DNA from: Candidatus Aminicenantes bacterium
Lineage (GTDB): Bacteria; Acidobacteriota; Aminicenantia; Aminicenantales; UBA8522
DNA: 64,000 nt
Direction: 5' to 3'
Assembly (NCBI GenBank): GCA_963764885.1
Contig: CAVXUH010000009.1
Location: 331,850 to 395,849 of the forward strand
Made by a program: the position numbers and the translations under genes
The notes under the pieces: model-generated
Database searches by the model: none
What the model was told of the DNA's origin: nothing
The model's input: only the letters and a program-made list of their open reading frames with translations
Shown here: piece after piece, positions 1 through 64,000 of the stretch
Position numbering within the stretch: position 1 is the stretch's first letter
Layout: each line of letters begins with the position of its first letter

Positions 1-4
1 GACC

Positions 5-280
5 ATGAGCGAAGATAAAAAGACGGCGGTCTTCGAGGTCGTCTGCCCCTGCTGCCAGTCAGTGCTCTGGGTGGACGCGGTCAGCCGTCAGATCGTGAGG
101 ACCGAGAAGCACGCGGCCAAGAAGAAGGGGACGCTCGACGAGCTCCTGGAGAAAGAAAAAAAGCGGAAAGAAGGGTTCGACGACAAGTTCGAGGCCACCG
201 CGGAGCTCGAGCGGCAGAAAAAAGAGAAGGCCCGGGAAGCCTTCGATAAGGCGATCGGGCGGGCCGGCGAGGACGACTGA
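5..280 (+). CDS. small hypothetical protein, N-terminal CPCC zinc-ribbon-like motif followed by Lys/Glu-rich low-complexity tail
   Basis: 91-aa ORF in track; motif VVCPCCQSV; no recognisable family by eye. Confidence 0.3.
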   Translation: MSEDKKTAVFEVVCPCCQSVLWVDAVSRQIVRTEKHAAKKKGTLDELLEKEKKRKEGFDDKFEATAELERQKKEKAREAFDKAIGRAGEDD

Positions 281-284
281 ACGG

Positions 285-1642
285 TCAGGACCCCGCCCGG
301 GTTTCGTCGTCTCTGCACCTTCGGGGCCATGGTGAATCTCGAGAACCCGTAGGCCGCCAGGATGAAGATGGCGGCCCAGTTCGCCGATCGCCCAGGGCAC
401 GTAGCTCACCACCGGGACCCCGAGCGCGCCCGTGATGTAGACCCCGGCCATGCTCCAGGGGATGAGGGGGACGATGATGCCGCCGCACTCGTCGATGATC
501 CGGGAGAGGTTCTTGGCCGCGAGGTTTTTCTCCCGTAGACCGGGCCCGAGCAGCTCCCCGGGGATGATCACCGCGAGATAGGAGCTGCCGGTGACAGGGC
601 GGTCACGACGCACGAGCCGATCGTGACGGAGACGAGGCTGCCGGACCTTGCCGGGCGACCGTCATGACCCGGTCCAGGATGACCGCCAGCAGGCCCGTCT
701 TCTGCATGATCCCCCCGAAGCTGAAGGCGGTGAAGGCCACGAGCTGCGTCTCCATCATGCTCATCAGCCCGCCCCGGGCGAGCAGCTGGTCCACGGCCTC
801 GACGCCGGTGCGGGCCGGGTAGCCGGAGTTCACGGCCTGGGCGATCCGGACGAGCGTCTCACCCTGGAAGATGACGGCCAGGGCCGCGGCCGGAGCGAGG
901 AGAGGAGCATGCCCGGGATCGTCGGCCGCTTGGTGAAGGCGAGATAGAAGACGATGAGCATGGGCAGGAGGAGCAGGACGTTGAAGCGGAAGTTCTTCTC
1001 GCAGCGTCTCCAGGATGAGGGCCATCGTCCCGGACTGAGACCGTCCCGGCCTCGGTACTTCAGCCCGACGACGAAATAGACGGCCAGGCTCAGCAGCCAG
1101 CCCGGCACGGCCGACCACATCATGTGCTTGATGTGGTCGAAGAGGTTGGCCCCCGCCGTCACCGCGGCCAGGTTGGGGATGTCGGAGAAGGGCGACATCT
1201 TGTCGCCGAAGTAGGCTCCGGCCACGATCGCGCCCGCGGCCAGCCCGAGCGGCATCCCCAGTCCCAGGGCGATGCCGATGAAGGCGACGCCGACCGTCCC
1301 GATCGTCCCCCAGGACGTCCCGGTGGCCAGGGCCGTGATGCTGCAGACGAGGCAGGCCGTGACCAGGAAGAATTTGGGCGAGATGAGCTTGAGCCCGTAG
1401 TAGATGACCATCGGGATCGTCCCGCTGGCCATCCAGCGATCCGATCAGAACGCCCACGCGTGAGCATGATCAGGATGGCCGGCATGGCCTTGTGGATGCT
1501 CTCGACGATCCCCTTTTGCATGTCCTCCCAGCGGAAGCTGAGGAGGACGCCGAGGCCGCCCGTCAGGAAGGCCGCGGCGACGAGGAGGACCTGCGGCCGG
1601 ATCTTGTATATCGCCGTAGCCAACGCCGAGGAGGAGGCCCAT
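285..1642 (-). pseudogene. nhaC: Na+/H+ antiporter NhaC family, disrupted by at least 4-5 frameshifts
   Basis: Minus-strand ORF fragments 59..613, 603..1457, 830..1432, 1159..2376 (tail) and 1445..1642 together read as NhaC (e.g. MIYYGLKLISP...AGAIVAGAYFGDKMSPFSDIPNLAAVTAGANLFDHIKHM; C-terminal IIDECGGIIVPLIPWSMAGVYITGALGVP) but in different frames; boundaries approximate. Confidence 0.55.
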
Positions 1643-1727
1643 GGCGATGAGCGGGAGCAGGGCGACGCCAGAACGGGGGAGTTCGGCGGCCGCCGGCCGG
1701 TGCGGGGTTCTCTCCGGACATCCTTCC

Positions 1728-2912
1728 TTACCTGCCGCCGTCGGGGGGAGCGAAGGTGCACCGGGCCAGGACCTCGCCCCCGGCCATCATCCTCCGGCCG
1801 CGCGCCCAGACGTCGGTCAGGCCGAAATCCCCGTCGAGCAGGATGATGTCGGCATCCCGGCCCGGCTCGATCGCACCCTTGGCGTCGAGCCTGTAAAAAG
1901 CCGCGGGATTGCCGGCGAACAGGCGGGCGGCGTCCCCGGGACCGATGATCTTCTGTCGGAGGAGCGATTGGAGCGCCCGGAGAAGGTCCCGGGAGGTGGC
2001 GATCGTCAGGCCCACCAGGGTTCCTTGCCTGTCGAAAACGGGCACGCTGCCGTTGCTGTCCGAGCTGACCGTCACCTGCTTTAGGGGCACACCGCGCTCC
2101 AGGCAGCGGGAAACGGCCTCCTCGACGCTCAGCTCGCCGCTCGCCGGCCCCGGCTCGGGGCCGGCGGTCAGGTCGAAAAAACCCCCCGACCCGGCCCAGC
2201 GGATGGCCTCCTCGAACAGCTCGGGATTCCTGTTGACATGCGTCGGGATAACCTGGGTCGCCGGGATCTCGGTTTCCGCGATCAGCCGGAAAAGAAACTC
2301 GAGCCGCCGCGGTCCGTCTCCCAGATGGAGAAGGAGGACCCCTGCTTTGCCCCCGAGCAACCCGCCGACCCGGCATTCCGCAGCGAGCCGGGCGATCTCC
2401 TCGAACGCGGGCTGGGACGAGCGGTGGTCGGAAACGGCGATCTCGCCGGCGCCGATCACCTTGTCGATCAGGACAAGGTCGGAGCGGAGGCTCCCAGTGA
2501 AGGTGGGCGGGGGGACTTCATAGGCGCCCGCGAAAACGTAGGTGGATATCCCTTCGGCCTCGAGCGCCCGGGCCTTGGCCAGGAGCGATGGCAGCTGCCG
2601 GGTGACGCTGTCGGTCCCCAGGCAGCCGATGACCGTCGTCACGCCGCTCGACACGATCTCGCCGATGTCGATCTCGGGGGCCCGGGTCGTGGGGCCGCCC
2701 TCGCCGCCGCCGCCGAGGATGTGGGTGTGGCCGTCGACGATCCCCGGAAGGACGTGCTTGCCCCGCGCATCCACGTCTTCGACGGGCCAGCCGCCGAGCT
2801 CCAGCGCCCCCGGTTCGGCCAGCGTTTCGATGCGGCCGCCCGCCAGCAGGATGTCCCGGATCCCCGGACCTTCCGGCGTCTGCACGAAACCGTTTCTTAT
2901 GACCGTCGCCAC
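1728..2912 (-). CDS. iadA: isoaspartyl dipeptidase (beta-aspartyl peptidase), amidohydrolase fold
   Basis: 394-aa ORF; metal-binding GIVDGHTHILGGGGEGG, overall IadA-like length and motifs. Confidence 0.8.
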   Translation of the reverse strand: MATVIRNGFVQTPEGPGIRDILLAGGRIETLAEPGALELGGWPVEDVDARGKHVLPGIVDGHTHILGGGGEGGPTTRAPEIDIGEIVSSGVTTVIGCLGTDSVTRQLPSLLAKARALEAEGISTYVFAGAYEVPPPTFTGSLRSDLVLIDKVIGAGEIAVSDHRSSQPAFEEIARLAAECRVGGLLGGKAGVLLLHLGDGPRRLEFLFRLIAETEIPATQVIPTHVNRNPELFEEAIRWAGSGGFFDLTAGPEPGPASGELSVEEAVSRCLERGVPLKQVTVSSDSNGSVPVFDRQGTLVGLTIATSRDLLRALQSLLRQKIIGPGDAARLFAGNPAAFYRLDAKGAIEPGRDADIILLDGDFGLTDVWARGRRMMAGGEVLARCTFAPPDGGR

Positions 2913-3015
2913 GACACCCTCCCCCGGGGCCTTCCCCCGTCCGTCGTCCGACTCAAGTTATCACGGCCGCCGGACTTTTGCAATTTCCCGACTTTTGCTA
3001 GAATGAGATCACGAT

Positions 3016-3775
3016 ATGGCCACTTTCGAGGAAGAGTTCAAGAAGATCGAGCCCACGCTCCAGAGGTGGCTTTCGCTCCTTCTCCTGGGGAAGAAGATCG
3101 AAGTCCGGGGGGGGGGGCCATTTCGTTCTCGAGGGCCCGAGCATCATCGTGGGCAACCATTGTGGGGCGTTCAAGGACGTGGCCGTGGTTTTCAAGTCGG
3201 TGCCCCGGCCCATCTTTTTTACGGCGAACAGGGAGATCTTCAGCCACGAGGACTTCGACGCCCTTATTCGCAAACACCTGGTCCGCCATTTCGGCGAGTT
3301 CGGCATCGCCCTGAACTCCCTGGTGCGGCCCCTCAGGGACGCCCTTGTCCGCTTCGTCTCGACGAACATCGGCAAGGTCGGGACGATCCCCGTCAACCTG
3401 AGAGCTGGCCGGAACGACACCCGGCTCCAGATCGAGCGCTATCTGGAGAAGGGCCGGGCCGTTATCGCCCTCCAGGGGCGGGGCCGCGTCCAGGCCCGGG
3501 ACCCGCACCCCTACGTCAGCCGGTTCCGGCGCGGGACCTCGGCCATCGCCTACAGCCTGTACCGCGAAGCCGGGATCTCGGTGCCCGTCACACCCCTGGC
3601 GATCTATGGCTCCCAGAAGCCGTGGCTCGTCCCCGGGACGATCAAGGTCAACGTCGGCGAACCGATGTACATCCGCGACCAGATCGGGGCCGCGGCCAAC
3701 GAGGTCGTGGAGAGGTTCAGGCGGGCGCTCGAGGTGAGGGTTCAGGCCCTGTTTCTCGAGCTGGTGAAAGACTAG
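3016..3775 (+). CDS. PlsC-family 1-acyl-sn-glycerol-3-phosphate/lysophospholipid acyltransferase, with a frameshift inside a G10 homopolymer
   Basis: ORF 3016.. reads ...KKIEVRGGG, then loses frame in ggggggggg at about 3106-3116; removing one G gives IEVRGGGHFVLEGPSIIVGNHCGAFKD (acyltransferase HX4D motif NHCGAFKD), continuing as ORF 3149..3775. Confidence 0.6.
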
Positions 3776-4725
3776 ATCTCGAACCGGCCGTCGCGGAGGA
3801 TGGTTTTCCCCCCGGCCTTGATGGTGACTTTCTCCACCAGCGCGTCATAGTGGTGCGGGCTCGAGTTTTTTCCCAAACCGTAGGAGTCGCCGATGGCGAA
3901 GTGGGCCGTGCCGAACGCCTTTTCCGCCTCCAGCATGTTCGGCGAGACCCGGGCGCCGGGGTTGGTCCCGATCCCGAACTCGCCGATGACCCGGCCCGTC
4001 GGGTCATCGCCCACCAGCCGGAGGATGGCCGTGACGCCGCGGCCCCGCCCGCCGACCAGCCGCCCCTTCCGGAATTCCAGGACCCCGGGGCCGAGCTTGT
4101 CATCGATCAGGCTGAGCGCCACCTTCCCGTTGAAGCTGTCCTCGACCGGAGCGGTGTAGCACTCGCCGGCGGGCAGGTTCCCATGGGCCCCCTTCCGGCG
4201 GATATCGCCGGCGTCGGCCACCCAGCGCCGGCCCTCGACGCTGAATCGAAGGGATGTGCCGGCGGCGTTGGTGACCTCGATGTCGGCCGCGCCCCGAATC
4301 CGCCCGGATCACCCTCTCCGTGAAACGCTTGAGCTCGGGGTAATCGATGTTGACGAGACGGACCATCATCTCCCGGGTGAGCCCGGGCATCATCAGGATC
4401 CGCGACCGGGTCCGGCCCGTCTTGACCAGGAAGCCGCGAAATGGCTTTTCCTCGACCCGGGCTTCGAGTACGTAGGCGATGGCGGTCGCCCTCTCGGCCG
4501 CTTCCCGAAGCAGGCGGGTGGGCTCGACGATCGGCCTCAGGCTCTCAATCATGAGATAGGTGGTCGTCTCGGCGCCCGCCCGCTTGGCCCAGAAAGCGAG
4601 CGCCTCGGCGATCTCGAGCCTGGCGCTCGTCCGTCACCAGGAGGAAGCGCTCGCCCGGCCGGAGCCGGAGCGACTGCCGAATGGCCCGTTCCGCCGCCTC
4701 GTGGAGCTTGTTCACGCGAAACACC
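3772..4725 (-). CDS. M29 family aminopeptidase (AmpS/PepS/aminopeptidase T-like), two apparent frameshifts
   Basis: C-terminal part (ORF 3772..4221: ...NLPAGECYTAPVEDSFNGKV...GEFGIGTNPGARV...FAIGDSYG) and middle part (ORF 4100..4552) match aminopeptidase T/AmpS; N-terminus (VFRVNKLHEAAERAIRQSLRLRPGERFLLVTDE) lies in a third frame, putative GTG start about 4725. Confidence 0.55.
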
Positions 4726-4752
4726 AGGGCATCGCGCCGTCGGGGCCGCCCG

Positions 4753-6679
4753 CTACTCGCTGCCCTCGAACCGGCTCATGATATCGTTGTTGACCTGGGT
4801 GAAGAGGTCGTAGTTGACCTTGACCTTCATCTCATTCCGCAGCTTTTCGAGATAGGCCTGGAGGAACCTGTTCTTTTTCTGCTCGAGCACGCTGTCCCTC
4901 TCGGTCCCGACGTTCTTTTCGAACTCGGCCCGGTCCGCCTGCTTGCGCTCGAGGACGCGGATGACCGCATAGCCGGCCGCGAACTCGACGGGCTCGCTGG
5001 CCTGGTTGAGCGGCAGGCCGAAGGCCAGCCGGTCGATCTCGGGGTTCTCGCCGATGACGGCCAGGTATTGCTCTTTCTTGTGGTCATTGATCAGCTTGTA
5101 CTCGAGCCCAAGCTTGGCGGCGCCCTCTTCCCAGCTCTTGGCGCCGAGCTTTGGCAGCGCCTCGCGGACTTTGGCGAGGGTGATCTCCTTGCGCCTGGCC
5201 GTCCGCAGGTCCCTCTCGACATCGGCCTTGACCTCCTCGAAGGCGGCCGGCCGGGGAGGGTCGATCTTGTCGAGCTGGACGATGCCGGTCCCGGTGAACA
5301 TGGGGATGGCCTCCGAGATCTCACGGTCCTTTAGGCCGAAGAGGGCCTGGCTGATCGAGCCGGCCGGGTCGACCTCCTCCAGGGACTGGCCGGCTTTGAG
5401 CGGGCCGGTGGATTTGATCTTGTAGCCCTCCTTCTGGGCGGCGACATCGAGGCTCTTGTCGCGGAGGGCGGTTTTGGCCAGCCCGCCGATTTTGCCGGCC
5501 GCCAGGTCCCGGGCCTTCTGGTCCTCGAGGATCGAGCGGATCCTCGCCTTGACGATGTCGAGCGGCTGGGTCTTCTCCGGCTCCTTCTCCGTCACCTTCA
5601 GGATGGCGACCCCATCGGGCCGCTCGATCTTTCCTGAGACCTCGGACACCCCCAGCTTGCGGATGGCGGTGACTTCGTTGGTCGAGAGCTGGGCCCAGGC
5701 GTCGAAGCCCCAGTCGCCGCCGTCCTTGGCCTTGTCGTCCTGGGAATAGGTTCTGGCGAGCTGGGCGAAATCCTCTCCCTTGGCCAGCCGGTCCAGGATC
5801 GATTGGGCCTGCTCGGGACCGCCCGCCGCCCCCTTCTTGGCCATCGACAGGAATATCCGGCTGGCCCGGATCCTCTCCGGCTCCTTGAACTGGTCGGCGT
5901 TGTCTTTGTAGTACTTCTCGACGTCGGCGTCGGTCACCTGGACGTCCTTCTTCAGATCATCGGTCCGGAGAAGCAGATAGGTCCCCTCGCGCCTCTCGGG
6001 AAGGGCGTATTTGTCCTTGTTCTTCTCGAAATACGCCTGCAGCTCGGCCGTGGTCAGAGGCTGGTCGTAGGTGGCCTTGCTTTCCTCGAGCATCACGTAC
6101 TCGAGCTTGGCCGAATCGGTCTTTTTCTGGTACTCGGACCACAGCTCTTCGGGCGTCACGGCGATGCCGGCCGTCAGAAGCTGGATGAGCTTGTTGATGG
6201 CGATCTCGGTCTTCAGGTTGTCCTCGAATTCGCCGACGGACAGCCGGTTGTAGGACAGGAGGCGGCGGTACTCTTCGACGCCGATGAACTTGCCGTCGCG
6301 CTGGAACATGGCCACGACCCGGTCGTTGACCTCCTTGTCGGAGGCGCGTGATCCCCATCTCGGACGCCTTCCGGCGCAGCACGTACTGCTGGACCATTTG
6401 CTCGAGGACCTGCTGAGGGATGTTGAGCTGCTGGATGAAGCTCTTGTTGAGCTGCTTGAACTCTTTCTGGAGGGATTCCAGCCGCTGGCGCAGGACGTTA
6501 TAGTAAGCGTCCATGGAGATCTTGTCCCCGCCGACCGTGGCCACGGTCTCGGAGCGGGCCTTCTCGCCCAGCCGGCCGGCGCCGCCCCACACCGCGAAGA
6601 TGGCGATGATGAATGTGGCGATGACGATCCACAGGGTGGGCGCAAGGGATTTGACGTTCTTTCTCATCGTTTTCAGCAT
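4753..6679 (-). CDS. ppiD: periplasmic chaperone/peptidyl-prolyl isomerase PpiD-like (SurA-like), one apparent frameshift near 6350
   Basis: N-terminal TM anchor MLKTMRKNVKSLAPTLWIVIATFIIAIFAVWGG in ORF 5957..6679; remainder in ORF 4753..6645 (frame differs); total about 640 aa typical for PpiD. Confidence 0.6.
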
Positions 6680-6724
6680 GGTGTCTCCTCGAACTCGTCG
6701 CTGAAGATTTATCGGATCGCGCCG

Positions 6725-7874
<1,150 letters not shown>

Positions 7875-8388
7875 TCGGGCCTTCTCCTCTTCGGCTCCGC
7901 GCCGCCTCCCTGGCGAAGAGGGGCGCGAGCCGGGAGTAGGTCAGGTCGAGGTCCTCGATGACGACGCGCGTCCGGCTGACGAGCGGCATGAAGTTCGAGT
8001 CGCCCGGCCAGCGGGGAATGACGTGGAGATGGTAGTGGTCGACGACCCCGGCGCCGGCGCTCCGGCCGAGGTTCAGGCCGGCGTTGAAGCCCTGCGGCCG
8101 ATAGGCCCTCTTCAGGACGCGGAGGCTCAGCTTGAGGAGGTCGGCCAGCTCGTCGCTGGCCTCCTTGGGCGCCCGGACGAAGGCCGCGAGTGCCGGTAGG
8201 GCGCGATCATCAGATGGCCGGGAGTGTAGGGAAACTTGTTGAGGATGATGAAGTTATGCCGTCCCCGGTGGACGATGAACGACGCCGCGTCATCGCCCCG
8301 CCGGGCGGCCTCGCAGAAGATGCAGCCTTTCTGCCGGCGCGACCTGGCGCACGTATTTTCCCCTCCACGGAGCCGCGATATATTCCAT
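7875..8388 (-). CDS. HIT (histidine triad) family hydrolase, one apparent frameshift near 8230-8290; C-terminus runs in-frame into the acyl-CoA dehydrogenase start with no stop codon
   Basis: MEYIAAPWRGKYV...GCIFCEAA...HNFIILNKFPYTPGH...LNLGRSAGAGVVDHYHLHVIPRWPGDSNFMPLVSRTRVVIEDLDLTYSRL read from the minus strand; HxHxHxx motif present. Confidence 0.55.
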
Positions 8389-8664
8389 CAGCGATTGATC
8401 ATTTCCTTGAGGAGCTTGCTGGGCTTGAAGAACAGGACCTTTTTCGGCGGGACCTTGACGGGTGCGCCGGTCCGCGGATTCCGTCCCGAGCGGGAGGTCC
8501 GCTTGCGGAAGCGGAAGCTCCCGAACCCGCGGATCTCGATCTCCTCCCCCTTGAGGATGGCGTCCTTGATCGACTGGAAAGAACAGGTCGACCCCATCTT
8601 CGGCTTCCTGCTTGGGGATGTTCATCTCCTTGGCGATCCTGCCGACGAGGTCAGCTTTAATCAT
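8388..8664 (-). CDS. HU/IHF family DNA-binding protein, one apparent frameshift
   Basis: N-terminus MIKADLVGRIAKEMNIPKQEAE (frame of ORF 8290..8664) plus C-terminus GEEIEIRGFGSFRFRKRTSRSGRNPRTGAPVKVPPKKVLFFKPSKLLKEMIN (ORF 8388..8597). Confidence 0.6.
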
Positions 8665-10408
8665 GGTTCTCCCTCCAGGTTCTTGGTTCCCTTCTTGGAT
8701 GAGCTGAGATTCTTGAGCTGGTCCCTCATGATGTCGCCGAAGGTCATGCGCTGGTCCTGGCCGCTGATGAACTTCTGGTATTCCATCTTCTGCAGCTCGA
8801 GCTGGGCCAGCCGGAAGCTGAGCGAGATCTTCTTCTCCCGGGGGTTCATCTTGATGATCTTGGCGTTGCGCTCTTCGCCCACGGAAAACGCCTCCTTGGC
8901 GTTGTCGATCTTCTTTTCGTCGAGCTCGGACAGGAAGACGACGCCCTCGATCCCGGGCGTGATCTCGACGAACACGCCGAAATCGACGATCCGGACGATC
9001 CTCACCTTAACGAGGTCGCCGACCTTCTGGCGGGTGAAGAAATCCTCCCAGATGTCGCCGCCGAGCTGCTTGATGCCGAGCGAGACCTTCTGTTTGTCGA
9101 CGTCGATGTTGAGGATGACGGCCTCGGCCTCCTGGCCGACCTGCGAGGCGCTCCGAGGGATGCTTGATCTTCTCCCAGGTGATGTCCGAGATGTGGATGA
9201 GCCCCTCGATCCCGGGCTCGACCTCCAGGAAAGCGCCGAAATCCGTGATGCTCGTGATCTTGCCCTTGACGCGCGCGCCCGGGGAGTATTTCTGGCGGAG
9301 CAGCTCCAGGGGATGGGGCGACGACTGCTTGAGCCCCAGGGAGATCCTCTTGGTGTCGGGGTTGACGTCCAGGATGGTGACCGTGACCTCTTCGCCGACC
9401 GTGAGGAGCTTCTTGGGATGGACGAGCTTCCGGGACCAGGTCAGGTCGGAGATGTGGACCAGTCCCTCGACGCCCTTCTCGAGCTCGACGAAGGCGCCGA
9501 AATCGGTCAGGCTGACCACCCGGCCGCTGACCTTCTGGCCCGCGGCGTATTTCTGCTGGACGGTTTTCCAGGGGTCTTCGGTGAGCTGCTTGGTAGCCGA
9601 GCGAGATCTTCTCGTCCTTCTCGTTGAAATCCAGGACGACGACCTCGACCTCCTGGCCGACGCTGAACAGCTCCGAGGGGTGGGCGATCTTCCCCCAGGA
9701 CATATCGGAGACGTGGAGCAGGCCTTCGATGCCGCCGATATCGACGAAGGCGCCGAAGCTCGTCAGCGAGCGCACCTGGCCCTTCAGCCGCTCGCCCTTG
9801 ACCAGGTGGCTGAAGACCCGCTTCTTCTTTTTCTCGCGCTCGTCCTGGAGGTAGAGCTTCCGCGAGAGGACGGCGTTCTCGGTCTTCCGGTCGAACTTGA
9901 TCACCTTGAACTTGAACGTCTGGCCGACCAGCTTGTCCGGCTCCCGAACCATCCGGATATCGGCGTGCGATTCCGGGAGGAAGGCGTCGATGCCGACGTT
10001 GACGGTGAAGCCGCCGCGGGTCCGCTCCTTGACCTTGCCGGTGACCCAGCCGCGGGTGGCGTAGGCCTTGTCCAGCTGGTCGATGGCCCGGATCGTGTCC
10101 GCGCCCTTCTTGGAGAGGACGAGATAGCCCTCCTTGGCGTCGTTCCTTTCCATGGTGGCTTCGATCTCGTCGCCGGGCTTCAGCGCCTTGACCTCGGCCT
10201 CCTCGAATTCCTCGACGGGGATGACGCCCTCAGACTTGAACCCGATATCGACGAGCACGCTCTGGGCCGTGACCTTGATCACCCGCCCCCGGACGACCTT
10301 GCCGGTCGAGACCTCGCTGGCGCTGAACTGGTACTTGTCCAGCAGCTGCTCATAGTCTTCGGAGCTGATTTTTTCGTCTTTGTCCGCGGATTTTTTTAGC
10401 TCTGCCAT
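8661..10408 (-). CDS. rpsA: 30S ribosomal protein S1, two apparent frameshifts (near 9590 and 9005)
   Basis: Multiple S1 repeats (GQVRSLTSFGAFVDIGGIEGLLHVSDMSW; GRVVSLTDFGAFVELEKGVEGLVHISDLTW; ITDFGAFLEVEPGIEGLIHISDITW; IVRIVDFGVFVEITPGIEGVVFLSEL) spread over ORFs 9002..10408, 9007..9519 and 8661..9005. Confidence 0.8.
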
Positions 10409-11274
10409 TGGACTCGGTTCTCCCTTTGCGATGAGTGTTCGAAGCTATTTCTGATTTTGGCCACGGCTTCGGCGATGGCTTCGGGGGGAGTGGACGCTCC
10501 CCCGGAAACGCCGACGACCTTCGCTTGCTTGAGCAGGCGTGGGGTAATCTGGCTGGCGTTTTCGATAAAATGGGTGGCGGGCAGGATGCGCTTCGAGATC
10601 TCGTAGAGCTTGTGGGTGTTGGAGCTGTTCCGGCCGCCGACGATGAACAGGACGTCCACCCGGCCGGCCAGGTCGGAGGTGGCCTTCTGGCGGGTCTGGG
10701 TGGACCGGCAGATCGTGTTGTAGACCTCGAGCTTCTCCGTCTTCTCGAGCAGCGCGGCCACGACCCGGCCGAAGAGGAGAACGTCCTGGGTGGACTGGGC
10801 CAGGACGGCCCGGCTTGCCCGGCGGGGCCGGCGGCGCGCCTGCTCCTCGTTCTCGATGATCTGCCCGCGGCCGCGGCTGTAGCCGAGGAGGCCCTGGATC
10901 TCGGGATGGGCCGGGTCGCCGACGATGACGATATCGGCCTGGCGGCGGGCCAGCCCCTCGACGAGCTGCTGGATGCGCTTGACGATCGGGCAGGTGGCGT
11001 CGACGACCTCGATCCCTTTCTTCTTCAGGGCCTGGTAGACGGCGGGAGCGACCCCGTGGCTCCGGATGACGACCGTACCTTCGCCCACATCGGCGGGGTC
11101 GTCCACCGACTCGAGGCCGAGCGCCTCGAGGTCGGCGATGACCCTCGGGTTGTGGATGAGCTCGCCCAGGGTCACGACCCGTCCGGCGCGCCGGCGGCGG
11201 GTCTGCTTGGCCAGCGTCAGGGCGCGCTTGACGCCGTAGCAGAGACCGGAGTGTGAGGCGATGATGATTTCCAT
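10396..11274 (-). CDS. ispH: 4-hydroxy-3-methylbut-2-enyl diphosphate reductase
   Basis: MEIIIASHSGLCYGVKRAL...DATCPIVKRIQ...NTICRSTQTRQ...SSNTHKLYEI; typical ispH-rpsA adjacency; ATG at 11274 (the ORF-track TTG start at 11292 is less likely). Confidence 0.85.
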   Translation of the reverse strand: MEIIIASHSGLCYGVKRALTLAKQTRRRRAGRVVTLGELIHNPRVIADLEALGLESVDDPADVGEGTVVIRSHGVAPAVYQALKKKGIEVVDATCPIVKRIQQLVEGLARRQADIVIVGDPAHPEIQGLLGYSRGRGQIIENEEQARRRPRRASRAVLAQSTQDVLLFGRVVAALLEKTEKLEVYNTICRSTQTRQKATSDLAGRVDVLFIVGGRNSSNTHKLYEISKRILPATHFIENASQITPRLLKQAKVVGVSGGASTPPEAIAEAVAKIRNSFEHSSQRENRVQWQS

Positions 11275-11292
11275 ATCTGATGGGAAAAACAA

Positions 11293-11352
11293 CGCCCCAT
11301 ACTATCGGAACGTCCTTTTTTTGTCAATGCTAAGTGTAGGTATATTCTTGAC
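11293..11352 (-). promoter_or_regulatory. sigma70-like promoter for ispH-rpsA (-35 TTGACA, 18-nt spacer, -10 TAGTAT) read on minus strand
   Basis: rc reads cattgacaaaaaaaggacgttccgatagtatggggcg... about 24 nt upstream of the ispH ATG. Confidence 0.4.
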
Positions 11353-12522
11353 TTAGCCGGGCCTAGGGACGGTCTCCTTCGAGCCCTCTCCCGCGGGCTG
11401 AAGGAAGGCGCCGAGACCCTTCTCGAGTACCCGCGCGAAAGGCGGAAAGTTGTCGATGGCAACCGATTTTTCCGGCTCGAGGTCGCCCAGGCCGCGGACG
11501 ATGGCCTCGACCGCCGCGAGATGGCGGGCGACGCGCTCCGCGAGCGGGATTCCCTCCTCGCCATAGGGCACGAACAGCCTCCCCAGCCGGGACGCCCGCG
11601 CGTAGAACTTGTCCTTGCCGTCCACGATCAGCGACGACGAGGGCTGGCCCTTCAGCCGGCCGTGCGAGGCGTTGGGCGTTTCGAGGAGGATGGCCTTGAT
11701 GCCGGCGCGGTCGCCCCATTCCCGGTGGCTCAGGCCGCGCAGGTTGACGGGCGAGGCCTCGAGCCGGATGTCGATGCCCTCGCCCTGGAGGTCGAGCGCC
11801 GCCGTGGCGGCCAGCTCGGAGCTGTTCTCGTGGAAGACGATGGCGTTGATGACCGGATACTCGGGCGCGGACTCATGGAGGTCGATGCCCAGGTCGACCC
11901 GCTCGCGCCGGATGAGCTCCATGACGGCGAAGGCGATCCTCTCCGTCAGCAGGCCCCTTTCCCGTCCCGGGAAGCAGCGGTTGAGGTTCCGGACCTCGTT
12001 CCCGCTCAGCTCCTGGCCGGCGGGGTTGATGTAGACGGCCGGGTCGGGCCACTGGTCGACCGGGTTGGTCAGCCGCGAGCCCAGCCGGAACTCACGGGCG
12101 CCGCCCCGCGGCAGCGGGACGAAAAACCGCTGCGGGTTGCCTTCCTGGGGGTCGCTGTGGCTGAACCCGCTGTGGTTGGCGCGCGGGATGATGATGACCG
12201 TCCCCCGGCGGACGCGGATATTTTCGGCCAGGACGACGGCCGTGACATAGCCGGCCGGCTCGTTGGGGTGGGTGCCGCCCAGGATGAGAACGGTCCCGCC
12301 CTCTTCCGCGCCGCGAAAGAAATAAACGTCGGTGTCCCCGTGCGAGCCGGCGAGTCCGGGCAGGTAGGCGCTCAACGGCTTCCTCTCGGAGAGCCCGGCG
12401 CCCGGATAGATGGGCTCGTCCCGGTGCATGCCGAGGAAGCTTTCGCCCGCGAAAAAAGCGGCGGCCGCCGTCACCAGGAGAAAGATCCCGGCGGTCAGCG
12501 GCGTTCCCTTGATCTCTTTCAT
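11353..12522 (-). CDS. secreted AstE/AspA-family (succinylglutamate desuccinylase/aspartoacylase, M14-like) zinc hydrolase
   Basis: Starts MKEIKGTPLTAGIFLLVTAAAAFFA (signal peptide) inside the 864-aa composite ORF; motifs LILGGTHPNEPAG and DLHES typical of the family. Confidence 0.6.
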   Translation of the reverse strand: MKEIKGTPLTAGIFLLVTAAAAFFAGESFLGMHRDEPIYPGAGLSERKPLSAYLPGLAGSHGDTDVYFFRGAEEGGTVLILGGTHPNEPAGYVTAVVLAENIRVRRGTVIIIPRANHSGFSHSDPQEGNPQRFFVPLPRGGAREFRLGSRLTNPVDQWPDPAVYINPAGQELSGNEVRNLNRCFPGRERGLLTERIAFAVMELIRRERVDLGIDLHESAPEYPVINAIVFHENSSELAATAALDLQGEGIDIRLEASPVNLRGLSHREWGDRAGIKAILLETPNASHGRLKGQPSSSLIVDGKDKFYARASRLGRLFVPYGEEGIPLAERVARHLAAVEAIVRGLGDLEPEKSVAIDNFPPFARVLEKGLGAFLQPAGEGSKETVPRPG

Positions 12523-12524
12523 GG

Positions 12525-12677
12525 TCACTTGATCCGGAAGAGGCGCAAAAGAAACAGCGCCAGGACCAGGACGACCGAGGCCTGGGCCCAAACTCTTTTC
12601 TCGCGGAAAAGATACCAGATGAGATGCCCGGTGAGGTAGGCGACGATCAGCTGGTAGACGGATCGCATCACGTTCAT
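12525..12677 (-). CDS. unannotated 50-aa two-helix small membrane protein
   Basis: ATG directly follows the permease stop (taaATG); translation MNVMRSVYQLIVAYLTGHLIWYLFREKRVWAQASVVLVLALFLLRLFRIK; stop 2 nt before the hydrolase ATG; below ORF-track size cutoff. Confidence 0.25.
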   Translation of the reverse strand: MNVMRSVYQLIVAYLTGHLIWYLFREKRVWAQASVVLVLALFLLRLFRIK

Positions 12678-13947
12678 TTATATCAGCTTGTCGATGAGCG
12701 GCGCCAGGACGAGGACGGCGATGCCGACCGCGAGCTGCAGGAGCGCCGGGACCAGGCAGTGGCGCAGGATCCCGAAGAGCTTTTTCTCGCCCACGACCTG
12801 GGCCGCGAACCGGACGGAGACCGCGGCCGGCGGGACGAGGTCGCCGAGGCCGGCGATGGCCGAAAGCGAGGCCGAAGTCAGCAGGGCGTTTCGGCTGACC
12901 AGGGCCAGCATGAAAGGAATGCCCAGGATCGACGCCGATCCGAAGGTGGACACGCCGCCGAAGGCCGGCAGGCTCAGGGCGATCCCGAGATACAGGAGAA
13001 ACGACGGCAGCGAGAGGATGGAGACGACCGTCCAGCCCCGCGCCCCGGTGAGCGTCATCACCTGGATGAACATGCCCACGCCGGCCAGGATGGCCAGGAT
13101 CGGCATCGACTCCTCGACCGCCTTCTGGGTCACCTTGAGGAAATTGGCCGGCCGTCCGGAGACCAGCCCGGCCAGGCTCGCCGCGAGAAAGGCGGCCGGG
13201 ATGCCGATGTCCGGGACCCGGCCCCCGGTCGCGCCCGGCGCGGCCATCAGGAAAAGGAGCACGGCGAACGGAATGATCAGACGCAGGCGGTAGTCGGGCC
13301 AGATCGACGGGCGGAACGATGGCCAGCATCTCCTCCCGCCCGATCACCCTGAGGTGCCGGAAGCCGATGATGAGCGGCACCGCCACCGCCAGAGGGACGA
13401 CGATGATGAGGAGAGGGACGGTGACGCCGACGTAAGGCATGTCGACGCCGCTGCCCATGATCATGACCAGGATGTTGACGGGCGGGGCGATCATGCCCAG
13501 GATGCCGCCCATGGCGACGAGCGCGCCCGTCTTGAGGCGCGGCAGGCCGAGCTTCATCATCACCGGGGCGATGATCGGGCCCGTGCTCAGGATGGCCGAG
13601 ACCGAGGAGCCCGTCAGCATCCCCGGGAACATCAGGATGAACATGACCGCCAGGAGCAGCAGGACCCGGTTCCGGTAGAAGGCCTTGAGGATGCCGGCCG
13701 CGGCGCTGTCCAGGATGCCCGAGGCCTCGAGGACCTTGATGAAGATCGTCGCCGTGATGATGATCAGGATGGTGTCGAAGTAGCCGAACCCGCCCTCGAT
13801 GAGGTGGCGGACGCTCACCCCTTTTCCGGCGAGGAGCGAACCGGCGACCGCCGCCAGCGCCAGCGCGATGCCGATCGGGAACCGGGCGGCCATGGCCAAG
13901 CCGGCGAAGACCGCCACCATCACGACGAAGGTCAGCCACTCCGGCAT
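12678..13947 (-). CDS. GntP-like / IT-superfamily secondary transporter permease, one apparent frameshift
   Basis: N-terminal part MPEWLTFVVMVAVFAGLAMA...IEGGFGYFDTILIIITATIFIKVLEASGILDSAAAGILKAF in ORF 11353..13947; C-terminal part in ORF 12678..13262; about 423 aa. Confidence 0.45.
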
Positions 13948-13950
13948 GTT

Positions 13951-14514
13951 TTATTTAAAGGCTTGTCGAAGCGGCGTTTGAGCTTCGGCTGTTTTCTCCA
14001 CTTCGATGAGCGGGATCTTGCCGGCCTGGCAGATCTTCGTGAAAAACCCGTCGGCGTTTCCCGACCTGACGACGATGACCAGCCGGGCATGAGGCAGGAC
14101 CTTGGCCATAAGGTCGTCGGTCTGCTCGCCCCGCCTCCCCTCGCCGCCGAGATGAAGGCAGAGGATGGGGAGATTGTTTCGGACGGCCGCGGCGACGAGC
14201 TCGTCGACCCGCTTGTTCTCCTTGTCCATGTCCAGCCCGGCGGCGCCCAGGCCCTTAAGGCTCGCCCCGAGAACGAGGGCGAGCGATTTCATGCCGGCCA
14301 GGTCCTTCGGCTCGGCGAGCTTCGACAGCGTATAGCTCAGCCCGGCCCGCTTGGCCAGGACCGCGGCGATCTGCACCTCGGCGTTCTGGCCTGCGGACGT
14401 GATGAGGAGCGGCTGTTCGAACGGCGCCGCGGCCTCTTGACATCCGAGCGGCGGGGGAGTGAGGATGAAGATCCCGATCGCGACTAGCGGCACCCAAATA
14501 ATGAGGTTTTTCAT
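13951..14514 (-). CDS. hypothetical lipoprotein (signal peptide + LGC lipobox)
   Basis: MKNLIIWVPLVAIGIFILTPPPLGCQEA...; no family recognised. Confidence 0.4.
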   Translation of the reverse strand: MKNLIIWVPLVAIGIFILTPPPLGCQEAAAPFEQPLLITSAGQNAEVQIAAVLAKRAGLSYTLSKLAEPKDLAGMKSLALVLGASLKGLGAAGLDMDKENKRVDELVAAAVRNNLPILCLHLGGEGRRGEQTDDLMAKVLPHARLVIVVRSGNADGFFTKICQAGKIPLIEVEKTAEAQTPLRQAFK

Positions 14515-14670
14515 GTCGTATCTCTCATCCGGTCATCTCAGCGACGGTTGGCCCGTCGTCTTAGTATCGTGGTTTCTCGCCGTCTTGGCAAGCCGACCCG
14601 TCACCCTCGCCCCGACCCTGTCCGATCAGGGCCGATGGAGAGAGACGAGCGGCTGGGCTTGGCCGGCGTG

Positions 14671-16428
14671 TCAATAGCCCGCCCCCGAGCCGTCACGGCG
14701 AGAGTCGGCGCCCCCGGAGAGAGTCTGCCGGTCCCGGGAGATCATGATCCCCTGCGCGCCGCCGAAGTACTTGTCATAGGGCTCGCGCAGCTTGACCTCT
14801 TGCCCCCATTTCCTGAGCCCCTCGACCGTCGCCCCGGAGATCCTCGATTCGACCTCGACCGGCCGGGGCGCGCCGCCGACGGAAAAGGAGAAGAAGCGGG
14901 GCGCCTCGATGGCCGCGTCGAGGGACATCCCGAACTCGGTCACGTTGAGGACGATCTGGCCGAGGGACGAGAAGATACGCGTCCCGCCGGGAGAGCCGAG
15001 CGCCAGGAACGGCCGGCCGCCGCGGAACATGATCAGCGGGCCCATCGAGCTCAGCGGCCGGCGGCCCGGTCCGGGCGCGTTGGGGGACTCCGGGTCGGCC
15101 GCGAAGTCGTCCATGTGGTCGTTGAGCAGGAAACCCGTGCCGCGGGGAACGATCCCCGTCCCGAAAAAGTCGTTGATCGATTGGGTCAGCGAGACGACGT
15201 TGCCCGCGGGGTCGACGACACATAGGTGCGTCGTGTTGGCCGCGTCGCCGGGTCTCGGCCCGAACGACCCGGGAGGGTAGGCCCCGGCTGACTTCCCCGG
15301 CGCGATGCGGGCGGCGATCGAGGCCGCGTATTTTTTGGACAGGAGCTCCTCGACCGGAATAGTGGTGAAGTCCGGGTCGCCGAGGTACCGCGCCCGGTCG
15401 GCGAAGACGAAGCGCAGCGCCTCGCTCAGGTGATGGATCTCCGCCGCCGAATTCTGGCCCCATTTCCGGAGCGGCCAGTTCTCGGCGATGTTCAAGAGCT
15501 CGATCAGGTGGAGACCCCCCGAGGCCGGCGGCGGCGCCGTGGCTATTGAATATTCCCTGTATTTTCCTGCGAGGGGCGCGACCTCGACCGCGCGGTAGGA
15601 AGCCAGGTCCTCGAGCGTCATGATCCCGCCGTGGGCCCGGACCGCGTCCACGATCTTCCGCGCGATCCCGCCGGTGTAGAACTCGGCCGCCCCCTTGGCG
15701 GCCAGCGTCCGGAAGGTGGCGGCCAGCTCCGGGTTGCGGAGCCGCTCGCCGGGCGTGTAGGGGAGGCCCTGGTTGAGATAGCAGCTATCCTCGCCGGCGT
15801 TACGGGTCAGCTTTTCGAATTCGTCGTTATTGATCTCGCTGAAGGTGGCGCTGACCTCGAACCCGCCTTCGGCGAGGTCGATGGCCGGCCGGGCCGCCTG
15901 GGCGAGGGAGAGCGTGCCGTATTTTTTGAGGGCCAGCTCCCAGCCCGCCGGCGCTCCGGGGACGGCGACCGCCAGCCCCGTCGACGTGCGCCAGCGCCGC
16001 GCCTCCTCGCCCTTCTCCAGGAACATGGCCGGGGTCGAGGCGGCGGGCGCCTTCTCGCGGTAGTTGATGACGGTCGTCCGGTTCTGGGCGGCGAGATAGA
16101 TGACCATGAATCCGCCGCCGCCGATCCCGGAGGCGAACGGCTCGGCCGCGTTCAGGGCGAAGGCGACGGCCACGGCCGCGTCCACCGCGTTACCGCCGGC
16201 TTTGAGAACCGAAACCCCGGCTTCGACGGCCAGGGGATGGGCGGCGACGACCATGGCCCGCCGGGCGACGTAATTGAACGGGGCGTGCCGGTCGCCCGTG
16301 GGCCCCGGCCCGCCCTCCGTCCGCGGCGGCGCCGGCCGGCAGGCGGCCAGGAGGATGGCCGCCGAGGCCAAGAGCGGCAGGCCAACACGGCGGGCCCCGG
16401 CGGCCGCCATCCGGCTAAGTCGGGTCAA
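14671..16428 (-). CDS. ggt: gamma-glutamyltranspeptidase, probable lipoprotein
   Basis: 585 aa; N-terminal LLAAC lipobox; GGT motifs THLCVVDPAGNVVSLTQSINDFFGTG and GSPGGTRIFSS. Confidence 0.85.
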   Translation of the reverse strand: MTRLSRMAAAGARRVGLPLLASAAILLAACRPAPPRTEGGPGPTGDRHAPFNYVARRAMVVAAHPLAVEAGVSVLKAGGNAVDAAVAVAFALNAAEPFASGIGGGGFMVIYLAAQNRTTVINYREKAPAASTPAMFLEKGEEARRWRTSTGLAVAVPGAPAGWELALKKYGTLSLAQAARPAIDLAEGGFEVSATFSEINNDEFEKLTRNAGEDSCYLNQGLPYTPGERLRNPELAATFRTLAAKGAAEFYTGGIARKIVDAVRAHGGIMTLEDLASYRAVEVAPLAGKYREYSIATAPPPASGGLHLIELLNIAENWPLRKWGQNSAAEIHHLSEALRFVFADRARYLGDPDFTTIPVEELLSKKYAASIAARIAPGKSAGAYPPGSFGPRPGDAANTTHLCVVDPAGNVVSLTQSINDFFGTGIVPRGTGFLLNDHMDDFAADPESPNAPGPGRRPLSSMGPLIMFRGGRPFLALGSPGGTRIFSSLGQIVLNVTEFGMSLDAAIEAPRFFSFSVGGAPRPVEVESRISGATVEGLRKWGQEVKLREPYDKYFGGAQGIMISRDRQTLSGGADSRRDGSGAGY

Positions 16429-16966
16429 CGGTCTTGTCCTCGCCCAGTATCTTGGCGATCTCCTCCTCGGTCGGCAGCTCGTCCAGGCTGTTCAGCCCGA
16501 AGTAGGCCAGGAACCTGTCGGTCGTGCGGTAGACGAGCGGGTTCCCCGGCGCCTTTTTCCGCCCGACGATCTTGACCAGCTTTTTTTGGAGGAGCGACTT
16601 GATGGTGTACGAGGAATCCACGTTCCGCAGAGCGGAAACCTCCGCGAGGGTGATGGGCTGATGATAGGCGACGATCGACAGCGTCTCCAGGGCGGCCGCC
16701 GAGAGCCGGCTCTTGCGGTCGATCTTGAGGAGCCGCCGCACATAGGCGTCGAACTCGGGCCGGGTGACAAACACCCAGCCTCCGCCCGTCTGGGAGAGCT
16801 GGATGCCCCGGCCGGGGGCGGCGTAATCCGCCTGGAGCTCCCCGGCCGCCTGCTCGACTTCCTCGGCAGGGAAATCGCTCAACACCTCCTTGACCTTATC
16901 GAGGGTGAGCGGCTCGAGCGACATGAAGATGAGGGCCTCGATTGTCTCTTTCAATCCGGGTGTCAT
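16415..16966 (-). CDS. scpB: segregation and condensation protein B
   Basis: 183 aa; LEALIFMSLEPLTLDKV...ETLSIVAYHQPITLAEVSALR. Confidence 0.85.
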   Translation of the reverse strand: MTPGLKETIEALIFMSLEPLTLDKVKEVLSDFPAEEVEQAAGELQADYAAPGRGIQLSQTGGGWVFVTRPEFDAYVRRLLKIDRKSRLSAAALETLSIVAYHQPITLAEVSALRNVDSSYTIKSLLQKKLVKIVGRKKAPGNPLVYRTTDRFLAYFGLNSLDELPTEEEIAKILGEDKTVDPT

Positions 16967-17724
16967 GCTTCGCTCCTGGCCGGGTGGTCCTTCCGGAGCC
17001 AGACTTTGATGGTGTGAAACAGCCGCTCCTGGACCGCCATCACCAGCCGGGCCTTGATGAGCTCAAGCAGGCTGAAGAAGGAAACGATCGCCTCCTCGAG
17101 CGATTCCCGGGCATTGAAATAATCCAGGAAATCGATGACCGACTGCCTCTCGATCTCCGCGACGATCTTGCCCATCTCTTCTTCCAGGGAGTAATTCTTG
17201 CCCCGAACGACCGTGAAGTTCTCGCCTTCCTTTCTCTTCATCAGGACGAAAAACGTCTCGGCCAAGTCAAAAAGAGAGACCTCGACAAGCTCCGACTCTT
17301 CGGCCTCGGGCAGGGGCGGGAGGGCCTCCCGGGTCCAGAGGCTGAGCTGCTCGTCCTCTTTCTCCTTGAGCAGGGAGCAGGCCGCCTTGATCTTCTGGAA
17401 TTCCACGAGCTGATCGACCAGGAAGCGGCGCGGGTCATCGCCCCCGGCCAGCGGCTCTTCCCGCGGCAGGAGCATCTGGGACTTGATGTGGATGAGGAGG
17501 GCCGCCATCAGGACGAACTCGGCCTCGCGGTCGAGGTTGATCCCTTCTTTCCGGTCGAGATACTGGAGGTACTCGCGGGTGATGACGGCGATCGGGATGT
17601 TATGGATATCGATCTTTTTTTTGCGGATGAGGAAAAGGAGCAGGTCGAGCGGTCCCTCGAAGACCTCGAGGCGGACCTGGTAGCTGTCCGAGGCTGGGGC
17701 TGAGGTCTCCATCGGTTCCGCCAC
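16963..17724 (-). CDS. scpA: segregation and condensation protein A
   Basis: 253 aa; YQVRLEVFEGPLDLLLFLIRKKKIDIHNIPIAVITREYLQYL. Confidence 0.8.
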   Translation of the reverse strand: MAEPMETSAPASDSYQVRLEVFEGPLDLLLFLIRKKKIDIHNIPIAVITREYLQYLDRKEGINLDREAEFVLMAALLIHIKSQMLLPREEPLAGGDDPRRFLVDQLVEFQKIKAACSLLKEKEDEQLSLWTREALPPLPEAEESELVEVSLFDLAETFFVLMKRKEGENFTVVRGKNYSLEEEMGKIVAEIERQSVIDFLDYFNARESLEEAIVSFFSLLELIKARLVMAVQERLFHTIKVWLRKDHPARSEA

Positions 17725-17731
17725 GGCTCTC

Positions 17732-18724
17732 CTAGAAACCGAGCGCTGCCCGCACCTCGTCCATGGTCGCCCGGGCGATCACCCGGGCCCGCCGGTTCCC
17801 CTCGTCGAGGATTTCCCAGACCCGCGAGGGATCCCTCTCGAGCTCCGCCCGCCTCTCCCAGTACGGGCCGAGAAGCTCGATCAGGCGCTTGATGACGACG
17901 GCCTTGCATTCCAGGCAGCCGATGCCGGCGGTCCGGCATCCCCGGGCCAGCTCCTCGCGTGCCGCCTTTTCCACGAAGGCCGCGTGGAGCGTGAAGGCCG
18001 GGCAGGCCGCCGGCTCGCCCGGGTCGGCGCGGCGCTTCCGCTTGGTGTCGGTGACCATCGTCGAGATCTTCTGGCGGATCGCTTCCGGCGTGTCCTTGAG
18101 ATAAACGGCGTTGCCGAAGGACTTGCTCATCTTCCGGCCGTCGGTCCCGGCGAGGCGCGGCGTCTCTGTGAGCAGCATCTGCGGCTCGGGAAAGACCTCG
18201 CCGCTCAAACGGTTGAACCGCCGGCAGATCTCGCGGGCCAGCTCCAGGTGGGCCGCCTGGTCCTCGCCCACGGGCACGATCTCCCCCTTGTAGAGGAGGA
18301 TGTCGGCGGTCTGGAGGACAGGGTAGCCGAGATAGCCGTAGGTGTTGAGGTCCTTGTCCTCCATTTCCTTCTGCATGTCCTTGAAGGTCGGGACTCGCTC
18401 CACCCAGGGGAGGGGCGTGACCATGGAGAGGAGGAGGTGAAGCTCGGCGTGCTCCTTGACCTCGGACTGGACGAAGATGATGCACTTGGCGGGGTCCAGG
18501 CCGACGCTCAGGAGGTCGATGGCCATCTCCTGGGTATAGCCCTTGATGACCTTGGAGTTCTGGTACTCGGAGCTCAGTGCGTGCCAAGTGACGATCGAAT
18601 AGACGCAGCTGTATTTGTCCTGCAGGGTCAGCCAGTTGCGCATGGCGCCGGCGAAGTTGCCCAGGTGGGCCGGCCCCGTGGGACGGATGCCGCTGAAGAC
18701 TGTTTTTTTTCGGGCTGTGTTCAT
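17732..18724 (-). CDS. trpS: tryptophan--tRNA ligase
   Basis: 330 aa; VFSGIRPTGPAHLGNF, KMSKS motif. Confidence 0.9.
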   Translation of the reverse strand: MNTARKKTVFSGIRPTGPAHLGNFAGAMRNWLTLQDKYSCVYSIVTWHALSSEYQNSKVIKGYTQEMAIDLLSVGLDPAKCIIFVQSEVKEHAELHLLLSMVTPLPWVERVPTFKDMQKEMEDKDLNTYGYLGYPVLQTADILLYKGEIVPVGEDQAAHLELAREICRRFNRLSGEVFPEPQMLLTETPRLAGTDGRKMSKSFGNAVYLKDTPEAIRQKISTMVTDTKRKRRADPGEPAACPAFTLHAAFVEKAAREELARGCRTAGIGCLECKAVVIKRLIELLGPYWERRAELERDPSRVWEILDEGNRRARVIARATMDEVRAALGF

Positions 18725-18727
18725 GGC

Positions 18728-19407
18728 CTAGACGAAAATGATCCTGAGAATGAAGAGCTCGATCGGGCGGATGATCACTTGGAGAAGGCCCATGTAGATG
18801 AGCGCCACGACGATGATGAACCCGTACGGGCGGAGGCGGTCATAACGCTGGGCCGCTCCGTCCGGGAGCAGGCCCAGCAGAACGCCGCTGCCGTCGAGGG
18901 GCGGCACCGGGATGAGGTTGAAGACGGCGAGATAGGTGTTGATCTGGACCCCGAAGAAGAGGACCAGGACCAGCCCCTCGATGGGGTGGAAGCCGCGCGG
19001 CAGCGAGCCCCAGCCGCGGAGATAATTGCCCAGGAAGATCACGATCCCCGGCGAGATGAGCCGCAGGACGACGATCGAGATCAGGCAGGCGGCGGCCAGG
19101 CTCAGGTTGGCGGCCGGACCGGCCGCGGAGATCCAGAGGTTGTCCCGGCGGGGGTTCTTCAGGTTGAACGGGTTGACGGGCACGGGCTTGGCCCAGCCGA
19201 AGGGCGGCGCCCCGGCGATCACGAGGATCAGGGGCAGCAGGACGGTCCCGATCGGGTCGATATGGGCGGCGGGGTTAAGCGTCACCCGGCCCATGCTCTG
19301 CGCCGTAAAATCGCCGAACTTGGCCGCCGCCCAGCCGTGCGACGCCTCGTGGACGGTGATCGCGAACAGCAGGACGAACAGGCTGATGACCAGGGTGATG
19401 ACATTCA
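18728..19407 (-). CDS. site-2 protease family (M50) membrane metalloprotease
   Basis: HEASHGW (HExxH) in first TM helix, LDG motif; probable start MNVITLV at 19407 (ORF track extends to 19468). Confidence 0.7.
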
Positions 19408-19761
19408 TGGCGGTTCGAAACCCCTTTATAGCATAACGGTCAGCGATAATAAAGGGACGGCGGGGCATTCGAAGCCGCTCTTTTTATACAAGGCTTGGGA
19501 GCGTGGGGAGCGTGGCACGGCGTGTGCCTCCGGGGGATGAGGCGAAGGGACATGGCGAAGAAGGTCATCCGGAGGCGAGCGGGCATGGTTCCTCGAAGAG
19601 GAGAGCGAGCCGAGGACTAAGCGAATTTCCTCGCGGGGGAAATTCGCGGGCCTTCGAGCCCATGCCCCGAGCCTCTACGGGGGATCGCCGTGACAGGACC
19701 CCAATTCCCAATCCAACGATCACATAAACGGAGATTCTACCAGAGTTGCGGTCGCGCGGGC

Positions 19762-21168
19762 CTATAGGACCGGCAGGTACGTCTTGACCTCGTAGTCGCT
19801 GACCTGTTTTTCGTACTCCCCGGAGACGTTTTGGCTGTATTCGGCGATCTCGGTGCGCTTGTTGGCGATGAACGTCTGGAAGACGTGCCCTCCCAGCGTG
19901 TCCTCGAGCAACTGGCTCTTCTCCATGAGCCGGACAGCCTCCTCGAGGTGGCGGGGGAGGGTCCGGATCTCGAACTTCTTCTGCTTGGCGTTCGACATCC
20001 GGTAGATGTTCTCCTCGACCGGGTCGGGACAGGGAAGGCCTCCCCGGATGCCGGCCAGCCCGGCGGCCAGCATCGTGGCGAGCGCCAGGTAGATGTTGCA
20101 GGCCGGGTCGGGAGAGCGCAGCTCGAGGCGGGTGGCGGCCTCCTTGCCCGGTTGGTATTGGGGCACCCGGATGTAGGCGGAGCGGTTCTTCTGGCCCCAG
20201 GCGATGTACACCGGGGCCTCGTAACCCTCGATCAGCCGCTTATACGAGTTGACCCACTGGCTCAGGACGGCGGAGATGTCCCGGGCGTGGGTGATCAGCC
20301 CGCCCATGTAGGCAAAGGCGGTATCCGATAGATGGTACTTGTTCTCGTCCGAAAAAAAGACGTTCTTGCCGTCCTTCCACAGGGACTGGTGGACGTGCAT
20401 ACCGCTGCCGTTCTGGCCGTTGACGGGCTTGGGCATGAACGTGGCGTAGAGGTTGTGCATCCGCGCGACCCGTTTTACCATGTAGCGGAAGATCATGCAG
20501 ATGTCCGCCATGTCGATGGCGTTCAGATACCTGAGGTCGATCTCGTGCTGCCCGTGCGCCACCTCGTGATGATCGTACTCGGACAGGATCCCCATCTTCT
20601 TAAGGAGGAGCTGGATCTCCTTGCGGACCTCGCCGTACCGGCCGCCGAAGAAGTAACCGCCGCGGTCGCTGAAGCTCGTGTCCGTCTCGGAGGCGAAAAT
20701 GAAGAATTCGAGCTCGGGCCCGACCTTGAAGTCGTCGAAGCCGAACTCGTCGCGGGCGTTGGCCAGGGTCCGCTTAAGGATGTAACGGGTGTCCCCTTCG
20801 TAGTGACGGCCGTCGGGCGTGAGGATGTCACCGAACATGACGCCCTCCCGCCAGCGGACGTCCTCGGAGAATCCCTGGTACTCCCAGGGCAGGAGCCGGA
20901 AGGTCCGCGCCTCGGGCCGGATGACGAGGTCGCTTTCCTCGATGCGGACGAACCCTTCGACGGATGAGCCGTCAAACCCCTTGCCGTCGCGGAAGGCCAT
21001 CTCCAGCTCCTGGCTGGGCATCGAGAAGTCCATCGGCCGGCCGAGGATATCGGGAAACACCACCCGGACGAACTCAACCCTGTTGGCCGGGTTCAGGACA
21101 TAATCCAGGACCTCAGTCTCGGTATTGAACCCGAAACCCGGTTGTTGCGTGTGCGTTTCTTCAGGCAT
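19762..21168 (-). CDS. glnA: glutamine synthetase type I
   Basis: 468 aa; GS-I motifs (FDGSS, KPVNGQNGSGMHVHQSLW, NRSAYIRVP). Confidence 0.9.
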   Translation of the reverse strand: MPEETHTQQPGFGFNTETEVLDYVLNPANRVEFVRVVFPDILGRPMDFSMPSQELEMAFRDGKGFDGSSVEGFVRIEESDLVIRPEARTFRLLPWEYQGFSEDVRWREGVMFGDILTPDGRHYEGDTRYILKRTLANARDEFGFDDFKVGPELEFFIFASETDTSFSDRGGYFFGGRYGEVRKEIQLLLKKMGILSEYDHHEVAHGQHEIDLRYLNAIDMADICMIFRYMVKRVARMHNLYATFMPKPVNGQNGSGMHVHQSLWKDGKNVFFSDENKYHLSDTAFAYMGGLITHARDISAVLSQWVNSYKRLIEGYEAPVYIAWGQKNRSAYIRVPQYQPGKEAATRLELRSPDPACNIYLALATMLAAGLAGIRGGLPCPDPVEENIYRMSNAKQKKFEIRTLPRHLEEAVRLMEKSQLLEDTLGGHVFQTFIANKRTEIAEYSQNVSGEYEKQVSDYEVKTYLPVL

Positions 21169-21319
21169 GATTTTCTCCTTTCATGAAATGCAGCATTTAT
21201 GTTGAAAATCTACCATGAACATTGACAAATGTCAACAAATATGAAAACAAATAATTCATTTGATTTAAATTTATGTTATTATTGTTAATATCTTTGGTAA
21301 GAAAACATGGAGGGATGTC
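21169..21319. promoter_or_regulatory. AT-rich divergent promoter region for glnA (minus) and lrp (plus) with back-to-back -35 hexamers forming the palindrome TTGACAAATGTCAA
   Basis: Plus TTGACA at about 21224 and minus-strand TTGACA overlapping it; for glnA: TTGACA-17nt-TAGATT then RBS AAAGGAG before ATG. Confidence 0.45.
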
Positions 21320-21763
21320 GTGATCGATGAGCTCGAAAGGAAAATCATCAGGGAGATGAACCGCAACGCCCGGCTGAGCTTCCGCGAGATCGCCAAGGAG
21401 CTGGGGACCTCGCCGACGGCGGTCGTGAACAAGGTCAAGAAGCTGGAAACTGCGGGCGTCATCCGGGGCTATATCCCTCTTGTCCGGCAGGAATATTTTG
21501 GGTTTGAGCTGACCGCCATCATCGCCCTGCGCATCACCAAAGGGAAGCTCCTGGAGACCCAGCAGCGCATCAGCGAAGACCGGCGCGTGACGGCCGTCTA
21601 CGATGTCACGGGCGAGTGGGACTCGTTCGTTATCGGCCGGTTCCAGAGCCGGGACGACCTCAACGATTTCATCAAGGGCACCCTCTCCCTCCCCTTCGTC
21701 GACAGGACCATCACTCATCTCGTGCTCAACGTCGTCAAAGATGAGAAGCGGGTCCCCGTCTGA
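21320..21763 (+). CDS. lrp: Lrp/AsnC family transcriptional regulator
   Basis: 147 aa; N-terminal HTH (LDELERKIIREMNRNARLSFREIAKELGTSPTAVVNKVKKLE) plus RAM domain. Confidence 0.8.
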   Translation: MIDELERKIIREMNRNARLSFREIAKELGTSPTAVVNKVKKLETAGVIRGYIPLVRQEYFGFELTAIIALRITKGKLLETQQRISEDRRVTAVYDVTGEWDSFVIGRFQSRDDLNDFIKGTLSLPFVDRTITHLVLNVVKDEKRVPV

Positions 21764-21824
21764 AGCGCGGCTTGACAGTCCGGGCATTATCTCTTAACGT
21801 ATAAGGAACCTAGGAGAAACCCCC

Positions 21825-22268
21825 ATGGCCAAAGAGATACACGAGACGATCGGCCGTCACTATATCGCCGAAGCTTCCGGCTGCGACCCTAAGATCATCG
21901 GCAGCGTCGAAAAGGTCCAGCAGATACTCGTCAAGGCGGCCGAAGTCGCCGGCGCCCAGGTCTGGTCCATTTCCTTCAACCGGTTCCCGCCGAACGGCGT
22001 GAGCGGCGTGGTGGTCATCTCCGAGTCCCATATCTCGACCCACACCTGGCCCGAGTACGGCTATGTCGCTCTGGATATTTACACCTGCGGCAAACACGTC
22101 GACCCGGAAAAGGCCGTCGTCTTCGCCGTCGAGGCCTTCGGCTCGTCGACCTCGCACATCACCGAGATCACCCGCGGGATCGATGAGGGCGACTCCATCT
22201 ATTATCACAGCTTCGTCACCTGGGAAGAGGACTTCAAGAATTCCAGCTTGAAGAAGGTCGAAAAGTAG
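21825..22268 (+). CDS. speH: S-adenosylmethionine decarboxylase proenzyme (SpeH type)
   Basis: 147 aa; self-processing site VVVISESHISTHTWPE. Confidence 0.85.
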   Translation: MAKEIHETIGRHYIAEASGCDPKIIGSVEKVQQILVKAAEVAGAQVWSISFNRFPPNGVSGVVVISESHISTHTWPEYGYVALDIYTCGKHVDPEKAVVFAVEAFGSSTSHITEITRGIDEGDSIYYHSFVTWEEDFKNSSLKKVEK

Positions 22269-22380
22269 CGCTCCGCATCTTTCTGTAAACCTCCTTTACG
22301 CTCCGTCGCCCCCAGGCCGGCCCTTTCAGGCATGGCCGCGCTGGCACGAATTGTGCTATAGAGAATGGTATAATACGAAA

Positions 22381-25018
22381 GTGAGAGCCGCAACTTTCGG
22401 CCTGCTCGCCAGCCTGGCCTTGGCGCCCGGCCTGCCCGGAGTGCCCCGGGAAGCCGCGGACGTCCGGCCTCTTGTCCTCAAGCTCCAGACCGCGCTCCAG
22501 TCCCGGGATTTCGTGGCTTACCTGGAGGCTTTTTCGCCCGAGCTGCGCGCCGCCCAGAGGGATTCCCTGGACCTCTTTTTCGAACGCCTCAAGATGGAGA
22601 CCGTCGCCCTGCACCTGGCGAACACGGGGAAAATCGACCCGGAGGCGCCGGTGGCTTTTGTCCAAGCGGTCTTTCAAAATGCATACTCCGCCTTGATCGA
22701 GACCTGGCAGCTCGCTCTGGAGCCCGTCCCCGGCGGCTGGCGGATCAAAGCCAAGACCGTCCGGGGAAATCTCAGCCGGCTCTACAAGCTGAAGCTCCCC
22801 GCCGGACCGCCGGAACGGGTCGAAGCCGTCGAGATCCGGCACGTCGACGTCCGGCTGGTGTTCCGGGACGCGCTGGTCTTCTATGACAATATTCCCGGCC
22901 TCGACACGGCCCTACTGATCATCGGTGACGGCCGGCTGTTTTTTTCGCCGTCGGACCCCGGGGAGAGCCATCAGCTCTCCCTCCTCTACAAATCGCCGCG
23001 CCTGCAGGATTCCGTCTCGTATGCTTACATCCGGTGCTCGCCGTCGTTTTTCGGGAACAACATCGCCATCCAGAAAAGGCCCGGGCCGGCCGATGCGCCG
23101 GCGACCCCGGCGGAGACGGCCCTGGCGGCTTCGCTCTTCCAAGAAGCTGGCCTCGCACTATTTCACCATCCAGACGCCCCTGAGCGCCGAGCCCCTCTCG
23201 TTCCTCCCCCAGGGCGACGAGGCGTCCTTCGAGTTCGAGGGCCGGAAGACCGGAGAGATGTCCTACGTCTATTCGCCCTTCGCCGCCGAGGAGGTCGTTC
23301 TCTACAACCGGACCCGCGGCCGCTTCGTCAATTTCTACTCGCCCGCGCCGTCCACGGACGCGCGCCGGCTGTTCGTCTCCTTCGGGCAGAAATCCCGCGT
23401 CGAGCGTTACGAGATCGAAGTGGCGTTCGAGCCCGCGGACTTCCGTCTGTCGGCTCGGGCCAGGATCGCGGTCCGGTCCAATGTCGACGGCCTGGACGCC
23501 GTCAGCCTGAAGTTCAACCCGGCCCTGGAGATCGTGCGCGTCACGGACGGGGAGCAGCGGGAGCTGCTCTTCACCCAGGACACGGGCGGCCATCTGCTCT
23601 ATGTCTATTTGCTGGAGCCGGTGGAGGCCCGCCGGACAGCGACGATCGAGGTCTTCTACCGGGGCCGGCTGGTGCCGCCCCCCCAAGCCAACGACGCCGT
23701 CACGGCCGGTCAGCAGTCGGATACGGTCATTCTTTTCGGTCCCCGTTATGAGACCTATTTCTACAGCCAGGCCGCCTACTGGTATCCGGCGCCGCCCGAG
23801 GAGAACTTCTTCACGGCCCGGATGACCTTCATCGTTCCGCCGGGCTTTAGCGTCATCGCCAACGGCCGCCGGATCGAGGAGGGGACGCTGAACGGGATCC
23901 AGAAGGTGACCGAGCTCGACAAAGCCGGCAGCCATTACTCGGTCTATGAGATCGGCACGCCCGTGAAGTATCTCTCCTTCCTCGTCGGCCGGCTCAGCCT
24001 GACGGAGGAGCGGGCCGGCCGCCTGCCGCTGTCATGCTATGTGGCTTCCGACGTCCGCTGGCTCAGACGGGAGTTCCTGGATGACACCCAGAAGATCCTG
24101 GTATTTTACCAGGGCCTGTTCGGTCCTTACCCGTTCGAAAACCTGCGGATCGTCCAGCGTCTCTGGTCGAGCGCCGGCGGTCACAGCCCCGCTTCGTTCC
24201 TGGTCGTGAACGAGCTGCCGCGCCGGACGGATGCCACGGGCGCGATCGTCCCCCTCGTCGCCAGCCCCAACAGCCCGGTGGACCTGTCTCACTGGAAGGA
24301 GTATTTTCTGGCGCACGAGCTCGCCCACCAGTGGTGGGGTCAGGGCGTGACCGGGGCCACCTATCGGGACCAGTGGCTGAGCGAGGGCCTGGCCCAATTC
24401 GCGGCGGCGCTGTATCTTCGCGCCGAGTACGGCGAAGAGGCCTTCGCCGGCATCTTGAAGAAGTTCTCGAAGTGGACCGGCAAGAAATCCGGCCGGGGCG
24501 CCATCACGCTGGGCTCCCGGCTGAGCTATGTCGATTTCGAAGCCTACCAGGCCATCATCTACGACAAATCGGCGCTCGTCCTGAATATGCTCCGGGACTT
24601 GATGGGCGACGAGCCGTTCTTCACCGGCCTCCGGGATTTCTTCGCCAAGTATCGGCGCGGCGCCGCGAGCACCGGCCAGTTCCGGGCGGCCATGGAGGCC
24701 GCCGCCGGTCGCAGCCTGGCGGGTTTCTTCGATCCATGGTTTAACTCCCACGAGCTGGCCGAGGTCCGCGTCGGCCGGTGGGTGGAGCGGAGGAGGGGGG
24801 CGACCGTTCTCAGGGTCCGCGTCGACCAGCCCGGCCGGCTGTTCCTCTTCCCTCTCTGGATCTCCTGGAAAGGCGCGGGCGGAGAGATCCGGCGAGAGAA
24901 GGTCCTGGTCGAGCAGAAAGCCCAGGAGTTCGAGTTCCGGGCGCCGGCCGGTGTCCGCGAGGTCGTCGTCAACCCGGAACGGGCGGTGCCCGGCCGGTTT
25001 CAGTCCGGGAAGGGCTGA
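22381..25018 (+). CDS. M1 family zinc aminopeptidase (aminopeptidase N-like) with signal peptide, one apparent frameshift near 23140-23160
   Basis: HELAHQWWG ... WLSEGLAQF (HEXXH-18-E); N-terminal part in ORF 22351..23751, rest in 22925..25018; probable GTG start 22381 (VRAATFGLLASLALAPG signal). Confidence 0.7.
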
Positions 25019-25025
25019 AGGCCAC

Positions 25026-26414
25026 TCACTCCGACCCTTCCGTCCCGATCTCCAGGCGCTTGAGGATCTCGTTGAGCGTGGTCGGCTTCAACCCGAGCGA
25101 TTGGGCGGCGTTCTTCTGGACACCCTTGGCGCGCCGCAGCGCGTCGAGGATGATCTTCTTCTGGAAGGCGCGCGTCTGGTCCTTGAATGTCTGGAGCTGG
25201 CCGGAGCGGGCTGCCTTGTCCGGGGACCCGGCGAGCCCGCCCAGAACGGCGGGGGGGAGGGCGCCCCGGGTGATGAGCTTGGACTTGGTCAGGACGACGG
25301 CCCGCTCGATCACGTTTTCGAGCTCCCTCACGTTGCCCGGCCAGTCATGGTTCTCCAGGATCTCCATGACGTCCTCGCTCACCCCCTCGATCTCCTTGCT
25401 GTTCTCCCGGCTGTAGACATCGATGAAGTGACGCACGAGCGCCGGGATGTCCTCGGTCCGCTCGCGCAGCCGCGGCAGCTCGATCTTGATGACGTTCAGG
25501 CGGTAGAAGAGGTCCTGCCGGAAGGCCTTCCGCTCGATCAGCTCCTCGAGGTCGACGTTCGTGGCGGCGATGATCCGGGCATCCACCCGGAGCGTCCGGG
25601 TGCCGCCCAGGCGCATGAACTCCTTGTCCTGCATCACCCGGAGGAGCTTGGCCTGGGTCTCCAGGCTGAGCGTCGAGATCTCGTCGAAGAAGATGCTTCC
25701 CCGGTCGGCCGCTTCGAACAGGCCCCGCTTTTCGCTGACCGCGCCCGTGAAGGCGCCGCGGACGTGCCCGAAGAGATGACTCTCCAGGAGGTCGGGCGGC
25801 AGCGAGCCGCTGTTGACGATGACGAAGGTGAAGTTCTTCCGGTCGCTGTTCTGGTGGATGGCCCGGGCCACCAGCTCCTTTCCGGTTCCGCTCTCCCCTT
25901 GGATGAGGATGGTGCTCCGCGTCGGGGCGGTGGCCTTGATCAGGTCGAAGACCCGGCTCATCGGCAGGCTCCGGCCGATGATGTTGTCGAAACCGAACTT
26001 GCGCGTCAGCTCGTCCTTGAGCCGGATGTTCTCGTCCCGGAGGCTCTTGTGAGCGATGGCCCGCTCGATGGTCAGGAGCAGCTCTTCGTGCTTGAACGGC
26101 TTCTGGACGTAATCGTAGGCCCCGAGCTTCATGGCCGAGATGGCCGACTCCACCGAGGCGTAGGCGGTGATGATGATGATGACGGCCAGCGGGTCGATCT
26201 TCTTGATCGACTTGAGGACCCCGATCCCGTCCAGGCCGGGCATCAGCAGGTCGAGCAGGACGACGTCCCAGGCGCCGGCCGCGTATTTCTCCAGGGCTTC
26301 CTCGCCGGACGAGGAGAGCGTTACCTCGTAGCCCTCCGAGGTGAGCAGCTGGCCCAGGACGTCGCGGATAACGGGCTCGTCGTCGATGACATGGATCGTG
26401 CGCAGTTCGGCCAT
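25026..26414 (-). CDS. sigma54-dependent response regulator (NtrC/PilR family: REC + AAA+ + Fis-type HTH)
   Basis: 462 aa; REC D-box VVLLDLLMPGLDG, Walker A GESGTGKE, GAFTGA sigma54-contact motif, C-terminal HTH. Confidence 0.85.
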   Translation of the reverse strand: MAELRTIHVIDDEPVIRDVLGQLLTSEGYEVTLSSSGEEALEKYAAGAWDVVLLDLLMPGLDGIGVLKSIKKIDPLAVIIIITAYASVESAISAMKLGAYDYVQKPFKHEELLLTIERAIAHKSLRDENIRLKDELTRKFGFDNIIGRSLPMSRVFDLIKATAPTRSTILIQGESGTGKELVARAIHQNSDRKNFTFVIVNSGSLPPDLLESHLFGHVRGAFTGAVSEKRGLFEAADRGSIFFDEISTLSLETQAKLLRVMQDKEFMRLGGTRTLRVDARIIAATNVDLEELIERKAFRQDLFYRLNVIKIELPRLRERTEDIPALVRHFIDVYSRENSKEIEGVSEDVMEILENHDWPGNVRELENVIERAVVLTKSKLITRGALPPAVLGGLAGSPDKAARSGQLQTFKDQTRAFQKKIILDALRRAKGVQKNAAQSLGLKPTTLNEILKRLEIGTEGSE

Positions 26415-26416
26415 GG

Positions 26417-29275
26417 TCAGCTCCGCCCCGAGGTGGATTTGCCGCCGAGCTCTTTGCGGTCGAGGTCGGCGGGTATTCGGATCGAGAAATGGGTCCCCCG
26501 GCCGGCCTCGCTGCTGACCGAGATATGCCCTCCGTGCTCCTTGATGATCGCGTAGGAGATGGACAGCCCGAGGCCGGTGCCCTTGCCGATGCCCTTGGTC
26601 GTGAAGAACGGGTCGAAGATGCGGGGCAGATGCTGGGGCTTGATCCCCGCGCCCGTGTCGGAGATCCTGACGACGACGTCCCTGTCGTCGGCCGTCGCGT
26701 CGATGCCGAGCGTCCCGCCGCCGGGCATGGCGTCGAGGGCGTTGAGGATGATGTTGATGAATACCTGCTGCAGCCGCTCGCCCTGGGCCCAGATGGGCTT
26801 GACCGGCGCGGCCGTCATCTCCAGCTGGATGTTCATGGCCTTGAGCTTGTAGTCGATGAGCGAGATGATCTCCTGGAGGTTCTCCACGACATTCACCTTG
26901 TGGAAGGCCGACTCGGAGGGGTTGCGGGCGAAGTTGAGGAGGTTCTTGACGATCCGCGACACCCTGTCCGTCTGGACCTCGATCTTTCCCAGGATCTGGG
27001 AGTAGTGCCGGTCCGTGAGGTTCTTCTGGAGCATCTGGACATAGCTCGAGATGCCGGTCAACGGTGTGTTGATCTCGTGGGCGACGCCCGCCGACAGGAG
27101 CCCGATCGAGGCCAGCTTCTCCGAAGTCACGAGCTGGTGCTGGAGCTGGATCTTTTCGGTGATGTCCTCGAAGACGATGATCGTTCCGTAGGGGACCATG
27201 GAATTGTCGAACAGGGGCGTCTTGGCGATGTCGAAGATCCGCTTGGCGCCGCTCCTCATCTCGAGCGAGATCTCGCTCAGGAGCCGGAAGTCCGACTGGC
27301 TGTCGGTCGGGAAGAGCGCCTGGACGTTGTCCGGACCGAGGATGAGCTGGAGGCTCTGGCCCAGGGCCTCCTGCTTCTTCAGGCTGAAGGCCCTTTCCAG
27401 GACCCGGTTCCAGCCGATGACCCGTCCGTTCTCGTCGACGACCGCGACGCCGACCGTCAGGCTCTCGATGATGTTCTCGCTGTAATCCTTGAGCCGCTCG
27501 AGCTCCAGGGCCCGCAGCCGCGCCTGGTTGTAGAGCGAGGCGTTCTCGATGGCCAGAGCGACCGATGACGATATGGTCGTCAGCAGCTCCCAGTCCTCGC
27601 TGTTCAGGTAAGAGTTGTCGGTCTTCCGGCCCATGGCCAGGCAGCCGATCAGCTTCTTCTCCACGCGCAGGGGCAGGAAGTGGGCGAGGCCCATCACGGC
27701 CAGGACCTCCGCCCCGGGCAGGTGTTCCCGTCGATCGGCCTGGCTCTCGAACGAGATGTACTCGTTTTCCGCCAGGCTGTTGAAGAAGGAGGGTTCGAGG
27801 TCGAGGCGGGCGGCGAGGGAGGGAAGGTTGCCCTTGGAGCTGGCCACGGCCAGCGCCCGGCCGTCGTCGGTCTCGGGCAGGAACAGCACCAGATTCTCGA
27901 GGGAGAGGGCGTTGGCGATCAGGTCCAGCAGGGACCCGGAGAGCTTATCCAGGTTCCTTTCCCTATTGAGCTCTTTGGTGATGGTCACGAGGGTTTTCCG
28001 GTAGCGGTAAGCGCGCCTGTAGAAAACCCGGTCGAGGAGTGAGGCGAAGAGCTTTTTGAGCGGGGTGAAGAGCGTCGCGCCCAGGATCATCGCCAGCAGC
28101 CCGAGGATCAGGACATTCAGCCTGTTCCCGGAGGACATCTGGGTCCCGGAGCTGAGGGCGACATACACGCAGGCGAGGACGAAATAGGAGAAGGCGAGCG
28201 TCGCCGCTTTCTTGAGCAGGACCTCGAAGTCCATGAGCTTGTACCTGGACACGGCGTAGGCGAGTGTCAATGGGATGAGGGCCTGGAGCAGGACGGTCAG
28301 CTCGGCGAACCGCGAGGGGATCTGGCCCAGAAAGTACGGCACGGCGTAGAAAGCGGCGAACGGGGCCAGTCCCATCCCCAGGCCGGTCAGGATCCAGCCG
28401 AGCTGTTTCCTGACCAGCTGGCTCGGCGGGACCCGGAGCCCGAAAAAGATGACGGCCAGGGCGGCCAGCACGCAGAGTGCCAGCTGCAATACCTCCAGCC
28501 GCTCAAGGGAGCTGTAAGCCGAAAAAACCAGGGCGTTGTCCCACCGCCGGGCGAATGGCAGGTGGAGGGCCAAGTTCGCAAGCAGGAGCAGGACGCCCGG
28601 CGCATAGATGAGATAGACAAGGGTCGGCTTATGTTTGATGAACCTCTTCCGCTGGGGGAAGATCAGGAAGAAATGGACCAGGAGGGGCGGGAAAAAGATC
28701 AGCGCGGCCTTGCCCAGCCAGGAGAACAGACTGTCCAGGGCGTCGAACTCGCCCGTGGCTGAAAACACGTAGAGGGAATAGAGGGAGCCGCAGAGGAGAT
28801 AATAATAAAGGTAGGGAAGGGAGAAGGTTTTTTTGGAGTTGAAGAAGACCACGACGGCGATCGCCAGGGTGGTGAAACCGATCAGGGCCAGATAAAAATA
28901 GAGAAGCGGCGAGCCCCTCTGCGCCAGGAAGAAAGGCGGGAAGAGGAGCTCGCCCGCCCGGCTGATCTGGTACCTGACCTTCTGGCTCGTGGCGCCCGCG
29001 ATCCAGAGGCTCTTGGCGATATCGATCTTGCCCGTCACGGGCAGGTCGTTGATCGAGAGGAGAACGTCGCCTTTCTTGATGCCCGCCAGGTAGGCGGGGC
29101 CGTTGAGCTCGACCTTGAGGGCGGTCAGACGGCCGCCCCTCTCGCCCCAGGTCACACCGTCCGTCGGCTCACGCCAGACGATCTTCCTGTAGACGTTCAC
29201 CCCGCCCAGGGCGACGGCCAACCCGATTACGATGAGGACGATGAGGGTCCGTCTCTTCTTCACGGCCGAATCCAA
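26417..29275 (-). CDS. multidomain sensor histidine kinase: N-terminal TM + PDZ domain, polytopic membrane region, GAF/PAS-like domains, HisKA + HATPase
   Basis: 952 aa; PDZ-like LNGPAYLAGIKKGDVLLSINDLPV; H-box LASIGLLSAGVAHEINTPL; G-boxes DTGAGI and GKGTGLGLS; stop overlaps regulator start. Confidence 0.8.
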   Translation of the reverse strand: MDSAVKKRRTLIVLIVIGLAVALGGVNVYRKIVWREPTDGVTWGERGGRLTALKVELNGPAYLAGIKKGDVLLSINDLPVTGKIDIAKSLWIAGATSQKVRYQISRAGELLFPPFFLAQRGSPLLYFYLALIGFTTLAIAVVVFFNSKKTFSLPYLYYYLLCGSLYSLYVFSATGEFDALDSLFSWLGKAALIFFPPLLVHFFLIFPQRKRFIKHKPTLVYLIYAPGVLLLLANLALHLPFARRWDNALVFSAYSSLERLEVLQLALCVLAALAVIFFGLRVPPSQLVRKQLGWILTGLGMGLAPFAAFYAVPYFLGQIPSRFAELTVLLQALIPLTLAYAVSRYKLMDFEVLLKKAATLAFSYFVLACVYVALSSGTQMSSGNRLNVLILGLLAMILGATLFTPLKKLFASLLDRVFYRRAYRYRKTLVTITKELNRERNLDKLSGSLLDLIANALSLENLVLFLPETDDGRALAVASSKGNLPSLAARLDLEPSFFNSLAENEYISFESQADRREHLPGAEVLAVMGLAHFLPLRVEKKLIGCLAMGRKTDNSYLNSEDWELLTTISSSVALAIENASLYNQARLRALELERLKDYSENIIESLTVGVAVVDENGRVIGWNRVLERAFSLKKQEALGQSLQLILGPDNVQALFPTDSQSDFRLLSEISLEMRSGAKRIFDIAKTPLFDNSMVPYGTIIVFEDITEKIQLQHQLVTSEKLASIGLLSAGVAHEINTPLTGISSYVQMLQKNLTDRHYSQILGKIEVQTDRVSRIVKNLLNFARNPSESAFHKVNVVENLQEIISLIDYKLKAMNIQLEMTAAPVKPIWAQGERLQQVFINIILNALDAMPGGGTLGIDATADDRDVVVRISDTGAGIKPQHLPRIFDPFFTTKGIGKGTGLGLSISYAIIKEHGGHISVSSEAGRGTHFSIRIPADLDRKELGGKSTSGRS

Positions 29276-29314
29276 AAAATTGAATCACGCGGCGAAAATT
29301 TTTTTCCCGCCATC

Positions 29315-29614
29315 TCAGTCCAGGATGTGTCTTATCCCGGTTCGGCAGGCCCATTTTATGCCGGGCTCCCGGAGGAGCTTCTTCAGGGCCTGGTCCTCCT
29401 TCAACCCCAGCGGCTTGGTATCTCGGGAGAAGAATGAGCTCATATAATCCTTGGGCTTTCTGGCCTGGAACTCCTGGGGGTCGGGAACGGCCTCGACGGG
29501 CGGATTGGCCTCCGGCGCGGGCTGGGGCTTATCCTGGGTCTGCGGGGAAACAGGGATCAGGGAGAGAGCGCCGATCAGGATCCCCGCTCCCAGCCGTCTT
29601 TTCATCGAATTCAA
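29315..29614 (-). CDS. small secreted hypothetical protein (signal peptide, Pro-rich)
   Basis: 99 aa; MNSMKRRLGAGILIGALSLIPVSP...; first gene of the minus-strand unit with the kinase and regulator; not pilin-like. Confidence 0.35.
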   Translation of the reverse strand: MNSMKRRLGAGILIGALSLIPVSPQTQDKPQPAPEANPPVEAVPDPQEFQARKPKDYMSSFFSRDTKPLGLKEDQALKKLLREPGIKWACRTGIRHILD

Positions 29615-29760
29615 AATAGTTCTTTAAGGGGTTTTTGTCAAATTCGGCGGCCAAATCCCGGTTTTGGGGGCCCCAGGAGCTCATTTGACAAAACAGGGGG
29701 GATAACCTAAGATTTAGCCTTAACGTATCGTTTTGCTCCAACTACAGATATATTATAGCG
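29615..29760. promoter_or_regulatory. divergent promoter region: minus-strand TTGACA-17-TATTTT immediately before the 29614 ATG (leaderless geometry) and plus-strand TTGACA-17-TAAGAT for the pil operon; the two -35 boxes form an 11-bp inverted repeat TTTTGTCAAAT / ATTTGACAAAA
   Basis: Read directly: ttttgtcaaattcgg ... ctcatttgacaaaacaggggggataacctaagat. Confidence 0.4.
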
Positions 29761-30969
29761 ATGCCATACTTTCTATGCCATATGGCCAATGATGATGGTG
29801 CCTACCTGACGCGCTCTTTTCTGGCTTCTACAGCCGAAGACTGCCGAAAACACTTCGAGTCCGAGGGACTCTGCGTCCTTTCCGTGAAAAAAGACTGGAA
29901 AAAGCTCTCCCTGCCGGGCCTGCCGTTCGAGAAAAAGATCAAAGACAAAGATTTTATCATGTTCAACCAGGAGCTGATGGCCCTCCTCAAGGCCGGCTAC
30001 CCGATCCTCAAGAGCCTGGATCTGATCATCAGCCGGACGAAGAATGTCCATCTCAAGGAGATGCTGCTCAAGGTCGATGGCGACATCCGGTCGGGGAAGG
30101 CCCTGTCCGAGGCCTTTGCGCCGTTCGAGAAGAACTTCAACAAGGTCTATACGGCCTCGCTCATGGCCGGCGAACAGAGCGGCAACCTGCCGGGGACGAT
30201 CGGCCGCTATATCGACTATGCCCGGGTCATCTCCCAGACGAAATCGAAGATCCGGTCCGCCCTGATCTACCCGACCCTCCTCTTGACGCTTTCCTTGGTG
30301 CTCATGGCGGTCATCATGAATTTCGTCCTGCCTCGATTCCTGAGCTTCTACCAGGATTTCGAGGCCCAGCTGCCCGCCATCACCAGGCTGCTCATGGGAT
30401 TTTCCGAGGTGCTTCGGCGGGCGATGCCGTTCCTGATCCTCCTGGGCGTGGCGGGCCTGCTCGTGCTCTTCCGGCTGCGGAAAAACGAAAAGGTCATCGT
30501 GGGCATCGACCGTCTGAAGCTCCGCATCCCTTACGCCAAGGGGCTCCTGCAGGAAACGGGGGTGTCTCTCTTCAGCCGGACGCTCGGCCTGCTGCTCGAG
30601 GCCGGCATCACCCTTCTTCCGTCCCTGCCCATCGCCTCCCAGGCCATCCCCAACAAGTACTTCGGGAAACGGATGGAACATCTTCCGGAGGACATCAGGA
30701 ACGGGGGGACGCTCTCCGATTCCCTGACCAAGGCGGGCTTTTTCCCGATGCTGGCCGTGGACATGGTGCGCATCGGCGAGACCTCGGCCAACCTGCACGG
30801 CATGCTCAGGGAGATCGCCGACGTCTATGACCAGCGGACCCAGGCCAAGATCGACACCTTCGTCTCGCTTATCGAGCCGGTGGTCATCATCTTCATGGGC
30901 ATGATGGTCGCCGGCATGCTCCTGGCCATCTACCTCCCGATTTTCAACATCATCAAGATGACGAGATAA
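29761..30969 (+). CDS. pilC: type IV pilus assembly inner-membrane platform protein PilC (GspF family)
   Basis: 402 aa; two GspF repeats, N-terminal F-Y-A-D-G-like cytoplasmic domain, three TM segments. Confidence 0.8.
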   Translation: MPYFLCHMANDDGAYLTRSFLASTAEDCRKHFESEGLCVLSVKKDWKKLSLPGLPFEKKIKDKDFIMFNQELMALLKAGYPILKSLDLIISRTKNVHLKEMLLKVDGDIRSGKALSEAFAPFEKNFNKVYTASLMAGEQSGNLPGTIGRYIDYARVISQTKSKIRSALIYPTLLLTLSLVLMAVIMNFVLPRFLSFYQDFEAQLPAITRLLMGFSEVLRRAMPFLILLGVAGLLVLFRLRKNEKVIVGIDRLKLRIPYAKGLLQETGVSLFSRTLGLLLEAGITLLPSLPIASQAIPNKYFGKRMEHLPEDIRNGGTLSDSLTKAGFFPMLAVDMVRIGETSANLHGMLREIADVYDQRTQAKIDTFVSLIEPVVIIFMGMMVAGMLLAIYLPIFNIIKMTR

Positions 30970-30971
30970 CC

Positions 30972-32582
30972 ATGAATAAAGCCGAAGCCCAGAAAATGAT
31001 CCAGCAGGAGGAGGCCGAGTCCAGGAAGCTCGCCGAGCGGTATCACGTGCCCTACATCGACCTCTCGACCCGCCTGCTGAACCGGGAGCTCGTTCAGTCG
31101 TTTCCCCCGGAATTCCTGTACCGCGCCAATTTCATCCCCCTCGAAGCGAACGAAACCCACGTCAAGATCGCCATCGCCGACCCCTCGGATATCGGCGCGA
31201 TCGACTCCATCGAGTCTTTCCTGGGGAAAAAGGTCCAGGTCTACGCCGCCTCCAAGCGGGCCATCCAGGAAGCCCTCCGCAAGAGCGAGACCGCGCTCCA
31301 GGTCCTGAAGGACGCCACCGAAGGCTTCATCGTCCAGGTCGTCGAGAAAGACGGCGGCGAGGAAGAGGAGGTCATCTCCCTGGAGAAGCTGGCCGACCAG
31401 GACGGGTCGATCATCAAGCTCGTCAACACCATCATCTTCACCGCCGTCCAGAAGCGGGGGAGCGACGTCCATGTGGAGTCGCGCGAGGACGGGGTCAAGG
31501 TCAAGTACCGGATCGACGGCGTCCTCAGCGAGGCCATGGAGCCGATCGACAAGAAGTTCCAGTCCGCCATCATCTCGCGCATCAAGGTCATGTCCGACCT
31601 GGACATCTCGGAACGCCGCGTCCCCCAGGATGGCCGGTTCCGGCTCAAGATCAAGGACAAGACCATCGATTTCCGCGTCTCCATCATGCCCAGCATCTAC
31701 GGCGAGGACGCCGTCATCCGCATCCTGGACAAGGAGATGATCACCGAGGCCATCGCCGACCTCAAGCTCGACCTGTTGGGCTTCTCCGATGAGATGCTGA
31801 AAAAATTCCGCAAGTACATCTCCCAGCCCTACGGCATGGTGCTCGTCACCGGGCCGACGGGCAGCGGCAAGACGACGACGCTGTATGCCGCGCTGACGGA
31901 GATCAAATCGATCGAGGACAAGATCGTGACGATCGAGGACCCGGTGGAATACCAGGTCAGCGGCATCACCCAGATCCCCGTGAACGAGAAGAAGGGACTC
32001 ACCTTCGCCCGCGGCCTGCGGTCGATCCTCCGGCACGACCCCGACAAGATCATGGTCGGCGAGATCCGCGACCCGGAAACCGCCCAGATCGCCATCCAGT
32101 CCGCCCTGACCGGTCACCTGGTCTTCACCACCGTCCACGCCAATAACGTCTTCGACGTCATCGGCCGGTTCATCCACATGCAGGTCGACCCGTACAGCTT
32201 TGTTTCGGCCTTGAACTGCGTCCTGGCGCAGCGCCTGGTGCGCGTCCTCTGCCCGAAGTGCAAGGGCTCGGTCCACTATACCGACGAGCAGCTCATCGAA
32301 TCCGGGCTCGACCCGGAGAAGTACAGGGACGGGGAGTTCTTCGAGGCCCGCGGCTGCGCCAACTGCAATTTTACAGGCTACCAGGGCCGGACGGCCATCG
32401 CCGAGCTGCTGGAGCTCTCGGACCCCATCCGCGAGTTGATCCTGGTCCGCAAGCCGCTCTCCGAGGTCAAGAAACAGGCGAAAGAAGAGGGCATGGTCTT
32501 CATCCGGCAAGTCGGCCTGGACAAGGTTTTGCGCGGGGTGACCAGTCTCAAAGATCTGAACAAGGTCACTTTCGTCGAATAG
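30972..32582 (+). CDS. pilB: type IV pilus assembly ATPase PilB (GspE family)
   Basis: 536 aa; Walker A GPTGSGKTT, Asp box, His box, tetracysteine CPKC...CANC zinc motif. Confidence 0.85.
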   Translation: MNKAEAQKMIQQEEAESRKLAERYHVPYIDLSTRLLNRELVQSFPPEFLYRANFIPLEANETHVKIAIADPSDIGAIDSIESFLGKKVQVYAASKRAIQEALRKSETALQVLKDATEGFIVQVVEKDGGEEEEVISLEKLADQDGSIIKLVNTIIFTAVQKRGSDVHVESREDGVKVKYRIDGVLSEAMEPIDKKFQSAIISRIKVMSDLDISERRVPQDGRFRLKIKDKTIDFRVSIMPSIYGEDAVIRILDKEMITEAIADLKLDLLGFSDEMLKKFRKYISQPYGMVLVTGPTGSGKTTTLYAALTEIKSIEDKIVTIEDPVEYQVSGITQIPVNEKKGLTFARGLRSILRHDPDKIMVGEIRDPETAQIAIQSALTGHLVFTTVHANNVFDVIGRFIHMQVDPYSFVSALNCVLAQRLVRVLCPKCKGSVHYTDEQLIESGLDPEKYRDGEFFEARGCANCNFTGYQGRTAIAELLELSDPIRELILVRKPLSEVKKQAKEEGMVFIRQVGLDKVLRGVTSLKDLNKVTFVE

Positions 32583-32597
32583 AGGGAAGAGAGGGAT

Positions 32598-33548
32598 ATG
32601 GATTTCCGGCTCCGCATCGAGCGGTCGCGGCTCCTCGACAGGCTGGGGAAATTTTTTACGAGCCCGCCCTGCCCGCCGGTTCTGATCCAGGTCTCGACCG
32701 CATTCCTGACCGGGCTTCAGGTCGCGGTCAAGGATAAAAAGGTCAGGCAGCGCCTGATCCTGCCCCTGCCCGGGGGGGCGGTCGAGCCCCACTTCGACAA
32801 GGCCAACATCCCGGACGGCGCCGCCCTGGCCGGGCTCCTCAGGGAGCCCTTGGCGCGCCTCAGGGACTCGGGCAGCGGCGCGGCCGGCTTGCTTCCCGAC
32901 GCCTGTTTCCGGGTCTTCGTGCTGCCTTTTGAATCCCTGCCCTCGTCCGACCGTGAACGGGAAAACCTGATACTCTTTCGGGCCAAGAAGCAGATGCCCC
33001 TCCTGCCCGACGACCTCAGGCTCTCCTACCAGGTGATGGATTCGGGCTCGGGCGTCAAGGTGGTGGCCGGCTTAGCCCGCGCCTCTGTCATCCGCGAATA
33101 CGAGACGCTTTTCGCCGGCTTGGGGCTCGAGCTCGGCATCGTCGCGCCCCCCTCTCTCAGCCTGGTCAACCTCATCGACTGGCGGGTCGAGAAGGCCGGC
33201 CTGGTGGTCAATCTCGATGACGATTCGCTCGGGCTGGTTGCCATCACCCGGTCCGAGCCGGCGTTTTACCGGGTGAAGGCCTTCGCCGGCGAGCGCAGCG
33301 AGGCCCGCCGGGTGGACGGCCTGGTCAAAGAGATCGAGAACACGATCCATTTCATCGAAGACAGGGAGAACCAGCCGATCCCGGCGCTCTGGTTCCGGAA
33401 TGGGCTGCTGGACGGCGGCGACGACCTGGCATCGGCGCTCGCCGGCCGGCTGGCCGTTCCGGTCAAGCCGTTCGCCGCCCCGCCGCTCGACTCGTTTGCC
33501 GAAGCGGAGCGCGCGATCCTGGCGCCCCTGGCGGGGCTGATTCCATGA
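32598..33548 (+). CDS. pilM: PilM-like actin-fold pilus assembly protein (tentative)
   Basis: 316 aa; position immediately before pilN with ATGA overlap; weak by-eye similarity. Confidence 0.45.
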   Translation: MDFRLRIERSRLLDRLGKFFTSPPCPPVLIQVSTAFLTGLQVAVKDKKVRQRLILPLPGGAVEPHFDKANIPDGAALAGLLREPLARLRDSGSGAAGLLPDACFRVFVLPFESLPSSDRERENLILFRAKKQMPLLPDDLRLSYQVMDSGSGVKVVAGLARASVIREYETLFAGLGLELGIVAPPSLSLVNLIDWRVEKAGLVVNLDDDSLGLVAITRSEPAFYRVKAFAGERSEARRVDGLVKEIENTIHFIEDRENQPIPALWFRNGLLDGGDDLASALAGRLAVPVKPFAAPPLDSFAEAERAILAPLAGLIP

Positions 33549-34102
33549 AGCCCATCCGCGTCAATCTGGCCTCGCGTCCGTTGCTCAACCGGCGGCTGTT
33601 CCTGTTCGTCGGCGGCGGGCTGGCGCTGGCCGCGCTCATCGCCCTCCTGCTGGGCGGGTTCATTTTCTCCCGGTTTGCCCTGAAGATCAGGGGGACCCGC
33701 TCCGATCTCGGCCGCGTTGAGCAGTCCATCCAAGCGGCCCAGCGCGAGAAGGCGGCCTCCGAGGCCAAGGTCGAGGAGGCGAGGAAGCGCGACCAGATCC
33801 TGGCCGATTTCGCGAACTCCGTTATCCTCGAGAAGGCCTTTTCCTGGTCGGAGTTCCTCTCCCGGCTCGAGGAAGGGCTGCCGGACTCGAGCTTCATCCT
33901 GTCCCTGGCGCCGGTCGCCGTCGAGAGCCACCGCGTTCAATTCCGGCTGAAGGTCGCCTCGGCGGGCCTGAACGACCAGTTGGCGTTGATCAACAAGCTC
34001 CTCGGGCTGAACTTCAGCCAGATCCGGGTCGAGGCGGAAGATGTCGACGAACGCGGCCTCCTGAATTCGGAATTGCTCGTCAGCTATGAAAGACATATTT
34101 AA
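33545..34102 (+). CDS. pilN: PilN-like inner-membrane pilus alignment protein
   Basis: 185 aa; N-terminal RVNLASRPL (INLLP-like) then single TM and coiled coil. Confidence 0.55.
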   Translation: MKPIRVNLASRPLLNRRLFLFVGGGLALAALIALLLGGFIFSRFALKIRGTRSDLGRVEQSIQAAQREKAASEAKVEEARKRDQILADFANSVILEKAFSWSEFLSRLEEGLPDSSFILSLAPVAVESHRVQFRLKVASAGLNDQLALINKLLGLNFSQIRVEAEDVDERGLLNSELLVSYERHI

Positions 34103-34649
34103 GGCCTTCAGCGAAAGGGAGCGCCGGCGCCTCCGGCTGCTGTCGCTCCTCCTCTGCCTCTCGCTGGTTTTTTTCTTCCTGGTCTCGCTCCGCGAGCGGC
34201 GGAGCTTCCTTCGCCTGGACGAATCGCTCACGGCGCAGAAAGCGCAGTTCGCCAAGCTGGACAAGGAGCGATCGGCCGCCTCGACCGACAGGACCAAGTG
34301 GGCCCAGGCCGAAAAGGACCTGGACGAGCTGAAGGCGAAGTACTTCTACAAGGAAAAAGACGGCGTCAATGCCCTGAGGCTGGATTTACAGGATCTCCTG
34401 GCCAAGTCCGGCATCTCCGCCAGGACGCTCAAATTCGATTATTTCGACTTCGACAGGGAGAGAGCCAAGAAGGTCAGCGTGACCTTCAACTTCACGGGCA
34501 CCTACCCGCTTCTCAAGAGGTTCCTGGAGATGGTAGAACAGTTTCCCCGGTTCCTCTATCTCGAGCGGCTGGATTTCGTCAGGATCATGGGAGGCGGGAA
34601 CACCCTCGAGCTGAGGGTCGTGCTCGCAGCTTATTATGCCTATTTTTAA
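34086..34649 (+). CDS. pilO: PilO-like pilus alignment protein
   Basis: 187 aa; single TM, coiled coil, overlaps pilN end by 17 nt. Confidence 0.45.
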   Translation: MKDIFKAFSERERRRLRLLSLLLCLSLVFFFLVSLRERRSFLRLDESLTAQKAQFAKLDKERSAASTDRTKWAQAEKDLDELKAKYFYKEKDGVNALRLDLQDLLAKSGISARTLKFDYFDFDRERAKKVSVTFNFTGTYPLLKRFLEMVEQFPRFLYLERLDFVRIMGGGNTLELRVVLAAYYAYF

Positions 34650-35175
34650 AATCGTCGCGGTCCTTCTGATCCTGGCGGCGGAGATGCCGCTCCTCCGGCC
34701 CCTCTCCGCCGGCGCCCAGGATCAGCCCAAGGCGGCGGAAAACGCGGCTCCGTCGCTCATCCGCATGGACCTGCTCGGCCGGCCGCCGTCGCCGACCGCC
34801 CCCCCCAAGAGGAATATTTTCGCGCCCCGGTTGGGCGCCCCGGCCCAGACGGAAACGGCCGCCCAGGCGGCGGTACCCGGGGCGCTCGGCCTGCCGCCCG
34901 GCAACCCCGGCGCGGCGGCGCCCGTCTCGGGGGCCGCGGCCCAGCCGGCGGCCGCCCCCGCCTTCAGCATCGACCTCCGCTATATCGGGTTCGTCGATTC
35001 CCGGAGAACCCGGAAGATCATCGGATTGGTGATATTCCAGGGTCAGGCCCGCGCCGTGGTCGAGGGCGAGGTGATCAGCGAGGGGGTCCGCGTCGGCAAG
35101 ATCAGCCGTGAGCAGATCGAGGTGATACTGCCGGACTCTTCGACGAGGGCATTTTCCCTGGAAGGAGAAGAATGA
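34636..35175 (+). CDS. pilP: PilP-like periplasmic protein (signal peptide, Ala/Pro-rich linker, C-terminal beta domain)
   Basis: 179 aa; position between pilO and secretin; C-terminal RYIGFVD...VILPD region. Confidence 0.4.
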   Translation: MPIFKIVAVLLILAAEMPLLRPLSAGAQDQPKAAENAAPSLIRMDLLGRPPSPTAPPKRNIFAPRLGAPAQTETAAQAAVPGALGLPPGNPGAAAPVSGAAAQPAAAPAFSIDLRYIGFVDSRRTRKIIGLVIFQGQARAVVEGEVISEGVRVGKISREQIEVILPDSSTRAFSLEGEE

Positions 35176-37316
35176 TGAACAAGCGCACCTGGACGGTCGT
35201 CATTATCGCCCTCGGTCTCTGGGGATGCGCCGGCTTCGGCGGCTACTATTACCGGCAGGGCAATCAGGCCGCGATCAACAGGAACTGGGACCTGGCCATC
35301 CAGAATTATGAGAAGGCGCTCCGGGAAAGCCCGAAGGACCACGCCTACCAGACCGCCCTCATCCGGGCCAAGATATCGGCCGGCCTGCGGAGCGTCCGGG
35401 ACGCCAGGATCCTGGCCGCCCAGGGGAAAAAAGAAGAGGCCCTCAAGCAATATGAGAAGGCCCTGTCCTACGATCCCGAAAACCGGAGCGTGCTCGACGA
35501 GATGCGCCGTCTGAGCCCGCAGACGCTGCCGGTCGAGCAGGTCAAGCCCTTCAAGCTTGAGCCGCCGGTCAAGCTGAAGGTCGCGCGGGACAACATCGAG
35601 CTCAAGTTCACGGACGCCAGCGTTCGGTCGATCTTCCAGGCCCTGGGAAAGCACGCCGAGATCAGCATCATCTACGACGAGCTCTTCAAGGACATGAACC
35701 TGACGATCGACATCAGCGGGAAGGAATTCGAGGACGCCGTCAGCTACCTGTGCCTGGCCAGCAAGAACTTCTACCGGATCATCGACGAGAGGACGATCGT
35801 CATCGTCCCCGACCAGCCGGTCAAGAGGATCCAGTACGAACAGAACGCGATCCAGGTTTTCTACCTTTCCAACATCAACGCCCAGGACATCTTCGCCGCG
35901 CTTCAGCAGATGCTGCGGAGCCAGTTCCGGGCGCCGAATATCTTTGTGGACAAGAACCTCAACACCATCACCGTTCGTGATACCCCGGGCAATATCGAGC
36001 TGGCGGCCCAGCTCATCAGGAAGTGGGACAAGTCGAAGGCCGAGGTCATGATCGACCTCGAGATCATGGAGGTTTCCCGGCAGAGGCTGCGGACGATGGG
36101 AGTCGACTACAGCGACATCGGTCTCGGGGTCCGGTATTCCGGACCGGGCGCCTCGGCCGACGAGGGTTGGTACAACCTAGCCGAGCTCGCGCTGGGCAAG
36201 AAAACGAGCTACCAGGTCTCCCTGCCATCCGCCGTCATCCGTCTCCTGGAGACCGACTCCGATACCAAGCTGCTCGCCCAGCCTCGGCTCCGCGGAATGG
36301 CCGATGAAGACATCAAGACACTGGTCGGGCAGAAGATCCCCATCCCCCAGACGACCTTCTCGACGTTCGCCGCCGGCGGGGTCAACAACGTCCCCATCAC
36401 GTCTTATACCTATCAGGACGTCGGCCTGGACATCAAGATCAAGCCGAAGATCCACGTGGAGGGTGAGGTCACGCTCGAGATCGAGCTCAAGATCACGGCG
36501 CTCGCCGGCGTCGGCTACGCCGATATCCCGATCATCGCCACCCGCGAGGTCAAGAATGTGATGCGGCTCAAGGACGGCGAATCCAACCTCCTGGGCGGGC
36601 TGCTCCGCGACGAGGAAAGAAAATCGTTATCGGGGATCGCCGGGCTCAAGAACATTCCCGTCCTGGGGAACCTCTTTGGCGCCACGGACACGACGATCGA
36701 TCAATCCGACCTGGTGATGACGATCACGCCGTATATCATCCGGCCGCTGAAACGGACGGCGGAGGACGACGCTCCCGTCTGGATCCAGCTCGAAGGACTA
36801 TCGCCCACGGACCGGGGCGATAGGGAAGAGCCGGGCGGTCTCGACGTGGTCGGCCCGGGCCGCGAGGGGCCCGTGCCCGCGCCGGCCGCCGACCAGGAGC
36901 CGGCGGGCGACAACCAGGTCACCCTGGACCCCTCGAACTTCGAGGTCCCGGCCGGCCGGGAGTTCCGGATCAGCATCAACCTGCGATCCCAGCAGGAAGT
37001 GGGCAACCTGTCGATGACCGTCGGGTTCAGCAGCCAGGTCGCCAAGCTCAAGGACGTGGTCGAAGGCGGCCTCGTCCGGCAGATGGGCGACAAGGTCCCT
37101 TTCCTCAAGAGCATCTCCGACGGCAGCTGCACCATCGGCATTACCAGCCCCCAGCTGGGCCACGGCTTCCGGGGGGGCGGCAACCTGGCCGTGCTCGTCT
37201 TCGAGGCGGTGGCCGCCGGGGAGACGCCGGTGACGGTCTCGGGCGTTTCCGCCAACGGCCCGACGGGGCAAGTCGTCACGTTCACATCCCGGGACGCGCG
37301 GGTCGTCGTGCACTGA
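35172..37316 (+). CDS. pilQ: secretin PilQ/GspD family with N-terminal lipoprotein signal + TPR region and C-terminal cohesin-like beta-sandwich domain
   Basis: 714 aa; lipobox LGLWGC; TPR-like repeats (NYEKALRESPKDHAYQ...QYEKALSYDPENRSVL); secretin core ...NIPVLGNLFG...DLVMTITPYIIRP; C-terminal about 140 aa cohesin-like (NFEVPAGREFRISINL...GNLAVLVFEAVAAGETPVTVSG). Confidence 0.8.
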   Translation: MMNKRTWTVVIIALGLWGCAGFGGYYYRQGNQAAINRNWDLAIQNYEKALRESPKDHAYQTALIRAKISAGLRSVRDARILAAQGKKEEALKQYEKALSYDPENRSVLDEMRRLSPQTLPVEQVKPFKLEPPVKLKVARDNIELKFTDASVRSIFQALGKHAEISIIYDELFKDMNLTIDISGKEFEDAVSYLCLASKNFYRIIDERTIVIVPDQPVKRIQYEQNAIQVFYLSNINAQDIFAALQQMLRSQFRAPNIFVDKNLNTITVRDTPGNIELAAQLIRKWDKSKAEVMIDLEIMEVSRQRLRTMGVDYSDIGLGVRYSGPGASADEGWYNLAELALGKKTSYQVSLPSAVIRLLETDSDTKLLAQPRLRGMADEDIKTLVGQKIPIPQTTFSTFAAGGVNNVPITSYTYQDVGLDIKIKPKIHVEGEVTLEIELKITALAGVGYADIPIIATREVKNVMRLKDGESNLLGGLLRDEERKSLSGIAGLKNIPVLGNLFGATDTTIDQSDLVMTITPYIIRPLKRTAEDDAPVWIQLEGLSPTDRGDREEPGGLDVVGPGREGPVPAPAADQEPAGDNQVTLDPSNFEVPAGREFRISINLRSQQEVGNLSMTVGFSSQVAKLKDVVEGGLVRQMGDKVPFLKSISDGSCTIGITSPQLGHGFRGGGNLAVLVFEAVAAGETPVTVSGVSANGPTGQVVTFTSRDARVVVH

Positions 37317-37319
37317 GAG

Positions 37320-37350
37320 CCGGCCCGCTTTCGGCCGGACTCTTTGTTTT
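37320..37350 (+). terminator. candidate intrinsic terminator after pilQ (CCGGCC-cgctttc-GGCCGG followed by T-rich ACTCTTTGTTTT)
   Basis: Read directly from sequence; 6-bp GC stem, 7-nt loop, interrupted T tract. Confidence 0.35.
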
Positions 37351-37365
37351 GACTTCTCCCGCTTT

Positions 37366-37935
37366 ATGCTTTATCTTTTGGGCGTGATCCTGATCCTCAC
37401 CGGTTCCGTCCAGTCGGGGAAGACCCGCTTTCTCAGTGGGGTCGTCTCCGATCTGGACAGGGCGAGGACGGTCGTATCGGGATATATAAGCCCCGCCGTC
37501 TACGAGAGCGGCCGGCTCATCGGCTACGACCTGTCCATCCTCGGCCGGGAAAAACCCTTGCCGTTTCTCAGGAAGCACGGTCCGCCGCGGCGGGAGAGGA
37601 TCGGCCCGTATTCTTTTCTCCCCGAGGCTCTGAGGGAGGCCCGCCGGACTATCCGGGAAAGCCGTCCCGGCGACCTGCTGGTCGTCGACGAGGTGGGGCC
37701 TCTCGAGCTCGCGGGCGGCGGGGTATGGGCCCCGCTGCAGGAGGTCCTGGCCAGCCCGGCCCGCCGTTGTCTGCTCGTTGTCCGCGCGGCCTGTCTCGAG
37801 ACTCTGAGGGAGAGGCTCGGGGGGCACACGTCCAAGGTGTTCCCGGTCGAGGAGCCGACGGCGCGGGCCTCGCTCCTCTTTGAGATCGGGCGGTCCGGAA
37901 AAGAGTCCGGACCTCTGGCCGGGCGGGAAGGCTGA
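37366..37935 (+). CDS. P-loop NTPase of the THEP1/NTPase_1 type (Walker A GSVQSGKT, Walker B VVDEVGPLEL); real start may be GTG about 37382
   Basis: 189 aa; a TTGACT-17-TATCTT promoter at 37346-37374 would give a leaderless start at about 37382. Confidence 0.45.
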   Translation: MLYLLGVILILTGSVQSGKTRFLSGVVSDLDRARTVVSGYISPAVYESGRLIGYDLSILGREKPLPFLRKHGPPRRERIGPYSFLPEALREARRTIRESRPGDLLVVDEVGPLELAGGGVWAPLQEVLASPARRCLLVVRAACLETLRERLGGHTSKVFPVEEPTARASLLFEIGRSGKESGPLAGREG

Positions 37936-37952
37936 AAACAAGGGAGGAAGAC

Positions 37953-38678
37953 ATGTGGAACAAGCTCGAGCTCCTGCACTACGAACGCCAACTGGAGCTG
38001 ATCGGCCGGCGCGGACAGCGACGCCTGAAGGGGTCGAGCGTTTTTATCGCCGGCGCGGGCGGATTGGGCACGGCGGCCGCGTCCTACCTGGCTGCCGCCG
38101 GCATCGGCCGCATTCTGATCGTCGACCGGGACAAGATCCAGGTCAACAATCTCAACCGACAGGTGATGTATGTCGAGAAGGACGCCGGGAAGCACAAGGC
38201 CGCCGCCCTGGCGGCCCGCTTGAGCGGGCTGAACCCCCATATCGAGATCCGCGGCGAGCCGGTCGACATCGGCGCCGTCGACATCCATGACCTCGTCGCC
38301 AGCTTCGATGTCCTGGTGGACGCCCTGGACAACTTTCCCTCCCGCTACGTCCTCAACGGCGCCGCCCTTGCCCAGGGCATCCCCCTCGTCCATGCCAGCA
38401 TCCGCGGCTTCTACGGGCAGGTGACGACGCTCGTGCCGGGCCTGACGCCCTGCCTCAAGTGCCTCTTCCCCGAGATCCCGAAAGACGACAGCCCGTCCGT
38501 CCTCGGCCCGGTCTGCGGCGTCATCGGCTGCCTTCAGGCCATGGAGGTCATTAAGTATCTCCTGGGCAACGGCTCCCTCCTGATGAACAAGCTCCTCGTC
38601 TTCGACGGCCTCAAGGGCTCGCTCGACGAGGTCGATATCGGCCGGCGGGCCGACTGCCCGGAGTGCGGCGGCCGATGA
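37953..38678 (+). CDS. moeB: ThiF/MoeB family E1-like adenylyltransferase with C-terminal CxxC...CPEC zinc motif
   Basis: 241 aa; NRQ motif, glycine-rich nucleotide loop GAGGLG. Confidence 0.75.
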   Translation: MWNKLELLHYERQLELIGRRGQRRLKGSSVFIAGAGGLGTAAASYLAAAGIGRILIVDRDKIQVNNLNRQVMYVEKDAGKHKAAALAARLSGLNPHIEIRGEPVDIGAVDIHDLVASFDVLVDALDNFPSRYVLNGAALAQGIPLVHASIRGFYGQVTTLVPGLTPCLKCLFPEIPKDDSPSVLGPVCGVIGCLQAMEVIKYLLGNGSLLMNKLLVFDGLKGSLDEVDIGRRADCPECGGR

Positions 38679-38953
38679 AGGTCCGGGTCAAGTTCCTGGC
38701 CAACTTTCGGGACCTCTTTGGGGCCCGCGACAGGGACATCGTCTTGCCCCGGAACGCGCGGCTGCGCGACCTCCTGAACGCCCTCTGCGATTCGCCGGAA
38801 CGCCGGGCCCAGGTCCTGACCGCCGCGGGCGAGATTCATCCCCAGGTCGTCATCATGAAGGACGGCACCCCTGCGCAATCGCTGGGGGGGCTGGAGATGC
38901 CGCTCGAGGATGGAGCGGTGGTGGCCGTCTTCCCCTTCCTCGGCGGCGGCTAA
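38675..38953 (+). CDS. moaD: MoaD/ThiS family sulfur-carrier protein ending in GG
   Basis: Starts MKVRVKFLANF with ATGA overlap on the moeB stop; C-terminus ...VFPFLGGG. Confidence 0.65.
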   Translation: MKVRVKFLANFRDLFGARDRDIVLPRNARLRDLLNALCDSPERRAQVLTAAGEIHPQVVIMKDGTPAQSLGGLEMPLEDGAVVAVFPFLGGG

Positions 38954-38995
38954 TCTGGTATCATCTCTCCTCACGAAAAGAAGAGAAGCTGTCCG

Positions 38996-40834
38996 ATGAG
39001 CGAATATCCCTACGGAGTCCACGGCAGAATCCTGGAGATCGACCTGACGAGCGGGAAGATCTCGGAGACCCCCCTCGACGGAGGTCTGATCGCGGATTAT
39101 ATCGGCGGGCGGGGGCTGGGCATCCGGCTGCTCCTCGATCGGATCGACCCGGCCTGCGATCCCCTGGGTCCCGGCAACATCATCGTCATCGCCACGGCGC
39201 CGCTGATCGGGACGAACGCCCCGACCGCGGGCCGGGGCCACATGATCTTCAAGTCCGCCCTGGGGGGGTCGGTGGGGACGTCCAATTGCGGCGGGACGTG
39301 GGCCCCGGCTTTCAAGGCCACGGGCTATGACGCCCTAGTCATCAAGGGCCGGGCCGCCTCGCCCGTCATCATCGATATCCGGGAAGGCGGGGCCGAGATC
39401 CTGCCCGCGGGCGGGATCTGGGGCATGGATATTCCCGGGGCGACCGAGGCCCTGATGGCGGGGGCGGTCGACCGCCGGGCCCGCGTCCTTCTGATCGGCC
39501 CGGCCGGTGAGAACCTGGTTAGGTTCGCGTCCGTCATGAACGACCGGAACCGCGCCTACGGACGCGGCGGCCCGGGGGCCGTCTGGGGCAGCAAGAACCT
39601 CAAGGCCATCCGGGTCTTCGGGCAGAAAAAGATCCAGGTCAAGGACCGGGAAAAATACCAGGTGGGTTTCGACCAGGGGTTCTATCTCCTCAAGCAGGCG
39701 CCGGCCACGAAGCGCCTCCTGCGCGAGCTCGGAACGGCCGGGCTGGTCGAGCTCATCAACCTGATCAACATGCTGCCGCACCGCAACTTCCAGGATACCG
39801 CCCACAGCGACGAGAACGTCGAGCGGGTGTCCGGCGAGACGCTGGCCAAGAAGCTCCTGCGGCGGGCCGCCGGCTGCTACCTCTGCCCGATCGGCTGCCA
39901 GCGGCACACGAGCGTCGGCGACCGGAAGGGCGAAGGCCCGGAGTACGAAACGATGGCCATGATCGGGCCGGATTGCGATATCTACGACCTCGAGCGCCTG
40001 ACCCTGGCCAACTATCTCTGCAACGAGCTCGGCATGGACACGATCTCTTTCGGGGGCACGGTCGCCTGCGCCATGGAGCTCTACGAGCGCGGGCTGATGA
40101 CGACCCGGGACACGGGCGGCCTGGATCTCCGGTTCGGGCGGAACGACCTGATCGAGGATCTCGCCCGGATGATCGCCTTCCGCGAGGGCGTCGGCGACCG
40201 GCTGGCCGAGGGGTCGTACCGGCTGGCCGAAAGCTGCGGGCACCCCGAGTATTCGATGACCGTGAAGAAGCAGGAGATCCCGGGCTACGATCCGCGGGCC
40301 TCCTTCACCCAGGCGCTGGGCTACATGACTTCGCCGACGGGGGCCTGTCATCTCAAGGGCGGGTACGCCGTTTCGCTGGCCTTTTTCGGCGGGACAAAAG
40401 AGATTCCCCGGTTCAGCCTCCTCCAGTCGCCGATCGGCATCCGGAACATGCACAATCTGGGGATCATCCAGGACAGTCTGGGCGTCTGCCGGTTCACGGG
40501 CTATGCCTTCTCCTACGACCCCTGGGCCAGGATGATGAGCGGGGTCACGGGCCTGGACTTTTCGACGGCCCGCCTCGAGGAGATCAGCAACCGCGTCGCC
40601 GCGGTCGAGCGCCAGTTCAACCTGGCCTCGGGGTTGACGGCCGCCGACGACAGCCTGCCGGCGCGGTTCAGCCGGGAGTCGATCGCCGTCGCCGGCCAGG
40701 AGCGCGTCGTCTCCGAGGAGGCGATTGTCCGGATGAGACGCGACTATTACAGGGTCCGCGGCTGGGACGAGGAGGGGAGGCCGACGCCCGGTCTGCTCCA
40801 GGCATTGAGGATCCCCGAACGGCCGGTGCCATGA
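38996..40834 (+). CDS. aor: tungsten-containing aldehyde:ferredoxin oxidoreductase (AOR family)
   Basis: 612 aa; N-terminal GRILEIDLTSGK, AOR_N and AOR_C domains, 4Fe-4S cysteines CYLCPIGC. Confidence 0.85.
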   Translation: MSEYPYGVHGRILEIDLTSGKISETPLDGGLIADYIGGRGLGIRLLLDRIDPACDPLGPGNIIVIATAPLIGTNAPTAGRGHMIFKSALGGSVGTSNCGGTWAPAFKATGYDALVIKGRAASPVIIDIREGGAEILPAGGIWGMDIPGATEALMAGAVDRRARVLLIGPAGENLVRFASVMNDRNRAYGRGGPGAVWGSKNLKAIRVFGQKKIQVKDREKYQVGFDQGFYLLKQAPATKRLLRELGTAGLVELINLINMLPHRNFQDTAHSDENVERVSGETLAKKLLRRAAGCYLCPIGCQRHTSVGDRKGEGPEYETMAMIGPDCDIYDLERLTLANYLCNELGMDTISFGGTVACAMELYERGLMTTRDTGGLDLRFGRNDLIEDLARMIAFREGVGDRLAEGSYRLAESCGHPEYSMTVKKQEIPGYDPRASFTQALGYMTSPTGACHLKGGYAVSLAFFGGTKEIPRFSLLQSPIGIRNMHNLGIIQDSLGVCRFTGYAFSYDPWARMMSGVTGLDFSTARLEEISNRVAAVERQFNLASGLTAADDSLPARFSRESIAVAGQERVVSEEAIVRMRRDYYRVRGWDEEGRPTPGLLQALRIPERPVP

Positions 40835-42153
40835 CCAAGAAGACCTGGAAAGCCACCGACGAGATCATGCGGCTGTTCCAGAGCGTGGGCCGCGCGTCCC
40901 TCCTCTACGACGTTCAGGACAGCCACAGCGGGAACATGGCCATGCGGCACACCGACGAGGCCGGGAACGACTGGATCGTCATCACGGCCACGGGCTCCCA
41001 GAAGGGAGACCTCGACCCGAGCCAGATCTGCTTTCTCTCGCCGACCGAGACTGATTTCGGATACTACAAGGCCTCTTCCGAAACCGACATCCATGCCCGG
41101 ATCCTGAGCATTCCCGGAGTCCGGGCGTCGATGCACGCGCACACCAAGGAGCTGATGATCGTCACTCTGGACAGCGAGCCGAAACCGAAGACGCCCGCTC
41201 CCTTTGTTCCCGTCGACCCCCTGGGCTACTATCACCTCGGCGGGCTGGTCCCCGTCGATTGGGTGGCCGTGCCCAGCGGCTCGCCCGAGATGGCCCGGAT
41301 CATCCCGGAGCGGCTGGCTTCCCACCCGGCGACCGTCATCCAGACGCACGGCACCTTCGTGCGGGCCCGCACGCTCAAGGAGGCGTTTTTCCTGATCGGC
41401 GTGGCCAACAACGCCGGCGCGGTCGTCCGGTTGGAGATGAAGCTCGGGGTCGACGTCGCCGGACTGAGGCGGAAGATCCAGGCCGCGCCCGAGGACGCGT
41501 TTTCCTATCCGCCGTCCTCCTACAGGATCGACGGCGACGATGTCTGCGATTTTCCCCAGGAGGGGGAAATCCTCCTCGAATTCCACAAGGCCGGGGCCCG
41601 CATCTTCGAATCGCGCCTCTCGCCCTTCCACACCGGGTCGATGTCCGTCCGGGGCGTGAACAGCCTGCTCTACGCGCCCAAAGCGTCCATGCCCCGCGAG
41701 GTCGGGGGGCCGCTGCTCGAGCTGCCGCTCGACGTCCGGGAGGGTGATGACACGGAGCTCCGGGTCCACAAAGAGATCTACCACGAGAGCGATTTCCAGA
41801 CGCTCATGCACTGCTACACTCCCGAGGCCGAGGCCATGGCCCAGTTTACCTACCCGGGCGAGGCCGAACCCCTGACGCGGGTCATCCCGATCGATGCCGA
41901 GGGGAGCTTCATCCATCTCGCGATCCCCGTCGTCCCGCCGAAAACCACGGTCCCGGAGATCGTCCGGCTCCTGCAGGACTACAAGGTCGTGATCGTCCGC
42001 GGCGGGGGCGTCTGGGCGAGCGGCGGCCAGTCCCTCTCGGAAGTGCTCCACCATCCCTCGTCGGTCCGGGAGATATGCTTCTACCGGATCGGGGCGCACG
42101 AGCTAGGGCTCGACCTTCGCAAGATGGAACCCGCCAAAGCCAAGAACTGGTAG
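40831..42153 (+). CDS. tandem class II aldolase/adducin-fold domain protein, translationally coupled to aor
   Basis: ATG at 40831 overlaps the aor stop (ccATGAcc); domain 1 SHSGNMAMRH...ITATGSQKGDL...MHAHTKE; a second similar half; the ORF-track entry 39973..42153 is an artefactual upstream extension. Confidence 0.5.
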   Translation: MTKKTWKATDEIMRLFQSVGRASLLYDVQDSHSGNMAMRHTDEAGNDWIVITATGSQKGDLDPSQICFLSPTETDFGYYKASSETDIHARILSIPGVRASMHAHTKELMIVTLDSEPKPKTPAPFVPVDPLGYYHLGGLVPVDWVAVPSGSPEMARIIPERLASHPATVIQTHGTFVRARTLKEAFFLIGVANNAGAVVRLEMKLGVDVAGLRRKIQAAPEDAFSYPPSSYRIDGDDVCDFPQEGEILLEFHKAGARIFESRLSPFHTGSMSVRGVNSLLYAPKASMPREVGGPLLELPLDVREGDDTELRVHKEIYHESDFQTLMHCYTPEAEAMAQFTYPGEAEPLTRVIPIDAEGSFIHLAIPVVPPKTTVPEIVRLLQDYKVVIVRGGGVWASGGQSLSEVLHHPSSVREICFYRIGAHELGLDLRKMEPAKAKNW

Positions 42154-42351
42154 CGGGCCGAAGGCGGGCGGCGGCCGCGCCGGATCGGATGGGATGACGC
42201 CCCGAAGACCCCCGTAGCGGAGGGGGACCCGTCGGCTTCCGACGGGGGAACCGACGGGACTGGTTCCCGGGGGCCGGGGGGCTAGGGGCGCATCGCCGTC
42301 CGATCCTGAGAGAGGACCTGCTGCGTTAGTCAGGACAGGCGGGATTTCGCG

Positions 42352-43440
42352 TCAGGCTTCGGGAGTCGGGACGGCGGCGGGCACCGGCAGGGCGACAAAA
42401 AATTCCACCCAGCGTCCGGGCTCGGATTCGGCCCAGATGCGCCCCTGGTGCTTGTCGACGATCGATTTGCAGATGTAGAGACCGAGCCCGGACCCCTTGA
42501 CCCCGCCGGTGCCTTTCTGCTTCAGCCTCTCGAACCGCTTGAAGAGCCTGTTGGCGATGTCTTCTCGGGAGATGCCCACGCCTTCGTTGCGGACGGAGAA
42601 GATGATTTCGCCCCCCTTGGCGGCCAGCCGGACCCGGACCGGCGTGCCCTCGGTGCCGTACTTGATCGCGTTGTTGACGAGGTTGCCGACGATGATCTTC
42701 AGCAGGGCGGGGTCGCCCTCGATGATCGGGTCGCCCTCGAAGTCCGTGTCGATCGGCATCCGGCGCACGTTGTCCTTCACCTCCGGTATGTTCAGGACCT
42801 CGGCGACGACGGCAGAAGCGAGCGGGACTCTCTCCTTGAATATGGACAGGCCGTCGAGCTCCATCTTGGACAGGTCGATGTAGGAGCGGATGGTGTCCTC
42901 GAGGTATTCGCAGTTGCGGATGATCGTCTCCACGACCTTTTCCTGCTCGGGGTCGAGCTTGCCGAAGTAGCCGCGCCGGAGCGTCGCGGCCGTCGTCTGA
43001 ACGGTGGCCAGCGGGCTCTTGAGCTCGTGGGAGACGATGGCCATCAGGTCGAGCATCTTGGCCCCGGCGGCGTCGCGGCGGGCCTGGAAGGCATTGGCCA
43101 CGACGCTTCTCAGCTCCTCGGGGGTGAACGGCTTGGGGACATAGTCGAAGGCGCCGTTTTTCAGGGCCTCCCGGGCCGTTTCCACGCTCGAGTAGCCGGT
43201 GAAGATGATGATGGTCGTCCTGGGCCGGTCCCGCCGCAGGGCCTTGAGGATCTCCAGCCCGCCGAGCCCGGGCATCTTCAGGTCCGTGACGACGATGTCG
43301 TAGTCCTTGGTCATGGCCGTGGCCAGCCCCTCCTCGCCCGAAGAGGCGGTGTCGATCTCGTAGTCTGAGCCGGCGAAGATCCGCCGCGAGCTCTTGAGGA
43401 CGATCTCCTCGTCGTCGATGATAAGCAGCTTATTGGCCAT
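42352..43440 (-). CDS. hybrid response regulator-histidine kinase (REC + HisKA + HATPase, no sensor domain)
   Basis: 362 aa; REC D-box IVVTDLKMPGLGG; H-box AIVSHELKSPL; G2 GGVKGSGLGL. Confidence 0.75.
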   Translation of the reverse strand: MANKLLIIDDEEIVLKSSRRIFAGSDYEIDTASSGEEGLATAMTKDYDIVVTDLKMPGLGGLEILKALRRDRPRTTIIIFTGYSSVETAREALKNGAFDYVPKPFTPEELRSVVANAFQARRDAAGAKMLDLMAIVSHELKSPLATVQTTAATLRRGYFGKLDPEQEKVVETIIRNCEYLEDTIRSYIDLSKMELDGLSIFKERVPLASAVVAEVLNIPEVKDNVRRMPIDTDFEGDPIIEGDPALLKIIVGNLVNNAIKYGTEGTPVRVRLAAKGGEIIFSVRNEGVGISREDIANRLFKRFERLKQKGTGGVKGSGLGLYICKSIVDKHQGRIWAESEPGRWVEFFVALPVPAAVPTPEA

Positions 43441-43461
43441 GTCCGTCTCTCCGGCCCCGGC

Positions 43462-45384
43462 TCATTGCAGGGGCAGCTTGATGGTGAATTTCGTGCCCTG
43501 GCCGACCTCGCTCTCCACGCTGATCAGGCCGCCGTGCCGCTGGATGACGCCGTAGGTCATGGCCAGCCCGAGCCCCGTCCCCTTGCCCTTGTCTTTGGTC
43601 GTGAAGAAAGGCTCGAAGATCTTGCGCATGTCCGCTTCGCTGATGCCGCTCCCCGTGTCGGCGACGGAGATGACGACCATGCCGAACTGGGGCTCGGCCG
43701 AGGTCGTGATGGTCAGCCGGCCGCCGTTCGGCATGGCGTCGGCGGCGTTGACGGCGAGGTTGTTGATGACCGATCGGATCTCTCCCGGGTCGACGCTGAC
43801 GCGGGGAAGGGGCCGGTCGAGGGCCTTGACGATCTCGATATTCTGGAAGCTGACGTGCTTCTCCAGGATCCTCAGGCTGTCCTCGATGATCAGGTTGAGG
43901 TCGCTCAGCACCCGCTCGGGCTTGGAGTCGCGGGCGAAGTCGAGCAGGCCCCGGACGATCCCCCGGCAGCGCATCGTCTCGTCCAGGATGACCTTGAGGT
44001 CCTCCTCGTACTTCGTGCCCCTCATGTCCTCGAGCAGCAGGCTGCTGTAAGTCAGCACGCCGGTCAGCGGGTTGTTGATCTCGTGGGCGATGCCCGAGGC
44101 CAGCCGGCCGATCGAGGCCAGCTTCTCGGACTTGAGGATGGTCCGGGCCGCCTGGTCCTTGAGCTCCCGGTCGCGCTCCTCGATGGCCTCGACCATGCCG
44201 TTGAAGGCCTGCCCCAGGTTCCGGGCGTCGTCGTCGTCGTGCGGGGCGATCTCGATCCGGTGGTAAACCCCTTGCGCCATCTCCTTCGAGGCGCCGATGA
44301 TTCTCTTGACGGGCTTGGTGTAGACGTTGATCAGGTAGCCGGCCAGGATCAGGGCGATAATCGTCGTGACGAGGATGACGAGGAGAAAGGACAGCGCCGT
44401 GCTCCTCACCAGGAGATCGTACTTCTGCTTGAGGATGCCGACGTAGAGAATGCCCAGGGTCTTGTGGTCCAGGTCGAAGATGGGGCTGTAGCCCGAGATG
44501 TACCAGCTGTCGACGACGAAGGCATTGTCCACCCAGACCTGGCCCTGTTCGAAGACGCGATGGTAGACTTCCTCGGACACCTGCGTGCCGATGGCCCGCC
44601 GGCCGGCGGCGTCGACGACGTTGGTGGCCACCCGGATGTCCCCCAGGAAGATGGTCGTCGTGCCGACGTCTTTTCCCCGGAGCTTTTCTTCCTTGAAGAC
44701 CAGTCTCTTGAACCGGTCGATGAACTCGGTGTTGTTGTTGAGGAGGACGGCGGCGTAGAGGATCCCCGTCATCCTGCCGGCGTCCTTGATCGGCGCCGCG
44801 ATCTTGATGACCATCGCCTTGTCCTCGAGGGGTGAGGACCTGGCCCGGGCGCGGGGCGTCGGGACGACCGGGATGAGGGTCCGCTCGGCGAGCTCCGGTC
44901 CTTCGTTCCGGATGCTCGAGTAGTCGAGGACTCCCGTCCCGGCGACCGGGGCCTCCGTCTTCAGGGCCTCCTGGATGGTCCGGTAGTGGGCCATGCTGTC
45001 GCCGAAGGCGTCCGGGTTGTTGGCCCGCACCAGGACGGTCCCCTGCGGGTCGACCACATTGACGATATCGAACCCGAAGTCGCGGCGGATGCGTCCCAGC
45101 GCCTCGTGGAGCGTTGCCCGGTCGGCGGCCGCCGTGGCCCGGACGATCTCGGACGTCTTGGCCAGGTACTGGATCGTCATCGACCGCCGGGCGATGTCCT
45201 CCCGGTAGAGCTCGTCGATGGCCGCCAGGCTCGTCCGGACGCTGTCGAAAGCCTCGCGGATGACGTTCTTGTTGAGGATGTTGAGCCCGATGATGATCGT
45301 CAGCGTGCCCGTCAGGAAGACGATGGACAGCAGGCTGACGACGAGCTTGAAGCGAATATTCGACCGCAGGATGGACTTGATCAA
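43462..45384 (-). CDS. sensor histidine kinase with periplasmic double-Cache-like domain, HAMP, HisKA, HATPase
   Basis: 640 aa; two TM segments flanking an about 280-aa periplasmic domain; H-box LASGIAHEINNPL; DTGSGI, GKGTGLGLA. Confidence 0.75.
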   Translation of the reverse strand: MIKSILRSNIRFKLVVSLLSIVFLTGTLTIIIGLNILNKNVIREAFDSVRTSLAAIDELYREDIARRSMTIQYLAKTSEIVRATAAADRATLHEALGRIRRDFGFDIVNVVDPQGTVLVRANNPDAFGDSMAHYRTIQEALKTEAPVAGTGVLDYSSIRNEGPELAERTLIPVVPTPRARARSSPLEDKAMVIKIAAPIKDAGRMTGILYAAVLLNNNTEFIDRFKRLVFKEEKLRGKDVGTTTIFLGDIRVATNVVDAAGRRAIGTQVSEEVYHRVFEQGQVWVDNAFVVDSWYISGYSPIFDLDHKTLGILYVGILKQKYDLLVRSTALSFLLVILVTTIIALILAGYLINVYTKPVKRIIGASKEMAQGVYHRIEIAPHDDDDARNLGQAFNGMVEAIEERDRELKDQAARTILKSEKLASIGRLASGIAHEINNPLTGVLTYSSLLLEDMRGTKYEEDLKVILDETMRCRGIVRGLLDFARDSKPERVLSDLNLIIEDSLRILEKHVSFQNIEIVKALDRPLPRVSVDPGEIRSVINNLAVNAADAMPNGGRLTITTSAEPQFGMVVISVADTGSGISEADMRKIFEPFFTTKDKGKGTGLGLAMTYGVIQRHGGLISVESEVGQGTKFTIKLPLQ

Positions 45385-45785
45385 TGGAGCGCTCGCGCGA
45401 TCTTGGCCAGGAGCTCGTCGAGGTCGACGGGCTTGGTCAGGAAGTCGTTCGCCCCGGGGAGGAAGCTCTCCGCCGGGTCCAGGGAGAAGCGGGAGTTGGT
45501 CACCTGGTTGATGGCCGTCAGGATGACGATCGGGATGTCCCGGAACTCACGATACCGGGAGGTCGGGCGCCGGCTGCGGATCAGGTCGGCGGCCTCGAAC
45601 CCGGCCGTGTCCGTCTCCATCATGACGTCGAGGATCACGAGGTCGGGCCGCTCCGTGAGGAGCGCCTTCAAACCGTCCGCCCCGCTGTGGGCGGCCGCGA
45701 CGGCATAGCCGTTGCCCTTCAGGACCTGGGCCAGGCTGGCGACGAGGTCCCGGTCGTCGTCGACGATCAGGATCTTCCTGCTCAT
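45381..45785 (-). CDS. single-domain response regulator (REC only)
   Basis: 134 aa; ILIVDDD...LVILDVMME; overlaps hycG-like start and kinase stop. Confidence 0.8.
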   Translation of the reverse strand: MSRKILIVDDDRDLVASLAQVLKGNGYAVAAAHSGADGLKALLTERPDLVILDVMMETDTAGFEAADLIRSRRPTSRYREFRDIPIVILTAINQVTNSRFSLDPAESFLPGANDFLTKPVDLDELLAKIARALH

Positions 45786-46312
45786 GTGTTCAGGACCTTG
45801 TAGATGACGTTCCGCTCTTCCCAGGCCTTGTTGCGCTCGTAGATGTCGATCGGGAACTCGACCTGCTTGAGCTCGACCGGCGCGGCCTGCTTGTCGACCA
45901 GGCCGAGGGCCAGGGCGACGCCGTAGATGATGGCCTCCGGCCGGGGCGGGCAGCCCGGGATATAATAGTTGACCGGGACGGCGGTGGCGCCGCCGCCGGT
46001 CACGTTGTAGGTGTCGAACCAGCAGCCGCCGCCCGTGGCGCAGGAGCCGATGCCGAAGACGAGCTTCGGCCCGGGCATGGCCGCGTAGGCCTTCTTGACC
46101 AACGGCAGGGTCGGGCGGGTCACCGCTCCCGAAAGGAGCATGACGTCGGCGTGGCGGGGCGAGCCGACGAGCTTGATCCCGAACCTCTCGACGTCATAGT
46201 ACGGGGTCAGGATGTTCAGGATCTCGATGTCGCAGCCGTTACAGGCGCCGCTGTTGCAGTGGTAGACCCAGAGGGAGCGGGGGAAGCACTTCTTGGCGAT
46301 CTTGGCGAGCAT
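45782..46312 (-). CDS. hycG: group-4 [NiFe]-hydrogenase small subunit (NuoB/HycG-like)
   Basis: 176 aa; cysteines CNSGACNGC ... GSCATGGGC ... PGCPPRPE. Confidence 0.8.
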   Translation of the reverse strand: MLAKIAKKCFPRSLWVYHCNSGACNGCDIEILNILTPYYDVERFGIKLVGSPRHADVMLLSGAVTRPTLPLVKKAYAAMPGPKLVFGIGSCATGGGCWFDTYNVTGGGATAVPVNYYIPGCPPRPEAIIYGVALALGLVDKQAAPVELKQVEFPIDIYERNKAWEERNVIYKVLNT

Positions 46313-46313
46313 C

Positions 46314-46859
46314 TCAGTCTCCTGTCTCCCGGGGGCGCTCGTAGCGCTCGGTCCGGCCGAGCTCCCGGGGCTCGAAGCGGTCGGTGGCTGTCCGGAGGAC
46401 CGTCCGGGCCTCCAGGCTGTCGTAACGGTAGCCCGTCAGGCCGAGCTTGTCGATGGCGCTCGCGGTCTCCATGTCGTAGCACCGCCCGCAGCGCTGGCAG
46501 GTCAGCATGAATATCTCGAGGTTCTCGGTGATGTCGTTCCGGTCGTCGGTCGCCTGCTCGAACCGGCCGGTCATGGTGATGGCCTTCTCCGGGCAGAGCT
46601 CGGCGCAGCGGCCGCAGTACGTGCACCGCGAACCGTCATAGAGAAGCACTCGAACCTCCTGGCAGAGGTCGCGGACCATGATCGTCCGGGCCGGGCAGTG
46701 ATTGGCGCAGCCGGCGCAGCCGATGCACTTCGTGTGGTCCCAGTGCGGCGCTCCCCGGAAATCCTTGGGCGCCGGCCTCGGCTCGAACGGGTATTTCAGG
46801 GTGACGACCCCGGGTTTCAGGACCATCAGGACCTGTTTGATTTTGCTTGTCAGCCACAT
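46314..46859 (-). CDS. hycF: 2x[4Fe-4S] ferredoxin subunit (NuoI/HycF-like)
   Basis: 181 aa; CIGCAGCANHCP and CTYCGRCAELCP. Confidence 0.75.
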   Translation of the reverse strand: MWLTSKIKQVLMVLKPGVVTLKYPFEPRPAPKDFRGAPHWDHTKCIGCAGCANHCPARTIMVRDLCQEVRVLLYDGSRCTYCGRCAELCPEKAITMTGRFEQATDDRNDITENLEIFMLTCQRCGRCYDMETASAIDKLGLTGYRYDSLEARTVLRTATDRFEPRELGRTERYERPRETGD

Positions 46860-46882
46860 GTCGGTGTCTCCCGCCCTGTTCC

Positions 46883-47785
46883 CTAGAGCCCCTTGATCGA
46901 GAGCGCGACCGCGCCCAGCGCGGCCAGTATCAGCCCGGCGTAGATCTTGACCGCCTGGTCGATTCGAAGCCGGGGGTTGGTCGATCCGACCAGGGCGATC
47001 AGGACGAACACGAGCAGCATGCCGGCGAGCTGGACCAGGATGTCAGCGGCGTAGACGCCCGTCCGGAGGAAGGGCGCGAACACCGCCACCAGCAGCCAGG
47101 CGTAAAACATCTGTTTCATCATCATGGCGAACCGGAACAGGCCGTAATCGGGACCGCTGTACTCGATAAAGGGGCCCTCCAGGATTTCGATCTCCGCCTC
47201 GGAAATGTCGAACGGCTGCTTGGCCACGAAGGCCTGCAGGGCGAAGATGTAGATGACGAGCATGATCCCGAGCGAGAGGCTGTAGCCCGCCGCGGCCGCG
47301 CCGTAGACCGCCGAGCTCAGACCGAGGCTCTTCATGCGGACGGCGCCCAGGATGAGGGTCATGGCCAGGACCGGCTCGACCATGATCATGGTCACGGTCT
47401 CGCGGCTGGCGCCGATGACGGCGAAGGTGTTCCGGGAGGAGAGCGCGCCCAGAAGGACGGATACTCCGCCCAAAGTGAGAAGGTAGATGAGGGTGATGGC
47501 GTCGGCGCGGCCGCCCAGCACGCCCGGCCGGCCGCCGAAGGGGATGAGGACCGCCACCGTCACGATCGAGGCGAACGCGCCCAGCGGGGCGAGCTTAAAG
47601 GCCCAGTTGCCCGCCGAATTGACCCTTTCCTTGCCGGCGAGCTTGAGGAGGTCGTAGTAGGGCTGAAGGACCGGCGGGCCCTGGCGGGTCTGAACCCGGG
47701 CCGTGATCTTTCTCATGACGCCCTCGAACAGGGGCGCGAGGAGCAGGAACAGGGAGACGTTGATCAGCGAATAGACGATGCTCAT
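46883..47785 (-). CDS. hycD: NuoH/HycD-like integral membrane subunit
   Basis: Starts MSIVYSLINVSLFLLLAPLFEGVMRKITARVQTRQGPP (NuoH signature) at 47785, overlapping the hycE stop; the ORF-track 46883..48643 entry is an artefactual extension. Confidence 0.7.
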   Translation of the reverse strand: MSIVYSLINVSLFLLLAPLFEGVMRKITARVQTRQGPPVLQPYYDLLKLAGKERVNSAGNWAFKLAPLGAFASIVTVAVLIPFGGRPGVLGGRADAITLIYLLTLGGVSVLLGALSSRNTFAVIGASRETVTMIMVEPVLAMTLILGAVRMKSLGLSSAVYGAAAAGYSLSLGIMLVIYIFALQAFVAKQPFDISEAEIEILEGPFIEYSGPDYGLFRFAMMMKQMFYAWLLVAVFAPFLRTGVYAADILVQLAGMLLVFVLIALVGSTNPRLRIDQAVKIYAGLILAALGAVALSIKGL

Positions 47786-49497
47786 GGCCGGCTCCTCCCG
47801 CCTTCCTTCTTCAGGGCCAGCCGTTCGAGCTCGGCCCGCCCCAGGACACGGCCCCGGCCCGACTTTGTGTCGATAACTGCGACCCTGTCCGTGCAGGAGA
47901 AGCAGGGATCGATCGAGCCCAGGATGATGGGAAAATCGGCGAACTGATTCCCCATGAGCATCGACGGCACGCCCTGAAGGTTCGGGTAGGTCGGAGCCCG
48001 GACCCGCCAGCGCTCCGGCCGGTTCTCCTCCCCGGTGATAACGTAATGAACGGATTCGCCTCGGGGCGCCTCGACCATCGAAACGGCGTGACGGAGTGGC
48101 GGCAGGGCCTCGGGGACCTGGACGAGGAGCGGCCCGCCGGCGGGCATCCCGGCCAGGGCCTGCCGGATGATCTTGATCGATTCGAAGATCTCCAGGGCAC
48201 GAACGACGAGCGTCCCCCAGACGTCGCAGCTCTCGGCGACCGGGACGTCGAACTTCATCTCGTCGTAAGCCGCGTACGGGTGGTCTTTCCGGACATCGAG
48301 CCCCAGGCCCCGGGCCCGGGCGACCGGGCCGACCAGGCTCCAGCGGGCGGCGTCCTCCTTCGACAGGAAACCGACGCCCTTCGTCCGCCGATGGATGGCG
48401 GTGTCGCCGATGATCGAGTTCTTGAGGACGACGACCTCTTTCTCGAGCGCGTCCAGGGTCGATTCGATATCGGCCCGGACCTCGGGCGTGATGTCCCGGC
48501 GGACGCCGCCGATGACGACCATGCCGTAAGTCTTGCGGTTCCCGGTGATCCGCTCCGAGAGCCACATGATCTTCTCCCGGACCCGCCAGGCCTGCATGAA
48601 GACCGTGTCGAACCCGATCAGGTGGCCGGCGACGCCGAGCCACAGGAGGTGCGAGTGGAGGCGCTCGATCTCGAGCATGATGGTCCGGATGTATTCGGCC
48701 CGCCGCGAGATTCGGATCCCGGCGGCGGCCTCGACGGCCTGAGAGTAGCAGACGGCGTGGACCGAGCCGCAGATGCCGCAGATCCGCTCGGCCACGAAGG
48801 GAACCTCGTTGTAGCTCACCTGGGTCTGGCAGAGCTTCTCGATGCCCCGGTGGGTCATGAACCCGCGGTAATCGCAGCCCTTGATGGTTTCGCCGTCCAC
48901 ATAGACGGCAAAATGGGCGGGTTCGTGGAGGCTGGCGTGGAACGGCCCGATCGGGACGATCGTCGTTCCCGGCGGCGCTTCGTCGAGCTGATAGGCGACA
49001 TCCTCGGCGGCCGGCGGCACGAGGTTGTAGGGGACCTCTTTCCGGAGCGGGTGGACGCCCGCGGGCCAGTCATCGGCCAGGATGAGCCGCTTGGGCTTGG
49101 GGTGCCCTGTGAACTTCATCCCCAGAAGGTCCATGTATTCCCGCTCGGACCAGCCGGCGCCCGGCAGGTCGGGAGTGATCGATTCGAACGTCGGGTCGGC
49201 GGCCGGCGCGGACGTCCTGAGGATGACAACGGTGTGGCCGGCGTCGAAGGCAAAGGTGTGGACGAGGCCGAGTGTGCCGTTGCGGGTGATCTCATCGTAG
49301 CCCACGCCCATCATGTACCTGCCTCCGAGCCCCGCCAGCGTCTGCGCCGCCGGCCGGACCGCGGCGCGTTCGACATCGATGAAAAGTCGCGACGGCTCGG
49401 GGCGGGCGATGTTCTTGAGCGATGCGCCCAATCGCTTTTTGATCTCTTCGATTATGGATTCTGAAAGACCCATGGGTGCCATCCTCTTTTCTGTCAC
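47782..49497 (-). CDS. hycE: [NiFe]-hydrogenase large subunit with fused N-terminal NuoC-like domain (HycE-like, group 4)
   Basis: 571 aa; N-terminal Ni-Fe site RICGICGSVH; C-terminal DPCFSCTDR followed by an about 30-aa extension, as expected for protease-processed large subunits. Confidence 0.85.
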   Translation of the reverse strand: MTEKRMAPMGLSESIIEEIKKRLGASLKNIARPEPSRLFIDVERAAVRPAAQTLAGLGGRYMMGVGYDEITRNGTLGLVHTFAFDAGHTVVILRTSAPAADPTFESITPDLPGAGWSEREYMDLLGMKFTGHPKPKRLILADDWPAGVHPLRKEVPYNLVPPAAEDVAYQLDEAPPGTTIVPIGPFHASLHEPAHFAVYVDGETIKGCDYRGFMTHRGIEKLCQTQVSYNEVPFVAERICGICGSVHAVCYSQAVEAAAGIRISRRAEYIRTIMLEIERLHSHLLWLGVAGHLIGFDTVFMQAWRVREKIMWLSERITGNRKTYGMVVIGGVRRDITPEVRADIESTLDALEKEVVVLKNSIIGDTAIHRRTKGVGFLSKEDAARWSLVGPVARARGLGLDVRKDHPYAAYDEMKFDVPVAESCDVWGTLVVRALEIFESIKIIRQALAGMPAGGPLLVQVPEALPPLRHAVSMVEAPRGESVHYVITGEENRPERWRVRAPTYPNLQGVPSMLMGNQFADFPIILGSIDPCFSCTDRVAVIDTKSGRGRVLGRAELERLALKKEGGRSRP

Positions 49498-49501
49498 GGC
49501 C

Positions 49502-51358
49502 TCACCTCCCGCCGCGGCCGCCCGCCCAACGGAAAAGGGACCTGAGAGCGGCGAACATCCCCCGGTCCGCGTACCGGTTGGCGTCGCCGAGCTCCTGGTA
49601 GCCGCCGAGCCAGGTCGGGGCCGTGACCTCCTGGGAGCCGCCAGACCTCCTGAGGAATGCGCCCGCGGCCAGGGCCAGCCCGAAGACGAGGAGGACGATG
49701 AGCGGCGCCGCCGCCGAGTTCAGGGGCAGTCCGTAAAGGCCGCCCAGCTTGATGCCGGAGGCTGAAACGGATAGTGAGCTCCGGGCTGCGGCCAGGCCAT
49801 CGGCCAGCAGGAAGCGCTCGGACCGCTGCAGGGCCGCCATGATGAGCGAAAACGAGGCGGCCGGGAAGAGCCCCTGGGCGAGGCAGACGATGGTCAGGAC
49901 GATCTTCGGAGCGAGCATCGAGCCCGGGACCTCCCGGACGGTCCGGCCGGCGTTCCACTCCGTGCCGGACGAGGTGAAGGCCATGCCGAAGAATTTGACA
50001 TAGCAAGCCAGGGTGACTGCGCTCGTGAACAGGGCGACGATGCCGAAAATGACCAGCAGAGCCGCCCCATTCCCGGCGAGAAGGGCGCTCGTGATGATGC
50101 TCCACTTGCTCGAGAAGCCGCTGAAGGGCGGCATCCCGGATATGGCGAGGGAGGCGATCCCGGCGATGATCGCGCTCACGGGCATCCAGCGGATAAGCCC
50201 GCCGAGCTTGTTGAGGTCTTTGGTGCCCGTTGCATAGAGGAGGCTGCCGCTTGTGAGGAACAGCAACCCCTTGAAAACGGCGTGATTGAGCACGTGGAAG
50301 ACGGCGCCCACGGCGGCGACCAGGGCCAGCGCGCGGAGCGCCGGCTCGCCGGAATCCCCTAGGACGAGGACGGCACCGACGGCCAGGACGATATAGCCGA
50401 CCTGGCCGATCGAGCTGTAGGCGAGCAGCCTCTTGGCGTCGCTCTGCTTCATCGATTGGATGGTCCCGATGAGGAGCGTCGCCGCGCCGACGGCGGCGAT
50501 CGGGAGGCCCCAGGCCCGCGCGTCGAAGGCGGCCCCGGCGGCCGGACCCAGGAAGAGGAAGGTCCGGATGAGGCCGTAGACCCCGGTCTTGATCATGACC
50601 CCGCTCAGCAGGGCGCTGACGGGCGACGGAGCTACCGAGTGGGCGTCGGGGAGCCAGAGCTGGCCGAGCGGGTAGACACCCGCTTTCAAGCCGAACCCGA
50701 CCAGAAGAAAAGCGAAGAACCCGAACAGCCAGGGGCCGGGCGTCGCGCCCAGCTTCGCCCCGAGCTTCGCCAGCGGCTCGCCGAAGGTGTAGCCTTTGGC
50801 GAAAAAGGCGCCGCCGACGATCAGGAGCCAGGCGACCTCCATGAGGAGAAGGTACTTTGCCGCGCTCCGGATATTCTCTTTCTTCCTGCGCTCGAAGCGG
50901 ATCAGAAAGTAGGAGGCCAGGGTCATGATCTGCCAGGCCAGGGTGAACCCGGGTCCCAGGTCGTCGACGGCGACGAGCCCGGCCATGCCCAGGATAAAGA
51001 GCGGATAGCAGCAATAATAGCCGGCCAGCCCGTAGTCCGCGTAATGGTCCATGTAGCGGATGCTATAGAGGGCGCTCATCGCGGCCATGAACGCGATAAC
51101 CAGGAGGAAGACCCCGGACAGGCCGTCGACGAGGAAGGGGATGTGAAACGGCCCGACCGCGACCGTCCGAGAGGCCGGCCCGCTGCCGAAAACGGCCCCG
51201 AAACCGACCGTGAACAGGACGGCGGACGAGACCGTGACGAACAGAAGATTGAGCAGCCCGGCGCTCTTTCTTTGCCGGGCGGCGAGGGGTGTGATGGCTG
51301 CCGAGACGGCCAGGACGCCCAGGGCGATAAACAGCCGGCTGATGATATCGAAGTTCAT
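49502..51358 (-). CDS. hycC: NuoL/HycC/HyfB-like antiporter-type membrane subunit
   Basis: About 618 aa, polytopic; start MNFDIISRL at 51358 (ATGA overlap with upstream relic ORF); track ORF begins at a GTG at 51385. Confidence 0.7.
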   Translation of the reverse strand: MNFDIISRLFIALGVLAVSAAITPLAARQRKSAGLLNLLFVTVSSAVLFTVGFGAVFGSGPASRTVAVGPFHIPFLVDGLSGVFLLVIAFMAAMSALYSIRYMDHYADYGLAGYYCCYPLFILGMAGLVAVDDLGPGFTLAWQIMTLASYFLIRFERRKKENIRSAAKYLLLMEVAWLLIVGGAFFAKGYTFGEPLAKLGAKLGATPGPWLFGFFAFLLVGFGLKAGVYPLGQLWLPDAHSVAPSPVSALLSGVMIKTGVYGLIRTFLFLGPAAGAAFDARAWGLPIAAVGAATLLIGTIQSMKQSDAKRLLAYSSIGQVGYIVLAVGAVLVLGDSGEPALRALALVAAVGAVFHVLNHAVFKGLLFLTSGSLLYATGTKDLNKLGGLIRWMPVSAIIAGIASLAISGMPPFSGFSSKWSIITSALLAGNGAALLVIFGIVALFTSAVTLACYVKFFGMAFTSSGTEWNAGRTVREVPGSMLAPKIVLTIVCLAQGLFPAASFSLIMAALQRSERFLLADGLAAARSSLSVSASGIKLGGLYGLPLNSAAAPLIVLLVFGLALAAGAFLRRSGGSQEVTAPTWLGGYQELGDANRYADRGMFAALRSLFRWAGGRGGR

Positions 51359-51510
51359 TGACGCTGTCCGTGACGCGGCGGGCACGCCCTGAGGATCAGG
51401 CCGCCGACCTCTCCGGCCGCCCGTTCAAACGCCGGCGTGAGCCCGGGGCCAAAGCCGATGTCTCCCGGGGCGATGCCCAGGAGGATAGTTTGTTGTCCGC
51501 GGGCTCCCTG
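51355..51510 (-). pseudogene. relic of a hydrogenase maturation endopeptidase (HycI/HybD family): only the C-terminal about 45 residues, no start codon
   Basis: Frame between hydG-like stop and hycC start reads QQTILLGIAPGDIGFGPGLTPAFERAAGEVGGLILRA..., which matches the HybD C-terminus (LTLVGVIPESLEPHIGLTPTVEAMIEPALEQVLAAL) by eye; ends in ATGA overlap with hycC. Confidence 0.5.
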
Positions 51511-51523
51511 TCATGGCGCTCCC

Positions 51524-52366
51524 CTAGATCTGCTCCCCGAGCGTCTTGATCTGTTTGTAGGTGTAAACCGGGCCGTCCGTGCAGACGAGCGTCCGGCCGA
51601 TGGCGCAGTGCTGGCACTTGCCGATGCCGCACTTCATGTGCCGCTCGAGCGTCGAGATGATGGCGTCGTCCTTCAGACCGCTGGCCAGGAGCTCCTTGAT
51701 GACCGAGTTGAACATGACGGGCGGCCCGCAGACGAAGGCCGTCGTGTCCTTGACCGGGACCGACGCCTTGGCGACGAGGGTATGCACAAACCCGACCTCG
51801 CCCGTCCAGCCGGGCTCCGCCCGGTCGATGGCGACGTGGACCTCGAACCCGGGGATCTTGCGCCACTCGTCGATCATGTATTTATACATGTGGTCTTTCG
51901 GCGAGCGGGCTCCGTAGAGAAGGATGATGCGTCCGAAATCCCGGCGGTGCTGGAGGACGTGGACGATCGACGAGCGCAGCGGGATGATGCCGATCCCGCC
52001 CGCGGCGTAGATGATGTTCCGGCCCTGGAGTTCGGCGAACGGGAAGCCGTTGCCGAAGGGGCCGCGGAGGCCGATCTTATCCCCGGCCCCGAGCTCGTGG
52101 AGCGCGCGGGTGGCCTTGCCCACCTGCCGGACGGACAGGTGGGGCCGGTCGCCCTCCGGGCTGAACGGCAGGGAGACGGCGAACTCGCCGGCCCCGAAGA
52201 CCGTGCACATGACGAACTGGCCGGACTTGACCCGGAAGCTTCGGCCGACGTCCCCGTTCTCGAACGAGAAATAGAACGTCCGGACGTCTTCGATCTCGTC
52301 CCTGATCTCGTCGATGACCGCGACCTCGGGGACGGTAACGATCGCGCCGGCGTTCGGGGCGCTCAC
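51524..52366 (-). CDS. FAD/NAD(P)-binding oxidoreductase with C-terminal [2Fe-2S] site (sulfhydrogenase gamma HydG / AsrB-like)
   Basis: 280 aa; flavin-binding RxYS-like region, C-terminal CGIGKCQHC...C. Confidence 0.7.
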   Translation of the reverse strand: MSAPNAGAIVTVPEVAVIDEIRDEIEDVRTFYFSFENGDVGRSFRVKSGQFVMCTVFGAGEFAVSLPFSPEGDRPHLSVRQVGKATRALHELGAGDKIGLRGPFGNGFPFAELQGRNIIYAAGGIGIIPLRSSIVHVLQHRRDFGRIILLYGARSPKDHMYKYMIDEWRKIPGFEVHVAIDRAEPGWTGEVGFVHTLVAKASVPVKDTTAFVCGPPVMFNSVIKELLASGLKDDAIISTLERHMKCGIGKCQHCAIGRTLVCTDGPVYTYKQIKTLGEQI

Positions 52367-53430
52367 TTGCCACCTGCCCTGGTGATCTCGCGGCGGATAT
52401 AGGTGACGACGTTCGACATCCCGATATCTCCCGGGCAGACCCGGACGCAGCGGCCGCAGCCGACGCAGCCCGGCCTCAGGTATTTCCTCGACTGGGAATA
52501 GGACAGTTTGCAGAAAAAGCGCTTGTTCCGCCGGTCCTCGACGGGATGGCGGGGGTTGTGGTCGCCGGCCATCCGCGTATAGCCTTCATAGGAGCAGGAG
52601 TCCCAGGACCTCAGGCGGTCGGTCCCGCCCGCGCGGCTGGGGACGTCCTCGATGTTGAAGCAGGAGCAGGTCGGACAGACGAACGAGCAGGCCCCGCACT
52701 CGAAGCACTGGTCGCCGATGTACTCCCAGACGTCGTTGCTGATGAACCCCGTCGTGATCCTGTTCATGACCCGCGAGATCCAGGCCTTGTTCTGGGTGGC
52801 CTCGCGGTCGAACCGGGCGATCGAGGCGTCGACGATTCTGGTTTTGAGAGCGGCCGCTTCCGGACCGGCTTCTTTCAGGCCGAGCCGGCGGGCGAGGGCC
52901 ACGCCCTTGTCGCTGCCGGCCTCGAACAGGTAGTCGTCTCCGGTGTCGGTGAGGTTGACGTCGAAGCCCTCCTGGGCCGCCGGCCCGCTGTCGGTGCAGA
53001 CGCAGAAGCATTGGGGAAACGGCCGGATGCAGGTGTTGGCGACGATGAACAGCTTCTTGCGGTGGTCGCGATAAACCTCGTCCACGTATTCCTGGCCGAG
53101 ATAGAACCGGTCGAGGCACAAGATCCCGGTGAGGTCGCAGGACCTCAACCCGACAAGCGCCTTGGGACGGACCAGGTCGTCCCGGACGATTTCGGCTTTC
53201 CGGGCCGCCCGGTCATAGGTGTATGACATGATCCGCTCGGACTGGGGAAAGACCACGCGCTTGGGAGGGTTGTAGGGGATCGCGGCGTCCAGCCGGATCA
53301 AGGCCGGGTCCGCGATCTTGTCGAACCGGGCCTCGCCGGAGGGGGAATCGATAACGGGGCCGTACAACTCATGGTCCCCGGCCAGGTCAGCGGCCAGCTT
53401 TACGGATCGGTCTTTTGGCAGAAGATACAT
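52363..53430 (-). CDS. iron-sulfur subunit, sulfhydrogenase beta HydB / AsrA-like
   Basis: 355 aa; CFECGACSFVCPTCSC and CVGCGRCVRVCP cysteine clusters; overlaps neighbouring genes by 4 nt. Confidence 0.7.
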   Translation of the reverse strand: MYLLPKDRSVKLAADLAGDHELYGPVIDSPSGEARFDKIADPALIRLDAAIPYNPPKRVVFPQSERIMSYTYDRAARKAEIVRDDLVRPKALVGLRSCDLTGILCLDRFYLGQEYVDEVYRDHRKKLFIVANTCIRPFPQCFCVCTDSGPAAQEGFDVNLTDTGDDYLFEAGSDKGVALARRLGLKEAGPEAAALKTRIVDASIARFDREATQNKAWISRVMNRITTGFISNDVWEYIGDQCFECGACSFVCPTCSCFNIEDVPSRAGGTDRLRSWDSCSYEGYTRMAGDHNPRHPVEDRRNKRFFCKLSYSQSRKYLRPGCVGCGRCVRVCPGDIGMSNVVTYIRREITRAGGK

Positions 53431-53432
53431 GG

Positions 53433-55391
53433 TCAGGCCTTCTCCAACCGCACGGGGATGACGGAATCCTGGTCCTCGTCGAGCGCGTAGCCCTGAGGGT
53501 TCAGGAAACCGGGGACCATGTCCCCGATGAAGTAGGGGACGTAGGCCGTACCCGGTTTGACGTCTCCGGAAACCCGGACGGCGACCCGCATCGACCCGCC
53601 GGCGGACACGACATTGACCGACGAGCGGTCCCGGACGCCGACCCGGGCCGCGTCGGCGGCCGTAAGCTCGATGAACCCTTTGGGGTAGAGAAGGAGCAGG
53701 GCGTTGTATTCCCGTTTCGGAATATGGGTCTTCTTCATGACGTTGTTCCGGTGCCAGAAGGTGTTGGCCTTGCCGGCCATGAGGAGGAACGGGAACTCTT
53801 CAGAGAAGGCGGGCGCCCGGTAATCCGCCGGCACGGGGACGAACTCGAGCCGGCGGGGCAGGTCATCGACGGATAGCCGCGCCGTGCCGTCCTGGTGGCG
53901 AAAGTCACAGGGCCACTGCAGCCCGAAACCGGCCTCGAGCTTGGCGTAGGTGACCGCCGCGTAGGCGGGAACGGCCGATGCGATCTCCCTCATGACGTCT
54001 TCGGCGGAGCCGAAAGGCCAGGCGGCGCCCCGCCGGGCGGCGACGTCCGCGTAGACGCGCCAGGCGGGGAGGACCCCCGCGGGCGCCCCGACTTTCCGGC
54101 GGTTAAGCTGGATCCTCCGCTCGGCGTTCGTGTAGGTCCCGTCGGCTTCCGCAGAGGAAGCCGCGGGCAGAACGATATGGGCGAACTCCATGAACGGATT
54201 GGTGTAGGCACTGATGAAGACGACGCACTCGAGTCCCTTGATCTTGGCGGCGTGACGGACGATCTCCTCGTCCCGGTCGGCCACGACCACGGCCTTGAGC
54301 GGCGACGGGTCGGCGGCGAGCAACTCCCGCGGTGTGTGCCCGGCGGCGGGGCCCTCGGCCCGCCGGTGACCGGGAAGAAACCGGGGGGCAGCGCCCACGT
54401 CATAGCTGCCGACGATGTTGCAGACCCCCGTTACGGGGTTGACGCCGCAGCCTTCTCGCCCGACCTTGCCGGCGGTCAGGAACAGGTTGTAGAGCATGGC
54501 GACCGAGCCGCGGTCGAGCCCCGAGATCCCCGACGAGAAAAAGGCCATGGCGCTCGCCGCGCCGGACAGGCGCCGGGCCAACTCTTCGACCGCATCGCCG
54601 GACAGGCCTGCGGCGGCCGCGAGCGCACCGAGGTCGAGCGGAGCCAGGGAGCGAGAGAAATCACCGAAACCCCCGGCATGTTCCCGGAGGAAATCCGCGT
54701 CCTCCCAGCCGCGCTCGACCATGACCTTGGCCACCGCCGCGAGCGCGTGCTTCAAGGTCCCCGGGTTCAGCCAGAGGTGCCTGCGGCTGAGCTTCGAGAT
54801 CTGGGTCAGCCGGCTGCTCAGGCTGATGAGGTCGGCGCCGTTCCGGGCCGCCAGATGGATCTCGCTGCCGATGATCGGGTTCAGCCGGGCGATATCCGAG
54901 CCGACGACCAGAATGAGCTCGGCCTTGCGGATCTCGGTCAGCGTGCCCAGCATGGCTGGCAGGCCGGCGCCCTGGAGAAGGACGTCGGCGGCGTCGCCGT
55001 GGCCCCGGTCCGAGGCGAGACCGATGTTGGGCGAGCGGAAGACCGTCCGGGCCAGCTTGGCCAGGACGTAGTTGTCTTCGTTCGAAGCGCGCGGCGAAGC
55101 CAGGAAGGCGATCTCGTCGCCGGAATACCGCGAGAGGCGGTCCGCCGCCTGCGCTACGGCTTCGTCGTAGGGGACCGGTTCCAGCCGCCCGTTGCGGCGG
55201 ATGAGCGGCGCGGCGATTCTCTCTTCGGTCGCCAGCAGCTCGTGAATGTGCCAGCCGCGAACGCACAGCCGGCCCCGGCTGATCGGATGGCCGGGAGAAG
55301 CGAAGACGCCCGTCACCGCGCCCTCATCGACTTCGAGCAGATGACCGCAGCCCGTTCCGCAGAAGTTGCAGACGCCTGAATGAGTGCTCAT
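53433..55391 (-). CDS. cytoplasmic molybdopterin (Mo/W-bisPGD) oxidoreductase catalytic subunit, formate dehydrogenase FdhA/FdhF-like
   Basis: 652 aa; N-terminal [4Fe-4S] motif CNFCGTGCG...C; no Tat signal; no in-frame TGA. Confidence 0.7.
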   Translation of the reverse strand: MSTHSGVCNFCGTGCGHLLEVDEGAVTGVFASPGHPISRGRLCVRGWHIHELLATEERIAAPLIRRNGRLEPVPYDEAVAQAADRLSRYSGDEIAFLASPRASNEDNYVLAKLARTVFRSPNIGLASDRGHGDAADVLLQGAGLPAMLGTLTEIRKAELILVVGSDIARLNPIIGSEIHLAARNGADLISLSSRLTQISKLSRRHLWLNPGTLKHALAAVAKVMVERGWEDADFLREHAGGFGDFSRSLAPLDLGALAAAAGLSGDAVEELARRLSGAASAMAFFSSGISGLDRGSVAMLYNLFLTAGKVGREGCGVNPVTGVCNIVGSYDVGAAPRFLPGHRRAEGPAAGHTPRELLAADPSPLKAVVVADRDEEIVRHAAKIKGLECVVFISAYTNPFMEFAHIVLPAASSAEADGTYTNAERRIQLNRRKVGAPAGVLPAWRVYADVAARRGAAWPFGSAEDVMREIASAVPAYAAVTYAKLEAGFGLQWPCDFRHQDGTARLSVDDLPRRLEFVPVPADYRAPAFSEEFPFLLMAGKANTFWHRNNVMKKTHIPKREYNALLLLYPKGFIELTAADAARVGVRDRSSVNVVSAGGSMRVAVRVSGDVKPGTAYVPYFIGDMVPGFLNPQGYALDEDQDSVIPVRLEKA

Positions 55392-55589
55392 GCCCCGAAA
55401 TCCTCAGTATGAATGCCCGTTTGTCCCCGGTGACCGGCCCGGGCCGGAAGGGAGCGGGCCGGCTGAGGCACGACACCCTTTCGGGATCCGGATGGCCATT
55501 TGCGGAGACGGTGTGGACGTCCGCCGCGTGCGGGGAAGTATTAAACCTGAATATACCAAATCACCCTGGAATTGTAAAGGCTGGGAGGT
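55392..55589 (-). promoter_or_regulatory. candidate promoter (TTTACA-17-TATATT) and about 130-nt GC-rich structured 5-prime leader upstream of the fdhA-like gene
   Basis: Minus-strand reading ...ctttacaattccagggtgatttggtatattcagg...; RBS GAGGA before ATG; several GC hairpins in leader. Confidence 0.3.
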
Positions 55590-56147
55590 TCATCGCGCCC
55601 CTCCAGGTCCGAGATTGAGTTTGAGGACATAGAGGATATTGAAAAAGTAGGAGATCCCCCCGATAAAGCGCTCCCGGATCATACCCTTGGGGATCTCTTC
55701 GATGGCGGCTCTCAAGGCCGCCAGGGAGACGGTCAGGGCATCATGGTCGGCCAGGATGACTTCCCGGCCGGCCGAGGCGATCAGGCTTTCGGTCTCCCGG
55801 GCCAGCCTGTCCAGGTCGCTAAAGATCGCCCGGTAGGCCCTCCGCCGGGGAGGGTCGACGGCCAGCACCGCCTTTTCGGCGATCGCCATCCGGACGATCG
55901 CGTAGCCGAGGCGGACTTCTTCGGGGTTCCTGTCCTGTTCACGGTCGGGGAAGCGCTCGAGATAGGCCATCCCGAGCTCGATCATATCGGCGCTGGCGAA
56001 GGCGAAATCACCCTCGAGGTCGAGGACGGCCCGGCGGAACGATTCGAGGTCTTTTTGCCCGCGGAAGAGGCCGGCGAGCGAGACCCCGGCGCCGGGGTGA
56101 CGGCCTCTCGAGGCTTGGTGTGGCACGAAGGCCAATTTATACCACAT
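55590..56147 (-). CDS. hypothetical protein (possibly shorter, starting near MIELGMAYLERF)
   Basis: 185-aa ORF; no family recognised. Confidence 0.3.
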   Translation of the reverse strand: MWYKLAFVPHQASRGRHPGAGVSLAGLFRGQKDLESFRRAVLDLEGDFAFASADMIELGMAYLERFPDREQDRNPEEVRLGYAIVRMAIAEKAVLAVDPPRRRAYRAIFSDLDRLARETESLIASAGREVILADHDALTVSLAALRAAIEEIPKGMIRERFIGGISYFFNILYVLKLNLGPGGAR

Positions 56148-56431
56148 CAGGCAGGCGCTGTATAGGAGGGTGGAACCTCCGTTCCTGTGATAGCCATGCC
56201 TTGGGGATTAGGGTCCTGTCACGGCGATCCCCCGGCGCCCGAACGGTCAATCATGCTTTTCGGGATCGGCGGAGTTCCTGGCATCAAACGTTCGGTCGGC
56301 GGGGGGCCCCCACGCCGTGCCACCCTTCATTTAATTCCTCGCCGACTTAGGAACGGAGGTGCCCGCTAAATTGACAGGGTGAGCACCGGTAAGCTAGTAT
56401 CGCCCCTGAGGAGAGGTCCCAGCATGGATAC

Positions 56432-57334
56432 ATGGATCAGCGTTCTGGCCTTGGTCGGGGGCTGGCGCCGCTCGGCCCCTGTCGCAGCGCCTCGCCGCCA
56501 CCCGAGCGATTGTTCGTCGCCGTGGCCCTGACGCCCGAGGGACAGTTCACAGAGGGCATCGAGGGTCCGGCCTGCGACGCGGTTGGGAATGTCTATGCCG
56601 TCAACTTCGCGCGGCAGGGGACGATCGGCCGGGTGACGCCCGGACGGCCGCGGCGAGGTCTATCGTCACGCTGCCGGAATGCGAGCGTCGGGAACGGCAT
56701 TCGGTTCGGCGCCGGCGGCGTCATGTACGTCGCCGACTACACGCAGCACAACATCCTGGCGATCGATCCCGCCAGCCGGTCCGTCCGCGTTTTCGCCCAC
56801 GAGCCCGCGATGAACCAGCCGAACGACCTGGCCATGGCCCCGGACGGGACTCTGTACGCCAGCGACCCCGCCTGGTCGAAGGGGACGGGACGGGTTTGGC
56901 TGATCGATTTGAAGGGGCAGGTGGCGCTGGCCGCCGCGGACATGGGGACGACGAACGGCATCGAGGTCAGCCCGGATGGCCGGACGCTCTACGTCAACGA
57001 GAGCCTCCAGCGGAGGGTTTGGGCCTTTTCGGTCGCGCCCGGCGGCGGACTGAAAGAGAAGCGACAGATCGCTTCGTTCCCGGACTTCGGGATGGACGGG
57101 ATGCGCTGCGACGCGGACGGCAACCTCTACATCGCCCGGCACGGCAAGGGAACCGTCGTCAAGATGTCGCCGGCCGGCACCGTCCTCCGGGAGATCGACG
57201 TCCTCGGGAAAAGGCCGTCCAACCTGTGCTTCGGCGGGCCCGACGGCCGCACGGTTTACGTGACGGAAGTCGATCATGGCCGCCTGGTCAAGTTCCGCGT
57301 GGACCGGCCGGGACGGGAGTGGGGGGGCCGGTGA
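56432..57334 (+). CDS. SMP-30/gluconolactonase/LRE-like six-bladed beta-propeller protein
   Basis: 300 aa; repeated motifs GPACDAVGNVYAV, NGIRF, PNDLAMAPDGTLYASD, TNGIEVSPDGRTLYV, MDGMRCDADGNLYIA; an ATG at 56424 with better RBS spacing is in another frame (possible further frameshift). Confidence 0.7.
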   Translation: MDQRSGLGRGLAPLGPCRSASPPPERLFVAVALTPEGQFTEGIEGPACDAVGNVYAVNFARQGTIGRVTPGRPRRGLSSRCRNASVGNGIRFGAGGVMYVADYTQHNILAIDPASRSVRVFAHEPAMNQPNDLAMAPDGTLYASDPAWSKGTGRVWLIDLKGQVALAAADMGTTNGIEVSPDGRTLYVNESLQRRVWAFSVAPGGGLKEKRQIASFPDFGMDGMRCDADGNLYIARHGKGTVVKMSPAGTVLREIDVLGKRPSNLCFGGPDGRTVYVTEVDHGRLVKFRVDRPGREWGGR

Positions 57335-57355
57335 GCCGCCCGGCCGTTTTTTAGG

Positions 57356-57988
57356 TCAGAGGCAGCGCGAGATCTGGCCGGCCAGGAATCGGGCGATATC
57401 TTGCGCGGGGAAGGGCCAGACATAAACGAATTCCTTTCCGGGGTGCCTCTCGCGGGCCGCCTGGATGGCCGCCGGGATGTCGACCGCCGAGTGTTCTCCA
57501 CCCCTCGTCATCATGGGTGTGACGACAAGGCTCTTCTGCGCCGAGCGGGCCGCCCGGTCCAACGCTTCGGTCAGGCTGGGCGAGCAGAATTCGTTGAACC
57601 CCAGGATGACATCGAGGCCCGAGGCCCGTCGCAGTTGCTCGGCGAGTTCGATCGACCCCGCGTAGAAAGGATCGTTGTCGCCGGTCCGCGGCCAGCGTCG
57701 CAGCCGGGCTTCGAGCTCCTCGATACGGGCGCTCAGACTTTCCGGGCCGGCGCCCCCGTGTCCGACCCGCGCGTGGAGGGTGAAGAACTCGGCCAGCTCA
57801 TCCTCCGGAAAGTCACGCGGGGGAGCGCCGTGCATCGCTAACACGACCACCGGAGCCGCCGCCTTCTCTTTTTGGCGCAAGGCGTCCTCTGAGCGCTTTT
57901 CTTTACCCATCTTGTCTCCGGGCTTTTCGCCTGGCCGGTCCTCTTTGATCAGCCGTCGCTTGAGGCGGATCTTCACCGGAGAGTCCAC
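57356..57988 (-). CDS. cbiX: CbiX-like (sirohydrochlorin cobaltochelatase family) protein
   Basis: VVVLAMHGAPP ... GFNEFCSPSLTEAL ... by-eye resemblance to short CbiX; N-terminal Lys/Glu-rich extension may not be translated. Confidence 0.5.
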   Translation of the reverse strand: MDSPVKIRLKRRLIKEDRPGEKPGDKMGKEKRSEDALRQKEKAAAPVVVLAMHGAPPRDFPEDELAEFFTLHARVGHGGAGPESLSARIEELEARLRRWPRTGDNDPFYAGSIELAEQLRRASGLDVILGFNEFCSPSLTEALDRAARSAQKSLVVTPMMTRGGEHSAVDIPAAIQAARERHPGKEFVYVWPFPAQDIARFLAGQISRCL

Positions 57989-58050
57989 TCTTTTGTATCA
58001 CGGGCCGGGGTCCGGCGCCAATTCCAGAAGCTGCGCTCCATGGGGAGGTA

Positions 58051-59010
58051 TCAATAATACTTCCGCAGGTTCATGCCCGCGTACAAGCTCTCGACCTGGT
58101 CTTGATAACCGTTGAACATGAGCGTCGGGCGCTTGCCGCTCTCGCCGATCCGGCGCTCGTTGGCCTGGCTCCAGCGGGGATGGGAGACGTTCGGGTTGAC
58201 GTTGGCGTAGAAGCCGTACTCCTCGGGCGCCACCCGCGACCAGGCGGTCTTCGGCATCTTGTCCACGAAACTTGACCTTGACGATGGATTTGACGCTCTT
58301 GAACCCATATTTCCAGGGAACGACCAGCCGGATAGGCGCGCCGTTCTGGGGGGGCAACGGCTCGCCGTACATCCCCACGCCGAGAAGCGCCAGGGGGTGC
58401 ATCGCCTCGTCCAGCCGCAGGCCCTCGACGTAGGGCCAGCGGAGGACGCCGTCGTTCTGCATCGGCATCTGCTTGGGATCGAAAAGCGTCGTGAACTCCA
58501 CGAACTTGGCGGCGGGCGCCGGCTCGCACTTCCTGATGAAATCGCCGAGTGGGATCCCGTCCCAGGGGATGACCATCGACCAGGCTTCGACGCAGCGCCA
58601 GCGGTAAATGCGCTCTTCGACGGGGAACATGCGGATGAGCTCATCGACCTCGAACGTGAGCGGCCGCTTCACCAGGCCTGCGACCGCGACCGTCCAGGGC
58701 CGGGTGCGCAGGTCCCGGGCCAGATTGGCGGGGTCGCGCTTGGCCGTCGAGAATTCGTAATAGTTCGTGTAACCGGTAGCGTCCACGACCGGCGTGATCT
58801 TTTCGTCGCCGGCGAAGATTGACGCGTTTGGCGATGACGAGCTTGGCGGGCGGCCCGCCGGCCACGGGACCGGCTTGCCCGGCGGATTGCTGCGGGAACA
58901 GGGCGGACGTCCCGGCGCCGGAGACAAGCGCCCCGGCGGCCAGAGCCGCCGACCCGGCGATAAAGTCCCGGCGCCTCAGGTAGAGCTTCTTGGGAGTAAC
59001 CTCGGAATAT
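58051..59010 (-). CDS. msrP: protein-methionine-sulfoxide reductase catalytic subunit MsrP (YedY, molybdopterin), Tat signal, one or two apparent frameshifts and no canonical start found
   Basis: Strong by-eye match to E. coli MsrP ([82 protein letters not shown]); Tat motif [17 protein letters not shown] in a third frame. Confidence 0.7.
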
Positions 59011-59171
59011 TCTAGGTGCGGCTGCTTTTCTGATCAGCATCTTCAACCTCTGAAGATGCTCCTCTGTTACTTATTCTTTTACGGGACCGGCCGGCGGACA
59101 GTCAAGCTGAACGTCGGGCTCATTCGGGATCGAGTTGGGATCAGCCTGACCGCCGGTATATAATAAAAAAG

Positions 59172-59846
59172 TTGCTTGGAATGTCCGAGATGAACCCCAG
59201 CCGCTCCCGCCAGCTGTTTGAAACCGTCCGCGACGAGGCCAGGGCCTGCTTCGGCAGCGCCCGGGGAAGCCACGACTGGGACCACACTGAGCGCGTACTC
59301 GAGCTCTGCCTCAGGATCGGCCGCAGGGAAAAGGCCGACCTTGAGGTTTTGCGGCTGGCCGCCGTCCTCCACGACATCGGGCGCGAGGAGGAGGACAAGT
59401 CGGGCGGCACCCTTTGTCACGGGGCGAGGGGAGCGGCGCTCGCCGCGGAAATACTGAAGCGGCATGGGATCGAGAAGGAAACGATCGCCCGCGTCGTCCA
59501 CTGCATCGCGGCCCATCGGTTCCGGGGCCGGCACCGTCCCGAGACGCTCGAGGCCAAGATCCTTTTCGACGCGGACAAGCTGGATTCGATCGGCGCCGTG
59601 GGCATCGGCCGGGCGTTCCTGTTCGCCGGCGAGGTCGGCGCCAGGCTCCATGACCCTGACATCGACGTCGCCAGGACGAAGCCCTATTCCCGCGAAGACA
59701 CCGCCTATCGGGAATTTCTGGTGAAGCTCAGCCGCATCAAAGACCGGCTATTCACCCGTGAGGGGAAGCGCCTCGCCCGGGAACGGCACCGGTTCATGAC
59801 CGGGTTCTTCGACCGTCTGAACAGGGAAACCCGCGGCCTGGCCTGA
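59172..59846 (+). CDS. HD-domain phosphohydrolase
   Basis: 224 aa; H...HDIGR...D motif; start may be 59187 (MSEMNPS). Confidence 0.65.
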   Translation: MLGMSEMNPSRSRQLFETVRDEARACFGSARGSHDWDHTERVLELCLRIGRREKADLEVLRLAAVLHDIGREEEDKSGGTLCHGARGAALAAEILKRHGIEKETIARVVHCIAAHRFRGRHRPETLEAKILFDADKLDSIGAVGIGRAFLFAGEVGARLHDPDIDVARTKPYSREDTAYREFLVKLSRIKDRLFTREGKRLARERHRFMTGFFDRLNRETRGLA

Positions 59847-59852
59847 GCTCCC

Positions 59853-60945
59853 TCACCCGAGGCGCAACGCCTCATCGACCATGGCGAGATAGTTCTCGAC
59901 CGGCACATAGCTCGGAATGGAATTGCCCGAGCCGACGGCGTACCGGCCCCGCCCGCCGCAGGTCTCGATCAGCTCCCGGGTCCTTCGCCTGACGGCTTCC
60001 TCGGTGGAATGGGAGAGGGTGTTGACATCCAGCCCCCCCAGCACCGCGATCCGGCCACCGTAGCGGGCCTGGAAGTCCTCGACCCGGATGATGGCGTCTT
60101 CATAGGAGTGCTTGCCGTCGATGCCGACGTCGGAGATCAGGTCCTCCATGATCCCCAGGACCTTGCCGCAGGAATGGAGGAAATAGGGCTTCCCCCGGGC
60201 GTGGGCCAGCCCCGCGAACTTCTTCTGCCAGGGGAGGCAGTAGGCCCTGAGGTCCGCCGGCGAGATGAGCGTTCCCGTCTTGAATCCCATATCGTCGCCC
60301 CCGAAGACCGCCGCGATCCGGTCAAGGTCAAGGAGGTTCCGGTAAAACTCGACGAGGAGCGCGCCCACCCTCTCCGAAACCGCCTTGACCAGCCCGGGGT
60401 TGTCGATGAGGGCGAAGCACAGTCCTTCGTAGGACATGATCCACGAGAGATGCTCGTAGATGCCGCCCGCGTGGCAGGTGAGCAGGCCCATCCCGTCCGG
60501 GAGATGGGCGCTGATGTACTCGAAGGGGAAAAAGTCCATCTCCATCGACCCTCGGCCAGGCGTAGCGCTCGAAATCCTCCCAGGTCTGGATGGTGCCGGC
60601 GTGCTCCTCGGCCCAGGCCCGCTGCTTGGTCGAGCCGGGGGCCGCATCGGGGACGACCGTCTGCTTCAGCGGGAAGGGCAACCCCCGCTCGAAGCGCACG
60701 CAGTCGTAACCCAGGCGGTACCAGAACTCGATGAAATTGTCGAGATAGGCCCGCTGCGATTCGCGGTCTTGCCCCTCGGCGGCCCACTCGCGGCCCAAGA
60801 CACCGGTCACGATGGGCTTCATCACAACGTCATCGACAAGGTATTCGACGAGCGGCGGCCTCGCGGTCCGGGTCTCGCCCATCAGGACCGAAATGAACCG
60901 CCCGGCGTCGGGCTGCGGATTCCGGAGCGGCAGATGTGTGGGCAT
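59853..60945 (-). CDS. uroporphyrinogen decarboxylase (URO-D) family / MtaA-CmuA-like methyltransferase, one apparent frameshift near 60540
   Basis: N-terminus MPTHLPLRNP... in the 836-aa antisense composite ORF frame, C-terminal 264 aa in ORF 59853..60647. Confidence 0.5.
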
Positions 60946-61050
60946 GCCGTATTCATACTGAAAAACCGGGCCCGTGGCAAGCACGAGGGTTTGACGCTCG
61001 GGGGCGGCGCGGATAGAATGATATTGATATTGTCGGTCCAGGGATGAGCG

Positions 61051-64000
<2,950 letters not shown>

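Follow-up and report, generated by a model that had tools for sequence, protein, structure and literature searches.

The gene at the centre of the 64-kb window, by which we mean the whole stretch of Aminicenantes DNA that was analysed, encodes a secretin that combines in one chain a lipobox, a TPR domain, the secretin core and a C-terminal cohesin. Secretins normally require a separate pilotin and, in many systems, also a C-terminal S domain for outer-membrane targeting and assembly. We consider it probable, at roughly 0.6, that this protein is a PilQ-type secretin of a type IVa-pilus-like machine, one that pilots itself and carries a tethered periplasmic cohesin at the S-domain position; here both the partner of the cohesin and its side of the membrane are what we infer. 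It is a variant typical of Aminicenantes and of Acidobacteriota more widely.

The protein of 714 residues is the product of an open reading frame at 35172-37316 of the forward strand, which starts with an ATG at 35172 and ends with a stop codon at 37314-37316. All the strings quoted in an earlier note on this DNA are present in its translation: LGLWGC occupies residues 14-19 and TPYIIRP residues 519-525, and VPAGREFRISINL and NLAVLVFEAVAAGETPVTVSG were likewise found. The three-part build proposed there, namely a lipoprotein TPR region, a secretin and a cohesin-fold domain following a Pro/Glu-rich linker, was borne out, and in the hmmscan check that the note had suggested Secretin, TPR_1, TPR_2 and Cohesin (PF00963) all scored above their Pfam cut-offs. 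In full, the domains follow each other in the order lipobox, TPR, N0, N3, secretin core, conserved post-barrel segment, variable Pro-rich tether and cohesin-fold domain (Table 1). In the full-length AlphaFold2 (AF2) monomer the barrel has a pLDDT of 57, and barrel and N3 regions reach values below 50; from this model we used the TPR, N0 and cohesin as individual domains only, not their mutual placement.

Table 1. Operon genes and parts of the secretin gene, with positions in the 64-kb window
Feature	Position	Strand	Basis
pilC/gspF-like platform protein	29761..30969	+	Pfam T2SSF E 1e-51; NCBIfam GspF 286 bits, PilC 235 bits, both below equivalog cut-offs
pilB/gspE-like assembly ATPase, N-terminal MshEN	30972..32582	+	Pfam T2SSE E 1.6e-128, MshEN E 2.6e-18; NCBIfam PilB 537 bits, GspE 530 bits
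pilM-like gene, 316 aa	32598..33548	+	12-orthologue profile: M. xanthus PilM 3jc8 E 7.9e-6, Thermus PilM 2ych E 0.0037
pilN-like gene, 185 aa	33545..34102	+	position; faint GspM match E 0.0067
pilO/gspM-like gene, 187 aa	34086..34649	+	Pfam PilO 20.5 bits (cut-off 22); NCBIfam GspM E 1.1e-5
pilP-like gene, 179 aa	34636..35175	+	13-orthologue profile, weak: Neisseria PilP 4av2_M E 0.0016, 2ivw E 0.0051
Signal peptide and lipobox (MMNKRTWTVVIIALGLWG then C19)	35172..35228	+	translation; motif kept in homologues
TPR domain, about 2.5-3 repeats, aa 23-114	35238..35513	+	Pfam; AF2 helices
Pro-rich linker between TPR and N0, aa 115-137, conserved PVKLK at its end	35514..35582	+	composition; low pLDDT at 117-132; PVKLK in consensus
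N0 (STN/FecR_C-like), aa 138-215	35583..35816	+	Pfam FecR_C 21.3 bits; AF2 β-α fold
Secretin_N (N3-type), aa 228-289	35853..36038	+	Pfam PF03958, E 2.9e-12, 47.1 bits
Secretin core, aa 359-525, ending in TITPYIIRP	36246..36746	+	Pfam PF00263, E 3.1e-33
Conserved post-barrel segment, aa 526-540, LKRTAEDDAPVWIQL, at S-domain position	36747..36791	+	column identity
Variable Pro/Gly/Asp/Glu-rich tether, aa 541-580	36792..36911	+	mean column identity 0.40-0.46, with indels; composition; pLDDT <50
Cohesin-fold domain, aa 581-714, and stop codon	36912..37316	+	Pfam PF00963, AF2, Foldseek

The same architecture is encoded as a single ORF in all of the best 80 GTDB species loci, which are from Aminicenantes; most are full length and a few are interrupted by contig ends. 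Close homologues form more than 1000 clusters, and the GTDB species loci number 242. A more distant family comprises at least 2004 further clusters; the TPR-core-cohesin arrangement was present in each of the 119 newly listed members of it that were scanned, and its few named members are all Acidobacteriota. With the single ORF conserved in more than 200 species, an assembly or gene-fusion artefact could be dismissed. Judged from these sequences, a very large family of secretins, in Aminicenantes and across the wider Acidobacteriota, has this architecture as its norm. The earlier note knew of no such combination on secretins; it is in fact common in these groups, and annotation pipelines already produce the name 'cohesin domain-containing protein'. 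The check on commonness thus went in part against the note, although literature searches (secretin with cohesin, Aminicenantes, fused TPR or pilotin, non-cellulosomal cohesin, Acidobacteria with PilQ) found no published description of the architecture. Database names currently range over 'GspD', 'CpaC', 'tetratricopeptide repeat protein' and 'cohesin domain-containing protein', and the JGI family name is 'general secretion pathway protein D'; since the names vary in this way, the family deserves an annotation model of its own.

By sequence and predicted fold, the C-terminal domain is a genuine cohesin, as the earlier note had suspected from its sequence pattern. PF00963 matches residues 591-700 with 27.1 bits (cut-off 24.1, E 5e-6), and eight more distant relatives score 24.7-53.6 bits. 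The AlphaFold2 model of the last 136 residues (pLDDT 92.2, pTM 0.85) has the nine-stranded β-sandwich (jelly-roll) fold of cohesins, and all 50 of the Foldseek matches listed against the PDB are cohesins, with TM-scores of about 0.66-0.84 and 2xdh as the best match (E 1e-11, TM 0.83). The extreme C-terminus is predicted to be the final β-strand of this fold, with no free tail. In conservation the domain roughly equals the secretin core (mean column identity 0.71-0.88), linker 541-580 is variable, and the cohesin module is under purifying selection. At E≤1e-3, an exhaustive profile search with the domain retrieved 1891 proteins, among which tandem-cohesin proteins are numerous. The nearest non-secretin relatives are of this kind; several have type IX secretion sorting tails and one has a dockerin. 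A word-indexed search with the C-terminal 135 residues alone yielded no more than 14 short pieces, all of them copies of the secretin gene that are split or frameshifted.

In the reading that we prefer, the cohesins would most likely be protein-protein docking or ring-stabilising modules for a putative partner. An alternative that we hold to be unlikely, if worth serious attention, is that the module is a structural or cell-wall anchor, forming a peripheral ring or binding peptidoglycan or polysaccharide and so standing in for what AMIN domains or the TsaP ring provide in classical PilQ systems. Pfam gives no AMIN match at E≤1 in the 714-residue protein, which fits such a replacement; AMIN is not universal in PilQ proteins. 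By homology, each ring would carry 12-15 copies of the module, and the tether is long enough for the peptidoglycan layer. The β-jelly-roll of cohesins also resembles that of carbohydrate-binding modules. Moreover, a dockerin partner was not found nearby: a regex for the canonical duplicated F-hand motifs and phmmer with the dockerin of P0143 detected none in the window, nor in the 80 related loci (up to 22 kb each, about 1.3 Mb). On the other hand, the 50 Foldseek matches listed are cohesins and not carbohydrate-binding modules, Pfam and profile searches place the domain within the cohesin family, and the flexible, weakly conserved tether speaks against a fixed ring.

The side of the membrane on which the cohesins lie was judged from the point where the chain leaves the barrel. 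The alignment of the core with GspD stops at residue 525, and the GspD chain runs on for about 60 more residues, which we take to be its S domain. Residues 521-540 have a mean column identity of 0.81, and the segment 526-540 may have an S-domain-like role. In T2SS, T3SS and Tad secretins the S domain or C-terminal tail is periplasmic and binds lipoprotein pilotins (PMC10499894, PMC12531336). Since the C-terminus of our protein continues from the S-domain position, which is periplasmic elsewhere, a periplasmic cohesin is likelier than an extracellular one; of the 'extracellular or periplasmic side' offered by the earlier note, we favour the latter.

Were the cohesins instead exposed around the pilus exit, where the earlier note had imagined the docking of a dockerin-bearing partner, the secretin would act as a cell-surface scaffold, docking dockerin-bearing enzymes, adhesins or pilus-associated factors. 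Several observations are in keeping with this idea. The domain is a cohesin in both sequence and fold, and among its tandem-cohesin relatives the type IX sorting tails mark several as surface proteins, quite apart from the one with a dockerin. Surface scaffoldins typically have long Pro-rich linkers, and the complete post-core tail of distant family members extends over 182-345 residues. In addition, flow cytometry by Lieberman et al. (2015) indicated extracellular C termini for the type IV pilus secretins BfpB and PilQ (PMC4453517), which, if correct, contradicts a periplasmic placement; two cryo-EM papers that we checked make no explicit statement on the location of the PilQ C-terminus. We nevertheless regard surface exposure as improbable. 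The extension begins exactly at the S-domain position of secretins whose C-terminal parts are periplasmic and pilotin-bound, and neither dockerin search found a motif in the window or the 80 related loci. To our knowledge, a secretin also has no route for taking a folded 15-kDa C-terminal domain across the outer membrane. There is likewise only a slim chance that the 12-15 tethered cohesins form a docking crown, at the surface around the pilus exit or at the periplasmic pore rim, which would capture a dockerin-like or EF-hand-like module of pilus-associated proteins, such as PilY1 or minor pilins, or of secreted enzymes. If true, a type IV filament machine would be linked to an interaction of the cohesin-dockerin type, a link that we found described for no secretin.

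The assignment of the protein as a PilQ/GspD homologue was confirmed by Pfam and by PDB matches. The Secretin family covers residues 359-524 with 115.2 bits (cut-off 27.5), and both N0 and N3-type (Secretin_N) domains lie upstream of this core. Secretin_N is well above its cut-off of 28.2 bits. The N0/FecR_C-like region falls just under its own cut-off; relatives pass those of STN or FecR_C, and the β-α fold is predicted by AF2 with a pLDDT of about 80. Chains of GspD, PilQ, RcpA and InvG were retrieved from the PDB with the core, the closest being GspD 6i1y (E 6e-20), followed by PilQ 4av2/9sh1 (about 9e-14). The core scores slightly higher against GspD than against PilQ, and it misses the cut-offs of both the GspD equivalog TIGR02517 (150.2 bits versus 351.35) and the PilQ subfamily TIGR02515 (108.9 bits versus 284.35).

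The neighbourhood, from its sequence matches, can be read as pilC-pilB(MshEN)-pilM-pilN-pilO-pilP-pilQ, with the secretin gene last and pilM-, pilN-, pilO- and pilP-like genes directly upstream, the PilP and PilO matches being weak. The pilM-like gene has no Pfam match. The pilN-like gene keeps its position between the pilM-like and pilO-like genes in 71 of the 80 loci. The genes are tightly packed, with intergenic gaps of 2, 15, -4, -17, -14 and -4 bases, and the start of the secretin gene and the end of the pilP-like gene overlap by four bases. This synteny is retained in each of the 80 Aminicenantes loci that reaches far enough, as well as in a distant relative (P0210). A different interpretation would see a type II secretion system in the machine and a GspD in the protein, with the cohesin recruiting or retaining secretion substrates in the periplasm. 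It draws on the top NCBIfam and PDB scores, which are to GspD and GspF, on the JGI family name, and on the window, where a motif search found no prepilin motif or pilin gene and where there is no PilT-like second ATPase; pilins appear only in related loci. However, we think that it has little chance of being right, as the GspD, GspF and GspE equivalog cut-offs are all missed, the PilB score slightly exceeds that of GspE, and the neighbouring genes include profile matches to PilM and PilP and a PilO-like match in Pfam. In addition, about 15 related loci have similar trios of prepilin-like genes 2-8 kb downstream of the secretin gene, and in the one that was annotated (L039) these are a FimU/GspH-like, PilX_N and PilY1 set, a minor-pilin set of the T4aP type.

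At the other end of the chain, the secretin itself has a signal peptide with a lipobox cysteine, like liposecretins. On inspection of the translation, rather than by a dedicated predictor, LWG-C19 is preceded by a K/R n-region and a hydrophobic h-region. The W at lipobox position -2 is non-canonical; more distant relatives have the canonical LAGC or VGC. Cys19 is kept in 113 of 120 close homologues, mostly within [FL]W[GS]C, and a lipobox-like motif occurs in 112 of the 119 distant-family members. Behind it, TPR_2 scores 36.3 bits (cut-off 27) and TPR_1 29.6 bits (cut-off 27.8), and AF2 predicts helices at 23-35, 39-52, 57-83, 87-100 and 105-114 with a block-mean pLDDT of about 68-86. What the earlier note called pilotin-like is therefore a lipoprotein TPR region fused to a secretin, and to this extent the description stands; the likeness to pilotins is no more than an analogy. 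Searched against the PDB, a profile built on this region matched TPR proteins of generic or designed kind, with no pilotin (PilF, PilW, TadD) among the 60 best matches listed, and the TPR is fused to the secretin rather than being a separate polypeptide with specific pilotin homology. By analogy, the lipid anchor and TPR are most likely a self-piloting device. TadD is a TPR lipoprotein and a bona fide pilotin, which has five TPR repeats and binds the C-terminal residues of RcpA (PMC10499894). Such binding of secretin tails in pilotin TPR grooves could suggest that the cohesin is a ligand of the TPR of its own or a neighbouring subunit, a fused 'pilotin plus S-domain' pair stapling adjacent protomers at assembly, and indeed the two always occur together (119/119 scanned distant members and the full-length relatives) and secretin topology would put both near the outer membrane at the barrel periphery, but this is the reading to which we give least credence, as the chain ends in the last cohesin β-strand rather than a free tail and the conserved segment 526-540 is the more obvious TPR ligand.

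If the protein is a self-piloting PilQ-type secretin, its lipid anchor and adjacent TPR would take over the task that elsewhere falls to separate TPR lipoprotein pilotins (PilF, PilW, Tgl, TadD) or, in BfpB, to a lipidated LG domain at the N-terminus, with the consequence that the secretin would pilot itself. Secretins form gated rings of 12-17 subunits in the outer membrane; by analogy, a ring of 12-15 protomers would form the channel here, the N0 ring of which would touch the PilP-like protein. Each chain would exit the barrel at the point from which the periplasmic S domain of other secretins extends, and because of this exit point the 12-15 flexibly tethered cohesins would surround the pore on its periplasmic side, directly beneath the outer membrane. 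The family would then represent a third solution to secretin targeting and assembly, with a lipidated pilotin-type TPR built in and a tethered cohesin at the S-domain position, and this solution would be shared by an entire phylum of bacteria that are abundant in sediment and soil and for the most part uncultured. Cohesins are understood in the context of the cellulosome. Should the cohesin have a specific partner, an outer-membrane machine of Gram-negative bacteria would make use of a cohesin-based interaction, far from that context, and this would provide a handle on how the type IV pilus machine of Acidobacteriota is organised.

Overall, the protein combines features of several known systems. 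With PilQ (M. xanthus 3jc8, V. cholerae 6w6m, P. aeruginosa 6ve2) it shares the secretin core and N0/N3 domains, the place of its gene behind pilM-, pilN-, pilO- and pilP-like genes and, to judge from L039, a downstream T4aP minor-pilin/PilY1 set. However, it has a lipidated N-terminus and TPR repeats instead of AMIN domains, and a C-terminal extension of about 190 residues, whereas the solved PilQ chains stop 2-18 residues past the last barrel strand. Like PilF, PilW, Tgl and TadD, which are outer-membrane TPR lipoproteins with a functional link to the secretin of a type IV filament, it presents TPR repeats on a lipid anchor, but fused in cis and with about 2.5-3 repeats rather than the five of TadD; PilF has six. 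HxcQ and TcpC are self-piloting lipidated secretins, and as in liposecretins generally the lipobox is here on the secretin itself and the classical S-domain/pilotin pair is absent. In BfpB the lipidated N-terminal domain spans the distance from N0 to the outer membrane, replacing the S-domain/pilotin route (PMC12531336), and the lipidated segment of our protein must likewise span this distance. The bridge is, however, an extended LG domain in BfpB and a folded TPR with a Pro-rich linker here, and BfpB has no C-terminal cohesin. The extension occupies the same chain position as the S domain of GspD (T2SS/T3SS), directly past the last barrel strand, but in place of a short helical element there is first a short stretch of conserved residues, then a disordered tether and finally a β-sandwich of 135 residues. 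Finally, the best structural match of this β-sandwich is a non-cellulosomal cohesin of Archaeoglobus fulgidus (2xdh), and there is a further likeness to tandem-cohesin surface proteins of Gram-negative bacteria, many tandem-cohesin proteins being retrieved by its profile; unlike in these, a single copy is carried by an outer-membrane channel, where its location is likely periplasmic.

The open reading frame that ends the pilus operon is real: its translation contains every string quoted in the earlier note, and the Pfam Secretin, TPR_1, TPR_2 and Cohesin PF00963 matches all lie above their cut-offs. None of the NCBIfam equivalog cut-offs was reached (GspD, 150 bits versus 351; PilQ, 109 versus 284). 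On profile and predicted-structure grounds, the assignment of the C-terminal domain as a cohesin, put forward in the note as a likeness, is solid. Modelled by itself with 20 homologues, this domain gave a pLDDT of 92.2 and a pTM of 0.85, and all 50 PDB matches listed by Foldseek were cohesins, headed by 2xdh, a non-cellulosomal cohesin of Archaeoglobus fulgidus (E 1e-11, TM 0.83). With E<=1e-3 as the threshold, a profile of the domain matched 1891 of 1.84 billion representative proteins, many of them bearing 3-9 tandem cohesins; among the ten strongest non-secretin matches scanned, sorting tails for type IX secretion were present in four and a dockerin in one. Across 118 full-length close homologues, the column identity of the cohesin domain (0.71-0.88) is on a par with that of the secretin core (0.72-0.93). 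Residues 521-540, after the last barrel strand, are conserved (0.81), and the Pro/Gly/Asp/Glu-rich linker 541-580 is variable (0.40-0.46).

At the other end of the protein, the basic n-region and hydrophobic core of the N-terminus, MMNKRTWTVVIIALGLWG, precede the cysteine, C19. Of 120 close homologues, 113 keep a lipobox-like motif, usually in the form [FL]W[GS]C, and more distant relatives have canonical LAGC or VGC lipoboxes. AlphaFold2 places five helices, about 2.5-3 repeats, within residues 23-114 (block-mean pLDDT ~68-86). Compared with the PDB, the profile of this region matched TPR proteins of generic or designed type only, and the 60 best matches listed include no PilF, PilW, TadD or other pilotin; judged by this comparison, the term "pilotin-like" therefore expresses analogy, not homology. 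As for the cohesin, it is plausible that it has a structural or peptidoglycan-anchoring role, in place of the missing AMIN domains or TsaP, and possible that it forms an intramolecular pair with the TPR.

Genes around the secretin and domain matches within it (nucleotide positions refer to the window, aa positions to the secretin)
Feature	Position	Strand	Description
Response regulator	25026-26414	-	sigma-54-dependent; divergent from the pilus operon
Histidine kinase	26417-29275	-	PDZ-GAF-PAS; divergent from the pilus operon
99-aa ORF	29315-29614	-	signal-peptide-like N-terminus, Pro-rich middle, conserved C-terminal part; no Pfam family
Operon gene 1			T2SSF platform protein
Operon gene 2	30972-32582	+	T2SSE ATPase, PilB/GspE-like, N-terminal MshEN (E 2.6e-18)
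Operon gene 3			316 aa; orthologue profile matches PilM (3jc8, E 7.9e-6)
Operon gene 4			185 aa; no clear family
Operon gene 5			PilO/GspM-like protein
Operon gene 6			179 aa; profile matches PilP weakly (4av2_M, E 1.6e-3)
Operon gene 7	35172-37316	+	secretin, 714 aa
Second kinase catalytic region	43471-44160	-	inside 640-aa ORF 43462-45384
TPR_2	aa ~31-105		Pfam, 36.3 bits (cut-off 27)
TPR_1	aa ~31-105		Pfam, 29.6 bits (cut-off 27.8)
N0/FecR_C-like	aa 144-211		Pfam, slightly under cut-off
Secretin_N	aa 228-289		Pfam, E 2.9e-12
Secretin	aa 359-524		Pfam, E 3.1e-33
Cohesin PF00963	aa 591-700		Pfam, 27.1 bits (cut-off 24.1), E 5e-6

The initial homologue search returned more than 1000 matches. 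Among the best 120, whose names include "general secretion pathway protein D" and Candidatus Aminicenantes, identity is 55-100%; 118 share the architecture at full length (~700-726 aa), the remaining two being split or frameshifted. Scanning GTDB with one genome per species gave 242 loci. Most of the best 80 match over the full length, a few are ended by contig edges, and about half are explicitly named Aminicenantes. Most of the others bear placeholder or apparently wrong labels: the records of L003-L005, L007, L008, L011-L013 and many more have the title "uncultured Eubacteriales bacterium" or "Clostridiales bacterium", with "Candidatus Desulfaltia" for one. On MAGs with a clearly Aminicenantes-type operon, such titles look like placeholder or wrong taxonomy in the source records. 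Six divergent members used as queries added at least 2004 more clusters, 740-890 aa in length; those few with names are labelled Acidobacteriota, Acidobacteria or Vicinamibacteraceae. Local HMMs found the TPR-core-cohesin order in 119 of 119 newly listed distant members, with a lipobox-like motif in 112 and 182-345 aa after the core. The architecture is therefore no oddity of a single genome, and these sequences indicate that a large family, found in Aminicenantes and in other lineages labelled Acidobacteriota, has it as its standard secretin. The rarity supposed in the earlier note is not supported. In the NCBI pipeline, members already go under the name "cohesin domain-containing protein". 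Our literature searches found no published description of the TPR-secretin-cohesin architecture. An assembly artefact as the source of the fusion is excluded by its conservation in more than 200 species. In two other assemblies, the gene lies in two pieces on the same contig (P0021 and P0129, 110,981 bp; P0104 and P0122, 290,833 bp), an N-terminal part of 505-590 aa and a separate cohesin ORF of 105-218 aa; these are probably frameshifts or sequencing errors rather than natural stand-alone cohesins.

The secretin gene closes a run of seven tightly packed genes (gaps of 2, 15, -4, -17, -14 and -4 bases), whose order is kept in each of the 80 related loci that reaches far enough and also around P0210, a distant relative. 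MshEN of MshE is a c-di-GMP-binding domain; by analogy, its presence on the ATPase suggests that a second messenger controls the machine. The divergent kinase, a neighbour of the operon in 52 of the 80 loci, and the regulator (25026-29275) look like a PilS/PilR-type pair with an unusual PDZ/GAF sensor. The 99-aa ORF is kept between kinase and operon in 51 of the 80 loci, at 48-77% identity, and the second catalytic region shares 40% identity with the C-terminal part of the kinase beside the operon.

A motif search found no prepilin gene in the 64-kb window. About 15 related loci have prepilin-like genes, two or three in each, at a distance of 2-8 kb downstream from the secretin (trios, for example, in L021, L033, L036, L039, L050, L061, L067, L071, L073 and L078), where the window has an NTPase_1 gene, ThiF and aldehyde:ferredoxin oxidoreductase. 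In L039, the one locus annotated, the cluster a few kb downstream (14957-21592, + strand) encodes a GspH/FimU-like protein, two further N-methyl proteins, PilX_N and a 1218-aa PilY1 with FG-GAP repeats, and is a T4aP-type minor-pilin set. From this set and the PilM-, PilO- and PilP-like neighbours, we take the machine, on sequence grounds, to be type IVa-pilus-like, with this protein as PilQ. A T2SS retains a small probability, since against the PDB the core scores slightly better with GspD (E 6e-20) than with PilQ (~1e-13).

Display of the cohesins on the cell surface and dockerin docking by them, the idea of the earlier note, are not supported; neither the window nor ~1.3 Mb of related loci contains a dockerin gene or a further cohesin gene. 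In favour of surface display are the nearest cohesin relatives, which are surface proteins, and a 2015 flow-cytometry study that reported the C termini of T4P secretins to be extracellular (PMC4453517). Against it, no route is known by which a folded domain at a secretin C-terminus could cross the outer membrane, and what follows the final barrel strand in T2SS, T3SS and Tad secretins (S domain or tail) lies in the periplasm (PMC10499894; PMC12531336), a topology with which extracellular cohesins conflict. The note's interpretation is right in architecture and fold; for rarity, extracellular location and dockerin docking there is no support. Were the cohesin shown to have a specific partner or to be exposed at the surface, the protein would gain greatly in significance.

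We read the protein as a liposecretin with fused TPR and cohesin at the S-domain position, a variant for which we found no published characterisation. What we observe is the order of the domains, the fact that this order is conserved, and that the cohesin module is under selection; the further steps we infer from established secretin biology. When the core is aligned to GspD, the cohesin starts where the S domain, the pilotin-binding segment, would lie, so that once the ring has assembled, 12-15 flexibly tethered cohesins should sit around the pore at its periplasmic rim. The TPR lipoprotein TadD binds RcpA at its final four or five residues (PMC10499894), and here the conserved segment 526-540 would be a plausible contact for the TPR. 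BfpB is a liposecretin without an S domain, whose lipidated N-terminal domain spans the distance from N0 to the outer membrane (PMC12531336). By analogy, the corresponding bridge here may be formed by the lipidated TPR and its 23-residue Pro-rich linker, acting as a built-in pilotin.
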